Shown piece after piece: positions 1 to 64,000 of a stretch of 64,000 nt of DNA. The position numbers were made by a program, and so were the translations under genes. This DNA comes from Anthoceros angustus (taxonomy: Eukaryota > Plantae > Anthocerotophyta). The stretch lies in the NCBI GenBank assembly GCA_010909165.1, contig MU008162.1, forward strand, positions 124,001 through 188,000. Direction: 5' to 3'. The notes under the pieces are model-generated. The model did not search any database, had not been told where the DNA came from, and was given only the letters and a program-made list of their open reading frames with translations. Positions within the stretch are counted from its first letter, which is position 1; each line of letters starts with the position of its first letter.

Positions 1-134
1 TTGCTGAAAGCGAAAGAGTAAACATGAGACCTGGATCTAGAGAAGAGTTACCTCCAATGGACCAACCGGATCTAAGTGATGAGAATAGAAAATCACCTAA
101 ATTAGAAGTTGTTCATGAAGAATTAACTGATCCT

Positions 135-243
135 TTGTCTCACCGATCAGAAACAAGCTCTGAATTGTCTCATCCGGCAGAAACAAGCTCTGAATTGTCT
201 CATACGGCAGAAACAAGCTTTGAATTATCTCATCAAGCAGAAA
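135..243 (+). repeat. 30-bp tandem repeat (~3.5 copies) inside a low-complexity ORF fragment, probably a retroelement remnant
   Basis: The unit cagaaacaagctctgaattgtctcatccgg starts at 148, 178 and 208, with partial flanking copies. It encodes AETSSELSHP repeats in ORF 24..332 and is followed by AT-rich DNA. Confidence 0.8.
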
Positions 244-1104
244 TGATGGAACCAGAAAGAATGGGACAACAAAGCACTAATGTTAGTACAAATGTGAAAG
301 AAATGGAGGTTACAGTTGCGACAGAAGAGTGAAAGAATCTCGACCTGAGGTGAAAGAAGCCAAACTTGCAGACAAAGGACCAGGCCCTTCCCACGAGGGT
401 AAATGAAAGATCTAAAAGGACTAATATCTAATAGGTAGCCACAGGTATCTCATGTAATGGACACACAAAAGGTAATTTGAGAAAGAGAAGGTGTTGAATG
501 CGGTTGTTACAGAATTTAATGTAAGATGAAATACATTAAGTAGTTTCATATAGTTAAATTTGATAAAATTAAAATTAAAATAATATTTCTTGATATATAA
601 TATATAACAAGAATTTCAAAATTACAGTCAATAATTTCATGATACATGCTTGATATAAAATATCTATAATAATAATATAAAAAATGCGATGAAAGAATAC
701 TAGATAAAAGATAGGTCCTAAAAATGGGTCATCGAGGATAATGTTGATCTCACAAGTACATAAATGAGCTCAATAATACCATCGCCTCCTAAAAGGAGCG
801 GAAATGAAGAAAATATCTGCACACATTCAAACGTGCATCCAACATATTTGTATACCTACGTACTGGCCGTGTCCGTAGTTCAGTAAATAGTGCATATTCT
901 TCATCTGTGATGGGACCCACAAAGTACCTGGTATGACCATTAACAAGCACGCGTCATGCATGTGCCATGTCGTGAAAGCGGATGGTCTGGAAAGGAACTG
1001 GGTTTACCGGCCCCGGTAACCGACACTGCCGTGTGCCCCCTGCTCCTGCATCATGCGCTTTGTAAGCTTGTCGGATTCGTGAATCGTGGAACGTTGAGGC
1101 CGCC

Positions 1105-2170
1105 ATGTGTACCTCTCTGCAGCTGCAGCTGCAGCTCGCATCGTGCAGCGGCTCCTGGCCTCGGCCACGGGAATGTGGATTTGCGCTGCCAGCTGCGGGG
1201 AGCCTGGGGAGGACTCGGACAAGGAGCAGATCGGGCCGGGTGCAGTGCAGCGTGGGGGAAACGGGGATGGCCTGGGTGAGCTTCCCCAAGCTGGAGGGAG
1301 CCGGCCACCGGCTCATGTCCGACATAGCAGGCACCATCGAGACGGAGCTAGGGCCGTTGCTGGAACCAAGCCGCACTCCTGAGGATGTCAAGCATTTCAA
1401 GAACGCGCAGGGGAATGGCGAGGGCTCCGTTACCATCAGGGCCGGGAAGGAAGGGTCTAAGGTCCGTCTTTAAGTCGGGATGGCATGGAGATGAGTTGCC
1501 GGAGTCGGAATTGGCCTGGGGAAGCATCTGACTGAGGCTGGTGTGGTGCGTGCAGATCGATTTCGTGCTCGGATCTTGGCTGAACGTGGAGTTGCCGTTT
1601 GGGACACTCAAGATTGCCACGCTCATTGCTATGCTTGCACCGGGCACGGATGCTCCGCACCTGCTGTTTGAGTTCATCCAGAGCGGGCCGAATGCTCTTG
1701 TTGTTGTGCTCGACCTGCTCCCTCGGAAAGATTTGGTGCTGGAACCTGAGTATCTGAAGCGGATATACGAGGATTCGGAGCTGGAGAATGTGAGGCTGGA
1801 GCTGCACAAGGTTCGGGCTGTGCAGGACTATGTTTCCTCTTCTCTTTACGTGAGAAGCATTATCTCACCAACTGCGCTGCTGCTTAAAATCAATGGAAAT
1901 CTTCCCTCGGGGGAGCCTGTTGAGGGAGGGCTGGAGGAAGTGGTGGCCCGATCTGTCCATCCGAATGCCAAGAAAGTGTTTCTCACCTGGTTGGATGCAT
2001 TTCGAAATAAAGGCCTGGAGCCTGAAGGGAAGGAGAAGGAGCACCTGTTGAAGCGGGATGACATGATCAAAACCAAGGGAGTGGAGGTGGATTTGAGTTC
2101 AAATATGCCCCGCCTGTTCGGCCAAGACGTGGCTGACCGTGTTGTGGCAGCATTTCGGAAGGGACAATAG
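1105..2170 (+). CDS. RCCR: Red chlorophyll catabolite reductase (2 exons: 1105-1461, 1556-2170)
   Basis: A GT-AG intron at 1462-1555 joins ...GEGSVTIRAGKEGSK to IDFVLGSWL...DAPHLLFEFIQSGP...VVLDLLPRKDLVLEPEYLKRIYED...SSSLYVRSIISPTA...DLSSNMPRLFG, all typical RCCR/ACD2 motifs. The Ser/Arg-rich N-terminus looks like a transit peptide. Confidence 0.9.
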
Positions 2171-2417
2171 CTGGCACGCTTGGCAGACAGAGCACCACTT
2201 GCGCTGCGCCATATGTATGTATGTATGTATGTATGAGCACAGTCTCACGTGCCTACGTACATACAAGCCAAGGCCAGCCAGCGCGTTGCAGGATCCCGAG
2301 CTTGTCATGAAGTGGCAGAAGGCCGTTGCGTTGGTATCAGAGACGGAAGAGTTCCTGGTGCAGGAAGCACTTTCAAAAGTAGCAGTATCTTTAGTTAATC
2401 GGAGTGTGCATCTCAAC

Positions 2418-3329
2418 TCAGTCAAGATCGAAACACAGCTTTGCCTCATCCCAAGGACCGTTGATCTCGAACTTGAATTTCTGGATTCTTATCAGCCAGT
2501 AGGGGCAGCCGAAGGTGATGAAAAGCACCACTACAAGGAACACAGCAAAGGCAAGCTGGTTGAGAGGAAACAGCAGCCTGCCTGTGAGTCCTGCCAGGAT
2601 GATAAAAAATCCCATGTAAGCTTGGGGAGATTGTTGCCTAATGGAGCGGGCCACCAGAGGAAAAATAAGAAAGGATGCCATGGAGAAGAGCATCAACGCG
2701 AACACCAGTTGTTGAGAAGAAACCCGTGAGGCTATCAGTACAGAAGCAGCTATCGATGCGTTCAAGGAGACATTGGATGACAGTGTGCTGGCCGATCCCG
2801 GTGGCCATTTCCCCTTGGCGGTGTCCAAGCTGTAGTCATGGAAGTAGAGATGGAGCAGCACAAGGCACACTGTTAGTGCCCAGATGGAGTCCGAGCTGAT
2901 GGACCTGGTGAGGGTCTGAAAAATAGGGCTCAGCACATAGAGCACGCTGACGAAGAGGCCCAAGTTCCTCAGGCTGCTCAGAACGGACGCCGGATGCAAG
3001 CCCTTCCTGTTGGTGATGAGAAGCACCAGGAGGTCGAGCAGCACGATGATGGCATCCACCCAGAGAAGCAAAGATGAGTCCATTCCGCCGTTCAGCGCAT
3101 GCGTCCACACCACGGCCACCACAGCCACCACGCAGAAGTGCTGCGAAATTGGCACCGAATCTCGCACCACAGTGCCGATGTCTCGCTTCACCACGTTGGC
3201 GTTCACCACCATAGCTTCCAGGAAAGATGCGTCTGTGTAGTTGTCCTCATAGCCCTGCTGCTTTCCCCCGTACAGAGTCTTGGTCCAGCTCGGGCCTGGA
3301 GGCCTCTTCTCGGTCTCACCTGCCGGCAT
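2418..3329 (-). CDS. PIGC: GPI-GlcNAc transferase subunit C (PIG-C/GPI2), intronless
   Basis: Motifs W.K.LYGGKQQGYEDNYTDASFL, LSPIFQTLTRSISSDSIWA, LYFHDY, SLNASIAASVLIASR and C-terminal KFEINGPWDEAKL, with several transmembrane segments. The likely ATG is at 3329 (MPAGE). Confidence 0.93.
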   Translation of the reverse strand: MPAGETEKRPPGPSWTKTLYGGKQQGYEDNYTDASFLEAMVVNANVVKRDIGTVVRDSVPISQHFCVVAVVAVVWTHALNGGMDSSLLLWVDAIIVLLDLLVLLITNRKGLHPASVLSSLRNLGLFVSVLYVLSPIFQTLTRSISSDSIWALTVCLVLLHLYFHDYSLDTAKGKWPPGSASTLSSNVSLNASIAASVLIASRVSSQQLVFALMLFSMASFLIFPLVARSIRQQSPQAYMGFFIILAGLTGRLLFPLNQLAFAVFLVVVLFITFGCPYWLIRIQKFKFEINGPWDEAKLCFDLD

Positions 3330-3934
3330 GGTTGAAGACGACCCTCGCTTGCGAAGACCTAGCTGGGCGGCAAGCAAGACCGAACTCGGGTGGAGGGGAA
3401 AAGGAAATTGACCGCACAATAGTTTTCTCCGAGGACGAAAGTGTAGAAGTGGGGAAGAAAAACACTGCCATGTCACTTCCTTCAAGGAAGGAGTGACATC
3501 CATTCCAACTCCTCGTACGGATCGACGGATCAGTGCTCGGATGGGGTGCTTCTCATTCCACAGTTTCAAGGCCCATCAATGGGGTGCTACCCATCCCCCA
3601 TCTATCTATGGCCCATCAACATCGTGCCTTCCGCCGTCTCCGTCGGGTGCGGGGCCGCCAATTGGTAGCAAATCCCAGTGCTGGACTTTGATGTATACTT
3701 TGGCACATCTGTAAAGTGTCCGAATTCACTAAAAAAAATGCCATTCAAGGCAATCGCACATGAAAGATCATAAAACAGGGTATGTTATGTTATGTCACCC
3801 TCCGCTATCTTACACATAGTGGCACACAAATCCTACAGAGACTTGGGATTTCACAATCCCAGAGCTGGCTGTGATATGCACGTCCCCTCACGAGCTCTTG
3901 ATCTTCCAGGTCTGGCTGTAATATGCACGGCCCC

Positions 3935-4864
3935 TCACTTCCAGGGATGGACAACGGCCACAACTATGATGATGATGATGATGAGCAGGATTATGATGGC
4001 GAGGCACATGCATTTTCTGGAGCTCTTCTGCAATTTCTTAGCCTTCTGCAGCTGGACAGTCCCTTCAGTAACATGGTCGACTGCCCTGCTCACCTGATTC
4101 TGGATGTTGTCGATGAGGTCTCCCTGGGCCTCCACGAGCACTGCCATATCCAGGAACACCTGATGGAGCTCCAGCAGCTTCCTCTCTATGTCCTTGACAG
4201 CATCATGGCGCTCCTGAATCTCAGCTATGGTCTCCAAAATCTGCCCACGGCCCTGCTGTTGGATGGCTCTTTGGAAGATCTGCTCGCTGTCTCCGGTGTC
4301 GATCAGGTGCTCGATGGTGGCCTCATCAGGCTTCTGCCCAGTCACCGTGTAATATCTCCTCTCCACAACCTCTCGATACTCATCCTGGAACTTGTGCCTC
4401 AGAGCTTGAAAGTCGTCCATGAGCCCCTTCAACTTTTTCTTCAGAGTTGCGGTGACGGACATCCTCGTCCTGTCAGTGCTGGACCCTTCCTCACAGCCCT
4501 TCACCTTTCGGCTGGCGATGTTAGCCCGGTCCAGGGCCTCGATCTTGGACCTCAGCGAATGCGCAATCTTGCTGATGTCATCCACATCCCGGTCCATCTT
4601 TTCCTTCAGATCCTTCATGGCACTGGCCTTGGTAACCGCCTTGCTCTCCGCATGCAAGTCCTCCAACTTCTGCAATCCCGATCGGATCTGTGCCATGGCA
4701 TTTTTCACATCGTTCACCTCTTGAAGAAACTTGGCCATGTTCTGAGCAGAAACGTCCCCGGGGCCAGGGGCAGGAGACGGGGGAACCCCTGATGTCCCCG
4801 CCTCCAAATCATATCCGTTGGCCCCATCCCTCCCCTGACCACTGTCTCCCAAAAGGTCATTCAT
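3935..4864 (-). CDS. Plasma-membrane Qa-SNARE syntaxin, SYP13 (SYP132-like), intronless
   Basis: MNDLL N-peptide, Habc helices, DRTRMSVT, EYREVVERRYYTVTG, SNARE motif EIQERHDAVKDIERKLLELHQVFLDMAVLVEAQG and a C-terminal transmembrane anchor. Confidence 0.93.
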   Translation of the reverse strand: MNDLLGDSGQGRDGANGYDLEAGTSGVPPSPAPGPGDVSAQNMAKFLQEVNDVKNAMAQIRSGLQKLEDLHAESKAVTKASAMKDLKEKMDRDVDDISKIAHSLRSKIEALDRANIASRKVKGCEEGSSTDRTRMSVTATLKKKLKGLMDDFQALRHKFQDEYREVVERRYYTVTGQKPDEATIEHLIDTGDSEQIFQRAIQQQGRGQILETIAEIQERHDAVKDIERKLLELHQVFLDMAVLVEAQGDLIDNIQNQVSRAVDHVTEGTVQLQKAKKLQKSSRKCMCLAIIILLIIIIIIVVAVVHPWK

Positions 4865-7645
4865 TTTCCTTCAGCAGCTCACTCCAAGCGAATCGACCTC
4901 CGATTCGTACTAAACACGAGCGCACCTTTCTCGCGTAACGTTTCCCGAGCACTCCCTGGTACCAAACCCTCGACGTCAGCAAGTGAACAAAGCCATAGCC
5001 TGAACTTAAAGACCATTTCCCCAGCCCTGCCTTCACACGAAAAGAACAAGCCCCGATTCACATCCACGCAGAAGTAAGTACCTTGAACCTGAGCCCGCGC
5101 ATCCAGCTCCGTCTGGAGCGCACCAGTCCCTCCTACCCCCGCTGCCAGCTCACGAATCCCAACTCCGAGAAAAATCCGAGCTGCGATGGAGCAGACGGCC
5201 CTAGAACACCACCAGCACTGCAGGGGACAGCGCTGCGGGGTCCCATACACCTCACCGAGCCTCCGTGACACAGAACCGCGCAAAAATCCAGCCGTCTGAG
5301 GCGAAACCAGCACAGATCCGTTCCGTCCTGGCAAGCGAAGAGGAAGCCCTCAGCTACAGCTCCTGACAAGCTTGCCAAGCATCAAATTGATGCAGAAAAC
5401 ACATCATCTTGACGGCAAGGGCGAGCTCACCTCCAGATCTGGAAGCGGAAACACAGCGGGACCGAATTCGCACAGCGTCACGCCGGCTGCAACAATGGCG
5501 TCGACTCAGAACGCGCGTCCCGAAGCTGCCGCGCTCCCGCGCTCCAACAACAGAGCGGGAGCACACGGCCACTGACGAGCTGCTGAGAGCCTGACACAAC
5601 GAGGCCTTGGCTCGCCCGGGATATCTATCTACTGCTGCCGTGCTGCTTCCCAAACAGTTGGCGTTTCCTCGAAAACACCAACGCCGTTGTCTGCCCCCGT
5701 TTCTATAAGAGCAGGCCTGTGCTGTGCACTGTACAACGATGAGCGTAACTTCCCACCACTTTCCCATGGCCTGTTGCACATACATACATTCATCCCAGCA
5801 TCCGACATATGCGCACTACTTTTCCTCTGTATGAACCTACGCGTTTCTTCTCTCTCTATCGCAGGTCTCCGTTACAACGCGGTGGTGTCAAAGCGAAGAC
5901 GGGAGGGACGAGGATATTTTCTGGCGCCGGCGTTGGGAGACGGAGAGCTGGAATGATCTATCTACTACAACACGCTATCAGGAAATGTCGCATTCGTAGG
6001 GCTGGGAAGAATACATTGGCTGATAAGTGTTGAGAACCAACCCGGAGTATGAAGCTTGAGGTCAAGGTTCTTACCCGCAAGAGCTTTTGATACGTTTTGT
6101 CAAGCTTTTGAGACGCGTTTTGAGCGTTAGGGTTGGACGGCTCATGAAGGCACCATTGAGATATTCGGAGTCTGTTGAAAAGGCTGCACAACCGATGGCT
6201 GCTGTTGCTGCTGTGAAAGCGGGAGCCATGTCCCGCAAGATCAGCCCACGCTTCGCTGCAGACTCTGGTTCAAACGGGGAGGATTTCACGCTTCTCTAAT
6301 TGCGGCACCCAGGTAGAACATGTGTGGGGTTTACTGTGAGCTTGTGCTCGACGGCGGCGCTGCAGACCAGCTCGCGGTGGCCGAATCCCAGGGTTCCTGG
6401 CTCGAAGTGGAATGCTGTAAGGTGAGCGTCCTGCGCCGGCCAAAGGTCACTTGCTTTTCCGAATTGCATGGACCACGCGAAGCTGTCGAAGTTGCAGGGT
6501 CGGCGCTGAGGGCCACGACGCCACGCCTCGGCCAGCGCAGGCTCCGGCCTGTCCAGGTGTTCTTCCAGATGCGGCGACCGACGCAGCATCGCCACAGCCA
6601 GGATGTCCCAAGCTGGTTAACACACTATGAATATGATTTTTAGGTACTTTTGATTGCTAAATTATAATGATGGGCCACCTCATCGGTCTCCACAATCCTA
6701 GGCCTCGAAACATCCATGCAACTGAGTCTGTATTTGGCGAAGGTTACGGGCACCAAGATTATGGCGGAAATTCTCCGGCCGCTCGGGGTGAACCTGGCCT
6801 CCACGTGTAAGGCAGGCAGGCTGGATGTTTAGGTCTTAACATCGTTGTGCAGACCAGTGAACTGCGCACTGTGGGATATTCGTTTCTGCTTATCCTTTCT
6901 GCCATCCTCCTGTCCACAGAACTGCTAGCTCAGCCCTCTGCGTTCATGAGGCGCTATGCTGGCTGTCAGAACTGTTCCTTCCTTCAACCTTTTCACAACC
7001 AGTGATTCTGCCTGTCCATCTGGCCACTCCTCCTGTGAGTTTGTCAATGGACTTGCTTTGGCTGGTGTGGATGGCGAAGCATGCTGGACCACATCACCGT
7101 GATAGTGCAAATCCAGGAGCCTGATGCACCGGGTGGCATAAATCTGAAAGGCACATGAGACCGAAAGCCATCCCCGACTTCACAATGCTGGCATCTGCAG
7201 CACAAGCGAAGCAAGGACGGACGATGTTACGTAACACACGCACTATCTTGGGAGAGGAAGCACAATGCTTGACCCTGGCCAAAATGCCAACCTTAGGTCT
7301 CAGTTGGCACATAAAGCCTGATATGTTTAGAGCTGTATGTTGGTGGCTATGATGGTGCTCCAGATGATCACCAAGCAGATTTACAGATGTTGAGCTCTCA
7401 GAGGGAGTCAAATCACTTGCTCTGTGGAATGTCTTGGGTGGTCTGCACAGCTGAAATGAGTCTTTCGGGGTATGCATCTTCAGCAAGTAACAGCTGTGCA
7501 TCAACGTGGCTTGCTTCTCCGCAAGCTATCCACTCCTTGCGGCAAACTTTAATGGCCACAACTTTCCAGCACAGACAGGACTGTCCCTTAGACCGTTTCC
7601 AGGAGCATTTTAGCAACAGCCAGACCACACCAAATGGTGCTGTCA

Positions 7646-10342
7646 TCATCTGGGATGCTTTCCAACACAAAATCCAAGTGCTGCTTCTTCCATTTTCGCC
7701 AAAAGGTTGCCTATCTTGCCATATATGACACTGCTTTCAGGATGTACTTGGTCTCCAACAACAAAGACGTGGGCAATACCGTTCATGTCTGTCCACCAGC
7801 TGCGCCCTGGCTCTTTCCATGCTCGTGATGTCACTCGCAGTGACTGAATTTGCTCTGCCTCCTCAGGCATGTCAGCTGCTGCATAGATGTTTGACATCAA
7901 CACATATGGTGCCGCATCACTTTTATCAACCTTCACTGCACATTCAAATGCGTGTCTCCCAAGCTCAACCATTCCCCACTTTTGACAAGCACCCAGAACA
8001 GATTTCCACACTGCCAAATTTGCTTGAAAAGGCATAACTTTCACCATCTCGATTGCCTTCTGGACTTGGCCTGCGCGCCCAAGAAGGTCAACTACGCAAT
8101 TGAAGGTTTGGATGGTGGGGGTGATCGCATACTCTGTTCTCATTGCATCAAAGTACTGCTGGCCCGTATCCACAAGACCCACATGACTGCATACACTGAG
8201 GATAGCGAGAAAGGTGACGTCGTCGGGCTGCACACCCTCTTCCTTCATCCTGTTAAAGAGATTGAAGACAGCTTCACTCTCCCCCTGACGAGCATATCCC
8301 ACAAGCAATGCATTCCATGTCACGACTTCTCTTGTGAGCATTGCATCAAACACCTGCTGTGCATCAACCATGCTCGAACATTTTCCATACATGTCAATCA
8401 AACTATTTGCCACAAAGGGTTCAGCCGCTAGGCCAGTCTTCACAATCTGTGCATGAATCTCCCTTCCCCTCTCTAGTCCTGCCACAGCACCACAAGCATT
8501 GAGAGCACCAACATATGTCCTGTCATCTGGGACCACAGCTTCTTGCTGCATCCGAGTATACAGCTGTAAAGCCTCTTCACCTTTCTCCATCTGTGCGTAC
8601 CCGAGAATCATAGCATTCCAGGAAACCACGTCTCGATGAGGAATCTGCTCAAACACCTTCCTAGCACTCTCCAGACTTCCACATTTGGCATATGCATCCA
8701 CAAGCATCGTCCCCACAAACACATCTGACCCACACTTATCCTTTCCAACCATTGCATGGATGGATGTCACCATTTCCAGGCATCGTTGTTTCATGTCGTT
8801 ATCAGCAATTGAACCCCACAAACCTGCTATGGCACTGCAGGCCTTAAGCACAGCAACATAAGTTCGATTGTCCGGAACAACACCTTCCTGTTGCATCCGC
8901 GTATACAGGAGCAAAGCCTCTTCACCCTTCTCCACCTGGGCGTAACCCAAGATCATGGCATTCCAGGAAACGACATCCCGACAAGGCATTTCCTCAAAAA
9001 CCCGCCTAGCACTTTCGAGGCTCCCACATTTTGAGTACGCATCCACTAGCATGTTTCCCACGAATAGATTTCCCTCTACTCCACCCCTCCTGACATCTGC
9101 ATGGATGGCTACCACTGTTTCCAGGCATTGTTTCGTTACAAGAAGCTTGTCATGGCCATTCTTTTTCCCCACCTCTACAATGGTACTGCAAGCCTTGAGT
9201 GCACTGACATATGTTCGGTCATCTGGTACCAGACCTTCCTGCTGCATCCGTGAGTACAATTGCAATCCCTCCTCACCCTGCTCCATCTGCGAGTACCCCA
9301 AGATAATGGTATTCCACAAGACCACATTGCGAAAAGACATTTCCTCGAACACCCGCCTAGCATCCTCCAGGCTCGCACATTTCACATACGCATCGACCAG
9401 CATGTTCATCACAAAGACATCAGAGTCAAACTTCCCCTTCTCAATTTCAGTGTGGATGCCTTTCACGGTCTTCAAGCACTGCTGTCTAGCAAGCATTTCA
9501 TAACCGCCATTTCGCCACCCCAACTCTGCAATAGTGCTGCAGGCCTTAAGGACTCCAACATAAGTCCGGTTGTTGGGGGCCATACCAGCCTGTTGCATCA
9601 TTGCGTACAAATGCAAAGCCTCATCACCCTTCTCCATATGTGCATACCCCAAAATCATGGCATTCCAGGAAACCACATCACGATGAGGCATTTCCTCAAA
9701 CACCCGCCTAGCATTCTCCAGACTCCCACATTTTGCATACACGTCCACAAGCATGGTGCCCACATAGACATCTGTCTCAAGCCCACTTCTAACCACTTCT
9801 GCGTGGACCTCCTTGACACTTTTCAGGTCCTGCGAGCTACTGCATGCCTTCAACAGTGCCACGAAAGTATGTGGCCCTGGTTCCACGCCATCATTACGCA
9901 TCTCCTGGTACAATTTGAGAGCCTCTGTACCTCGCCCACGCTTCGTATGTTGCAATATCAGGGCCTTCCAGAAATCCTCCCCTCGTCCAGACTCTGTCAC
10001 GGCAAAGGCATCATCGAGCCTGCTTTCACCAGCAACGATGGTGGCGCTACCTTTGCCAGTACTCCTTTCCGAATGTGCCCTTTGTGGAGAGCTCCTGTCC
10101 TGCAGCCAACTTGTTCCCTGGGTCCTTTCCGACATCTTAACCGCAGGGCTACCGATCACTTGGATACCATGTCCAGCTCCGTATCGAGCACTCTCACCTG
10201 GCACCGTATGCAAGGCAATTGGTTGGCACCGTATGCCAGGGGATTGGCTGGACATGGCAAGGTCTCCACACTGATTCCGGTAGAGTCCCAGCATGTATAT
10301 TCCTTTCCTTGCAAGGCAAGGATGCCCACAAATGTGATACAA
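7646..10342 (-). CDS. PLS-class PPR protein, E/E+ (WW-type), 3 extra-long L motifs, no intact DYW
   Basis: 898-aa ORF (first ATG at 10294) of P-L-S triplets (DVVSWNAMILGY / RTYV..LKAC / VFVG.MLVDAY.KCGS), then P2-L2-S2, E1-E2 and the PG box AWKEPGRSWWTD. Confidence 0.92.
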   Translation of the reverse strand: MYHICGHPCLARKGIYMLGLYRNQCGDLAMSSQSPGIRCQPIALHTVPGESARYGAGHGIQVIGSPAVKMSERTQGTSWLQDRSSPQRAHSERSTGKGSATIVAGESRLDDAFAVTESGRGEDFWKALILQHTKRGRGTEALKLYQEMRNDGVEPGPHTFVALLKACSSSQDLKSVKEVHAEVVRSGLETDVYVGTMLVDVYAKCGSLENARRVFEEMPHRDVVSWNAMILGYAHMEKGDEALHLYAMMQQAGMAPNNRTYVGVLKACSTIAELGWRNGGYEMLARQQCLKTVKGIHTEIEKGKFDSDVFVMNMLVDAYVKCASLEDARRVFEEMSFRNVVLWNTIILGYSQMEQGEEGLQLYSRMQQEGLVPDDRTYVSALKACSTIVEVGKKNGHDKLLVTKQCLETVVAIHADVRRGGVEGNLFVGNMLVDAYSKCGSLESARRVFEEMPCRDVVSWNAMILGYAQVEKGEEALLLYTRMQQEGVVPDNRTYVAVLKACSAIAGLWGSIADNDMKQRCLEMVTSIHAMVGKDKCGSDVFVGTMLVDAYAKCGSLESARKVFEQIPHRDVVSWNAMILGYAQMEKGEEALQLYTRMQQEAVVPDDRTYVGALNACGAVAGLERGREIHAQIVKTGLAAEPFVANSLIDMYGKCSSMVDAQQVFDAMLTREVVTWNALLVGYARQGESEAVFNLFNRMKEEGVQPDDVTFLAILSVCSHVGLVDTGQQYFDAMRTEYAITPTIQTFNCVVDLLGRAGQVQKAIEMVKVMPFQANLAVWKSVLGACQKWGMVELGRHAFECAVKVDKSDAAPYVLMSNIYAAADMPEEAEQIQSLRVTSRAWKEPGRSWWTDMNGIAHVFVVGDQVHPESSVIYGKIGNLLAKMEEAALGFCVGKHPR

Positions 10343-10962
10343 GAGCTTAAACTTGCTGCCCGCCTACTGGGGCAAGTTGATTGTATCAAGGAATGACAGT
10401 CTGCCTACTATGTTGAAGAGAAAGTGCCAGACATCCGGGCATTAACCTGATGGCACCGGAGGCACTATACTCTGCCCAGTATGACTTTCACGAGAGAAAG
10501 TACCCACCATAAAGACACGATTTCATTATGCTGATGAAGCACCCGGCTTGTGGATAGGCTCTGAGAGCCTCTCAGGATGATGGCTTTAGCAGTCTTCACT
10601 GAGTTTGCACACTTATCGTCATCCTGTTGAAACTTGGAACTTGTACTCATGGAGCACACATGGTGGCGATCCATGCATAGGAGCCAGCACTGATGCAAAA
10701 GGAACATAAATAACAGTTTCAACTTGCTCCGGTTGAAGGAACTTGTGTGCCCAAAAGATTGACTGAATCGTGTTTCAATGGACTTCGAGTTCATGCAATC
10801 CAAGCTGCACCTCCAAGCATGGTTGCTTGATGGAGCCAGCAGAGACAGGCACGGCGCTCCGTTGGTTTTTGACTTGGAGGAACCAACGTTGGCATACATC
10901 CTCTGCCAAGATGTCTGGCTGGACACAAATTCTCGCAACAAGGATGGTCGCCTGGAGCTCAT

Positions 10963-13900
10963 GTGGCTCCGTTATTCTGCACGTCACACTTGGGTAGGAT
11001 GGCAGGGGAAGATAACAACAGCGACCATCTGGCTTCCGGCAAAGCTTTGGTGGAGATGGATCGTCGTGTCACCGACTCCAACTGGAGCTTGCTGGAAAAT
11101 CCCGACCCTGGCAGCTCTGCTTTTGCTGAATACCAAACCAGCGTTACTGCCGATACCGTGAGCAGGCTCTGTGATGGGGGCCATCTCATTGCGGCTGTCG
11201 AGGCTTTGGGAGTCCTGGTGGAGACAGACTGCTGCATTTCCACCTCTCTTTTCTGTACCGTCCTGAAGAAATGCGAAGTGGACAGAGATCTTGTTCTGGG
11301 GCGCCGCGTACATGCTTTCACCATGAAGAGCGGGTACCAGTCGGACACGTTCCTGTGCAACCACATCCTGCGAATGTATGCAGCGCATGGCAGATTGCAA
11401 GAGGCGATGAACGTATTCACCATGGTTGCCAGTCCAGACAGCTTCATGTGGTCTTCCATAATTTCTGCACATGTCAAAAACGGACAAGATAGGCAGGCCA
11501 TGGAACTGTATGCTCGGATGCGTAGGACGAGTGTGAAGGCAGATAGCCATGTGTTTGTGGCAGCCCTTCAAGCTTGTGCAAGAGGATCAGACTTGAAAGC
11601 TGGGCAGCAGGTGCATGCTGATGTCTTGGCCAGTGGTATCAAGCCTCACTTGTTTGTCTCTAATTGCTTGGTGCACATGTATGTAAAGTGTGGCAGCTTG
11701 GAAGAAGCTCATAAGGTGTTCGACGGGCTTGCTCACAAAGATGTGGTGACATGGACTGCTCTAATTGGAGGGTATTCCCAGAGTGGACTGGGCCAGGAAG
11801 CCCTTCGTCTCTACAGTGTTATGCAAGAAGAAGGCATAGCTGTACCTAATGCAGTTACATTTGTGTGCCTGCTGCAGGCATGTGCAACTGTGGGTGCGCC
11901 GGCGTTGGACAAGGGCAAGCAGCTTCATGCACAAATTCAAAAGCTAGGACACCAAGCTGACGTATTTGTATCGACCAGCTTGGTGACCATGTATGTAAAA
12001 TGTGGCAGCTTTGAAGACGCGCAGGGAGTGTTTGATGGACTTGCTCAAAAAGATGTAGTGACATGGAATGCCATGATAGCAGGGTGTTCCCAGCTGGGCT
12101 TGGGCCACCAAGCCTTTTGTCTTTACAGTGCTATGCTAGAAGATGGCATGGCCGTTCCCAATTCCGTGACATTTCTGTGCCTCTTGCAGGCATGCGCACG
12201 TATGGGCACCCTGGCGCTGGAAAACGGGAAGCAGCTTCATGGGCAAATTAGAGAACGAGGATACCATACTGATGTGGTTGTAGCCAACAGTTTAGTGAAC
12301 ATGTATGCCAAGTGTGACAGCTTGGAAGATGCGCAGAGAGTGTTTGACGGGCTAGTTCAAAAGGATGTGGTGACTTGGAATGCTTTGATATCAGGATATG
12401 CACAGCAGGGCATGGGGCAGGACGCACTTCGTCTCTTCAGTGCTATGCAAGAAGAAGGCATCGCTGTACCTGATTCTGTGACATTCGTGTCCCTGCTGCA
12501 GGCTTGTGCAAGTTTGGGCAACCCAGCGTTGGAGAAGGGGAAGCAGCTTCATATGCTGATTAGAAAACAAGGACATGAAGCTGATGTGTTTGTGGCCAGC
12601 AGTTTGGTAAACATGTATTCGAAGTGTGGCAGCTTGGAAGATGCTGAGAGAGTTTTTGGCAGATTTGGTCAAAAAAATGTGGTGACATGGACCACTATGA
12701 TAGCAAGTTATTCTCAGCAGGGCTTGGGGCAGAAAGCCCTTAATCTGTACAGTGCTATGAAGGACGAAGGCATGGCTGTACCGAATGCCGTGACATTTGT
12801 GTGCCTCCTGCAGGCATGTGCTAGTGTGGGCAACCTGGCACTGGAGAAGGGAAAGCAACTTCATTCGCAAATCAGAGAACAAGGACATGAAACTGATGTG
12901 TTTGTAGCCAACAGTTTGGTGAACATGTATGCAAAGTGCGGCAGCTTTCAAGATGCACAGAAAGTGTTTGACCGTCTTGGTCACAAAGATGTGGTGTCAT
13001 GGAATGCTATGATAGCAGGATATTCCCAGCAGGGGATGGGTCAGGAAGCCCTTGGTCTCTACAGTGCTATGCAAGACAGTGGCATTGCTGTACCTGATTC
13101 TTTGACCTTTGTGTTCCTCCTGCAGGCATGTGCAAGTGTGGGGACCCCAGCCTTGGAGAAGGGCAAGCAGCTTCATAAGCAGATTAGAGAACAAGGACAC
13201 CAAGCTGATGTGTTTGTAGCCAGCAGTTTGGTGAACATGTATGCAAAGTGTGGCAGCTTGGAGTACGCTCAGAGAGTGTTTGATAGTCTTGCTCAAAAGA
13301 ATGTTGTAACGTGGACTGCCATGATAGCAGGGTATTCCCAGCTAGGAATAGGGCAGGAAGCCCTTCGTCTCTACAATGCTATGCAAGAAGAAGGCATAGC
13401 TGTACCTGATTCAGTGACATTTGTTTGTCTATTGCAGGCATGTGCAAATGTGGCAGCTTTGCATTTGGGAAGGCAGCTACATGCACAAATCATAGCACAA
13501 GGTATTCAAGCTGACAAGTTTGTCGGCGGCAGTTTGATAAACATGTATGGGAAGTGCGGAAGCATGGTTAATGCTCAGCAGGTATTTGATGCGTTACCCA
13601 AGAAAGATGTCTCTGCCTGGAGTGCACTGATTGCAGGCTACACCTCTCAAGGAGACAGTCAAGTGGTTTTTGACTTGGTTCAGAGAATGTGGAAGGAGGA
13701 TATCCAGCCAGTTGGCATCACATTCCTTAGTGTTCTAACAGTATGCAGTCATGCGGGTCTAGTGAGGAAGGGGAGAGAATTCTTTGAGGCTATGAGCAGT
13801 CAGTACGGCATCAGTCCCACACTGGAGCACTACACGTGCATGGTGGATCTCCTAGGCCGTGCAGGGCAACTGGATGAGGCATTAGCTTTTATAAGGTCAA

Positions 13901-14427
13901 TGCCTGTTTTGCCGAATGCTGCTGTTTGGCACACACTCTTGGGTGCTTGTTTGAAGTGGAGCAATGTGGAGGTGGGACTCCATGCTTTCAATGAAGGCGA
14001 GAAGCTAGACAAGAAAGATGCAGCAGCCTATGTGTCCATGTCGAACATATACACCAGTGCCCACATGTGGGAGCAGGCACAAGAGATGCAGGCGAGGAGA
14101 TTAAGGAACAGGGCATGGAAGGAGCCTGGTCAGAGCTTATGGACAGACATGGATGGTCTGGTGCATAGTTTTCTGGTTGGGGATAAGAAGCATCTTAAAA
14201 GTCAAGCAAGACTGATGAAACAGGCAAATCTCAAAATGAAGAATGGGTATGTGCCACATCTGGAACCGTCACCGCCAAACATATTCAATGACGGAAAGGG
14301 TGAGCATTTGTCTGTTCATTGTCAGAAAGTGGTTATCGCATCTCCCCTCAACAACACACCGGAGGAGGTCCCCATTAGAAGCTACTATGTCCAGGGATGT
14401 GTATTAGGATGGAACGTTTTCGTGTGA
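10963..14427 (+). CDS. PLS-class PPR protein with 104-aa triplets (P36-L37-S31) and a degenerate DYW start
   Basis: 1154-aa ORF (first ATG at 10999). P-motif starts recur every 312 nt (11740, 12052, 12364, 12676, 12988, 13300). E domains and AWKEPGQSLWTD are followed by GYVPHL...HCQK...NTPEEVPIR. Confidence 0.92.
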   Translation: MAPLFCTSHLGRMAGEDNNSDHLASGKALVEMDRRVTDSNWSLLENPDPGSSAFAEYQTSVTADTVSRLCDGGHLIAAVEALGVLVETDCCISTSLFCTVLKKCEVDRDLVLGRRVHAFTMKSGYQSDTFLCNHILRMYAAHGRLQEAMNVFTMVASPDSFMWSSIISAHVKNGQDRQAMELYARMRRTSVKADSHVFVAALQACARGSDLKAGQQVHADVLASGIKPHLFVSNCLVHMYVKCGSLEEAHKVFDGLAHKDVVTWTALIGGYSQSGLGQEALRLYSVMQEEGIAVPNAVTFVCLLQACATVGAPALDKGKQLHAQIQKLGHQADVFVSTSLVTMYVKCGSFEDAQGVFDGLAQKDVVTWNAMIAGCSQLGLGHQAFCLYSAMLEDGMAVPNSVTFLCLLQACARMGTLALENGKQLHGQIRERGYHTDVVVANSLVNMYAKCDSLEDAQRVFDGLVQKDVVTWNALISGYAQQGMGQDALRLFSAMQEEGIAVPDSVTFVSLLQACASLGNPALEKGKQLHMLIRKQGHEADVFVASSLVNMYSKCGSLEDAERVFGRFGQKNVVTWTTMIASYSQQGLGQKALNLYSAMKDEGMAVPNAVTFVCLLQACASVGNLALEKGKQLHSQIREQGHETDVFVANSLVNMYAKCGSFQDAQKVFDRLGHKDVVSWNAMIAGYSQQGMGQEALGLYSAMQDSGIAVPDSLTFVFLLQACASVGTPALEKGKQLHKQIREQGHQADVFVASSLVNMYAKCGSLEYAQRVFDSLAQKNVVTWTAMIAGYSQLGIGQEALRLYNAMQEEGIAVPDSVTFVCLLQACANVAALHLGRQLHAQIIAQGIQADKFVGGSLINMYGKCGSMVNAQQVFDALPKKDVSAWSALIAGYTSQGDSQVVFDLVQRMWKEDIQPVGITFLSVLTVCSHAGLVRKGREFFEAMSSQYGISPTLEHYTCMVDLLGRAGQLDEALAFIRSMPVLPNAAVWHTLLGACLKWSNVEVGLHAFNEGEKLDKKDAAAYVSMSNIYTSAHMWEQAQEMQARRLRNRAWKEPGQSLWTDMDGLVHSFLVGDKKHLKSQARLMKQANLKMKNGYVPHLEPSPPNIFNDGKGEHLSVHCQKVVIASPLNNTPEEVPIRSYYVQGCVLGWNVFV

Positions 14428-15370
14428 CTACCACAGGGCTTTCCAGGTGACCAAGGGCACACTAACTTCCAAATTCTTTGACTCGGAATGTTCCTGTTCC
14501 CAAGAGACTAAACGAGAAATGGACTATTATGCATTTCCTTAGAACATGTGGTCATTCTACTGCCTAGTGGATGGAGATTGGTCTTGATGAGGTGATCTTG
14601 TAGTCTTTGCTGCTACTTGTTTTTTTTGCTGAGGGGTATTACAGGATATGGCGTTTCTTACATTTTTTTATGCTGTTAATAACTGCCACAGGGATCTCCT
14701 CAAGTCCTGGGGGCAATCAGGTCCTCGGGATCCGGAGTGCTCCCAATTTCGATGGGGAAGGCTTTCTTACGAGGCTTGAAGTGCGCCTAATCTACGTGGG
14801 AGTGTGTACTCCAAAGGCCGCAAGAAAGCCTTCCTGGAAGCATACTTAGAGTGGGTGGTGTATAAGCAAGCCTGGAAGCATATCCGCAGTGGGTGTTTTG
14901 CTGGTGGAAGTCTAAAATCCTCTCGATATTATTTGTAGCATTAGTATCCGAGACTCGGTGGTTTGCTGGTGGAGGTTTAAAATGCTTCTAATATTATTTC
15001 TAACATTAACCGCCGAGGCATGGTCTGAAGTTGGTGTTTTTGGTTTGGTCTGACCGTACGTCTGGGTGTGGTCAGCAGTGTGTCCGAAGTATATAAAGTT
15101 GTCACTCTGATGGTTGAGGTACAATGCTTGTGAAATGACCAAGTATGAATTTGTCACTACAGCAAAATCATGAGATACAACGCTTGTGAAATCACCTAAT
15201 GCGGAGTTGTTTTTGTCTTAGTGATGCATAGATACATGGCCAAAAATTCAATATCCAAGATGGAATCAGCCTTATATAAAATCATGTACAAAAAATCATG
15301 TGCAAGATCTTGCAGCTATCTTGTGTGAAGTTGTCTCTTGGTGATGCAAACATGATAATTCCGGCTTAAA

Positions 15371-15621
15371 GCTGTCAGACCTTTGGGTAAGTTCCTAAGT
15401 AGGATATTAGGTACTCTAAGGACCCTTACTGCTGTCAAACGTTTGGGTAAGTTCCTAAGTAGGATATTAGGTACTCTAAGGACCCTTACTACTGCGAGTT
15501 TCTTTAAATTAATGTCAGCTCAGTTGAGTAGTTCACTTAGGTTGAGTAGTTCATTTAAATTAATGTCAGCTCAGTTGAGTAGTTCACTTAGGTTGAGTAG
15601 TTCAGTTAGGTTGAGTAGTTC
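15371..15621. repeat. Adjacent tandem duplications (60 bp x2; 51 bp x2 with internal gttgagtagttca subrepeats)
   Basis: 15371-15430 matches 15431-15490 nearly exactly, and 15503-15553 matches 15554-15604. Confidence 0.9.
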
Positions 15622-15733
15622 AATTCGTCGAACTGTGTCCCGAGTAGACAATTCTAATAATTTAGTTCTAAAATCCAACTGAATTGGCTAGCAAACTGCA
15701 GATGGTGGGCTGTGGCTTTTCGAACAGGCGCAT

Positions 15734-16465
15734 AGAATTGATCTGCGTTGGTTTGAAGTGGAGTCCCCACAATTCGTACGAAAAGAATTGATCTGCGTTG
15801 GTTTGAAGTGGAGTCCCCACAATTCGTACGAAAAGTAAAGCAGACGTAGGTGATTAATAAAAATAATTTGTACAATACGGTTTTTTTTCATCTCAATTTG
15901 TCCAAATTGTGGATAGTCTGGCGGTTCGACCGGTCCGATCCGATCGAGCGGCAGCCAATCATTGCTTACGGCCAACGCATTCGGCAAATTGGTTGTCACG
16001 ATGGATTATGTCCGTGTGCCGGTTCAAGCTCAATTCGATGTTGACCTGGCCTAAAACTAAGCTGAACTAGTCGAAGTGAGCTCTTGAACTGGCAATTTGT
16101 AAGGGCCCTTAGTTCGAGAGCCCAGTTCTCTTAGTTTGGTCCAGTTTCGAGCTAGTTCAGCACCACACTGAGGTTGGACCAATGCACAGACACAATCCAT
16201 CGTAATCAGTTGGACCGATGCACAGACACAATCCATCGTAATCAATTCGTTGAGAATGCGCTCACGTGGCAAGTAACGATTGGCTGCAAGTTGAGTTTTT
16301 TCTAGTTCAAAAAATTGAATCCCCGCTAAAAACTAGAAGTTTGTATGAACTGGGATTTAAAAAAAAAAAAAAAGATATTGTACATCTCGTTTTCACTAGT
16401 CACCTATGCCTGCTTTACTTTTCGTATGAATTATGAGGAGTTTACTTCAAACCGACCCTAGTTCA
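15734..16465. mobile_element. Non-autonomous foldback/MITE-like element with ~115-120 bp imperfect terminal inverted repeats
   Basis: 15795-15908 (gcgttggtttgaagtggagtccccacaattcgtacgaaaagtaaagcagacgtaggtgatt...) is the imperfect reverse complement of 16338-16458. The first 50 bp of the left arm is tandemly duplicated (15734-15833). There is no coding capacity and no clear TSD. Confidence 0.7.
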
Positions 16466-17239
16466 GTTATATGGCTCTGTCCGAGAAGTCCCAGTTTTGT
16501 AAACTCGATATTTCATCTTGGAGTGAATATGTTTGCTTTCAACAACATCCTTAGTAGTGTGGAGAAGGGTGGGTGAAAAACGCTCTTTCATGCTTGTAGC
16601 CAACAACAAACGAGTGAGATAAGAGGATAGCTTTATCTTGGTAGGGGGAATGTGTGGCAGAGGTTTGTCTCCGTTACATTGAGAGGCTGCAAAATTTGGC
16701 TTTGCTTGCATTGTACAAGAGGGGAGGCCCCTTACAATTTGCTCATGCGAGGGATGCATTACCAGCTCCCACTTTATCTTTGGACACCACTTGTGATTGT
16801 CAAAGTTACCTACTCGAAGCCAGCCTTCTACAACATGGTGTAGCACCAGTTCGTGGTTCCAGCAGTTCTCTATTGTTTCAAATGTATGTGAATGAGAGAT
16901 GCTCAGTATGTGTGATGTTCAGACATATGTGTGTATGTGCTGAAAGATTGAGTTGACTATCATCGAGACATTTGTCTACAGGCCGAGAATTTGGGGAATT
17001 TCCAATTTTCCTTGATGTGCATCAAAGCAAGTGTATGCTCAGCAAACCGTTGTTTGAATTCCAATTAGATGCTTCAAAGTGCATTTACAGAATTTTGGGA
17101 GCTATATCAAAGTCATGTATCGTTGCTTGTATGTCTGAACCCTTAGCATTACCAGGGGGGAGTCTAATCACTTATCTATTTATGGGTTTGTAGTAAGTAT
17201 GTCGAACCCATATAACTCAAACCGTCTTTTCATAGTAGC

Positions 17240-17690
17240 CCACTCGGGACAGTGTCTGCGAACATGTCATCCTTAACCCTCCAGGTTGGGCCGCGGAGAG
17301 ATGCACGACGGCTAAGGTCCACAAGTACTCTCCTATGCAAGACGGCCACGCCTTCGTCCCTCTTGCCACCGAGACTCACGGAGCCATGGGCAAGGATTTC
17401 TCTAGGTTCGTTAAGGCCTACGCCATGGCTTATCATAGCCGCAAGAATGGGGTTGGCCTTCCCCTTTCTTGTATTGTTGCTTTCTTCCGGCAGAGGGTTT
17501 TCATCGCTCTGCAAAGGGTATTGGCCAACGCAGAGTATAGAACGACAACGAGCGCTTGGTAGTTTTGAAATGCGTGATCGTGGGGGCTAGTCCCCTTGGC
17601 ATGGTGCCTCTAGTTGGGTTTTTGCCCTTTGTTTTTGGGGTGGATGGATTTTTCCCATCGCTTTTTTTATATATAATAAAGTCTTCTTTT
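17240..17690 (+). mobile_element. 5'-truncated non-LTR retrotransposon, restriction-like endonuclease (RLE, CRE/NeSL-type) C-terminus plus 3' UTR
   Basis: One frame reads GWAAERCTTAKVHKYSPMQDGHAFVPLATETHGAMG...RQRVFIALQR, matching the RLE pattern K..KY...F.P.A.ET.G..G. It is flanked by ccgtcttttcatagtagc (17222-17239) and ccgtttttcatagtagc (17691-17707), a target-site duplication. Confidence 0.82.
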
Positions 17691-17849
17691 CCGTTTTTCA
17701 TAGTAGCTGCATACTATTATTGACATTTAACATCTTCAACATATACTAAAGTATAGAATCTTAAGTAGTAGATCGAGAATGACTCTTAAAAAGCATTTCA
17801 TATTTAATTATTTATATTATAGAATGTAGAGCTTTTACCTTGCTCAAAC

Positions 17850-18700
17850 CATGGCACTAAAAAAACTATGCATTTGGAATTTGATATTATGTGATTTAGC
17901 TCTCACAACCATGGGATTTTCTCCATTTCCTGAACTTGATGTACCAGATTGTGATAGTGGGTTCGCATTTTACCCCTTACTTCAATATAAAGAGGCCACT
18001 GAAGTAACTAATCTTGCAATAGCAGAAGCAGTTACAAGGTTCCCTGATACCACAATACATTTGTGGACTATTCAAAAGATAGATGAACTGGTGCCACGTT
18101 TATTTAGTATAGCTTTATGCATTGTTGATGAGAGTTCCCAAATATCTATTAAAGCTCAATGTACAGCTTGTCTTAAAGGGGCTCAAAGTATATTGTTAAG
18201 ATCTTGTGGAATTAGAAAAGGGGGGTTTTTGATCACAAAACTAGGTTGTTTTATAAAATATAGTAATTATGATTTCACCTTAGACCAGACTATTATTACT
18301 CTTCCTCCACCTTTTGGTCACATTCAAATACTTCCTTCAATGTAGATGAAACCTCAATTCATGTATTAAATCATCTGAGACCGTTCATATGAATAAATGT
18401 AAGATATCCAAAATAATATTCAAACATGATCACTTCATGAAATAAATTACAATAATAAAAAAAATATGAGAGACCATGGCAGGTATAAAAATTCTATTAT
18501 ATGCACACAAAAAACCGATGAATCTAAACCATGGAAAAATAAAAGATATAAGCTTGGCGATATGAAATGTTTGCTATTAACAAGGATTTGTACACAAACA
18601 ATTGAACTGCAAATAGTAGATCTGGACTACTTAGATCACAATTATTTTCATCAATGTATAAATGTTTTTGTTGTGTGGTATTATCAAGATTAAGTTCTCC
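17850..18700 (-). pseudogene. Possible highly decayed LTR-retrotransposon gag remnant
   Basis: AT-rich and full of stops. The minus strand near 18290-18400 reads MNGLR*...SSTLKEVFECDQKVEEE, reminiscent of the gag pattern F.NGL...P.TL.EA...A..E. The signal is weak. Confidence 0.25.
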
Positions 18701-20740
18701 TTTCCAGAAGAAGTTGGACGTATGCCACCAAAATTTTGATCTTTCATCTTCATTTGAGACAAGTCAATTGTGGTTCATGTGCAGCGTCATAAAGTATCTT
18801 TATTCTATTAATATATTAATAATAAAATATAATATAATTAAAATAGTTCTTAAAGATACTGTTAAGGGAGGATGGAATAATCAGTCATAATAATATATAT
18901 TCACTTTTATCATGATCTAATTTCTTTTTTTTTTGTCTATGAAAGATAAATACTAAAAATATAATTCGTATATTGATACGCATATTTATCTTGGAAAACA
19001 TTACAAATCTCCCACAATATATCATATTATGAGGTGGTTGTGTGTGCAGCTGTTACCACTCAAAATGAAAAGCCCATTATGAAGATTGCTGGGTGCAATC
19101 AAGAAGAAACATTTTATACGTATGTGTCTTTCTTAATCCATTGAGACGTTTTTGTTCTTGTTCCAGGTGAGACGCATCGGTCCCCTGCCTCTCACCTAAT
19201 GGGCTCCTCCAGCTGGTAGAGGATCCCACTCACTGCTGCTCTGCCCGCAGCAGCACTAGGCGAATGGTGGACGCTGGACAGGACAAGCTTGGACTCGGTG
19301 TTTAAGTACTCCGTGTTTGCATCTGGACAGACGTGAATTCCCCCACTCACTCTACAATACAGTCTAGTTTCAGCGCTGGCAAGCATGTTGTGAGCAAAGG
19401 AAGGCGACCGCGTGTGGGAAACCACTGGCTCACACCGCCTAAGACACCGAGATACAGTTGCAGTTGAGCGACTACTTTATTGGCACGCCTGTACCATCGT
19501 TGCTCCCGATGTCCACAAACGAAGCCCAGACTGCATCTCGGAGATACGCCAGACTGGAGCCTGCCCTGCCCTGCTGCTGCTGCAGCAGCAGCTGCTACTG
19601 CACCTCTGTCATGGGTTCGCGGCATGTGAAGCTTCCACAGTGTACAGCAGCACGCACTGAAGCCCCAACTCCCACATCGCCATTACAGACAACGTGTGTG
19701 CTATTCATCGCTTACTCGCAAAGCTCAGTTTAGCAAACTACCTGGTGGCAAGGGCTACATGAATGCGGAGCTGAACTGACAAAAATCAAACACGTACGTA
19801 CACAAAATGTAGCACACACAGTGTGGGACAGAGTACAGACTCCTCAAGCACGTACGTACACACAATGTAGCACACAAGAATCACGGGAGCGCAAAGAGTT
19901 TCTCTACTTCATCATATGAATCATACAAATGAAGGGTCAGTGCCGATGGCCAGCGATACTCCAGACAATGCTAAAACAGACTTGAGCCTAGTAACTTGCG
20001 ATCCTCACACGCTCGTCCAAGAAGCTTTGTAGAATAGCGGCTCTCCTAATTATCTAGCAATGACATTGTTCCTACCCACCAGCATGTGGTTCTAGACAGG
20101 CGCTACTCTGCTGCACCTAGTACCAAGTCCTTAGCACGGACTCAAAACAGCAGATGCTAGCCTTCCAACATATACACACTTCCTGCTCGTAACCATTCTA
20201 AACACTAATGGCAACCAAAATTTAAGATCTTCTAGTGCTACATGATTAAGACCCTCAGTCCCACAGAGCCAGAGAAAATAATACCATCCTCAGAGTTTCC
20301 CCTCGCCTTCCAGCAACAGAGCATGGCTTCTACGATTGAAATGATCTCAACTGCTGCAAGTGCAAAGACAGGACACTGACACCACGCTGTCAATATTAGC
20401 CATTTGACTCCGACACTTCATCCTCGCCCTCCCTCCCCCCGGCCCCCCCCTGGATGAGATACAGACTCCGCAAGCCTACTATCAACAACTCACACATCAG
20501 ATATTACTGAGTCATAACACGATGCTGCTCCAAGGAGACCAGAAGACAAGACAAAATGGATAGCCGGTGTTTCATCTCTGCTGAAGGCGATCTGCGGAAA
20601 CCCCAGGATGCCAGGCTTTGTCCAGTCCACTGCTTAAGGGAGGCTCTGTGCTACTTCGACTTCATCCTGTACATCAAGGAGCTGCGACTGCTTCCAGCGA
20701 GCTCTGACCCGAAATTCTCTCCAGCATAAATGGCCGACCA

Positions 20741-22007
20741 TTACCCCGTCGGACCCAGAATTCTCTTGATTCCGGCCTTTTGCTCAGGAGTGAGTCTCGA
20801 GGGAAACTTGATGTCGAATTTGATCCTCAGGTTCCCCCGTTTCCCTGGCTCCTTGGCAATCGGCATCCCCTCTTTAGGCACAACCTTCTCAGAACCAGGA
20901 CTTATTACTTCCGTGCACGGGATGTTGAGCGTCCTGCCATCTAGTGTTGTCACAGTAGCTGTACACCCTGTAAGCGCTTCCGACAACGGGATCTTGTGAG
21001 TCATGATGAGGTCGTTCCCATCCCGCTTAAAAACCTCATGCGGTCTCTCATCTATCACAAAAACTAAGTCTGCAGGTACCACATTCGGCTGCTCATTCCC
21101 CTTCTCCGGGAAAGTGATCTTCGTACCCTTCTTCCAACCAGGCTTCACTTCAATAGTCAAGATCTCTTCCACAGGCATAGTTTTCCTGCACACACGAACC
21201 CCACAACAATTGTGTGACAAAGGAAGGACAAAAAGCCAAGAGCCATGCACATGGAACAACTTAGCCAAGCCCTCATATCTGCACAGATTTCCAAAACCCT
21301 ATCCATACCCGCTAGCATCAGCGATGTTTCTTGAGATCTTCATCTTCCTGGTGGAGCCATTATACAGCTCTTCCAAAGTGCATTGCAGCTTGTTCTCAAC
21401 GGGGGGAGCCTTCCGCGGCACGGACGACTGCGAACCATCGCCAAAGGAGCGGAACACATTCTCAGTCCCACCGAAACCCCCAAACATACCATCCCCGAAG
21501 GGAGATCGTCCGCTGCGGCTCCCAATCCCACCCATGCTGGGCATACTTCCCATCTGAGAGAAGCTGCCTCCGAAAAACTCCGCAAAGATGTCCTCCGCGT
21601 TCCGAGGCTTGAATCGGAACATATTGGCCGGTCCACCTCCATTTTGGAAGTGCACACCACCGCCAGGCTGGGGAGGTGGAACCTGCCCCTTCAACCCTTC
21701 CTCCCCGTACTGGTCGTAGATTTGACGCTTCTGTGGATCGCTCAAAACCTGCAGCAAGACGCCAGCAATTGCATCGTCATCCCGCTGCCGACGAGGCCCC
21801 GCAACAGAACACGCACAGATGCGGATGCAGAAGAGCACCTACCTCATAAGCCTCCGAAATCTGCTTAAATTTGGCCTCAGCTTCCTTCTTATTATTAGGA
21901 TTCTTGTCCGGGTGCCACTTCATGGCCAGCTTCCGATACGCCTTCTTGAGATCATCCTCGGTTGCAGCCCGGGGGACCTTGAGCACATTGTAGTAATCAA
22001 CGCCCAT
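20741..22007 (-). CDS. Class II DnaJ/HSP40 (DNAJB4/5-like); exons 22007-21843, 21748-21309, 21185-20741
   Basis: J domain MGVDYYNVL...AMKWHPDKN...[25 protein letters not shown], a G/F-rich linker, and C-terminal domain [16 protein letters not shown]...[12 protein letters not shown]...[12 protein letters not shown]. Both GT-AG introns keep the frame. Confidence 0.95.
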
Positions 22008-22462
22008 GCCCGATGACGTAGCCGTCTATTGGAGCTTGTCGGCCAAGGCTGAGATCCCCCAAACCCCGAGAGCATGCACCAGCGCTAGCCCTAGCAATTC
22101 CACGCTCCTCTTGCAGAGGGAGGCGGCCGCTAAGCTTGCGCAGCCGGATGAGCAGACGGTCGATGACGGGCCGGGGCGGCGACAGGCCGGCACCAGCAGC
22201 ACACAAAAGACAACGCCGAAGGCAGACTGACAGCCGAGCCGAGTGTGAAGGATGGACGGACGGCACAGATGCGAGCAAAGGGCAGACAAGGCAGAGGCAG
22301 AGGAAACGCGCAAGGCAAGACGACACAACGCAAGAGCGGGGAACAGAGAACAACAGGTCCAGAAGAAAGGGCTTCCAGAACCAGATGGGAGGCGAGAGAG
22401 AGCGGAGGAAGAAGCAACAGGGCAAGGGCGAGAGAGAAAGCCAAGCGAACCTGGAAAGGGAA

Positions 22463-22477
22463 GGAAAACTCGAGAAT
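22463..22477. promoter_or_regulatory. Candidate imperfect heat-shock element upstream of DnaJ
   Basis: gGAAaaCTCgaGAAt fits three alternating nGAAn units with one mismatch, about 460 bp upstream of the DnaJ ATG. A motif this short could occur by chance. Confidence 0.25.
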
Positions 22478-23160
22478 CGCCCAGACAGTGCCAGAGTGCC
22501 AGAAACGCCACTCCCTTTCCCATTCTCTCTCCATATTCCATTTTACCTGCCCATAATTTAGTAAACTGCAAAATGCCACATGGACGACGTCCTGGTGCAC
22601 ACTATCGCTTGCATTGCTCGTACTTGCTGCATTTCTGCGGGTTTCTCTTCTCTCTTCAAGTTGGTCAAAATTGTTCAGTTATTCTTACCTGCACACTTAC
22701 AAGGTTGGACTGTTAGTTTCATCATTCTTATATTTATCAATAAGAAAAAATAGAGCTATTCTCCGTTCTTCTGAAAAATGGCTCAAAACGCACACAACTT
22801 AAAGTAATCTCAAGAGTCGCATGAGATACAAACTAACCCTTTCTTCCAAACAACCACAAATAATGAAGAGTACAGGAGAATTCAAGGTAGGCTATTTACA
22901 CGAGTGAATGGAAACCAAGGGTAAACTACCAAGTATCATTATGTTTAAGCTAGACAACTTGGAATTATAGAGTTACTAGGCCACCGACAACATCCATATA
23001 ACACCTTGGAGTATTGCTCTATCTATGCTTCCTTTGGACTCTAAATATCACGACCAAAGACGCAAAAAGCTTCCCTCATCCCGTATACACTACACCAAGC
23101 TCATTATGATATAAGCTAGAAAGGAAATGTAACGATTGTAAGCTAGTATGGCACCGAACT

Positions 23161-23462
23161 TGTTCTAGTATAGTGGTCGAGTATGTAAGTCTGTTGATAT
23201 TTGGGCTCGATTCTGGTTTTAGTTTAGTGGTTGAGTATGTAGCCTACTAATATTGAGCTCGATTCTCGGCAATGAGATTCTTTTATGCTTTGCTTTTCTT
23301 TTCTAAGGTACGTACCGAGATTGTTTCAAAACATAAAGGCTTTTTTTTTTTTGTCGGGAATGTAAACTAGCAACACTGAGCTCGTTGGATAGCACAATAG
23401 TTGAGTACATTCAAGCCAGACCGGTAGATTCTCGGGTTCGATTGAGGAAATCGAGAAAAAAA
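23161..23462 (+). mobile_element. Degenerate tRNA-derived (SINE-like) fragments, three heads
   Basis: A-box/B-box-like pairs: tagtatagtggtcgagtat...gggctcgattct (23166-23214); tagtttagtggttgagtat...gagctcgattctcggcaatg (23220-23275); tagcacaatagttgagtac...cgggttcgatt followed by an A-run (23381-23462). The ends resemble tRNA-Asp, but no complete cloverleaf forms. Confidence 0.45.
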
Positions 23463-26166
23463 CTTCTACATGTTTGGTTGTTGTCACAATTTTGAAACAT
23501 TTGACATGTCTTCAAATATCTTCAATGCCCTTGATCAAGATGCAAACCTCTCTTTCAGTATGAAGTATGTGGTGAGCAAGAAGGGAAACATATGATTTCA
23601 ACATGCTCATGAGTGGGATTTTTCTAAACCTTGAAAAAGCAGCGCTTGCACAAATTAGGTTTATTCCGCTGAATCAAGCCTTCGGCCTAAAAGTGTAGTT
23701 TTTCAAAGAAAATTTGAGAAATACTAATTACATAGAAGGTGTGAATTTGTGGGAAAATTCGACCTCATGATACCTTATATCGTCATACAATGCATGTTAA
23801 AAAAGGAAAAATGCACAAAACTGCATATATCATTTTCAAGAAACCTTAATATTTGCGCACGGAAGTGAAAAACCCAAAAAAAAAAAATGTAAATGCATGA
23901 TATGCTATTGGTCCGAAAGTTACAACCTAACCCACCATTAGAACCGTTAAAACCAATACCACCTAGAATGATCAGTAGTAACCCTCCATCCAACGCCCAC
24001 CGTACTCCACAAACAAAACAGCATGGTGAGGATGTTGCACACCAGCACATCAACCCACGTGTAAAATTGGAGGTGGCTTCCACGCCTTGACAACAACCAG
24101 CTCAAATTGCCTATTTATTTGGCTCTCCGCTCGCCTCTCCCGACGTTTCGTAGACTGACACCCACCACCACTGCCACCCGATATTTGTGCAAGGAGGATA
24201 GTTAGCACACATAAGCATGCACAATTGAAATAAAGCAACACACAAATGGCAAGCCCGAGCATGCGTAGTCTCCACAATTGGCACTAGACAGAAGCGAAAC
24301 AAGGCAACACATAAACCAAGTCCCTCTGCCGCACTATGAAGAACATGAAATGGAGTCACACCACAAGTGCCGATGGTCCGATGAAGTGTAAAGCCATTTC
24401 AATTTGACGTGTTTGCAACTAGGAAAGCATAATTTGACAGCGTAAGGGGCTGTTTCCGTTTCACTTGTTAGTAATTCAAACTTTACTTATATTACTTACC
24501 TTTTGATAGACATTATATATATGAATAGACCAATATCTTGGTAGAGCATGGTTTATTTTTTTATTTTATAAATTTGCTACCTAATCCTGCATATGCCCCC
24601 ACCACTTATTCTTACCGTGGTCACCGTCGAAATCTCCTTCCATTTCTTTGTCGTGGGGAAGAATTATCTTACAACATTCCACCACAGCTCGAAGGTGGGA
24701 GAAGGGAATAACATAATCATAGACAAAGCATTCAAAATAGATTCACTACGCATCACTTATATTTTTAATGTGATTTTCTAGACTAGCTTCAGTTGTTAGA
24801 CAATCTAAGTAAACAAACTATCTAACAAAGCCATGGCAGATCATTGCTTTGATACCTAGTTAGACATGTTATGCGAGAGCGTATTGAATTAAGCGGAAGA
24901 TATAGTAATAATGAATAATAGTTTGGGTTTATAGGTGGGCATTCAAATGGTTATGAAGGATTGTGTCTTTTTGCTAGCCTCCTAGTTAACTGATTACATT
25001 ACAAGTAGCTTAGGCTTAGTTAGACGTAACCAGCGTGGGCTGCTTACTATATGCGCCGGTATACATGGTATGTCTATATGTACAAGCACACCCCAATAAT
25101 GATGACTTGATAATTAAGCCAAATGACCTGTGCTCATATGAAGCAATGTACATAATTAGTCTTTGTATCTACCTCCTACTATACATATACATATGACCCT
25201 TGTTGTACACTATACATGTACATTTGACCCTTGTTGTACAAACACCTCGTATGTGTCACGTCAACAGAATACGATTGGAAAAAATATGCCTTATTATAAA
25301 ACATAGCCCAAAAATCCCCATTGTAAAACAAATCAGAGCCAAAAAGATATCTTTACGTGATTTTGACTGTTTGTGCATTGACCTCTCGCTTAGTGGTGGG
25401 GGCAACTAGTGAGCTGAGATTGGCTTTCCACCAAGTAGTGGAGCATGTGGCATCCACGTCTGCACTCTTTGCCCCGTCCCGCTTTTCCATCAGACTGTTT
25501 TGCTGAAAATCTCACTATTTTTTGTAAGCTTGTCTTCTGTTTAAAGGGATGGTTTGGGACATTGTACATCATTACATTTCCTTGTGAAACTTTGATAGTA
25601 TCTTTTAGGGTTTCCTCTTTAAGGTTTAGCGTCTAGTTTGACAAGGGTTTTTCTAGAGAGGTTTATATACCTGTTTTCCTTCTAGTATCATGGATAATTT
25701 TACATTCTATTTAGTCTTTGCTTTCCTCATGGCTATGCAAGTTACTCTTTTTATAAAAACAATAACTACACAATCTTTACTCCTAGTTCATGCACATTAC
25801 CAACGTTCTGTTCTATTCGATTCTACGTTCAAAAATCTGAGTTTCCCGGCATAACCAGGTTTCCCCAACTCGGGAGCTGCTAGCGGTTTGCAAATTCGGC
25901 ACCCCAAGCGTAAACTACGGGCTCTCTTGCAGGAGCCAAAACTAGTAGTGTGTGTCACGCCCCGTTCATTAAGACCTTTAGTTTGTAGTGACTCCTAGGT
26001 CCGGGCTCGTGCGAAACTGCCCTAAGTTCAACAAACCCATCCGGGTCACGCAAAACAGAATCCATTCGGCTACCTCACACCAAGAACTACAGGGATCCGT
26101 CTTGCCCAAACTTTGCCTGACTTGCCACATCCAGGTCACAGTACTTCAAAATTCCATCTACAAGGC

Positions 26167-26294
26167 AAAATCGGTTGGTAGTTTTGAAATGTGTGAACGT
26201 AGGGCTAGTCCCCCTAGCATGGTGCCCTTCATTGGGTTTTTGTCCTTTGTTTTTGGGATGGATGAGTTTTTTCCATCTCTTTTTTATAATAAAG
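26167..26294 (+). mobile_element. Second, shorter 5'-truncated copy of the RLE-LINE (3' UTR only)
   Basis: ttggtagttttgaaatgtgtgaacgtagggctagtcccc...tataataaagtct aligns to 17556-17684. It is flanked by the exact 10-bp direct repeat tctacaaggc (26157-26166 and 26295-26304). Confidence 0.85.
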
Positions 26295-27052
26295 TCTACA
26301 AGGCTGAATGAATATACTCAAGCTTATTTTCCTAATTCTCCATGCGTTTCGAGGAATCGAGCTTTCCTAAATTCGGGAAAACTCCCATGCCATTTTCAAG
26401 GCTCGGAATGCGACTTTGAGAGTCCCCTCAAAATTCCTTGGGTATTTGCTTAAAAAATCCAAACAATTTGAATTGTTGATATGTATTCGAGTTGATATGC
26501 CTTTGTCTATGTCGCTGTATCCGGCTGGGTGGTGTGACCACCCATGTCTGTTTGGTGACTTTCTCTCTGCCTGCGACATGATCCAGACTTGGTTTGTAAT
26601 TTATCTATTTTGTATAAAGTAAAGGTATTTAAAAAAAAAACTTTCGTCATTGATATGGAGCAGGCACGTGCATGCAACTGAGCTGGCCAATGCATTTGTC
26701 GACTCTGCGCTAAAGGCGTGTAAGCGCAGTTTTGGAACAAGAGCTTTGGCGAACCAGGCTGCTGCGGTCTTGGATTATGGTTTACAAGCCTATTCGAATG
26801 CATCGCGAGTTGGAAAATTTGGAACTCGTGTGAATGGTTGAGTTCTGGTAGTAGAAGAGGATGATTTTTGGTGAAACGGATGGATCCGACTCCCGAACCG
26901 AGGTCTCTTCATCAGAGAGCTCTCAGTTGACAAGAAACTTACGAGCTTCTATCAAGGGAGGGCTATGGGCGAAGGATGCCAAGAACAAGATTAGGTCAAA
27001 GGCGTGTGGTATGCATTCTGGAAGAAGCAGATCGCATTCACGTTAGACGGGC

Positions 27053-28217
27053 ATGAGTTCCAGTGGAGCCGGTCCAGAGAAGCTTCAGGAGTACAGGGTA
27101 GTGGTCCCCTGTCTGCCTCTCTACGATTCCCCGCTCTGCACCCGCCTGGCAACACAAGCATGGGAAGGCCGGCACCTGATCATTGTGATGACCTCCTCTG
27201 GTGACACCCGCGCAAGCCGCTCGGTTGAGCTGCCGCATCTGTCCAGGTCACAAGCCCTAACCCCAGGCCTCACTTGATTTACACTCGGAGATACTGACTT
27301 GGCCACGGCATCCAAAGCCAATCTCGGAGAATGAGAATGACGTGTGTGCTACTCTCAGGTCCCCGATCAAGGTGAGTCTTTGTGAAGACGGTTACCAGTG
27401 TTGGTTGGCCCCGGAGGACCTGGATGCCATCGTCCCAGTTCCTGAGCATCTGCATTACCGGGCACAATTGCTTCCAGAGAAGGAAGTGAGGTTGAGGACC
27501 GCCCTTGTCGTAGACTTCGTCATGGTGGCGTACAAAACTGAAAACAGTTATCTTTGGGGAGGAACTTGCGGACCCAACTATGACTGCAGTGGTTTAGGTG
27601 ATTTTTGGATGAGACTTCCCTGCACGCTGCGTCAGTCGGATTTCACTCTTTCTGATGAGATGGGTCTAGTTGTGTGAACTTGGCAGTACAAAGAGCGTTC
27701 GCAGCCGCTGGCATTTGGGTGCCGAGGGATGCTTACCAGCAGGTGATGTTTTGGGTTACGGGGCTGCTGCGATCCTGAACCTCCCTCCCCTGAAATGAGT
27801 TTCTTGCTCTTGTTCAGGAGGGTTTTGCGCAGCGGGTACCAAACAGCGACGTGCAGACTGGCGATCTGGTATTGCTGCTGCGTTCCTCGCACCTACACCC
27901 TTCAGTGACGAGGACAGGACACCTAAACTATTTTCTGAACCCATAGCATGGTGCAGGTCTTCTTCGGTAGTAGCAAAGCAACTCACGTCGGCATCATTTT
28001 GGATGACGCGTTGCCTGAGGTCCACAAGAACAACTCCGCGTTGTACGGCCCCGAACGTCTGCCTCCTGTGAGGTTCATACACAGCTCTGGCAAGGAACAT
28101 GGGCATGGAAGGATCGAAGTGGATAATCTAGGCCTGCCACGGGGTCCTGTTGCCATGCACTACTGTTCCGCGTACAGGGGAGCTGGAAGAGTGTTGCAAG
28201 TCTTCTCCCCTCCGTAG
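27053..28217 (+). CDS. Cyanobacterial-type SH3b + NlpC/P60 cysteine peptidase (gamma-D-Glu-diamino acid endopeptidase / dipeptidyl-peptidase VI-like); exons 27053-27246, 27359-27597, 27687-27742, 27818-27868, 27957-28217
   Basis: Spliced product: LPLYDSPLCTRLATQAWEGRHL...VSLCEDGYQCWL...NSYLWGGTCGPNYDCSGLVQRAFAAAGIWVPRDAYQQEGF...GDLVFFGSSKATHVG...FIHSSGK...YRGAGRV. The Cys-His-His triad is intact and four GT-AG introns restore the frame. The first donor site is the least certain. Confidence 0.9.
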
Positions 28218-28682
28218 GACTCGAGCACAAGTGAGTTGTTGCAGCCTATTACCAAGAACCCATACTACAGCTGATGGGTACAGTCACATTTCTCGACTCA
28301 TGTCAGTAGACGAAGTCCCCCTTCACGTCAGCCAGACAAGTCATTCAAGCACATCCCCATTGGCCCGGGAGCTGCCTGACGTTGGCCAAGCTGCTTTCAG
28401 AAGAAACCAGCAACACCTTCGGACAAAACCTCACGGCACTTTTCCCTGCTTAGACACAGCAGAGGTTTGTGACCGCCTTCACAATTACAAAACGCTACAG
28501 CAACATCTGAAACAGTTGCAGGCCATCGCTACCTGAGCTTGGCACGCTGCTCTGGGAACAGCGCCTGGGTGCGAGCTGCCTGATCCTACTCTCATGCTAG
28601 GCGGTGGCCTCACAGTTTTCGTGAGAAGTTCCACCTGCTAGCCCGTCTAACTCATGACCCATGCCATGCGAGGATCAATGAC

Positions 28683-29926
28683 TCATATTTTCCTCCTCTT
28701 CAAAAAAGTTAACTTATCATCCACACTCCCTGGATCAATCTGCAACAAACGTAGCACCGGTCAGTGCAGGACGATATGGGAAGTCGACCGCTCCAATGCA
28801 GCCACAATAACCCTAGGCAGGTTGCCAGTAGTCATCCCGGCAACGCTCAATAAATACAAGAAACCCGCAATATTCACATACCTTATCTTCGGCGATTAGT
28901 AGCATCTGTCTGACTTCATCATCTTCTGTCAGATCGGCTGGAGTCTGCAGAGGAAACGACTCATCTCCGTTAGTACTCAGGCTCTTGTCTGATCACATGG
29001 CACGTCGATCGTACATGTGCCAGGAAACCAATCCGCAACCTGATAGGAGTTATTCTTCAAATTCGGCAAAGCTCCGTGATTTAACAATTGGCGCACAACA
29101 TCCGCATGGTCACCCCGTGCGGCATGATGCAGGGGCTGCATGTACATCACACGAGATGTTTCATCTGCAACTGCACAGAAGAGACTGCGGCCATGAAGAT
29201 AAATGGATTACTCCAAGGTCCGTTCCACAAACCGTGTCACCATCTGTATCGGTAGCTTGCAAAACCCGTACGAGCTCCTCCTGGCTCTTGGTAGCTCTCA
29301 ACAACATCTGAACAATTCCATCGAACCCTGCACTCCCCAAAACACCAGCCCCGCTCATAACGCCGGAATTCGCCAAACCCACCGAGCTTGGATCCGGTAC
29401 ATAACCAGCTGGAACAAGGATAACTCACCCCCGGCAGCGGCATCATGCAAAGGCAGAGCCCCATCCTCATCCCTGACATCCACGCTTGCTCCAGCTGCTA
29501 ACAGAAGCTGCAGGTCACCAGTCATTCTAGCCTGACCACCATCCCCGCCAAGTTACAAACCTAAACCATTTCATTACCTGGGCACACGGCATATGGCCAT
29601 AGAGGCATGCAAGGTGCAGTGCTGTATCACGGTCCTCGCCATACGAATCAACATTTACTGTCAAATTACCTGCAAACAGAACCCAATTCCGCCTTCAACA
29701 CACGGAACGGAGCGGAACACCATCAGACCGACCAATCATTGCAGAACACAGGATCACAACCTAACGCGCGGGACAGGCTCTCCGCGTTTCCAGCCTCAGC
29801 CGCAGAGAGAACAGCTTGCAGGTCCTCAGAAACCTCCACTGCCTCATCTCCCAAGCTTCCGATCCAGTCTTCATCTCCTTCTCCATTCGCCCTCGCACCC
29901 ACATCAGAACGCTGTGGAACAGCCAT
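28683..29926 (-). CDS. Ankyrin-repeat protein (multi-exon)
   Basis: Exon fragments AAEAGNAESLSRAL / DRDTALHLACLYGHMPCAQ / LLLAAGASVDVRDEDGALPLHDAAAGG / DTDGDT-PLHHAARGDHADVVRQLLNHGA / TPADL are separated by GT-AG introns. The last exon is tentative. Confidence 0.8.
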
Positions 29927-30048
29927 GGGAGCAACACGGCAGCCGCAAACTAGGAAGGCGCACCCTCGCCTTCTCACCACAAATACATGTAACAGAGTAC
30001 GAAATTTCCTCTACCTTTAAGAGTCTCGGGCCTACCTAGGGCAGCCCT

Positions 30049-31190
<1,142 letters not shown>

Positions 31191-31620
31191 ACAATCAGAT
31201 GTGCATCTTACATGTACATCAGAATACTAGTCCAACATTGTGAACTGAGAATGGTATACGCGGTGCAGCTAGGGATAGTGCGACATTGTCGTCCTACTGT
31301 CGAACAGAGAGACTGTATTGTTGTAAGAGTTTCCAGCTCTCTGGCATTTTTGACATCCAGACCCTTCATGAACTGGGTGCTAAAGCCAGTGCGAGATCAA
31401 CCCCTTGATTAATCGGTATTTGATGCCAAGGCTGGTCTGTCACCACGGCGGCTTCGTCCCGCTCCCATTCGGGGCCATGCTGAGGCCCACCACCACTCCT
31501 GGGTAATAGAACTTTGTCCACCCCTGGAAACATCAAACGATGGACGTCGTATTCTTAATATCCCCATCAAACAATGGGCATCGTAATGTTAATATTCCTT
31601 TGTTCTCATCGGTATCTTTT

Positions 31621-31676
31621 GACTAGGTTCATACATACTGACTAGGTTCATACATACTGACTAGGTTCATACATAC
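31621..31676. repeat. 19-bp tandem repeat x3
   Basis: gactaggttcatacatact is repeated three times. Confidence 0.9.
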
Positions 31677-32449
31677 ACATCCATATTGTATATAGATACA
31701 TGCACATATGCGTCATGGTTGGATGTCATCAGCGTGGTTTTACATCACACCGCCGGTGACAACATAGCACTTTCTTATTGGCAGACTCTTCCTAGGTACT
31801 TTACACTCGCCGGAGATACTGAGGTGGTTGCACCATCGTGGCGCCAATGGCTGTGGCTGAGGTGTCAGAGCACCACCTACCCTTGAGGGCCGGTGGTGTC
31901 TGACACGCACTACCAAGCATTGATTACACCAATAATAAAAACCCATGCAAAACTGTAATCAACGTTGATAAACATGCATTACCAGAAAGGGTAGGCACTT
32001 TGTGTTTTGTGAGTCGTGACGGCGATGTTGGTAGGAGCGGGCGATGTTATTGTGTATGAAGCGGTAGAGACCATCAAGGTGAACAAGCAGACATCAAATT
32101 GGCGGCTGCAAGGGATACGTAGATACCAATCTGGCAACTACCAGGCAAAAAGCAGCCACCAATTTGGTAGCTACAAAGGCACAGGTAGGCCACAATCTCA
32201 CAGCTGCAGAAATCAGTGCGCCATAACAGAGCATCCACATCTGGGTTCAAGCATCTCAGATACATTCCACAGTTTAGAACGCAAAGCTTGCAAGTGCCTC
32301 TGAAGCCTTCGTTGCTATTTGGCTACTCTCTGCAGCTTACAAGGATGTTTAGACCAAGACGAAGGACCGGTCCGGGACTCCGGGAGATCAGTAGAAGAAG
32401 ACTTTTGTCACGTTTTTTTTCCTCTGTATTCGGTCAGAGGCAGAGGAGG

Positions 32450-34215
32450 GTTCCAGTTTTCTACATTTCAAGAGCATCGAGGAGGCACGGAATTTCATGG
32501 GCCACTTTGGCACTACAGACATTGACAATCTTGTCGTCGACTTGCAAGGTACAGTGTGGAAACATCATCCGGATGACAATATTAGTGTGGGTATATGGAT
32601 GCGGTTCAATGTTGCATTTGTGTTTCACAAGTCCGTTGCTGATCAGTCGTTTTATTTGGGGATTCAGACCCCGTTCATGCTTCAGACCTGTTTGACACAT
32701 GGTAAGAATAATGTGCTCAGGATTGATTCTACGTTTGGTATAAGCCAGTACAAGTACCAGCTCTTCACAATTATGGCATTCGACCTTCACATAAATGGTA
32801 TTCCGGTAGCGTGGATTTTAGCAAAGGACGGTACAAGTGACACCATAGCCAGGTGGCTGATGTCTTTTCATGAGGTTCTATTAAGTAAGGATGCAACTTG
32901 GTTGCCCTCCGCAATATTGGTTGATGATTGTGCAGTTGAGATTGCTGCAATTCGAAAGGTTTACAATTGCAGTGTTCCTTTTCTACTTTGCCTCTAGCAT
33001 GTGCGTCGTGCTTGGCTCCGTAATCTTATTAAGAAAGTCCAAAACAGGGTAGATAAGGAAGCCATATGGCAGGAATTAGGTGAACTGATGTACGTGAAGA
33101 GCTTCAGCACATCAATTCGAGATACAATTCGGGAGGGTGAGCAGTTGCTATTTTCCTTCTATGCCAAGTGGGAGAAACGGCAACCCGCATTCGTGAGCTA
33201 TTTCAGAACAACATGGGGTGCACAACTAGGTTAGTCCATATCTCCAGCCTCGTATTCTCCCTTTTCAAGCTTGTGCACATACACATCTTCACAAGGCCTG
33301 TTTTGATTGCAGGCATGTTCATAAAAAATGCCCGCATGCAGGGCAAGACTGTGCCTTCGCTATAGAGATAGGACATTGGTTTTTTAAGTAGAAACTTAGT
33401 CTTACGAGGGCATCTCTTCATGACAGACGAGTAGACTGGCTGTTACATCAATTGTGCTTCATGATTGCGTCCCATTATTGGTATGTGAACCATTCCAAAG
33501 AAGGAGATTATGTGGTTAACACAGCCGAGGAGAAATTCGTGCACACTGCAATAGATGGAGCAACTCTGATTGAGGATGATAATGTTACTTTGCTTTCCCC
33601 ACCTTGTACCGCGGCTTTATGCAAGAGTTCAACAGATGCCCTTGTGGCATATACATTTAAGAATGCAGATTCCATGTGGGCTACATGTAAGTGTGCTCAA
33701 GGGAGGAAAGGCTTTATTTGTAAACACATCGTGAAAGTGCAGGATATGCTTGGAGTGCTCTCATACACACTCCGGATGAAACTTCAGTATACAACAACGA
33801 ATGATCTGGTAATTCAGGAGCCCGTAACAACTCTTGCTTTTGTGATAGTAGAGAATAGGTGATGGAAAGTATTTCGTGCAACCTACAACCCGTTGTGGAG
33901 GGTGTTTTATGTAACGAAGGCGGAACTGAAGATCAGATTCACTTCCTGGAACAAGATTGCAATGCTATTGTGAATTTGATGCACAAGAATAAGGAAGTCG
34001 TGGGGGATGCACCACTTTTGGTGAAACGTACACTCATGGATGTCCAACGTTTGATTGCATATGAGCAGGAAATGCCTGTAGCACGGCAGCCTCTTCGAGC
34101 ATTCACCACCAACGAGGGAGACAACAACATCGTCAAGACTAAGCCATTCTTCTCACCATCGAAGAAAACGAAGGAGAGAGTTACTTGGAAGTTATTAGCG
34201 GACAAAGAAAACTAG
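32450..34215 (+). pseudogene. Mutator-like (MULE) DDE transposase with SWIM zinc finger, inactivated
   Basis: IDSTFGISQYKYQLFTIMAFD...GIPVAWIL...ILVDDCAVEIAAIR...LLCL*HVRRAW, where the conserved CxWH Trp codon has become TAG at 32995-32997. The SWIM finger reads TCKCAQGRKGFICKH. Further frame breaks follow. Confidence 0.85.
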
Positions 34216-34786
34216 CGTAGGTGTAGGTGCTAGTAATGTCTCCCTTCAGATGTTTTGACCAATGCTGCAATTAATCAAAAACTCAGTCTTGGTGATCGTC
34301 CTCTCCGCTCGTCGTGGTGATTGTCCTCTACGCTTGCCTCAGTGCGTCCCAGCCGCGCATGCCTGAACGTTGTGCGTGCCGACGAGTTCGACTTTGTATC
34401 GTGCCGCGGTATCGCCGTGGTATTCAAGATGACGGGAACTTGAATTAGTTCCTTGCCCGGGTCTTGGCCGCTGGGTTGGCACGGATCGAGAGAGAGGGCG
34501 GGAGAGGAAGGCCATGCTCATGGCATGGCATGTCGATTCGCCAGCCGCACTGGCGAACCGATATTTAGGCCTAGCCCACGATATGCACTTGCTGGGCTAT
34601 TTTCCGGATAGCAATTGCCTCCAAAAGGCGTGGTATCCACTTTCAAGGGCTATCTTCCGGACAGTAGCAACGACTAGAGATGCATCCTCCTCTAGTTCAA
34701 TAATATGTAGGCTTGTAGGCGCTCTAGCCGACTTTAGTCAAGGAGTGTTTCCGACTAGTTCAGTAATATGTAAGCTTGTTGCTCCT

Positions 34787-35015
34787 TAGTAAGCTATAGT
34801 AAGCTTAGTAAGCTATAGTAAGTAATATGTAAGCTAGTTGCTCCTTCTTTTCCCTGTGACCCTTAGAGCTTAATTACTCCTCTTGACCCTTGGAGCTTAA
34901 TTGCTCTCATTTCTCCTTTGCCGCTTAGTTGCTCCTTCTTTTCCCTGTGACCCTTAGAGCTTAATTACTCCTCTTGACCCTTGGAGCTTAATTGCTCTCC
35001 TTTCTCCTTTGCCGC
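34787..35015. repeat. tagtaagc microrepeats plus 91-bp tandem duplication
   Basis: 34835-34925 is nearly identical to 34926-35015. Confidence 0.88.
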
Positions 35016-35414
35016 GACTCGGATCTACCTTTCATTTCCTTCAGCAAGTGGGTTCACCCATCTCCTCCATTTTGCTTAAGGTTCATCCATCTCCTCCATC
35101 TTTAATAAAAGATATTCCAGGTAGTGCGTGGCTAAGTGATCTTATTATTGATTAACTATTCCAGGCAATGTGTGGCGAAGTGGTCGTATTGTAGGTAAAA
35201 ACTATTCCAGGTAGTGCGTGGCTAATTGGTCGTATTATTGGGTAAATATCCCCCTGGGAAAAAAATTGGCGTCGAGAATTTTCCGCCGAAGTCACCTGAA
35301 TGCGGTGGTGCAAGCCCGACCCAAAATTGAGAGTAACGCCAAGTGGGCCAGAACCTACTCTACTGCTGCTGGTGCTGTCTACAGGCTACGATTCGAATCG
35401 TCTACGCGCTGTTG

Positions 35415-38400
35415 TTACCACACATCCCTCAAGTATCGGCCGTCCATCTGTAGTTTTTTCACCAGGGACTCTGCCTTGGAGGAATTCACGCATTCCTGCA
35501 CAACGATGGGAGCAGTCAGTGGATGTTGCAAAGAGCTGCCATGGTATTTTCTGAGAGGACGGTTTGGGCAGGTCAGGAGTTCGCACCTGCTCCATCACTA
35601 TTGTATGCAAGGTGCGATGCACATCCTTTGCCATTCCCTTGGCGTCGCCGCATACGTAGAGGTAACCACCGTCGGCGATCAAGTTCCAGAAGTTCTTAGC
35701 CTGCGTTCGGGCCACCGCCCATCAGAATTATGATGTTTGCAACCAGCAGAGGGGAATGGAGTACTGGGCACGTGAGAGAGCTCTACCTCTTGCTGCAACT
35801 TATGTTGAACGTACTCCTTGGCCGTTCTTTCCCGGGAGAAGGCTACATGCAGGGCACTGATTGTCCCGTTTTGGAGATAGGCGTTCAGCTCATCTTCGTA
35901 GATGTAATCCTGCAGCAAGCGTTACCAACGTAAGAGAAGATGAAGAAGCGTGGAGTGGAGTGTGGAAGCGAGAGCTCGACAGGTACGTACCTGCTTCCGG
36001 GTACGGCACCCGAAGAAGAGGACTGCAGGACCGAGCTTCTCACCAAGAGCCTGCAACGCTGCCCTTTCCTGCAGATACGCATGCAACCGTTCACAAAGAA
36101 TCAGCTTCTCCCCATGAAATGACATACCGCGAGCGGCACAGAGACGTTGAGATGATCAGACTCACCTGCAAGAAACCTCTAAAAGGTGCCAGGCCAGTGC
36201 CAGGCCCGATCATGACAATTGGGGTCGACGGATCTGAAGGTAGCTTGAAGTTAGACTGCCTTACGAAGATAGGAGCCCAACTGCAACCATTTTGGTCGCT
36301 CTCTGAAGCAGGGATGGATTGCTGCATTCAGAGTTCAAGCAATGTCAATGTGGGCTCTCAAAAGCCGAAAGCAGGCAAGTGCGGGAGGCTAGGATGTCAG
36401 CGACTAGCCTTCTTACCTTCATCCAAGTGGAGGCAACACCCCTGTGGATGCGACCAGTTGGACTTGGCCCATACACCAGCGCGCAGGTGACATGAATCCT
36501 CGTGGGAGAATATCTACCGGAAGAGACATTAAGGCCACGTCAGGGCAACCAGGAAAGATCAAAGCACATGGCTGAACCCACTCCGAGGATGTCACGCACC
36601 GTGGGGAAGAAGATATGGAATAATAGCGGGGTTGAAGCCGAGGAGAAACCGCAGCGAAGAACACCCCTAGAGGAAGCTTGACAGACTTAAAATGGGAAAG
36701 AACCTCCAACAGGCTTCGCTGGTCAGCGGCCACCCACTGGGCGAAGTCATCCTGGAAAGGAATACAGCACAAGTCGAAGAGTCTCAGGCCCAACGTCGCA
36801 TGTACATATCTGACCATAAAAATTCTTACTGACACCGGTAGCCAGTGTAAGGGTCTGCAAGCCAAACCTTTCCAGCAGGAGAAGCAAGATGTTTCAGCCG
36901 CTCAACCTCTTGAGGATCACCAGCGTAGGCAGCGAGCACAGCCAGTACAGTCTGCAATAAACTCTCAAAAACTCAGAACTCTTCGGTTCAGCAAAATAGG
37001 TCAAAGACAAGACCACAATGCTGCAGATCAGATCATGCAGCCGTCAGTAAAGGAGACGATACCTTCTTCGGAGGATTCGTGAGGTCCGCATACCGGGAAA
37101 GCGCATACTCGAGAGTACACGGTCCAGGGAAAGGAGCCGGCAGAGATGCACTGCCACCTGTAAGAGCGTCACCATTCACTGCATCTCCATGGAGGGAGAA
37201 AACAGTATCCAAAGGGTATCCAAGCAGGGCCGCTGCCTCCTCCACGCTCTCGACAGTATTCTCGGCATAGACACCCACATGATCACCAGTTTCATATCTG
37301 TAGAGCCAAGGAAAAGCTTAACCTCTAGTGACACCGTGCAACAGGTGCAACGCAGTGCTTTCACACGTTGGAACTTACGTAAGTCCAGTCTTCCCAACGT
37401 CGAACTCCAAGTGTATACACGATCGGTCAGAAAGTGTAGTATGAAGCTCCCTTCGCACAGCAACAATCGCCCTAAAACATGTGGAGAACGAGTAAGCATC
37501 CTTGCTGTTCCACGGCAGACCGAGGAGGAAAGACATTGTTGGCCGTCAGCTCAGTTCGAGAAAGACCTGGCAGGATGATGAACGTCGTAACCAACTTTCC
37601 CGTTCATGTGGACTGCATAAACTTCCTCGTGCAGTTTGGTGGCCTTATCGTGGAAGACTGTCCTGTACTCGGCAATGCTGGCTGTGTAGGGTGTGGCATC
37701 GTTGCCTTCATCATCTTCATCCCTAAGCAACGGATCAAGAAGAGGCCACAGCTGTTCACGCCTGCAACAGACAAAGACAAGGAGACGGGGCACACAAGAT
37801 GAGTGGTGGTAAACGCTGACAGGCCTGACTCAGAAGAGGGCAAGTAGCTTATGAATGGAAATAGATTCCTGAGGGTGCATATGAGTCCTTACCATGCTGT
37901 GAAATCATCCTCAATACACTGATCATCATCGCCAAGTCCACACTCGATCAATTTATTGCCACCTGCACTCGAGAAACGAGGTCATCTCTCAGAACAGCGA
38001 GTCTCGTGGCTGAAAGAATTGCCACCAGAGAATTCCGACCAGTGCTTACCATGGGCAGCAAAACACTTATCCATCACCAATGCAACCTGCAGACCATTGG
38101 TTCACATAGGTCAGCAATGTGGCCTGCAGGACTTGGCAGGTCCAAGTTATCCAACACGCAGGCACTGAACTAGTGGGAGCACACCACCAGACTAAAGGGT
38201 CACCTTATTGAAATGCTCATACTGCCGGTTGCCAAGGCCAAAGATGCCATATGTCATAGCCGAAAGCAGTTGCTCGTCTCCTTCCTGGATCGCCAGAAAG
38301 AGCACAGGGGTATGAACAACAGGAAGCAGGGGTTTCCTTCACAGCCGCAAAGTGAATTCATCGAAACCACACATACCTCGGGAAGGGATTCGAGCCACTT

Positions 38401-39200
38401 GTAAAATCTAGCAGCGTTATCGGTAGGCTCACCATCCCCGTAGCTGCAAAGGGGATGCAGAAACTTATCAGCACGCCAAGGCCAAAACCACCCCCCGGGA
38501 GGACACAACGAGGATCCAGCCAACAACTCGTGGAACCAGCCTGTACTCACGTGGCAATCATGAACAGTGCAAGCGACTCCTTGGCTAGCTTGGCCTTGTA
38601 GTGATCGTCATCAGTACCGTAGTCATCCTGCCAAAGCACAGAGCGGAGACAGGCGCTTAACACACAAGATCTCCCCTCCGGAGTCCCCCATCCTAAATTC
38701 ACACAGCGCTCAGCCGTCCGTACTCCCCCGCTCCTTCCTTACCAAATCAACCACTTGGAAAACCACTTTCTCTTGATATCTAGACTTCCCTTCCTCGGCA
38801 AGAGCCTGCAAACCCACCAGCAGCGTGAGAAGCGCACGCAAACAAGGCAGCACCCAGCTGCATCCACACGAATCCACCCCCTGCCCCCCCACCCATCAAT
38901 CCACCCATCCAACCCCACCGAGGCCGGCACGCAAGGAAGCCACCCACAAACCTTAGCGAATCCTTCCGCCGTCCCCGTCTGCGTGCCGAAAAACACCTTC
39001 ACCTTCCTCTTGGGCGACTCATCCACCGTGTCCACGGCCTCGTCCTCGATCACCTTGTACACATGGGTCTCCTCCGCAACCTTCCCCCCGCCTACCCGGC
39101 GCCACAGCAGCAATCCCACGCTCACAACCACGGCGCCCACCACAAGCCCGATCAGCACGATCGTGGACGCGCCGTCACCCAGCCCGGCGGCGACTGCCAT
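35415..39200 (-). CDS. CPR: NADPH-cytochrome P450 reductase (multi-exon)
   Basis: N-terminal membrane anchor; [14 protein letters not shown]; [16 protein letters not shown]; [12 protein letters not shown]; [16 protein letters not shown]; LFFGCR; [14 protein letters not shown]; C-terminal GRYLRDVW with the stop at 35415-35417. Confidence 0.97.
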
Positions 39201-40356
39201 CGTACCGCCCACCTCGCTCCCCGCTCACAAAACCACAAACCCACAAACGCAGCTACGCCCCGGATCTGAATTCCGCCCCACCCACGTCTGCATATGAAGG
39301 TAGCTGCAGCCTCCAAATGCCGAGAATCAGGACCCAAATCTCGGTACGCCGCACTCCGCTGCTTGGGGGCTCTGCTGGGCCGGGCTCGTTGCTGCGCTCC
39401 GAGGCGTCCGGATCAGGACCCGCGCCCCAACAAACAACGAGCCTGGGGCCTCCCGGGGCGGGAACGCAGCAAGTCCCCGAGGCCCAGAGCCGCGCAGCAG
39501 GGGCAGCAGCAGCAGCGGCCGAGTCAGAGCAGTCCAGCGGCCGTGGCAGCGGCGAGGACCATATGCAGCGGCTCCGCGACAGAAGCGGCAGCGGCAACGC
39601 GGAAGAAGGCCGAAGGCGAGCTCCCTCATTCAGGGCGGAGCATGATTGGAGGAAGGCGGGCCCCGGGCCGCCTCTCTTTCGCCCACACACACACACAGCA
39701 CACAGGAGAAGAAGGAATTGCCGACAGGAAATGCTGCACCGCGAAAGCTCCAAGTCGGCCAAGCCCTTTTGTCCGTACCCTCGGCTGGGCGAATATCTTG
39801 GACCCCGGCCTCTGCCTTCCCTCACCCTTCCTGGGCCACACGTTAGCCCAGCATCTGTGGAAAATAGCTCCGGCCTCCATCCATTTCGCCCTCGACAAAA
39901 ATAATTTTCTCTCCGCCGTTCGCGTCTGCGTTGGCGTGCATCTCCCCATCTCCCGCCGCTGCACAAGTGGAATGTCAGCGCCCAAGTGTCCGGAACCTGG
40001 CCACCAGCTCCCCGCGCCCTTCGTTGCCCACCACTTCAACCTAACCAGCGACTTCAACCTAACCACCTTGATCTCTGTGGTCATCCACGCTCTTTCGTTG
40101 GCCGCTGCTGGCCGCTGGCCGGTCGACCCGCCCGCACGTCTCCCTCGCGCCGAAGCTTCCCACGCGCCAGCGTTACAACGGAGGTTGCCGCGTCGTCACT
40201 CACACACATATTCGCACCGTGCCGTAGTTGCCCACCGGCTTGTACGCGCTGTGATAGTTTCATATTCTGGAAAATGCTAGCGGCCCGGGTACACGCTTCG
40301 TGACCAAATCTCTGCAGACTCCACGGTCGCAGTGCTGTGGCGGGAGGCCTCTGTGA

Positions 40357-41954
40357 TCAGACCAGGATGCCGTGCTGCCGGAGGTCTTGTACCAGGGCTT
40401 CGTCGGTCCGCAACATCCCGCACAGATTGCATTCCATCCCGCTCGCCGGCGGCGGCAGGGGAGCCATGCTCCCGCCGCACTGCTCCTCTGGACAAAGGTA
40501 CTTGACGAAGAAGAGAGCATGAGGGAAGTCATCATCTTCTTCATCTTCTTCTTCGTCTTCTTCTTCTTCGGCTCCTGCCTCGGCTTCTTCTTCGTCTTCT
40601 TCTCCTCCGGCTACTGCTTCGGCTTCTGTCGGCGAGGATATGGCGAGCTTCCCGATATCCTTGCCTGCATCACTCGGTGAGAAAACGGCATCTTCGTCGT
40701 CTGGATCTTCGTCGTCGTCCACATCTTCTTCGTTGCAGTTGTCAACCCATTGCCTCTCCACTAGGCACCTGGAGCAATCGCACTGGAAGCCGTACTCTTG
40801 AGACAGTTTCTTCTGCCGGGCCGCGTAAGGCCAGTTGATAGGGAAGTAGCTGAGACATACTTCTGTTCCGGTGTCGATGTCATGCAACGCTCTGATAGAG
40901 ATGTCGGTGTTGCCGGTGCCGGGCCTCTCTAAGTAGTCAAATCTGCACAGCGTGAGAGGAAAACAGATAGAAGGGATAGAAGGATAGGATCGCCCGACAC
41001 AAGCAAAAGAAGGAAGGGAGAAGAAGAGGGATTGGATTATTTTAGTCCACTGAGGACGGCATTCCCGTCCTCAGTGGAAAGAAAGGAAGGAGATGAGGAC
41101 AGTGTGGAGGATCTTATACCTGCAGGCATTGGGAAGGCAGTTGTGATTGAACAAGGAAGCCTGCGAGTAGAAAGCATAAGCTCTCACACTGCGCGCATCG
41201 TCCTTGGTAGGCGGCGCCAGCAAACCGAAGGCGTTGATCCGATCTTTAGCCAAAAGCGAGCCGGAGAGATCAAGATCGAACAGTTTCGGCAGGAAGGCGT
41301 CCCCGACCAGATCCTGTACAAGCCGATGCACATTCCGGACACTATCGTCCACCTCCACTGGCCCGCTCAGCTGCAGCAGCTTCTCAAACGATTGCGGTGC
41401 TGTGACTGCCAGGTTGTGAGCTGCAATGAGGAAGCGCGCCTGCATCGACACCAAGGGACTCAGACATCCTCATCCTCACTGTGCAGCACCTGCTTCCCCC
41501 GCCAGAACCACAACCAGAACCGGATCCACCGGTCCCAGACAAGCAGGCAGGCATCCAGATCCACTACACAGCTGAACGACAAGAGAAGCCATCAATCACG
41601 TGCCTGTGTCTCCACCTCCTCCTCCTCCCCGGCCGACACTAGCGCTCCTAGAGCCTGGCACACCCAGGGCGTGTGCGAGGTGCTGCTGGCTTCAATTTGG
41701 CACTGCGACGAGCAGAAGAAGGCAGCGAAGCAGGAAGAACAGGGAAATCCTTCGGGTCCGTCCACTGGCCCAGGCAGGCTTCTCACACACTGGTGACAGC
41801 AATTCTTGGCTCTGGCTGCCCCTGCATCCATGTACACCAAGATTGGTGCTTCCTTCACCAGAACCTCTCCTCCAATCACTCTGCGTGCTGCAACCAGGCC
41901 CCGGCCCCGGCCTTCGATTTCCGCCGCCTTCACAATTCCCATCTCCATCGACAT
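40357..41954 (-). CDS. ASHR2: SET/MYND (SMYD) lysine methyltransferase, ASHR2-like, 3 exons
   Basis: GRGRGLVAAR (SET-N), MYND C..C...C..C...FCS..C...HTPWVC, ASLFNHNCLPNACR|FDY, EVCLSYFP, post-SET YGFQCDCSRC, an acidic tract, and FPHALFFVKYLC...CGGSMAPLPP...MECNLCG. Confidence 0.88.
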
Positions 41955-41972
41955 TCTGTCTTCACGTTCCGC

Positions 41973-42090
41973 CTTCGCATTCAGAATTTGCATTCCGACT
42001 TGGCATTCAGAATTCGCATTCAGGGTTCGCGTTCGCATCCAGAATTCACATTCAGAATTCGCGATCGCATTCAATTCGCATTCGCATCCG
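41973..42090. repeat. Degenerate (cgcattcagaatt)-type short repeats in the ASHR2 leader
   Basis: Repeated gcattc/agaattc units. Confidence 0.7.
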
Positions 42091-42544
42091 GCGGCTGCGC
42101 AGCCCACCGCGCTGTAAGCCAGGCGCGCTCGAACAGCTCTAGGGCTTCCCCGCCCTTAAACCCTGACCATGGTTAAGAGCAGGTTAGGTTTAACCATGTC
42201 AGGGGCAGCAGAAGAGGAAACTTTCGCATTAAGGCGGGTCGAGCCTATGTATATGTAGATGCGTTTTGTGATGTTTTCTCTACCTATCTGGGCCTGCTGA
42301 TGAAACGTTTCGCCCGTTTCCTATCCTTGAGGGGCAAAAGCTCTAGGGCTTGGCCCGTCCTTAAACCCTGACGACGGTCTATATCAGGTTAAGATCCTTC
42401 CAGGCGAGCTGAAAATCGCGCAATTCTCTGCGTCGGGACCAACCGGGAGTGGGAAGCTGATCGGCGGAGCGAATTGCGGAAACCTATTCATGTTGGCCAG
42501 CCTGCTCGCGACTACTGTATGTGGGCATTGTCCGTGCCGCCGCA

Positions 42545-45500
42545 ATGGGTGTGCAGCAGGCCGATGCTAATGCCACGGTATCGGGATCGGATTTAGTCAC
42601 AGAAGAAAGCATCCTCGGTGCTTTGAATGCGGCTCGGGAGGTGAATTTCTTCCCAATCTCCGTGCTCTGCTTCTGGGGGAGCTGCCGGTGGAAGATCTGT
42701 GGCCGGTCTCACTCACTGTGGGCTTGATTTCAGGGTAATGTGACTGAATACAATAAACTGCTGGGACTTCTGAAGGATGTTCAGCTGGATGATCCTGCCA
42801 GCACTGCAGGTCTCATGGTTGGTTTCTGAACCTGCCAGCACTGCTGCCCTATGGGTTGGGTTCCAGAATCGTGCTTCTTGAAGTATTTGAGCCTCTAAAG
42901 TTTTTTTATGCTTCCCATTTCGCAGGTGCGGCTCAAGATGCTGACCCACAGAGTGTCATGGATAGATCAGAGAGTGCATGAGGGTCTTCTTACTCACGTA
43001 AGCGTAGCGATAGGATTATCGAATTTGTGTGCTTGTTGCAGGCCCCGGCATTTTGAATTTTTTGTTAAAGATATTGGTACTGCTGGGTACAGGTTTTGGG
43101 TATGAGCATCTGGCTGTACGAACGAGGAGTAGGAGAAGCTCTGCTAGAATTTGTGGTTAATTTGGTGAGCTGCATCACTTTTCTGTAGTCGGTGCAAGGA
43201 TCTGTGTACTGTAGGTCCGATGCAGGGATGGTTACATGGGTTTTGTGGTCGTTGTGGACAGGCCACTGCGAAGGGCGGATGCAGAGATATGTGTATAGAC
43301 ATGCTCGTCCGGAATTTTTTGCCTCCCTCTTGTGGGTTGCCGGCCTTCGTGGATTCTCACCACAGGCATAGATGGAGGAGTTCTTTGGCTGCAATGGAAA
43401 AGGCACGTGGTGCTAAGGCTGAGCACCTGGCAAGGAAAGACGATTCTGTGCAAATCCTGCACACAGCAATAGCAAGCCTATTGGAGCTGGTTCCAACGTC
43501 TCGCCTGGGCCTGCAGTCAAGGGTCTTCAAAATGTTCCCCCACAAAACTGCTGCGAAAGAGGTGTGCTTTGAACGTCCAGAAGTGGTCTTGCAATCTTGT
43601 TGTGGGAAGAGGATAATATAATGTTGTCCTTGTCTCGTTTGTGAGAGTAATGCCCGTTTGTCGCTCTGCAGTGGATTGTTCTTTATCTGGAGAGCATGTT
43701 GCACCTGGACAGGAATACTACGGGTGATGTCAAACGTGGACTTATGCTTCCAGCAATTGTAGACAAACTTATGGAGATCGATGTGAGCATAGTCTTGAAC
43801 TGGAACATTGTCGGTCTGAGTTTGTGTGAATGTGCTTGATATCAGAGCAGGGAATGCAAATAGAGAGTTATATCTTCATTGGCGGGGTTGTGTTACCTCT
43901 AGCTGTGGGCTTACTTGTCCCAAATGTTGAACATGGATGCCAATCTGGTTTTCAGGTAGAGATAAGATGGGAGGATATCTTGCGAGGAGAGGATAGTAGC
44001 AAGGTGCTCTTATTCCACATGGACTTGGAGGAGGCTAATGAGCGGGATCAAGGAAACTTGGAAGTTTCTGAGCCGTCGGGACCTGGAATTGAGGTAGCAT
44101 TCTCGACCTCTATGCTGTTTTGGTTTCTGACTGGCGGGTTGCTGACTTTTGTGTAGAATACCTGGTAGCCTAGTTGACCTGGGTGCTTGCATGCGCAGCA
44201 TGGATTATTGTCAAGGTCTGCAAAGGGGACACCACCTACGCTGGATGAGATGGCAGACAAAATGGATGTGATGATGGATTTGGTGCTTCAGTATTTACAG
44301 ACCTTGCAGGATGAAAGGAGTGCTCTTCAGGTATTTTTACCAGTGAATAGCGTGATAGGATTTTCTGATTTGATAGTTCCTAGTCCAGCTTAGTTTTCAC
44401 TATGGAAGATGGAAGTTCCTGAATGTTGTTCGTACTCTGGGAACTTTAGCAGGTCTTTGAGACGCTGATGCGCTCCTTTTATTCTACTATTTTGGGTACT
44501 TTTAAACCAAAATTTACTCAGGTGAGCCTTCGCACAGTTTACGCTGAGTTATGTTTTCACAAAAGAGGGAGGTTTACTGCTCCTCAGCTTCCTTTGGACT
44601 CATCGTTTCATTTGGGGTTTGCGCACAGTTTCTTCTTTTCTATTTTTGCTCGCTTGCACCGTCAACATGTGGGGGAGATTTTGCATCAAAGCTCTGTAAC
44701 ATTGTGATCAACAGTCATGATCCCCCAACTACCAGGTACAGATAAGATGGGTGTTGAATTTGTTGCTTCCATTGAAAATACGTTTTGTGGAGTATTGGGC
44801 TGAGATAATGTGATTCATTTGTGCAGAATGTCAGCAGCAGCATACCTTGCCAGTTACCTAGCCCGTGCAAAATACTTGCCTCTTGGTATCGTCGTCGGCT
44901 GCCTGAAAAGGTGCATGACATGATGGAGTATGTTGCTTTGGCCAATGTCTAGTAGGACTTGTGTTTCTAAGTTGGAGTTGTTATGCCTGCGGGCTGGGGC
45001 TTTCTGCAGTTTTATTTTGGAGCCTATTTGTTGCTTACAGCTGAGAATTTCAGGTTAACGGACTGGTGTGTGACTTTTTCCCGAGCCCAGGGTGATGAAA
45101 CGGCTGATTGTGGCGTTTTCTACTCTGCTTGTCAGGTCTGTGCTTTTGATGTGTGGATAATTTGAAGGTTTTGTGAGTACGCAATGTTAGAGAATCCTAA
45201 CTGTTAGTTATGGGTGTTCTGGTCTTGTAGGCTATCATGTATGTCCTTTGTTTCAAGCTCAGCGACCTAGTAGATGACAGCGAGCATAAGCGTGTGCTTC
45301 AAAGTCTGCACCTTAAGGAGCTTTTCGAGCACAAAAGGCTCAATCCTTTGAAGGTAGGGTTCGTGGTACCCAGTGTCTATCACGCTTGCTGTGTGTGGAA
45401 GAAGTGTATGAGACTCAGGTGCTGGCTCAATTGACAGGTATGCTTGCCCTCTGTGGTGGAGGAGTTCTTCAGGCAAGCAGAATGTGTGCACCTGCTGGAT

Positions 45501-45987
45501 TGTCGAGATTTGATGGAGCAGAACAAAAAGGAAAACGAGCAACAACTGAACTGGTTTGATGGCAAGCATCCCATGGACATGTTCTTCCCATTCGATCCCT
45601 ACTTGCTGCGGCAGTCCGAAAGGTCAGCACAAGTCGTTGATAGTCCGCTGATAGCAATTTGCAGCGTGGTGAAAGTCCGTTTCTCTGACTACTTGTTTCC
45701 ATATCACTGACTGCAGACATATCAGACCCAACTTCCTATTTTGGTCCATGGTGCATCCCCCCTGTGATGATGACGTGTCAGATGTTGACGATGCTGAAGA
45801 CTACGAAGTAGCCGACGTTACTGGAACTTCCTGCGACATGGATGGTGCTAAAAGCTTGGAACCTGAGCACCGCCAAATGTACCACCAGGATGAGGAGTGC
45901 GGGTTCTCCTTTGAAGAGTCTATGGAATACATGTCCCTCTCCACGTTACCGGCACGGTTACCTGCTGTGTTGCAGCGTACTCAGTGA
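42545..45987 (+). CDS. RRN3: RNA polymerase I transcription initiation factor RRN3 (multi-exon)
   Basis: Exon motifs CIDMLVRNFLPP, LLELVPTS...KMFPHK, IVDKLMEID|VEIRWEDIL, ADKMDVMM, KFTQ|FLLFYFCSL, AYLASYLARAK, FYSACQ|AIMYVLCF, LNPLK|VCLPSVVEEF and FFPFDPYLL. Confidence 0.92.
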
Positions 45988-46311
45988 CATGGGTGAAGCT
46001 TTGCTTCTATGAATGTACACTTAATGTGGTGTACCTCTTAGATTTAGCGATAGCAGCCAGAGTGCTTCAGAAGAGGAAGCACTGGCTGTGAATTACCAAA
46101 TTTTGTTCTATCACCCGGCGTATGAAATAAACCTCGTCTCCCTGTGCCATGTAATTCTCTTACTCTGCAGAGTGTGCAAAGTTTGTTCTTGATGTCGTGT
46201 GCCAAGTGCCCCAGCGCTCTCCAACAAGAGGCTACGCTGCTATCGCTTCCATGTTGCTCATTCTTTTAGTCTTGGTGTAAGCGATGGTGGATTCACGATC
46301 TCGTTGGCTTC

Positions 46312-49200
46312 ATGAAGAGCTCCGTTCGCCCCCGATGTCCACATTTCCCAAATGTGGCTGCCAACGGCAAGTGGGGAATTTGGGCAGACTGTATGCATAC
46401 TCCGCTTGCTGCAACGACAGAAGCTGGCAGAGGGAACGCTTACAGCATTGTGTATGGAAACAGACCTACGTCTGCTGTTGACGTGAAAGGGCCTGGAATG
46501 GGCCAGTCGTGGGCATGGCTGATACTGCAACGTGCTGAAAATGGGCAAGGTGAAGAGGCTCTTAGAATGTGCCAGCAAATGCTTAGAGATGGAGTGGAGC
46601 CAGGGTCTAACATTTTTGTTGCTCTCTTGAAGACGTGCAAAAGCTTCCAGGATCTGAGGAGAGCTCAGATGATTCACGCAGAGGTGGTGAAACATGGGCT
46701 GGAGACAGATTTATACGTGGGCACCATGCTTGTGAATGCTTACACAAAGTGTGGCAGCCTGCAGAATGCCAGGCGTGTGTTTGAGGAATTGCCTTGTCAT
46801 GATGTGGTTTGCTGGACAGCCATGATCATGGGGTATGCCCAGCTGGGAAAGGGCCAAGAGGCTTTGCAATTGTTTGCACGGATGCAACAGGAAGGTCTAG
46901 CTCCCAATGACCGAACATATGTTGGTGCATTGAAGGCTTGCTGTAGCATAGCAGAGTCAGAGGATGGAGCACTTGCGAAAACAGAGTGCCTGGCAACCGT
47001 GAGGGACATTCACTTGGCTGTTCAGAAGGGGAAGTTTGAATGCGATATGTTTGTGGGAAACATGCTAGTGGATGCGTATGCGAAATGTGGGAGCTTGGAG
47101 GAGGCGAGAAGAGTATTCGAGGGAATGCCTCGTCGTGATGTGGTTTCCTGGACGGCTATGATTCTGGGGTATGCTCAGGTGCAGAAGGGCGAAGAAGCTT
47201 TGCGGTTATACTCACGGATGCAGCAAGAGGGTGTGGCACGAAATGACCGAACATATATTGGTGCCCTTAAGGCTTGCATTTCTTTCGCAGGTGTGGAGGA
47301 GAGAAAGGGAGATGATAGAGTAATCTTGAGAAGAAAATGGCTGGAAGCTGTAAGAGCCATCCACAACGACATTGGCAAAGTGATGTTTGAGTCAAATGTA
47401 TTTTTGGGGAACATGCTGGTAGATGCATATGCCAAATGTGGGAGCTTGGAGGATGCTAGGCAGGTGTTTGAGAAAATGCCTCATCGGGATGTGGTTTCGT
47501 GGAATTGCATCATCTTAGCGTGCTCCCAGTTGGGAAAGGGTGAAGAGGCTCTGCAGTTGTACACACGGATGCGACAGAATGGTGTGGAACCTAATGACCG
47601 CACGTATATTGCTGCACTTAAGGCTTGCAGTAGCATGGCAGAAGTGGGGAACAAGGAAGGCGGTGAGAAAGTACTAGTTAAAAAACAGTGCTTGGAAACT
47701 GTGGCATCCATCCACGCAGATGTGGGGCAGGGGAAGTCGAAGTTGGACGCATTCTTAGCCACAATGCTGGTGGATGCATATGCAAAATGTGGGAGCTTGG
47801 AGAAAGCGAGTCAGGTATTCGACAAAATGCCTCGTCGAGATGTGGTTTCCTGGACTGCCATGATCTTGGGGTATGCCCAGATGGATAAAGGCCAAGAGGC
47901 TTGGCAATTGTACATACGCATGCGTGAAGAAGGTGTGGTCCCCGACGACAGAGCATATGTTGGTGCACTTAAGGCTTGCAGTAGCATTGCAGAATCGGGG
48001 AATAGTGACAGCAGAGAAGGAAAGTTTGCAAGAAAACAATGCTTGGAAGCTGTAAGAGCAATCCATGACCAGGTCGTTAACAGGACGCGTGAGTTGGATG
48101 GCTATGTCGGGAATATGCTTGTCGATGCATATGTCAATTGTGGGAGCTTGGAGAATGCTAGACTTGTGTTTGAGCAAATGCCCCGTCGTGATGTGGTTTC
48201 ATGGACTGCCATGATCTCGGGGTATGTTTTGATGGAGAAGGGTGAAGAGGCCCTGCAGTTGTACACACGCATGCAACATGAAGGTGTTGCCCCGGACGAC
48301 CGAACCTATGTTGGTGCACTCAATGCTTGTGGTGCTGTGGCAGGTCTGGAGAAGGGGAAAGAAATCCATGCCCAGATTCGGCAAGCTGGCCTTGAGACCG
48401 ACTCCTTCTTGACAAACAGTTTGATTGATATGTATGGTAAATGCGCCAGCATGCCAGATGCAAAGCAGGTGTTTGATGCCACGGCCACCACAGACATCGT
48501 AGCCTGGAATGCGTTGCTCATGGGATATGCCCGTCAGGGTGAGAGTGAAGTGGTGTTCAACCTGTTCAGCAGGATGAATCAGGAGGGTGTACAGCCAGAC
48601 GACATCACATTCCTTGGTGTTCTCACTGCATGCAGTCAGGTGGGTCTTGTGGACAGGGGGCTAAAGTACTTCGAGGCTATGAGCAAAGACTATGGCGTCT
48701 CCCCCACCATTCAACACTACAACTGCATGGTTGATTTATTTGGGCGTGCGGGCCAACTTCACCAAGCGATGGAGATGGTGAACACGATGCCTTTCCAGCC
48801 TGACAACGTATTGTGGAAATGCGTGTTAAGTGCTTGTCAAAAATGGGGAAACGTGGAGCTTGCAAGGAAGGCATTTGCATGTGCAGTGGCGTTGGATGAA
48901 AGTGACGCTGCACCGTATGTTCTCATGTCCAACATCTATGGGGCTGCTCACATGCCCGACGAGGCCCAAAGAATTCAGGCAATGAGAATGAAATCAGAAG
49001 CATGGAAGGAACCAGGACGAAGCTGGTGGGTGGATGGGCAAGGAAAGGCACATGTGTTTGTTGCGGAGGATGAAGGACATCCTGAAGGCGACAGCATATA
49101 TGCCAAGCTTGGTGAAATTTCGTTCCAGCTGAAGACAGAAAGATATGTACCTTGCCGCGAGCCGATGTTGCAACACAAGCCAGGAAACGTGAAGGCATAG
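46312..49200 (+). CDS. PLS-class PPR protein, E/E+ (WW-type), 4 extra-long L motifs
   Basis: 962-aa ORF of PLS triplets, E1-E2 and AWKEPGRSWWVD. It stops shortly after RYVP, before HSEK. Confidence 0.93.
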   Translation: MKSSVRPRCPHFPNVAANGKWGIWADCMHTPLAATTEAGRGNAYSIVYGNRPTSAVDVKGPGMGQSWAWLILQRAENGQGEEALRMCQQMLRDGVEPGSNIFVALLKTCKSFQDLRRAQMIHAEVVKHGLETDLYVGTMLVNAYTKCGSLQNARRVFEELPCHDVVCWTAMIMGYAQLGKGQEALQLFARMQQEGLAPNDRTYVGALKACCSIAESEDGALAKTECLATVRDIHLAVQKGKFECDMFVGNMLVDAYAKCGSLEEARRVFEGMPRRDVVSWTAMILGYAQVQKGEEALRLYSRMQQEGVARNDRTYIGALKACISFAGVEERKGDDRVILRRKWLEAVRAIHNDIGKVMFESNVFLGNMLVDAYAKCGSLEDARQVFEKMPHRDVVSWNCIILACSQLGKGEEALQLYTRMRQNGVEPNDRTYIAALKACSSMAEVGNKEGGEKVLVKKQCLETVASIHADVGQGKSKLDAFLATMLVDAYAKCGSLEKASQVFDKMPRRDVVSWTAMILGYAQMDKGQEAWQLYIRMREEGVVPDDRAYVGALKACSSIAESGNSDSREGKFARKQCLEAVRAIHDQVVNRTRELDGYVGNMLVDAYVNCGSLENARLVFEQMPRRDVVSWTAMISGYVLMEKGEEALQLYTRMQHEGVAPDDRTYVGALNACGAVAGLEKGKEIHAQIRQAGLETDSFLTNSLIDMYGKCASMPDAKQVFDATATTDIVAWNALLMGYARQGESEVVFNLFSRMNQEGVQPDDITFLGVLTACSQVGLVDRGLKYFEAMSKDYGVSPTIQHYNCMVDLFGRAGQLHQAMEMVNTMPFQPDNVLWKCVLSACQKWGNVELARKAFACAVALDESDAAPYVLMSNIYGAAHMPDEAQRIQAMRMKSEAWKEPGRSWWVDGQGKAHVFVAEDEGHPEGDSIYAKLGEISFQLKTERYVPCREPMLQHKPGNVKA

Positions 49201-49244
49201 GGTAGGATAGGTATGGTCGAAATATATCCTGGTGAGAAGGCAAA

Positions 49245-51833
49245 TTATACTGCATGACAATTCTCATGGTTGAAGAGGAGTCTGTTTCCGTTCATACGGG
49301 GCCTGCTGAACTTGCAAACATTTTTTCGGATGTTCCGATCTCGAGTCACGAACACATGTACCTTCCCTGCCATGTCCATCCAACAGCTGCGTCCAGGCTC
49401 CTTCCAAGCTCCTGAGGCCACACGCTTTGCCTGGATATCGTTTGCATCCTGTGGCATGCGTCGAGCAGCATAGATGTTTGCCATCAAGACATATACTGCA
49501 GGGTCACTCGTATCCAATTCCATGGCACATTCAAATGCCTGTCTCGCAACCACAACATTCCCCCACTTCTGACAAGCACCCAGAACACATTTCCACACTG
49601 CAAGGTCAGGTTGGAGAGGCATCATGTTGGCTATCTCCAGTGCCTTCTCGACCTGGCCTGCCCGGCCAAGTAGATCGACCATGCAGTTATGGTGCTCGAC
49701 TGTTGGGGGGATGCCGAAGTCTCGGCTCATAGCGTCGAAGTACTTTTGGCCTGTTTCCACCAGACACGCATGGCTGCATGCCTTCAGCATACCAAGAAAT
49801 GTGATCTTGTCTGGCTGCACGCCCTCCTGCTTCATCCTTTCAAACAAGTCAAATACAACATCACTCTGTCCTTGATGGGCATATCCCCCAATCAAGGCAT
49901 TCCATGCCACAACATCCCTCGTGGACCCAGCCTCGAACACCTGCCTTGCATCCACCATGCTCGAACATTTAGCATACATATCGATCAGACTGCTTGTGAT
50001 GAAGGGGCCAGCCTCCATATCAGATTTCACGATCTGGGCATGAATTTTCCGTCCAACCTCCAGTCCTGCTACACTACCACAAGCGTTGAGAGCCGCAACG
50101 TAAGTCCTCTCGTTCGGCACCACTCCTCCCTGTTGCATCCGACCGAATAATTGCAAAGCCTCGTCACCCTCCTCCATTTGCGAGTAGCCCATGATCATGG
50201 AATTCCATGATACCACATCACGATCATGCATGTTCTCGAACACTTGTCTAGCATCCACCAAGCTTCCACATTTGGAGTAAGTATCCACGAGCATGTTTCC
50301 TAAGAACACGTCCGACCGAGCATGTCTCTTCCCAGCATCAGTGTAGATACCTCTAACAACTGCTAGGCACTCTCTCTTTGCCCGAGTTCTGTCACCACCA
50401 CTGTGAAGCCGCTCACATGACTCGGCAATGGCTCGGCAAGCCTGAAGTGCAGCAATATAAGTTCTCGGGTCGGGGACAATACCTTCCCGTCGCATCCTTG
50501 AATAGAGTTGCAAAGCCTCTTCACCCTTACCCATCTGAGTGCACCCCAGGATCATGGCAGTCCAGGAAGCTGCATCACGACGAGGCAGTTCCTCAAACAC
50601 CCGCCTGGCATTTTCCAGGCTCCCACACTTTGCATATGCATCAACCAGCATGGTCCCCACAAATACATCCAGCTCAGACTTCCCCCTCTCTACATCTGCA
50701 TGGATCCTGGTCACAACTTCCAGGCTCGTTCGTTTCAGCATTCTTTCGCCTTCACCTTCCCTGTCCTCCGCTTCTGCAAGGATACTACAAGCCTTCAGAG
50801 CACCAACATACGTCTGGTAATTCGGCACCACACCTTCCTGTCTCATCCGTGCGAATAACTGCAAGGCCTCTTCACCCTGCTCCATCCGGGCGTACCCGAA
50901 GATCATGGCAGTCCAGGAAACCACAGTACGCACAGACATGCTCTCGAACACCAGCCTTGCATCCTCCACACTGCCACATTTTGAGTAGGCGTCCACTAGC
51001 ATGTTCGCCACGAACACATTCGACTCAAGCTTCCTCGTCCCGATATCTCTGTGTATGATCCTCACTCTCTCCAGGCTTGTTCTTCGCACAAGTAGTCCAT
51101 CACCACCATCCCTCTCCCCCATTTCTGCAATGCTACTGCAAGCATTCAGTGCAGCAACATACGTTCGGGCATTTGGGATCACACCGTCCGTTTTCATCCG
51201 TTCGTACAGATGCAGAGCTTCTTCCCCGTTCCCCAACTGTGCGTAGCCCAGGATCATGGCAGTCCAGGAAGCCACATCACGATGAGGCATTCCCTCCAAC
51301 ACCATCCTAGCATTCTCCAGGCTCCCACATTTGGTGTAAGCAGTTACAAGCATGGTGCCCACGTACGAATCTGTCTCAAACCCATGTCTGATCACCTCTC
51401 CTTGAATTCGCTTAACCCTCTCCAGATCCTGCAAATGACAGCATGCCTTCAACAGAGGGACAAAGGTGTGTGGCTTTGGTTCCACTCCGTCGTCTCGCAT
51501 TTCCTCATACAGTATGAGAGCCTGTCTGTGCTGCCCGGACTTGACATACTGGGACATCAGCTGTGTCCAGGCATACTCCCCTCGTTCAGGCCACTTCAGA
51601 CCAACGACATTACCAGGTGCCCATGCACTATCAAAGCTGCCGCCGTGTGTTCCTCCAACTCTCGTGGATAAGGAAACCCTTTTCAGAACCTGTGTCACCC
51701 CTGGAATACATCTCCCGTGTGCCCACGGGTTCCGATCTCGAAGCTTGAGATGGAACTCGGCATAGGACCATCCAAACAGAGAGTCCACCAAGGCTTCACC
51801 AACATTGACCATAAGTTCATCACGAGCGCACAT
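49245..51833 (-). CDS. PLS-class PPR protein, E (WW-type variant), 3 extra-long L motifs
   Basis: 862-aa ORF ending AWKEPGRSCWMDMAGKVHVFV followed by an unrelated tail. Confidence 0.93.
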   Translation of the reverse strand: MCARDELMVNVGEALVDSLFGWSYAEFHLKLRDRNPWAHGRCIPGVTQVLKRVSLSTRVGGTHGGSFDSAWAPGNVVGLKWPERGEYAWTQLMSQYVKSGQHRQALILYEEMRDDGVEPKPHTFVPLLKACCHLQDLERVKRIQGEVIRHGFETDSYVGTMLVTAYTKCGSLENARMVLEGMPHRDVASWTAMILGYAQLGNGEEALHLYERMKTDGVIPNARTYVAALNACSSIAEMGERDGGDGLLVRRTSLERVRIIHRDIGTRKLESNVFVANMLVDAYSKCGSVEDARLVFESMSVRTVVSWTAMIFGYARMEQGEEALQLFARMRQEGVVPNYQTYVGALKACSILAEAEDREGEGERMLKRTSLEVVTRIHADVERGKSELDVFVGTMLVDAYAKCGSLENARRVFEELPRRDAASWTAMILGCTQMGKGEEALQLYSRMRREGIVPDPRTYIAALQACRAIAESCERLHSGGDRTRAKRECLAVVRGIYTDAGKRHARSDVFLGNMLVDTYSKCGSLVDARQVFENMHDRDVVSWNSMIMGYSQMEEGDEALQLFGRMQQGGVVPNERTYVAALNACGSVAGLEVGRKIHAQIVKSDMEAGPFITSSLIDMYAKCSSMVDARQVFEAGSTRDVVAWNALIGGYAHQGQSDVVFDLFERMKQEGVQPDKITFLGMLKACSHACLVETGQKYFDAMSRDFGIPPTVEHHNCMVDLLGRAGQVEKALEIANMMPLQPDLAVWKCVLGACQKWGNVVVARQAFECAMELDTSDPAVYVLMANIYAARRMPQDANDIQAKRVASGAWKEPGRSCWMDMAGKVHVFVTRDRNIRKNVCKFSRPRMNGNRLLFNHENCHAV

Positions 51834-52974
51834 CTACACCATCACTCTAAATTGCATGGGAGTGGTCTCAAGCGGATGAACCGCACTAGGACTCCACGTC
51901 GTCTCTTGCGGGATGCGGTCCTGCTCAAGGTGCCACCTACAACAGAGCTCAAGGGGCCTTTGTATTCTCTTCACTGTTGCAGACCAAGGACATGGCACAA
52001 TGCTACAGAGAAATCTCATGGCGGAGCAGCGAGATTCTGCACTTTTGGGGTACCTGACCACATTCATGCACTTGGTGTCTGATTCGCAGACGTACCGCTG
52101 CGGGTTGTCGAAAGATCTCACAACGGAAGCTGGAGGAGTGATGTACTCCATGTCAGAAGGACATGTCTTTATTACATGGAAGAAGCGTTGAAGTATCCAT
52201 TCTGAAGGCCTGTCGAGCGGAAGGAGTGGAAGCGGACATAGGCTCCGGTAGCCCAGTATGCGTGAACAAGTCTGTTGGGCAGCAAAACCCAGCATTCGTA
52301 CATGATTTTTGCTGCCCAAAAATCATTTACGAACGCCGGCTCCTACACATCGCAGCCTTAGCCTAATAGGAGAGACGTGTGTTCTGTCCAGGCTCCAAAT
52401 GTAGGTCGGAAAGTGGATGTCACTTGCTACTGGTCCTCGATGGTCAAAAGCTTGATACCTGAAATTTTCAGAATGGGGGGGGGGGATTTCAGATGCATTA
52501 GCTCCTGCTCCCGCCCACAGAAGCAAACGTTCAAACAAGTGCCAGGACCACCAAGTTGAGTCAGAACTCACCACTCCTTCTGCTGCTCCAAAATTGTACA
52601 CCGACTTTGCTGATCTCGACCACAGTAGCAATGGGTAAAAATGCGGCAAAAACCTGTGGACCTGCCAAAGTGGGTGAGGATCGTGAGGCCGGTGATAGAG
52701 CCTGCAAAATTGCTGAGCATTCAAGAATCCTTTCCTCAACAGTTGCTATCATTCTCCTCACCTTCCAGGACAGCGGAAAGTAATGTGTGTGGTGCAAACA
52801 ATTCGAGATTCGTAGCTACTTGCAGCTCCTCCACCAACAATGCGAGGCTGCAAGCTACATGCCACGATCCTACTCGTTGAACTCAGAATGATAATAGCTC
52901 CACCACGTTCGCCAGGCGTCGTTGTAAGCATGGAAGCCCTGAAATTAGTGCTCGCCTCCTTGCAGCTAGCCATG

Positions 52975-55900
52975 TTAAACCCCCACACTTCTTTCACCCG
53001 CTGACACAGGTTCCTCCTTTGCATCATCTGGCATGTGAGGTATATAATCTCCTTCCTTGACTTTAGCCCAAAGATTTCCAACCATTGCATAAATATCTCG
53101 GCTTTCAGGATGTCCTTGATCCCCCACCATGAAAACATGTAACTTCCCCTTATTATCCATCCACCAGCTCAGACCTGGTTCCTTCTTTGCCTGTGAGTCG
53201 CTTCGCATTGTGTCAATCTGCTTTGCCTCCTCTGGCATGTGAGCAGCTGCATAAATTGTCGCCATCAAAACATAAGGTGCAGCATCACTTCTGTCCAGCA
53301 TCACAGCCAAATTAAATGCATGCCTTCCAATCTCAACATTTCCCCATTTTCGACATGCACCCAAAATGCATTTCCATATAGCGCTGTCAGGATGGAAAGG
53401 CATCGTCTGGACTACCTGCATCGCCTTGTTGATCTGGCCTGCACGGGCAAGGAGATCGATCATGCAGCTATAGTGTTGTATTGTTGGAGTGATGTCATAA
53501 TCTCGAGACATAGCTTCAAAGTTCTCCTGGGCCCTTTCCACAAGACCCAAATGACTGCACACAATGAGAACAGCAACAAATGTAATCCCGTCGGGCTGTA
53601 CACCATCCTGCCGCATCCTCTCAAGCAAGTTGAAGACAACTTCACTGTCTCCTTGATGGGCATAGCCCGCAATCAATGCATTCCAAGCTACAATCTCCCT
53701 AGTGGGCATTGCATCAAACACCCGCTGTGCATCCAGCATGCTCGAACATTTGCCATACATATCAATCAGACTAGTTGATATGAAGGGGCCCGACTCCAGG
53801 TGGGCCTCCATAATGTGGGCGTGGATTTCCTTCCCCATGTTCAGCCCTGCCACACTACCACAGGCACTTAGCACACCAACATAGGTTCGTTCGTTGGGTA
53901 CCACCCCTTCCTGTTGCATCCGTGCATACAGTTGTAAAGCCTCTTCACCCTTCTCCATCTGAGAGTATCCCAGGATCATGGAAGTCCATGAGATTACATC
54001 ACGATGAGCCATTTCCTCAAACACCTTCCGAGCATCGCCCAGGCTCCCACATTTTGCAAATGCATCCACTAGCATGTTCGCCACAAACACATTAGACTGA
54101 ATTAGGTCCTTTTCAACATCTCGCTGGATGGCTCTCACAGTTTCCACACACTGTTTCCTTTGATCAGATCCATTTCTGTCTCCCCCTTCCACAATGGTAA
54201 TGCAGGCCTTAAGTGCACCAACATACGTTCGGTCATTTGGTACCACCCCTTCCTGTTTCATCCGTTTGTATAATTCCAAAGCCTCTTCACCCTTTGCCAT
54301 CTGGGTGTATCCCAAGATCATGGAATTCCACACGACCGTATCACGACTAGGCAAGTTCTCAAACACCTGCCTAGCACTCTCTACGCTCCCACATTTTGCA
54401 TACGCATCAACGAGCATTGCCCCTACAAATGCATCCAACTCAAACTTCCCCCTTAGAAGATCTGAGTGGATGGTTGTCACCATTTCCAAGCATGTTCCTT
54501 TCCCAGATACTCCTTCAGTGCCATTTCTCTCCGTCTCTGCAATACCACTGCAAGCCTTCAGTACTGATACATACGTTCTGTCATTTGGGACCAGACCTTT
54601 CTCTTGCATGTGTGCGTACAGTGTCAAAGCCTCTGAGCCCTGTTCCATCTGCACACACCCGGAGATCATGGCTGTCCAGGAAACAACATTGTGAACAGGC
54701 ATTTCGTCAAAGACCTGCCTAGCATTTTCCAGGCTCCCACACTTTGCATATGCATCAACTAGCATTGTTCCTACGAATACATCCAGCTCAAACTTCCGTT
54801 TCCTAACATCTGCATGGATTGCTTTCACTGTTTTCAGGCACTCTTGCATCCCAACTCCACAGCTCCTACCCCTAAATTCTGCAATGGCACAGCAAGCCTT
54901 CAGTGCTCCAACGTATGTTCGGTTATCCGGGATCACACCTTCGACTTGAATCCGCATATATAATTGCAAAGCCTCGTCTCCCATGCCCATCTGGGCGTAC
55001 CCCAAGATCATAGAATTCCACGTGACCACTGTCCGGACAGGCATCTCGTCAAACACACGTCTTGCATTTTCGAGGCTCCCACATTTTCCATACGCATCCA
55101 GTAACATGTTTGCCACAAACACGTTCAGAACGAAGTTCTTCTTCCCAGCATCTGCGTGAATCGCTCTCACAATTTCAAGGCACTGCTGTCTAACAAGCAT
55201 TATATCAGTACCATTGCTTCCCCCGGTCTCTGCCATGGCACTGCAAGCCTTAAGTACAGCAACATATGTCCGATCATTAGGTTGCACACCGTCCTGTCGC
55301 ATCCGTTGATATAACTGCAAAGCCTCTTCACCTTTCTCCCTTTGGGCGTGCCCCAAGATGATGGCAGTCCAAGAGACCACATCGTGAGTAGACATACTCT
55401 CAAACACCCATTTAGCATCACCCAAGCTCCCGCATTTTGCATACGCATCCACCAGCATGCTCCCCACAAACACGCTGGACTCAAATTTAACCTTCCTGGC
55501 ATCTGCATGGATGGCTCGCACACTATCCAGACATTGCTTGCCACCAGCTGTTCCCAGATAGGCATTTCTCTGCTCCGATTCTGCAATACAGCTGCAAGCT
55601 TTAAGAGCACCAACAAACGTTCGGTCATTTGGAACGACACCTTCCAGTCGCATCCGATTGTACAACTGCAAAGCCTCCTCGCCCTTCTGCATCCTCCCAT
55701 AGCCCAAGATCATGGCATTCCAACAAACCACATCACGATGGGGCATTTCCTCAAACACCCGCTTAGCATTTTTCACGCTTCCACAGTTTGCATATGCGTC
55801 CACAAGCATGGTTCCTACGTATAAGTCTGTCTCGAAACCTGACCTGACAACTTCTGCATGAATCTGCCTTGCACTTTCCAGGTCCTGCAAGCTACTGCAA

Positions 55901-56169
55901 GCCTTCAACAAAGCAATAAAAGTCTGTTGCCCTGGTTCCACTTTACTCTTGCGCATTTCCTCATACAATTTGAGAGCCTGTCTACCTTGCCCGTACTTGC
56001 TACATTGCCATATTTGCGCTGCCCAGGAATGAGGCCTTTGCAGGTCAAGAACATCATCAGGTCCGCGTTCACCTTCCAAGTTGGTCCGTCCAAGCCTTCG
56101 CATCCTCCGCTGTCGTTGGCCATGTGGACTCCCCTTCCGCTTGGCTGGTGTTGGAGGTGAAGCCTGCAA
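52975..56169 (-). CDS. PLS-class PPR protein, E+ (WW-type), 5 extra-long L motifs
   Basis: 1064-aa ORF. The first ATG is at 56103, but an acceptor-like ttgcag at the ORF start suggests an upstream exon. It ends KKEPGLSWWMD...DYIPHMPDDAKEE then stops before HSEK. Confidence 0.93.
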   Translation of the reverse strand: MQASPPTPAKRKGSPHGQRQRRMRRLGRTNLEGERGPDDVLDLQRPHSWAAQIWQCSKYGQGRQALKLYEEMRKSKVEPGQQTFIALLKACSSLQDLESARQIHAEVVRSGFETDLYVGTMLVDAYANCGSVKNAKRVFEEMPHRDVVCWNAMILGYGRMQKGEEALQLYNRMRLEGVVPNDRTFVGALKACSCIAESEQRNAYLGTAGGKQCLDSVRAIHADARKVKFESSVFVGSMLVDAYAKCGSLGDAKWVFESMSTHDVVSWTAIILGHAQREKGEEALQLYQRMRQDGVQPNDRTYVAVLKACSAMAETGGSNGTDIMLVRQQCLEIVRAIHADAGKKNFVLNVFVANMLLDAYGKCGSLENARRVFDEMPVRTVVTWNSMILGYAQMGMGDEALQLYMRIQVEGVIPDNRTYVGALKACCAIAEFRGRSCGVGMQECLKTVKAIHADVRKRKFELDVFVGTMLVDAYAKCGSLENARQVFDEMPVHNVVSWTAMISGCVQMEQGSEALTLYAHMQEKGLVPNDRTYVSVLKACSGIAETERNGTEGVSGKGTCLEMVTTIHSDLLRGKFELDAFVGAMLVDAYAKCGSVESARQVFENLPSRDTVVWNSMILGYTQMAKGEEALELYKRMKQEGVVPNDRTYVGALKACITIVEGGDRNGSDQRKQCVETVRAIQRDVEKDLIQSNVFVANMLVDAFAKCGSLGDARKVFEEMAHRDVISWTSMILGYSQMEKGEEALQLYARMQQEGVVPNERTYVGVLSACGSVAGLNMGKEIHAHIMEAHLESGPFISTSLIDMYGKCSSMLDAQRVFDAMPTREIVAWNALIAGYAHQGDSEVVFNLLERMRQDGVQPDGITFVAVLIVCSHLGLVERAQENFEAMSRDYDITPTIQHYSCMIDLLARAGQINKAMQVVQTMPFHPDSAIWKCILGACRKWGNVEIGRHAFNLAVMLDRSDAAPYVLMATIYAAAHMPEEAKQIDTMRSDSQAKKEPGLSWWMDNKGKLHVFMVGDQGHPESRDIYAMVGNLWAKVKEGDYIPHMPDDAKEEPVSAGERSVGV

Positions 56170-56735
56170 TCACAGATCCTGCACCAGATCAGTTGCTTCC
56201 CAAACCAGAAAACCTTTCGCTTGCCTTCCAGTCTGCCGCTGGCTCGGTGGCTGGTGGACCAGCAGCATCATCGCACCTGGAATTGACGCCCGGATGTCTG
56301 ATGGGCGATGAACATGTTGATGAGCCTCTTGGCAGCATTGCGGGAAGGGAGATGACTATTGCAAGAGATTGCAGCGTCCGCAAGCGCTGTACTTCAATTG
56401 GTAACATAATCGTTGCATGCACATTTGGCAACGTCGAAACAGGGACGGCTTGCTGTGAGAAGACCGCCTCTAGGATGACTATGGAGATGTCGACCAACTT
56501 CATTTGCAATAGACCTGTGGGCCATCTTGTAATGCAAATCTCGACATCTACGACAGCTGAGCCTCTCGCACTTGTGGAGTCCGGAGTCTAAATTCCTGGA
56601 GATACAAGGATCCCCAGGTGCTCCAGGCGCGAAGAAACGATATTCAGTCGAGTTTCAAAGACTGTACATGTGTTAACATGTGAGGGAGAGATAGAACCCT
56701 GGACCACGGAAACTAACAATAGTGTTCTTTTTCTG

Positions 56736-57900
56736 ACAATAACAACAACAATAACTTTATTTATGTCGACTAAGGATGGAAAGACAGAGATAAAGTGGTA
56801 TAAAAAGAGATAAAATATTTCGTATACATATATATAGATGAGTGTAAGATGTGAAAAGAGAAGAAAAGCTATAAGAGGCAAAAGAGCTATAAAGAGTCCA
56901 ACTAGGTCTGCCAAAAATTAAGAAGCCTAGAGAGACATAGGCCAATGAGTTTCGAATATGAAACGAGAAGAATCTGCGTAAGAAAAAACAGCACACTAAA
57001 AAAGAAGAGTCTAACGAGCCCGACAAAGCAATAGAAGAGGAAGTGCGATTCAGATTCAGGGATAAGGGAGCGGAGCTTGCAAATATGGGCAGCTTGAAGA
57101 GGTGTGGACTTAAGTCAACGGTCGATCTCGATTTGGGGGCAGCTTGAGGAGGTGTGGACTTAAGCCAATGATCGGTCTCGATTCGGAGGTGGGAGCTAAC
57201 ACGGAATTGACCGATGGAAAGTGCGGAACTTGAAGGAGAGAGGGCAACTAAGGTAACGTGGTAGAACAAGAACCCAAATGGGGGTTAACACGCTCCTTGT
57301 AAAAATGGAGTTTAGACGTTAGGGGGGCAAATGAGAAGGAGAAATAAGTAAGACGAAGATATCTTAATTTAAGGTCCCGCCACATGGTTGGGAGGGAGAT
57401 GAGAAAGAGAGAGAGGGAATAGGGAGTTGGCCAAACCAGAAGCGTAAGGGGTGTAAAGTCAAGCCGTTTGAGTCAAGTAGCTGCTTGGGAGAGGCAAAAA
57501 AAAAGAAGCTTGGAAATCAATATTGGGCCAAAGGAAGCGGGATGATATGTAGGCAAGGAGATGGTAGGGGGCAAGGGTTAACAATATCAAGGAGGAGGAG
57601 GAGGTGAAGAGGACGATAGAGGCGAAAGAGGCCATCAGTTCAAGGAAAATGTATCAGAAATGAAGATAGATAAAGGGTGAAATGCTTACAAACGATGTGA
57701 GCAAAGCGATGTGAGCAATAAGAAAGGAGGCTTGTATTTTTTTCGAGGAAGAAAAAAAACCGCCCCAAACCTCGGCACCATATAGTGGAGAGTATGACCA
57801 GTGTTTAAAAAACTGCTGTTAACGTCTGAATATTCATCATGTATAAAGCCCGGCCCAGAGCACCAGCAGATCTCTTGGTGCGCGGGAAGAGGCACAAAAA
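56736..57900 (-). mobile_element. Decayed 3' end of a LINE (RTE/L2-like ORF2 C-terminus with microsatellite tail)
   Basis: The minus strand reads SKLHFYKERVNP, IGQFRVSSHLRIETDHW and HICKL...ESESHFLFYC (zinc-knuckle-like) across frameshifts. It ends aataaag followed by ttattgttgttgttattgt. There is an internal ~50-bp duplication (57087-57184). The 5' boundary is approximate. Confidence 0.72.
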
Positions 57901-58409
57901 GTCCAAATTGAACTTCGAGCTAACCCTTGAGCTAGTTCAACGTGGAGATTGAGATGCCAGCTTTCAAATAGGAAATCTCCAATTGACCCTACATTCGTGC
58001 GCTCTTCACAGTTCCGACGTAACCTGAGGATCGGAGATACTTCGCAGCTCAGAGATTGAACCTCTTCTGGCCATCCGGCATGTTGTTTCCAACGATGGGA
58101 CGCAGTATCTAAAGCAACACAGTGGCCACACTTTCGTCATTACCTTGCTGATAAGACCACTTCCATCGCACGCCTATGCTTGCATCTGACCTAGCAACTA
58201 CCATCAAGATGAACAGCAATCAAGGAGCAAGACGGGGACTCACTTACCGGTTTCGATAGCATGACTGTCATCGGCATCCTCCACAGGTACAGAAGAATTC
58301 TAGCTCTCTGGGTGGCGGTGTGTCATAGATGCCTGTTTTGCATTCCTGCTCTAACCCTGTGTCCGACAGATTCATCATAAACCTCAATGATCAACTCTTT
58401 TCAGCGGGG

Positions 58410-60635
58410 CTAAGCAATAGCCCCTTGATCTTCCATGCAATGAAGAAGGGGTGCGTATCCTTCTTCGCTGCACGTCTTGATCAGAAGTTCTTCTAACATT
58501 GCGTATATGAGTAGACTGTCAGGATGTTCCCTACTGCCCACCACAAATACATGAGATTCCCCGTTCATATCAATCCAAAAGCTTTGTCCTGGTTCCTTCC
58601 ATGCTCCTGCCTCCAATCTCATTGCCTGAATCTTCGTTGCCTCTTCTGGCATGTTTGCAGCCGCATATATATTTGCCATAAGGACATATACAGCGGCATC
58701 GCCTTGATCCAAACCCACTGCACAATCAAATGCCTGTCTTGCAAGCATTATGTTACCCCATTTCTGACAAGCTCCCAAAACACATTTCCACACAGCACTG
58801 TCAGGTTGGAATGGCATCATCCTCACCATCTCCATGGCTTTGTGGACTTGGCCAGATCGGCCAAGTAGATCAACCATGCAGCTGTAGTGTTGGATAGTGG
58901 GAGTGATGCCATACTCACTGCTCATAGCCTCGAAGTACTTCTGGCCACTGTCCAAAAGACCCACATGACTGCACACAACAAGAATACCCAGAAATGTGAC
59001 ATCGTTTGGCTTTACACTCTCTTCCTTCATCCTCTCAAACAAGTCAAAGACGGCTCCGCTCTCTCCCTGTCGGGCATATCCTGCAATCAAAGCATTCCAT
59101 GCCACAATGTCTCTGGTGCGCATTCCATCAAACACCTGTCGCGCATCCACCATGCTCGAACATTTGCCATACATGCCAATCAAACTACTTGCCATGAAAA
59201 AGCCAGCCTCCAGGCCAGCTCCCAAAATCTGAGCATGGATCTCCTTCCCCTTCTCTAGTCCTGCCAGAGAACCACAAGCGTTGAGTACAGCTACGTATGT
59301 TCGATCATCTGGTACAAGGCCTTCTTTCTGCATCTGTCTGAATAGTTGCAAAGCCTCTTCACCCTTGTCTATCTGGGAATATCCCGCGATCATCGAATTC
59401 CAGCAAGCCACATCACGATGAGGCAGGCTCTCAAACACCCGCCTTGCATTCTCCAGGCTCCCACATTTTGCATACACATCCACCAGCATCGTCGCTACAA
59501 ATACATCCCTCTCAAAGTTGTCCTTCCTCACATCAGCATGGATAATTTCGACAGCTTGCAGGCACTTCTTTTTCAAAATTACTCCACCGCTGATATTTTT
59601 GTCCCCCGATTCTGCAATGGCACTGCAAGCCTTCAGTACAGAAACGTATGTCCGGTGGTTTGGAACAACACCTTCCTGTCGCATTCGCACAAACAGTTCT
59701 AAACCTTCTTCACCCACATCCATCTGGGCATACCCTAGTATCAGGGCAGTCCATGAAACCACATTGTGAACAGGCATTTTGTCAAAAACCTGTCTAGCAC
59801 TTTCCAGGCTGCCACATTTCGCATACGCATCCACTAGCATTGTGCCCACATACACATTCGATTCAAACTTCATCTTTGCAAGGTCTGCATGGATGACCCT
59901 CACAGTTTCCAGGCATTGTCTTCTGGCAAGTTCAGTACATTTTCCTGATTCTGCGATGGCACTGCAAGCCTTCAGTGCACCAACATATGTTCTGTTGTTG
60001 GGGACCACACCTTCCTGGTGCATCTGTCTATACAGCTGCAAAGCCTCTTCGCCCTTATTCACCTGGGCATACCCCAGAATCATTGCGGTCCAGGAAACCA
60101 CATCCCGATGGGGCATTTCTTTGAACACACGCTTAGCATTTTCTATGCTCCCACATTTGGCATAGACATCCACAAGCATGGTTCCCACAAACAAATCCTT
60201 CTCAAAACCACTTCTTACCACCTCTGCGTGAATTTGCTTCGCAGTTTCCAGGTCTTGCAAGGCACTGCAAGCCTTCAACAGGGAAACAAAGGTGCGTGGC
60301 CCTGGCTCCACTCCACTCCTCCGCATTTTCTCATACACCTTCAGAGCCTGCCTACCTTGCCCACAACTAATCTGCTGCGCTATTAGCGCCGTCCAGGAAT
60401 ACTCTCCCTGTTGAGACCGCTTCAATTCCACAGCGATATCATGTCTACACCTGTCTTGTTCCCCAAGTAACCCCTCGCTGTAGTTCAGATCCTCCACAGA
60501 ACTCTGCCATGCCGCAACCTTGGTCCTCTGCCAACCGGAACCCACGCAGCCATAGCTCAAGACCTGCGGCCAGCCCATGAGTCCCTTACCAGATAGCATC
60601 GTATATTCTCGCATCCATTCCAAGAGCAGATTCAC
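58410..60635 (-). CDS. PLS-class PPR protein, E+ (WW-type variant), 2 extra-long L motifs
   Basis: 741-aa ORF (first ATG at 60614) ending AWKEPGQSFWID...EEGYAPLL then a stop. Confidence 0.93.
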   Translation of the reverse strand: MNLLLEWMREYTMLSGKGLMGWPQVLSYGCVGSGWQRTKVAAWQSSVEDLNYSEGLLGEQDRCRHDIAVELKRSQQGEYSWTALIAQQISCGQGRQALKVYEKMRRSGVEPGPRTFVSLLKACSALQDLETAKQIHAEVVRSGFEKDLFVGTMLVDVYAKCGSIENAKRVFKEMPHRDVVSWTAMILGYAQVNKGEEALQLYRQMHQEGVVPNNRTYVGALKACSAIAESGKCTELARRQCLETVRVIHADLAKMKFESNVYVGTMLVDAYAKCGSLESARQVFDKMPVHNVVSWTALILGYAQMDVGEEGLELFVRMRQEGVVPNHRTYVSVLKACSAIAESGDKNISGGVILKKKCLQAVEIIHADVRKDNFERDVFVATMLVDVYAKCGSLENARRVFESLPHRDVACWNSMIAGYSQIDKGEEALQLFRQMQKEGLVPDDRTYVAVLNACGSLAGLEKGKEIHAQILGAGLEAGFFMASSLIGMYGKCSSMVDARQVFDGMRTRDIVAWNALIAGYARQGESGAVFDLFERMKEESVKPNDVTFLGILVVCSHVGLLDSGQKYFEAMSSEYGITPTIQHYSCMVDLLGRSGQVHKAMEMVRMMPFQPDSAVWKCVLGACQKWGNIMLARQAFDCAVGLDQGDAAVYVLMANIYAAANMPEEATKIQAMRLEAGAWKEPGQSFWIDMNGESHVFVVGSREHPDSLLIYAMLEELLIKTCSEEGYAPLLHCMEDQGAIA

Positions 60636-60991
60636 CCGTTCTCACTGAATCCCGTACAGAAACAACACAATACCTTGGATGTGAAATCAGATTTAGCAGT
60701 GCGGGGAGGCAACAACATCGGTGGTGCTCTACTACCAGCTAGGCGGATTGCCAGAATACTTCTCTGGTGGGCACTCGGTAAACAGCTGGGAAGTCTAGAT
60801 GCAATCAGCTATCAGTTTGGACTCGATCAGTTTGTAGTCCTTCTCGCCAAAGCTGAGGGTCTCCTCAGCGCCACATAGGCTGCCCACCTAGAAGTGAAGA
60901 GCTTGAGATAGTTGTAGCTCAACCTGTTGAAGTGCTGATCTGAGGACTCCCAGAACAAGATTGCACCTGGCCGTCGTACCAGTGTAAAAAC

Positions 60992-63652
60992 ATGTGTGCC
61001 TCATTTGCTTACAGTTGGTGTGAAGTTTGTGAAGGTTGGTGGACTAACCATAATGGATTGCCCTCGGACCAGCTCCATCGATCTCTGTCACATGGCAAGA
61101 CCCAGCGTGCATTTTGGATGAATGACACCAACACTTCACGATGGGAGATACAGGCTGTAAGTGGAGCTATGCTATCCACGGAACCTAGCAGAAGCTCTGT
61201 TATTGGATGCAGACCTCGGAGTGGGGAGTTTTCCTGGACAGAGCTCATTTCGCAACATACCAAGTCGGGACAATTTAGACAGGCTCTAAATCTGTATGTA
61301 GAAATGCGAAAAGATGAAGTAGAACCAAGGTCACACACCTTTGTGGCTCTGTTGAAAGCATGCAGTAGTTTGCAGGACTTGAGAAGTGTTAGAGAGATCC
61401 ACTCTGAGGTGGTTAGGTGTGGGTTTGAGACTGATGTGTATGTAGGCACTATGCTTGTGGATGCCTATGCCAAGAGTGGGAGCTTGGAGAATGCGAGGCG
61501 GGTTTTTGAGGAAATGCCGCATCGAGATGTCGTCTCCTGGAACGCCATGATCACAAGTTACGCCAAGATGGAGAAGGGGAAGGAGGCTTTACAATTGTTT
61601 ACAAGGATGCAACAGGAGGGTGCTGTCTTGGCGGACGAAAGAACATATGTTGGGGCACTGAAGGCCTGCAGTATTATTGCAGAATCGGGGCAAAAAAGTG
61701 GCTGTGATGGTTTTCTTGTTAGGAAACAATGCCTAGAAACTGTAACAGCCATCCATGCAGATGTTAGGAATGGGGGGTTTGAGTCAAATTCGTTTGTGGG
61801 GACAATGCTAGTCGATGCCTATGCTAAATGTGGAAGCGTGGAGAGTGCTAGAAATGTATTTGAGAACATGCCTGAACACAGTGTGGTATCTTGGACTGCC
61901 ATGATATTGGGTTATGCCCTGATGGACAAGGGTGAAGATGCTTTGCAACTGTACAGGGAGATGCAACAAGATGGTGTGGATCCGAATGATCGGACTTATG
62001 TTTCTGTACTCAAAGCCTGCAGCAGAATTGCAGAGCTTGGGGAGCGAGAGGGTGGTAATGGAACACTTGTGAAACATAAATGCCTGGAGATGGTCAGAGA
62101 GATCCATGCAGACATCGCAAAGGGCCAGTTTGGTTCTAATGTGTTTGTGGGGAACACGCTCGTGGACGTGTATGCAAAATGTGGGAGCTTGGAGAATGCT
62201 AGACGGGTTTTTGAAGTGATGCCTCATCGTGATGTTGTTTCCTGGAACGCCTTGATCGGGGGGTATGCCCAGATGGAAAGGGGTCAAGAAGCGTTACAAC
62301 TGTATGCACAAATGCAACATGAAGGTGTGGCACCAAATGATCGAACATACGTTGGTGTACTGAAGGCTTGCAGCATCGTTGCAGAATCAGGAAGGAGAGA
62401 AGGTGATGGTTGGATACATGCCAGGAAACTATGCCTGGAAACTGTGACAACCATCCACACAGATTTGAAGACTGAAAAGTTTGAGTCAGACGTATTTGTA
62501 GGGACAATGCTGGTGGATGCTTATGCGAAGTGTTGGAGCCTGGAAAATGCAAGGCGAGTGTTTGAAGCAATGCCTCAAAGGGATGTAGTTTCCTGGACTG
62601 CCCTGATCCTGGGGTACGCTGAGATGGAGAAGGGTGAAGAGGCTTTGAAGTTGTATGCGCAGATGGAACAGGAAGGTGTGGTGCCAAACAGTCTAACCTT
62701 CGTTGCTGCATTGAATGCCTGTGGTAGTATGGCAGGACTGGTAAAAGGAAAGCAAATTCATGCCCAAATTCTGCAAGCTGGTCTTGAGTGTGGCTCCTTT
62801 TTGACTAGCAGTTTGATTGATATGTATGGCAAATGTTCAAGCATGTCGGATGCACAGCAGGTGTTTGATGCAATGCCCACCAGAGAGGTTGCTGCATGGA
62901 ACGCATTGATTGTTGGGTATGCCCGTCAAGGGGAGAGTGAAGTCGTTTTCCAGTTGTTCAACAGGATGGGTCAGGAAGGTGTGAAGCCAGATGGAATTAC
63001 GTTTCTTGGTCTTCTCAGTGTGTGCAGTCATGTGGGTCTTGTGGACATGGGTGAAAAGTACTTTGAGGCAATGAGCAGAGAGTATGGCATCTTCCCGACT
63101 ATTCAGCACTACAATTGCATGGTTGATCTCCTGGGACGTGCAGGTCAAGTCCAGAAGGCCATGGAGATAGTGCAGATGATGCCTTTCCAACCAGAGAGTG
63201 CAGTCTGGAAATGTGTAATGGGTGCTTGTCAAAAGTGGGGACACGTTGAGCTGGGAAGAATTGCATTTGAAGGTGCAATCAGGTCGGATGCATGTGATGC
63301 TGCTCCATATGCATTAATGTCCAACATATATGCCGCTGCTCAAATGCCAGACGAGGCAAAGAAAATTCAAGCAATGAGGGTGGAATCACGAGCATGGAAG
63401 GAACCAGGACAGAGCTGGTGGGTGGACATGAGCGGGAATGCACATGCATTTGTTGCAGGGGATGGAAAACATCCTGAATGTGAAGATATTTTTGCGAAGT
63501 TGGGAGACCTTATGGTCCAAATTACAACAGCGGGCTATGCATCTAACCTTGATTCCATACACAAAGACATACTGGATGATGAGGAGGAGGCCTCATATGG
63601 ACAGGGGAAGACTGCTATACCCCTTGCCGGCTATTACCCTCTTCCTCGTTGA
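60992..63652 (+). CDS. PLS-class PPR protein, E+ (WW-type), 3 extra-long L motifs, degenerate DYW start
   Basis: 886-aa ORF ending AWKEPGQSWWVD...GYASNLDSIHKDILDDEEEASYGQGK. Confidence 0.93.
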   Translation: MCASFAYSWCEVCEGWWTNHNGLPSDQLHRSLSHGKTQRAFWMNDTNTSRWEIQAVSGAMLSTEPSRSSVIGCRPRSGEFSWTELISQHTKSGQFRQALNLYVEMRKDEVEPRSHTFVALLKACSSLQDLRSVREIHSEVVRCGFETDVYVGTMLVDAYAKSGSLENARRVFEEMPHRDVVSWNAMITSYAKMEKGKEALQLFTRMQQEGAVLADERTYVGALKACSIIAESGQKSGCDGFLVRKQCLETVTAIHADVRNGGFESNSFVGTMLVDAYAKCGSVESARNVFENMPEHSVVSWTAMILGYALMDKGEDALQLYREMQQDGVDPNDRTYVSVLKACSRIAELGEREGGNGTLVKHKCLEMVREIHADIAKGQFGSNVFVGNTLVDVYAKCGSLENARRVFEVMPHRDVVSWNALIGGYAQMERGQEALQLYAQMQHEGVAPNDRTYVGVLKACSIVAESGRREGDGWIHARKLCLETVTTIHTDLKTEKFESDVFVGTMLVDAYAKCWSLENARRVFEAMPQRDVVSWTALILGYAEMEKGEEALKLYAQMEQEGVVPNSLTFVAALNACGSMAGLVKGKQIHAQILQAGLECGSFLTSSLIDMYGKCSSMSDAQQVFDAMPTREVAAWNALIVGYARQGESEVVFQLFNRMGQEGVKPDGITFLGLLSVCSHVGLVDMGEKYFEAMSREYGIFPTIQHYNCMVDLLGRAGQVQKAMEIVQMMPFQPESAVWKCVMGACQKWGHVELGRIAFEGAIRSDACDAAPYALMSNIYAAAQMPDEAKKIQAMRVESRAWKEPGQSWWVDMSGNAHAFVAGDGKHPECEDIFAKLGDLMVQITTAGYASNLDSIHKDILDDEEEASYGQGKTAIPLAGYYPLPR

Positions 63653-64000
63653 ACCAGTAGAAGGGGCAGGTACTTTTGAGGTGAAAAACTGTTTGGAGTA
63701 TGAAGTTTGTCCCGGAGCTGGTGCTGATTTCGAGGATATAATTATCCATATTGGACGGGGACACAAGGTGCTGCCACCATAGATCTCAATAGGCACCCCA
63801 TGAAATTAAGATCTCTTCATGCGAGCATCTTTTCCTGTCCTGGCCTGAAAGTTGATACCACTCCAGAAGAACTACTGATACTGATGCCCCTGTTGCAGGC
63901 TCGGCTAAAAGCTCGATTACAGACAAGTGTCAGACTGAGATGCTGATGAGGAAGGAGGATGTCTTGGTATCCACGTACGTACATCGAAGTCAGCAGTTCG

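Follow-up and report, generated by a model that had tools for sequence, protein, structure and literature searches.

An intron-containing nuclear gene for a putative YkfC/AvPCP-type gamma-D-glutamyl-diamino-acid endopeptidase in the hornwort Anthoceros angustus

Described relatives and the hornwort locus

The closest described relatives of the gene reported here are AvPCP and NpPCP, the enzymes of Anabaena variabilis and Nostoc punctiforme (PDB 2hbw and 2evr/2fg0), which share with the hornwort protein a single SH3b domain followed by an NlpC/P60 domain, a Cys-His-His triad, a tyrosine at the S2 site (AvPCP Tyr64), the Asp of a PRDAYQQ motif and the absence of a signal peptide. Hornwort exon 2 is about 50% identical to these two proteins over 77 residues. 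Unlike them, the hornwort protein is encoded in the nucleus by a gene with four introns, and it has about 20 extra residues between the catalytic histidines, a longer SH3b loop and the motifs QRAF, AWEGR and HGH. The roles of the active-site residues, and the definition of the YkfC/AvPCP subfamily by its dependence on an N-terminal L-Ala that is free, have been established previously (PMC2954226). YkfC (B. subtilis; B. cereus, PDB 3h41) and dipeptidyl-peptidase VI, enzymes of murein tripeptide catabolism, have the same S2/S1 pocket residues as the hornwort protein, which is predicted to share with YkfC the need for a free N-terminal L-Ala. In B. subtilis, YkfC is cytoplasmic and acts after LD-carboxypeptidase and before L-Ala-D/L-Glu epimerase (PMC2954226); it differs from the hornwort protein in having two SH3b domains, helical inserts and an operon with ykfA and ykfB.

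Two eukaryotic systems offer more distant comparisons. DipM (LysM plus LytM/M23; moss, glaucophytes) is likewise a cyanobacteria-derived hydrolase kept where plastid peptidoglycan persists, but it has an unrelated fold, is plastid-targeted and hydrolyses murein sacculi in division (PMC4015805), whereas the hornwort enzyme would be expected to accept only free stem peptides. The LytFM protein of the house dust mite, one example of the NlpC/P60 genes that other eukaryotes have acquired, is also a bacterial-type C40 peptidase encoded in a eukaryotic nucleus; the mite proteins are single-domain and related to actinomycete and ascomycete sequences (PMC4600878), and have another origin and architecture.

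The window analyzed here is a 64,000-nucleotide stretch of the A. angustus genome (GenBank assembly GCA_010909165.1, contig MU008162.1, positions 124,001 to 188,000), and the gene lies at 27053-28217 on its forward strand. An earlier note on this DNA had proposed five exons joined in one frame through four GT-AG introns, and the sequence reads in exactly this way, with open exons, canonical splice sites and consistent phases. Split codons are completed by 2 nt plus 1 nt across intron 1 and by 1 nt plus 2 nt across intron 2, and introns 3 and 4 are in phase 0. The short leader of about 12 residues ahead of the conserved domain and the in-frame TAG just upstream, both described in that note, were likewise read in the sequence. 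The features are as follows.

27044..27046, + strand: TAG stop in frame with the start codon (ATG at 27053), which it precedes by 9 nt; ends any upstream continuation of the frame
27053..27246, + strand: exon 1, with the ATG, about 12 leader residues and the first half of SH3b (LYDSPLCTRLATQAWEGRHL); Pfam SH3_16 positions 1-27, E 2.6e-5
27247..27358, + strand: intron 1, GT..AG, phase 2; the Closterium gene model has no matching intron and a long insert there
27359..27597, + strand: exon 2, with an SH3b strand, the linker and the first part of NlpC/P60 (YLWGGTCGPNYDCSGL); matched by PDB 2evr and 2hbw and by Pfam
27393-27395, + strand: S2-site Tyr, in the SH3b strand of exon 2
27585-27587, + strand: catalytic Cys, in DCSGL of exon 2; intact
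27598..27686, + strand: intron 2, GT..AG, phase 1, splitting the codon of the Val that follows DCSGL; Closterium intron at the same position and phase
27687..27742, + strand: exon 3, (V)QRAFAAAGIWVPRDAYQQ, with an Arg-Asp pair (Asp at 27728-27730); placed by alignment with homologues
27743..27817, + strand: intron 3, GT..AG, phase 0, after ...DAYQQ; Closterium intron at the same position and phase
27818..27868, + strand: exon 4, EGFAQRVPNSDVQTGDL; placed by alignment with homologues
27869..27956, + strand: intron 4, GT..AG, phase 0, after ...GDL; Closterium intron at the same position and phase
27957..28217, + strand: exon 5, with VFFGSSKATHVG, the inserted loop, FIHSSGKEHGHG, RGAGRV and the TAG stop (28215-28217); 2evr and 2hbw match as two stretches flanking the insert
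27984-27986, + strand: catalytic His, in THVG of exon 5; intact
28002..28073, + strand: extra loop, about 20 residues long, separating the strands that carry the two catalytic His (DDALPEVHKNNSALYGPERLPPVR), from the count of His-His spacing
28080-28082, + strand: third triad residue, His, in IHSSG of exon 5; intact

The flanking genes in the window are eukaryotic (DnaJ, ankyrin, ribosomal L10e, MULE, PPR and P450-reductase-like), and the G+C content of the gene matches that of its surroundings. A. angustus carries here an intact, intron-containing nuclear gene with a predicted spliced product.

Family membership and active-site residues

Exons were searched individually and were carried as separate rows in alignments and trees. 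Exon 2 matched PDB 2evr at E 1.3e-16 and 2hbw at E 1.8e-14, and exon 5 matched the same two structures at E 1.4e-6 and 3.2e-5, the match being interrupted for some 21 residues between THVG and IHSSG. Pfam SH3_16 is divided over exons 1 and 2 (profile positions 1-27 and 31-49), NLPC_P60 positions 3-19 fall on exon 2, and exon 1 aligns with the N-termini of algal and cyanobacterial homologues; in alignments with full-length homologues the five exon pieces tile the entire length of the family with no part absent. The family profile recovers 2evr and 2hbw at E 1e-90 and all other NlpC/P60 structures at 1e-16 or weaker, and an N-terminal SH3b domain stands directly before a C-terminal NlpC/P60 domain, the arrangement characteristic of the subfamily. 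These exon matches to the Nostoc and Anabaena structures, together with the Pfam domains, agree with the earlier assignment to cyanobacterial-type SH3b-NlpC/P60 gamma-D-Glu-diamino-acid endopeptidases. The gene product is a putative YkfC/AvPCP-type gamma-D-glutamyl-diamino-acid endopeptidase (NlpC/P60, MEROPS C40), a known enzyme type in a eukaryotic setting not described before.

The active site is preserved in detail. The Cys of DCSGL, the His of THVG and the His of IHSSG each have their identical counterpart in the alignments with 2evr and 2hbw, and the triad is intact as had been claimed. Each of YkfC Tyr118 (AvPCP Tyr64), Tyr226, Trp228, Asp237, Ser239, Arg255 and Asp256 has its equivalent here, and the spacing is exact. 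In YLWGGTCGPNYDCS the S1/S2 residues Tyr226, Trp228, Asp237 and Ser239 recur with their Y-x-W...D-C-S spacing unchanged; the Asp of PRDAYQQ follows the catalytic Cys by 18 residues, the same distance as from Cys238 to Asp256; hornwort CEDGY has its Tyr aligned with that of CEDDY in 2hbw; and the Arg-Asp pair of exon 3 is the counterpart of Arg255/Asp256 in B. cereus YkfC. By analogy with these relatives, the papain-like NlpC/P60 domain would use its Cys-His-His triad in a cleft whose S2 pocket is capped by the N-terminal SH3b domain, where the SH3b Tyr and the catalytic-domain Asp would bind the free amino group of L-Ala. Because that amino group must be free to be bound, the enzyme is predicted to cut free stem peptides only (L-Ala-gamma-D-Glu | meso-DAP, with or without D-Ala) and not peptides attached to glycan, a specificity that would make it a fragment-breakdown or recycling enzyme and not a wall-splitting one.

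N-terminus, predicted location and the His-His loop

In the hornwort model the folded domain begins at about residue 12, which leaves no room for a transit peptide in the gene as modelled, and the models of Chlorokybus, Spirogloea, Closterium and Pyramimonas begin 0-20 residues ahead of the domain. The cyanobacterial homologues have no signal peptide (PMC2954226). The claimed absence of a plastid transit peptide accordingly holds for the gene as modelled and recurs across five eukaryotic models, and since all five N-termini are short and the cyanobacterial relatives have no signal peptide, a putative cytosolic enzyme that degrades free stem peptides is our best reading. That the enzyme would act on stem peptides outside the plastid, as the earlier note proposed, is a reasonable inference; the additional role suggested there towards symbionts or pathogens is unsupported because the protein has no signal peptide.

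The same enzyme could instead work inside the plastid, in the stroma or intermembrane space, as an ordinary peptidoglycan-turnover gene whose targeting depends on a missed upstream exon or a non-canonical signal. The stroma is the compartment that matches the cytoplasm in which the cyanobacterial enzyme acts. Because the frame is closed by the upstream TAG, any N-terminal extension needs an additional spliced exon, and an in-frame acceptor-like 'ttag' at 27043-27046 could receive one; an upstream ORF at 26861-27046 shares the frame and contains, at 26903, a phase-0 GT that could splice to it. This candidate exon, however, would add only about 16 acidic residues that do not resemble a transit peptide, and the ORF has no Pfam match. 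In five independent eukaryotic gene models, moreover, the N-terminal extension is at most about 20 residues, and in Closterium only about 470 bp separate the gene from its upstream neighbour. We therefore regard a plastid location as unlikely, while treating it as the most serious competitor to a cytosolic one. The earlier note had reasoned that a transit-peptide exon, together with orthologues in mosses and streptophyte algae, would make this an ordinary plastid gene: the streptophyte-algal orthologues were found, but the transit-peptide exon was not, and no moss orthologue stood among the matches listed.

A second alternative is that the gene is a relic whose role has changed or been lost, being unexpressed or turned to other peptides, of the gamma-glutamyl or D-amino-acid kind, that have nothing to do with peptidoglycan. 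One departure from the family is the loop between the catalytic strands, which the earlier note had correctly described as an extra segment: 31 residues separate the catalytic histidines in the hornwort, whereas the number is 11 in 298 of the roughly 320 family members. An insert of 20 residues at this place could be taken as a sign of altered function, as could a patchy distribution, with no homologue among the listed matches from mosses or liverworts, which also have plastid peptidoglycan, and no transcript-derived protein among the matches listed in large collections; the spliced product itself was absent among the listed matches from a 15 billion-protein collection searched with its own exons included as seeds. 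Lengthened loops are shared, with a spacing of 16-53 in all eukaryotic homologues and of 17 in one Pseudanabaenaceae group. Against loss or change of function, all five exons are open with every splice site canonical, and every catalytic and L-Ala-binding residue has been kept over the several hundred million years since the split from the algae, which points to selection having maintained the original chemistry. A relic of this kind is in our judgment quite improbable, and the gene is presumed to be expressed.

Origin of the gene and its meaning for plastid peptidoglycan

Homologues were found in streptophyte and prasinophyte algae, namely in Chlorokybus (Chrsp78S07707), Spirogloea (SM000026S09000), Closterium (GJP54943.1) and Pyramimonas (A0A7S0N743), and on marine picoeukaryote-like contigs with eukaryote-type neighbours. 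The algal proteins resemble the hornwort protein in architecture, short N-termini and lengthened His-His loop, the streptophyte-algal ones also in QRAF, AWEGR and HGH, and the Closterium gene shares three introns with the hornwort gene; the algal proteins differ in loop length (16-53) and are unnamed hypothetical proteins, for which full-text literature searches found no descriptive paper. Those searches, together with two hornwort genome papers, likewise returned no description of the gene in plants or green algae. In the searches of protein collections no hornwort or other land-plant protein was among the matches listed, and with the metagenome scan included no moss, liverwort or vascular-plant homologue was among them, which suggests that the gene does not belong to the plastid peptidoglycan toolkit in general. 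When metagenomes were scanned with exon 2, the matches listed were all distant, and a genome scan with a Pseudanabaena-like protein gave one weak unrelated match. Matches in Malus and Peromyscus were rejected as repeat similarity to the linker, with no catalytic domain.

Of the four introns in the hornwort gene, numbers 2, 3 and 4 coincide in codon position and phase with introns of the Closterium sp. NIES-68 gene. By our own arithmetic, three matches out of four would arise by chance with a probability of about 1e-6, or about 0.005 if intron entry is limited to some 35 proto-splice sites. A search of the long Closterium insert for a hidden counterpart of hornwort intron 1 found no convincing splice sites.

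Phylogenetic placement was assessed with cleaned sequence sets, which replaced a quick tree containing several very long or garbled rows in which the fragments had scattered among cyanobacteria with no support. With the cleaned sets, exons 1 and 5 fall together with three streptophyte algae (100/98 and 96/85), and the resulting clade is sister to Pseudanabaenaceae at 88/84. Exon 2 groups with Pyramimonas at 91/96, outside the streptophyte clade, and in one tree its placement among cyanobacteria is without resolution. All three hornwort fragments are excluded from a Nostocales clade with 96-97% bootstrap, so that the nesting inside Nostocales expected of a symbiont-derived gene was not seen. 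Constraining all fragments to the streptophyte algae costs 5.4 lnL (p 0.30), and uniting all eukaryotic rows in a single clade costs 8.0 lnL (p 0.28) and is not rejected; placing the fragments with Nostocales is 18.8 lnL worse and is not formally rejected (AU p 0.18). The fragments in these trees were short and their branches long. The AU tests do not statistically separate the hypotheses.

These data bear on the alternative of a comparatively recent transfer into hornworts, from a cyanobiont of Nostoc type or some other cyanobacterium and independent of the algal genes, with the introns gained later. Such a transfer would fit the raw identity of the exons, which at 51-55% is higher to cyanobacteria than to most algal homologues, as well as the wavering position of exon 2, the AU result for Nostocales and the absence of other land plants among the listed matches. 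It would leave unaccounted for the three introns shared with Closterium, the 96-100% bootstrap support that places exons 1 and 5 among streptophyte algae, the position of the fragments outside Nostocales, the cost of 18.8 lnL for the Nostocales constraint against 5.4 for the streptophyte one, and the loop and three motifs common to hornwort and algal proteins. Taken together, the algal homologues, the shared introns and the exon 1 and 5 clade make a later transfer from the Nostoc symbiont very unlikely; of the two origins weighed in the earlier note, endosymbiotic relic or later cyanobacterial transfer, the older is favored. Bacterial contamination or an assembly chimera, for which only the cyanobacterial identity of the best structural matches would speak, is practically negligible given a coding sequence broken by four GT-AG introns, plant genes (DnaJ, ankyrin, L10e, MULE and PPR) on either side on one contig and a matching G+C content, and the gene is nuclear as claimed. 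We thus favor a gene of cyanobacterial origin that is old in the green lineage and vertically inherited. It would have been passed on, with introns already present, from the ancestor that land plants have in common with Zygnematophyceae. Behind it there was probably a single early acquisition, as would fit a transfer from the plastid ancestor.

All surveyed hornworts have a full gene set for peptidoglycan synthesis (PMC8964177). In this setting, the enzyme most likely works in the cytosol on peptides set free by turnover of the plastid peptidoglycan layer, a link to plastid peptidoglycan that we infer. The reading as a whole, of a YkfC/AvPCP-type nuclear gene of old cyanobacterial origin whose product is likely cytosolic and breaks down plastid-peptidoglycan peptides, appears to us reasonably probable. 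More tentatively, recycling may be divided between two compartments, such that stem peptides leak from the plastid envelope to the cytosol and the leaderless, endosymbiont-derived enzyme splits L-Ala-gamma-D-Glu from meso-DAP, for salvage or for removal of a bacterial-type signal, among land plants perhaps in hornworts only.

Work on plastid peptidoglycan has been concerned almost wholly with how it is made (Mur genes, PBP) and with DipM, a single hydrolase of division, and to our knowledge nothing is known of the fate of the fragments when the layer is remodelled. The bacterial relatives of the hornwort enzyme act only on free stem peptides in wall recycling, the residues that set this specificity are conserved from streptophyte algae to the hornwort, and a plastid leader is apparently absent. 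The gene provides a concrete and testable way into two questions, whether the peptidoglycan of plastids is turned over and where the peptides end up, and, in a plant that houses Nostoc, a clean example of how shared intron positions can tell ancient inheritance from symbiont-to-host transfer.

Exon structure and genomic setting

Direct reading of 26400-28900 resolves the peptidase gene into five coherent exons on the forward strand, and the intron-containing gene that an earlier note had assembled from the sequence alone is borne out: its four ORF fragments were recovered in the ORF list, and its small extra piece is exon 4.

Exons of the hornwort peptidase gene (window positions, direct reading)
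27053-27246, + strand, exon 1
27359-27597, + strand, exon 2
27687-27742, + strand, exon 3
27818-27868, + strand, exon 4
27957-28217, + strand, exon 5

All four introns begin with GT and end with AG, and all phases are consistent, with an Arg codon divided between exons 1 and 2 (two bases plus one), a Val codon divided between exons 2 and 3 (one base plus two), and the last two introns falling between codons. The in-frame TAG at 27044-27046, 9 nt upstream of the ATG, was likewise seen as described.

With each exon searched as a separate query, exon 2 matched the Nostoc punctiforme enzyme NpPCP (PDB 2evr/2fg0, E 1.3e-16) and the Anabaena variabilis enzyme AvPCP (PDB 2hbw, E 1.8e-14). Exon 5 matched 2evr and 2hbw (E 1.4e-6 and 3.2e-5) in two stretches broken around ~21 residues, which is the extra segment that had been noticed between the His motifs. 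The Pfam SH3_16 domain ('bacterial dipeptidyl-peptidase SH3') is divided between exons 1 and 2, NLPC_P60 begins at the 3' end of exon 2, and in alignment with full-length relatives the five pieces cover the whole family length without gaps. The family profile scores ~1e-90 against 2evr and 2hbw and 1e-16 or weaker against all other NlpC/P60 structures; the peptidase is therefore specifically of the AvPCP/NpPCP type, as the first assignment to cyanobacterial SH3b-NlpC/P60 endopeptidases had it. The observation as a whole, gene and family, is confirmed.

The gene lies in a region of unremarkable G+C content and is flanked by ordinary eukaryotic genes.

Neighbours of the peptidase gene (window positions)
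20741-21838, - strand, DnaJ gene split by introns (C-terminal domain E 2.7e-34)
28977-29525, - strand, ankyrin-repeat ORFs, tail-to-tail with the peptidase gene, ~760 bp past its stop codon
30209-31190, + strand, cytosolic ribosomal protein L10e/uL16 gene split by introns
32497-34215, + strand, ORFs with domain matches to MULE transposase and SWIM-associated RNaseH-like domains

The last of these are probably the remnant of a Mutator-like element, situated between the L10e gene and one with a P450-reductase-like FAD domain; a PPR array lies farther along. The intron-split DnaJ and L10e/uL16 genes confirm a plant nuclear context, and the introns of the peptidase together with its neighbours exclude bacterial contamination, upholding the argument already made from the introns.

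Algal homologues, shared introns and origin

Exon 2 served as query for an exhaustive HMMER search, supplemented by look-ups and further protein searches. Among the matches listed were two homologous genes in Spirogloea muscicola and one in Closterium sp. NIES-68 (both Zygnematophyceae), homologues in Chlorokybus atmophyticus and Pyramimonas obovata, and a set from marine metagenome contigs, where HMG-box and DEK_C proteins are encoded nearby; no land-plant homologue was among the matches listed in these protein collections. Two intronless TARA members of the marine group (L002 5001-6170 and L003 858-2027) probably derive from marine picoeukaryotic green algae; their contigs are rich in G+C, HMG-box and DEK_C genes lie next to them, and they carry Gly- and acid-rich N-terminal extensions of ~75 residues. 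Matches to exon 2 in Malus domestica (P0035) and Peromyscus (P0008), at E ~1e-6 to 1e-10, were rejected as repeated linker-segment matches in repeat proteins without an NlpC/P60 domain.

The main weight for an algal affinity comes from shared introns. Mapped by exact matching, the Closterium locus has a phase-1 intron one base past DCSGL and two phase-0 introns, one directly following PRDAFQQ and the other directly following GDL; the three are identical in position and phase to hornwort introns 2, 3 and 4. By our own arithmetic, the chance of three of four introns coinciding over ~690 positions is ~1e-6, or ~0.005 if entry is limited to ~35 proto-splice sites. Hornwort intron 1 is without a counterpart in the Closterium model (GJP54943.1, L001 3001-5430), which has a tandem-repeat-rich insert of ~110 residues inside its SH3b domain; a search of that insert for hidden splice sites found none convincing. 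The C-terminal stretch of the same model diverges from the family consensus beyond the HSSG motif, which may reflect an error in reading frame or annotation, or else genuine divergence.

For the trees, full-length proteins were aligned with MAFFT and hornwort exons 1, 2 and 5 were added as separate rows, exons 3 and 4 being too short. Exons 1 and 5 clustered with Spirogloea, Chlorokybus and Closterium at 100/98 in a 48-row tree and at 96/85 once four Pseudanabaenaceae-type sequences were added; in this enlarged tree their clade was sister to the Pseudanabaenaceae group (88/84). Exon 2, which found no resolved position in the 48-row tree, grouped on long branches with Pyramimonas (91/96) in the enlarged one. 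The AU tests are weak, and none of three constraints was rejected; joining all fragments to the streptophyte algae cost 5.4 lnL (p 0.30), and joining all eukaryotic rows cost 8.0 lnL (p 0.28). The trees thus favour the algal affinity, and do not prove it alone.

Shared characters point the same way. The His-His spacing is 11 in 298 of ~320 family members. Eukaryotic members all have a longer one, of 16-53 (31 for the hornwort protein), and the Pseudanabaenaceae group, identified as such from cluster names (P0019, P0059, P0062 and P0065/P0389; L004-L006), has 17. QRAF, AWEGR and HGH motifs are common to the hornwort and streptophyte algae, where cyanobacteria usually have QAAF, AA.GR and QGRNG. 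The Pseudanabaenaceae group shares with the eukaryotic proteins the lengthened His-His loop (by 6 residues in that group) and the GIC and HGH motifs, and its sister position to the streptophyte clade hints at the kind of cyanobacterium behind the eukaryotic genes.

Two origins had been proposed, an old endosymbiotic inheritance and a later transfer from a cyanobacterium. Nesting inside Nostocales, the pattern that the earlier note had suggested looking for, was not recovered: all hornwort fragments fall outside the Nostocales clade in both trees (96-97% bootstrap), and constraining them to group with Nostocales costs 18.8 lnL (p 0.18), a placement that the AU test does not reject. Shared introns and the algal clade favour ancient inheritance over symbiont-to-host transfer.

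Predicted chemistry, targeting and likely role

In YkfC/AvPCP-type enzymes the S2 pocket is closed by the SH3b domain, and a stem peptide is cleaved, between gamma-D-Glu and the diamino acid, only if its N-terminal L-Ala is free (PMC2954226). Residue comparison finds all of these features in the hornwort exons. In Bacillus cereus YkfC numbering, YLWGGTCGPNYDCS supplies the equivalents of Tyr226, Trp228, Asp237, Cys238 and Ser239 at exact spacing, and PRDA those of Arg255-Asp256 with an AvPCP-type Ala at position 257.

Further active-site residues (window positions)
27393-27395, + strand, hornwort SH3b Tyr (the Tyr of CEDGY)
27984-27986 and 28080-28082, + strand, the two catalytic His in exon 5

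From these conserved specificity residues the enzyme is predicted to break down free tri- or tetrapeptides and not to cut the intact wall.

The absence of a leader, as modelled, also stands. The folded SH3b domain starts at about residue 12, and the protein has neither a hydrophobic stretch at its N-terminus nor anything remarkable at its C-terminus (…VFSPP). Gene models from Chlorokybus, Spirogloea, Closterium and Pyramimonas are equally short, starting 0-20 residues ahead of the domain, and in Closterium the nearest upstream gene is just ~470 bp away. An upstream ORF of 61 codons (26861-27046, + strand) lies in the same frame, ends at the TAG before the start codon, and has no Pfam match. 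The acceptor suspected at 27043-27046 does have a possible partner, since a phase-0 GT at 26903 could act as donor for the AG at 27045-27046; the product would gain ~16 acidic residues, unlike a transit peptide.

Cyanobacterial members lack a signal peptide, and the B. subtilis enzyme is cytoplasmic and part of murein tripeptide catabolism (PMC2954226). The enzymes for peptidoglycan synthesis are complete in all hornworts surveyed (PMC8964177). We infer that a leaderless enzyme for free stem peptides would take the last step in disposal or salvage of plastid-envelope peptides. Action on the walls of symbionts or pathogens, two of the peptide sources suggested earlier, is unlikely, because the protein has no secretion signal. 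The earlier interpretation is partly supported, being right on enzyme type, introns and missing leader.

Full-text literature searches and hornwort genome papers yielded no mention of this gene or of its algal homologues, and cyanobacteria are not among the donors named in the published list of genes that A. angustus gained by horizontal transfer. In the DipM paper NlpC/P60 comes up solely in connection with LytE-type enzymes of Bacillus, and that study detected nothing LytE-like in cyanobacteria (PMC4015805). With the hornwort peptidase, a well-characterised enzyme subfamily gains a new member from a eukaryotic setting not previously described.

Follow-up and report, generated by a model that had tools for sequence, protein, structure and literature searches.

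Six genes encoding PLS-class PPR proteins lie in the 64,000-nucleotide stretch of DNA analysed here (the window), and every internal L motif of their products carries an insert whose ancestral length was probably 16; only the L2 and the first and last L1 are exempt. The genes are intact paralogues arranged as tandem duplicates, with E2 or a short E+ stub as their terminal element. Judging from their sequences, they are best explained as members of an old plant subfamily of putatively organellar PLS-class PPR proteins. The whole reading that we favour, at somewhat better than even odds (roughly 0.55), is that they represent DYW-less proteins of this old subfamily, whose insert would brace the L motif or touch the RNA backbone. 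The genes are as follows.

7646..10342, minus strand: PLS-E/E+ PPR gene with 3 long L motifs (898-codon ORF; segmentation)
46312..49200, plus strand: PLS-E/E+ PPR gene with 4 long L motifs (962-codon ORF; Pfam PPR and E_motif; segmentation)
49245..51833, minus strand: PLS-E PPR gene with 3 long L motifs (862-codon ORF; segmentation)
52975..56169, minus strand: PLS-E/E+ PPR gene with 5 long L motifs (1064-codon ORF; Pfam PPR, E_motif and a weak E+; segmentation)
58410..60635, minus strand: PLS-E/E+ PPR gene with 2 long L motifs (741-codon ORF; segmentation)
60992..63652, plus strand: PLS-E/E+ PPR gene with 3 long L motifs (886-codon ORF; segmentation; predicted fold)

The six ORFs are free of stop codons over 741-1064 codons, and the window proteins gave matches to Pfam PPR, PPR_1, PPR_2 and PPR_3 with E-values down to 1e-131. 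Segmentation of the six genes revealed a regular triplet periodicity of 35 aa, L and 31 aa, indicating tandem P-L-S triplets. At the C-terminus, P2-L2-S2 is followed by E1-E2 (Pfam E_motif, E = 3e-10 and 5e-10), a weak E+ motif was detected in the gene at 52975..56169 (Pfam, E = 0.0046), and the C-terminal blocks of the window proteins could be aligned with those of relatives. The DYW deaminase core, defined by His-x-Glu and Cys-x-x-Cys-His, is absent from all six genes, since tblastn matches to the DYW end of Selaginella stopped at the E2/E+ region; nor was such a core found by tblastn in the rest of the window, downstream of the genes and in other frames. The arrays end with E2 and a short E+ stub, like those of the DYW-less PPR-E/E+ specificity factors CRR4 (with DYW1) and CLB19, to which a deaminase is supplied in trans (PMC11094755, PMC13324415). 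The L motifs of these angiosperm factors are ordinary, whereas those of the window genes are long.

The long L motifs were delimited by regex segmentation of the six proteins, which yielded 20 motifs, 12 of them of 51 aa, two of 48 aa and one each of 46, 47, 49, 50, 52 and 53 aa; the normal L motif length in the same six proteins is 35 aa. The protein encoded at 60992..63652 served both as the query in searches for relatives and for fold prediction with AlphaFold. The positions of the 20 motifs, all from the segmentation, are listed below.

9419..9571, minus strand: long L, 51 aa
9068..9220, minus strand: long L, 51 aa
8723..8869, minus strand: long L, 49 aa
46909..47046, plus strand: long L, 46 aa
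47245..47397, plus strand: long L, 51 aa, Trp replacing Cys
47596..47748, plus strand: long L, 51 aa
47947..48099, plus strand: long L, 51 aa
51018..51170, minus strand: long L, 51 aa, Ser replacing Cys
50667..50819, minus strand: long L, 51 aa, Ser replacing Cys
50310..50468, minus strand: long L, 53 aa
55474..55626, minus strand: long L, 51 aa
55123..55275, minus strand: long L, 51 aa
54781..54924, minus strand: long L, 48 aa
54433..54582, minus strand: long L, 50 aa
54091..54234, minus strand: long L, 48 aa
59856..59996, minus strand: long L, 47 aa
59505..59657, minus strand: long L, 51 aa
61634..61789, plus strand: long L, 52 aa
61988..62140, plus strand: long L, 51 aa, in the segment folded with AlphaFold
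62339..62491, plus strand: long L, 51 aa, in the segment folded with AlphaFold

Each long L owes its length to 11-18 additional residues, most often 16, inserted in frame at the turn that joins helices a and b. In 17 of the 20 motifs the Leu-Glu at the start of helix b has a Cys immediately before it, the exceptions being a W once in the protein of 46312..49200 and an S twice in that of 49245..51833. An earlier, sequence-only reading of this DNA had arrived at the same counts (20 motifs, distributed 3, 4, 3, 5, 2 and 3 per gene, 17 of them with the Cys). It had also taken the first L and L2 to be the only motifs of normal length; the first L indeed measures 35 aa, but so does the L1 of the triplet preceding P2-L2-S2, in all six proteins. 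Alignment of the motifs revealed conserved insert positions: Gly 18, Arg 20, Gly 22, Leu 27, Arg/Lys 29-30 and Gln 31. The long L occupies the same slot in the P-L-S triplet as a canonical L1 of 35-36 aa, with which it has in common Thr-Phe/Tyr at positions 3-4, Ala-Cys at 10-11, the Leu-Glu opening helix b, Ile-His, a terminal Asp/Asn and the helix-turn-helix core. It differs from the canonical motif by its length of 46-53 aa, due to the a/b-turn insert, and, in the window clade, by a Val-Arg that replaces the Gly-Lys of helix b. The expectation that standard HMMs would miss the long L is trivial for the Pfam PPR models, which fail on a single normal 35-aa L just as they do on a single long L.

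A full-text search of the literature, in a set of texts that did not include the likeliest places for such a motif (Gutmann et al. 2020; Cheng et al. 2016), returned no description of an L motif of more than 36 aa. As PMC11897456 and PMC13324415 relay it, the Cheng et al. 2016 motif set has a canonical L1 of 35-36 aa, and recent reviews give ten PPR motif types, with an L of 35-36 aa.

The unusual motif length is the sole point in favour of an artefact, in which unspliced mini-introns or pseudogenes would have been taken for ORFs, and we consider the chance of this practically nil. The inserts span 33-54 nt and are always in frame; a search of the 20 inserts for an in-frame GT..AG pair of at least 30 nt found none at all in seven of them, and the ORFs are open over their whole length. 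The same insert is moreover present in RefSeq proteins and in Trinity transcript ORFs of other plants, so that relatives retain the long Ls in transcript-derived ORFs as well. The inserts were therefore rejected as introns, and the earlier view that they are coding and make up a distinct, longer class of L motif holds. The dN/dS was 0.47 for the insert and 0.34 for helix b, with values of 0.18-0.24 for P, S and helix a. The inserts are thus under relaxed but purifying selection. They had also been described as a hypervariable display loop, a description that is too strong in view of the dN/dS of about 0.47 and the conserved Gly, Arg, Leu and Gln positions.

An insert at the same site and with the same modal length was found in 14 of 15 Selaginella moellendorffii proteins, and a same-site, same-length insert was present in 3/3 proteins of Ceratopteris, 3/3 of Adiantum nelumboides and 3/16 of A. 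capillus-veneris. In these relatives the P+L length is 85, against 69. The arrangement is also the same family-wide, the first and last L being normal and the inner Ls long. Searching other plants, as the sequence-only reading had proposed, thus recovered the +16 long L in Selaginella, Adiantum and Ceratopteris, and the subfamily cannot be defined by this gene cluster as that reading had done. We built a tree from the C-terminal block, leaving the insert out. On it, the long-L trait required 3 changes, compared with 31.7 when the labels were shuffled, and the six window genes formed one clade (SH-aLRT 96) within a 17-row clade consisting entirely of long-L proteins. Forcing all long-L proteins into one clade was not rejected, with a p-AU of 0.757 on this quick tree with few named taxa. 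These sequence comparisons fit, but do not prove, a single old origin of the long L in the window genes, Selaginella and ferns. The Selaginella and fern motifs resemble those of the window genes in insertion site, in the modal length of 51 aa and in the normal first and last L, and both groups keep the strand-2 hydrophobic residues followed by Lys/Arg. The inserts of the window clade differ in being Gly-rich and more variable in length, and in having Cys where the others have Ser, Ala or Thr.

The predicted structures of the two types of insert are not alike. For the Selaginella segment, AlphaFold predicted a confident beta-hairpin around an Asp-Gly turn (pLDDT >=90, strands 88-90 and 93-95), whereas for the window segment it gave lengthened helices of 20 and 21 residues joined by a 4-residue turn, with an uncertain tip (pLDDT 65-74) and no strands. 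This model agrees with the earlier proposal that the insert extends both helices, but the Gly- and charge-rich tip is of low confidence, and helical extension in a stretch so rich in Gly (18% of the window-clade insert) is doubtful. At positions 22-23 the hydrophobic fraction is 0.08 in the window clade against 0.4-1.0 in Selaginella; the strand-1 hydrophobic pair has been replaced by Gly in the window clade, and the strand-2 hydrophobics and the following Lys/Arg are kept. Relative to the predicted Selaginella fold, the window-clade insert appears to be a degenerate, decayed form of an ancestral hairpin. The solved folds nearest to the window model were those of a synthetic PPR-DYW protein with RNA (9kfx_A, TM 0.82) and of 5iww_D, a designer PLS array bound to MORF9 (TM 0.70).

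In the mechanism that we propose, the long Ls would still pair one-to-one with RNA bases, although they would not set specificity, because residue 5 is almost always Val/Ile. The insert would form a structural appendage, one per triplet, that protrudes along the solenoid edge at which helix a terminates. A solved PPR-DYW-RNA structure shows the RNA phosphates held by basic residues close to the helix-a terminus (PMC13324415), and the edge from which the insert would protrude adjoins these residues. There the insert most likely stiffens the L motif, places a conserved basic residue onto the RNA backbone, or both. Either effect could raise cofactor-independent RNA affinity in plants without MORF, and for editing a separate deaminase would have to act in trans on the C-terminal motifs, which are unmodified. 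According to PMC13041630 and PMC8110955, the L motifs of seed plants require MORF for good geometry, and MORF is absent from non-seed plants. The insert and the MORF/RIP cofactors of seed plants (compare the designer PLS protein with MORF9, 5iww) both bear on the weak link of PLS arrays, namely the L motif, and by analogy a built-in brace could match the end effect of MORF, a binding-competent L geometry. MORF, however, is a separate protein, and the residue that MORF9 touches, Lys29, is close to the C-terminus of helix b (PMC11094755). The insert is at the opposite end of that helix, so any substitution for MORF would have to operate through another site. Moss PLS proteins with ordinary 35-aa Ls edit without MORF (PMC8110955), so that independence from MORF does not depend on having such a brace.

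A different role, suggested before, is that the insert serves as a site where a partner protein docks, for instance a DYW deaminase acting in trans or some other cofactor of the editosome. Among proteins with a complete E2 block, a DYW core was present in only 3 of 60 long-L proteins compared with 20 of 38 proteins having normal Ls only (Fisher p = 8e-8), although this tally is phylogenetically non-independent and reflects few clades. The lack of DYW in all six window genes points the same way, the hairpin of the Selaginella type is, by prediction, rigid and exposed at the surface, and its display once per triplet would make a repeated epitope. The three DYW-bearing relatives nevertheless keep their long Ls, and the tip is poorly conserved in the window clade. 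Furthermore, in the solved PPR-DYW structure the DYW domain contacts the last S1-P2-L2-S2-E1-E2 (PMC13324415), which is exactly where the Ls are of normal length, and trans recruitment of the deaminase in angiosperms acts through the E/E+ end (PMC13324415, PMC11094755). The suggestion of deaminase docking is therefore not supported at the region that contacts DYW, and a docking role in general appears rather improbable. A redox-sensitive disulfide or metal site in each long L, formed by the helix-a Ala-Cys and the Cys before helix b, is far less probable. Position 32 is indeed a Cys in 14 of 17 motifs of sister proteins as well as in the 17 window motifs, and, given the modelled antiparallel pairing of the helices, residues 11 and 32 of a 51-aa motif would be at similar height. 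Yet position 32 is S, A or T in Selaginella, in the fern proteins and in the clade of 48 rows, and S, S and W in the three exceptional window motifs, a pattern that suits a small packing residue better than a ligand. A clade-specific Cys at such a small-residue site argues against a redox or metal function, the first Cys belongs to the Ala-Cys of all L motifs, ordinary ones included, and the motif alignment showed no further conserved His or Cys special to the long Ls.

The insert might instead be a tolerated relic that had a single origin in an ancestral L motif, was multiplied by triplet and gene duplication, and now has little or no function, at least in the window clade. Relaxed selection, the variable length of 11-18 aa and the lost strand-1 hydrophobics fit a decaying, dispensable appendage equally well. 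The Gly content and the low tip pLDDT of the window clade also speak for a relic, and the dN/dS of the insert is the highest among the motif parts. That dN/dS is still far below 1, however, and the six genes show no reversion of any of the 20 long Ls to 35 aa, 12 of them being exactly 51 aa long. Leu27, Arg/Lys29-30 and Gln31 have remained conserved, the insert has been kept in lycophytes, ferns and the window plant, and the placement rule holds throughout the family. We consider a functionless relic unlikely on these grounds, and continue to favour an insert that braces the L motif or touches the RNA backbone.

In its most developed form, which we advance tentatively as one possibility, the long L would be a functional module: every inner triplet would have its own hairpin, clamping the backbone of the RNA or bracing the array, and marking MORF-independent, DYW-poor scaffolds. 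Under this reading, the proteins would be old, mostly deaminase-less editing specificity factors of hornwort-like plants, lycophytes and ferns, and their scaffolds would be unmodelled by current motif definitions and target-prediction tools. Both target prediction and design of PPR proteins depend on a fixed list of motif types, and a 51-aa L occurs in many proteins of Selaginella, of ferns and of the window plant; left unmodelled, it would lead to wrong or incomplete registers and predicted binding sites across the whole subfamily. If the hairpin stiffens the L motif or grips the backbone, it would explain how the PLS arrays of seedless plants run without MORF, and would provide a natural building block for designer editors that need no cofactor. 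If the link between long Ls and the loss of DYW proves robust to phylogenetic correction, it would suggest that these lineages have a separate editing system with a deaminase acting in trans.

The window contains seven long open reading frames for PLS-class pentatricopeptide-repeat (PPR) proteins, and Pfam analysis of the PPR frames returned strong PPR matches together with an E motif. Six of these genes carry lengthened L motifs.

7646-10342, minus strand: PPR gene with 3 long L motifs
46312-49200, plus strand: PPR gene with 4 long L motifs
49245-51833, minus strand: PPR gene with 3 long L motifs
52975-56169, minus strand: PPR gene with 5 long L motifs
58410-60635, minus strand: PPR gene with 2 long L motifs
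60992-63652, plus strand: PPR gene with 3 long L motifs
10963-14427, plus strand: seventh PLS PPR gene, 1154 codons
2418-3566, minus strand: GPI2 gene, phosphatidylinositol N-acetylglucosaminyltransferase subunit, single-exon frame of 382 aa (Pfam E = 9e-81)
9260-10396, plus strand: antisense frame of 378 codons opposite the PPR gene at 7646-10342

GPI2 is an ordinary nuclear housekeeping gene adjoining the PPR cluster. The antisense frame is probably a by-product of the codon usage of the repeat and not a gene.

To determine motif lengths, the Trp of every P motif and the beginning of every S motif were taken as anchors and the intervening units measured. In the inner triplets of the six genes, P and L together span 80-87 residues instead of the usual 69. 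This segmentation gave 20 long L motifs of 46-53 aa (exactly 51 aa in 12 of them), reproducing gene by gene the counts of the sequence-only reading. Alignment with each protein's own 35-aa L motifs placed the extra residues in a single block, running from the end of helix a to the Leu-Glu that opens helix b. The first L, the last L1 (in the triplet preceding P2-L2-S2) and L2 are 35 aa long in all six proteins; the first L and L2 had been correctly described as normal, but L2 is not the only such motif at the C-terminal end. The seventh gene has a milder variant: in six triplets P and L together reach 72 residues against the usual 69, and in the triplet of the last L1 they reach 70. A single additional residue lies at the P/L junction and two lie ahead of the Leu-Glu of helix b.

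The inserts (33-54 nt) are in frame in every case, in 7 of the 20 no GT..AG pair encloses 30 nt or more in frame, and the longest intron that any of them could provide is at most 57 nt. Seven frames of relatives in Trinity transcript assemblies have long L motifs, and therefore provide transcript-level evidence that the insert is kept in mature mRNA. The initial view that the inserts are coding sequence rather than introns is thus upheld. Nei-Gojobori analysis of 66 pairs of 117-aa P-L-S units having a 51-aa L gave a dN/dS of 0.47 in the insert, compared with 0.34 in helix b, 0.24 in helix a, 0.20 in P and 0.18 in S, rough values as synonymous sites are near saturation. Although less constrained than any other part of the unit, the insert is still under purifying selection and keeps conserved positions (Gly18, Arg20, Gly22, Leu27, Arg/Lys29-30 and Gln31), so that calling the loop hypervariable was an overstatement.

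Three triplets of the gene at 60992-63652 served as query in a word-based protein search. The 120 best matches reached identities of up to 57%, and all their triplets were scored with an HMM made from the long units. RefSeq proteins of Selaginella moellendorffii proved to contain long L motifs, as did most Logan proteins. Among these matches, none was detected in Diphasiastrum, Cryptomeria, Ginkgo, two mosses or one liverwort, and the Adiantum proteins had normal L motifs only; as the sample is skewed to best matches, such taxa may still possess them. A second search, with a hairpin-type Logan protein as query, brought in ferns, and runs of long L motifs were present in 3 of 16 proteins of Adiantum capillus-veneris, 3 of 3 of A. 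nelumboides and 3 of 3 of Ceratopteris richardii. Throughout the family the first L is normal, the inner ones long and the last normal. One relative with normal-length L motifs, the 1077-aa PLS-type PPR protein P0202, is deposited in NCBI as from the amoeba Balamuthia mandrillaris and could be either a contaminant or a plant-type PPR gained by transfer.

We built a tree of 98 relatives and the seven window genes from a 330-aa C-terminal block that begins with the last triplet, ends with E2 and is free of long L motifs. The long-L trait required 3 changes on this tree, against 31.7 with shuffled labels. The six genes, whose C-terminal blocks are 65-71% identical in pairs, form one clade (SH-aLRT 96); they are thus not dispersed retrocopies but a tandem expansion at this locus, with genes in alternating orientation. 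They are nested in a 17-row clade (support 96) with long L motifs in every protein; a second clade of 48 rows (support 100) is likewise entirely long-L, and the seventh gene lies near the long-L clade without any long L. Constraining the 66 long-L proteins to one clade gave a likelihood above that of the quick free search (p-AU 0.757), so that a single origin is compatible with the tree test, though not proven.

The insert appears in two flavours. In Selaginella and the 48-row clade, hydrophobic pairs flank an Asp-Gly turn, accompanied by a conserved Lys. From two-triplet segments aligned in 25 rows, AlphaFold2 predicted beta-hairpins for a Selaginella-type segment (strands 88-90/93-95 and 205-207/210-212), with 10-residue block means of pLDDT at least 90 across the two hairpins and a model mean of 95.1. 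With the same alignment no strands were predicted for a window segment; helix a instead extended over 20 residues and helix b over 21-23, joined by a turn of 2-4 residues (tip pLDDT 65-74, mean 91.5). The sequence accounts for this difference: the window's clade has lost the first-strand hydrophobics (0.08 for the pair, where Selaginella has 0.4 at one position and 1.0 at the other) and Gly makes up 18% of its insert. Hydrophobics of the second strand are retained in the clade, as is the basic residue, and Val-Arg replaces the Gly-Lys of helix b. We read the window-type insert as a degenerate hairpin; the lengthened helices are doubtful for such a Gly-rich stretch. The solved structure nearest to the window model was a synthetic PPR-DYW protein with RNA (9kfx_A, TM 0.82), a designer PLS protein with MORF9 (5iww_D, TM 0.70) being also among the nearest.

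What the insert does may be considered from its position. The fifth residue of the long L motifs is nearly always Val or Ile, and they therefore probably contribute little base specificity. In an RNA complex the phosphates are held by basic residues close to where helix a ends, at position 13 and, in an L1, position 9 (PMC13324415). L motifs of seed plants are poorly placed to bind RNA until helix b is rotated by MORF (PMC13041630), which makes its contact at Lys29, on the distant end of that helix (PMC11094755), and non-seed plants are without MORF (PMC8110955). The insert starts directly after the phosphate-holding end of helix a and retains a basic residue. We favour the reading that it would act as a built-in brace and/or backbone flap of the L motif, raising cofactor-free RNA affinity.

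The foremost rival is a docking surface for another partner, ahead of a tolerated relic. The deaminase, an earlier suggestion, is an unlikely such partner: in the solved PPR-DYW structure it rests on the last S1-P2-L2-S2-E1-E2 (PMC13324415), and it is exactly in these motifs that the long-L family keeps normal L motifs. Inserts may be kept out of them for steric reasons. The six genes terminate at E2 or a short E+ stub, with no DYW core in any frame nearby, and the frame of the seventh gene ends shortly after entering a DYW-like segment, which leaves it with a truncated or broken deaminase. When only relatives whose E2 block is complete are counted, a DYW core is present in 3 of 60 long-L proteins but in 20 of 38 proteins whose L motifs are all normal (Fisher p = 8e-8); this strong depletion reflects a few clades and is uncorrected for shared ancestry. 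A redox site ranks last. In its favour, a Cys immediately precedes the Leu of Leu-Glu in 17 of the 20 motifs, as had been counted, and Cys occupies position 32 in 9 of the 12 local 51-aa motifs, as well as in 14 of 17 motifs from sister proteins. However, Selaginella, ferns and the 48-row clade have Ser, Ala or Thr there, a pattern typical of a small packing residue where helix b begins rather than of a ligand, and the second candidate, the Cys of Ala-Cys, is general to L motifs; the proposed two-Cys redox or metal site is thus not borne out.

The authors of Cheng 2016 and Gutmann 2020 reportedly annotated Selaginella and fern PPR proteins at scale, and may well have seen long L motifs. Recent reviews and structure papers describe ten PPR motif variants with an L of 35-36 aa, and the papers searched or read, which lie outside those two studies, make no mention of a longer one. 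The window genes add a second, apparently degenerate flavour of the long L, a clade-specific Cys, a link with DYW loss and the exclusion of long L motifs from the DYW-contacting motifs.
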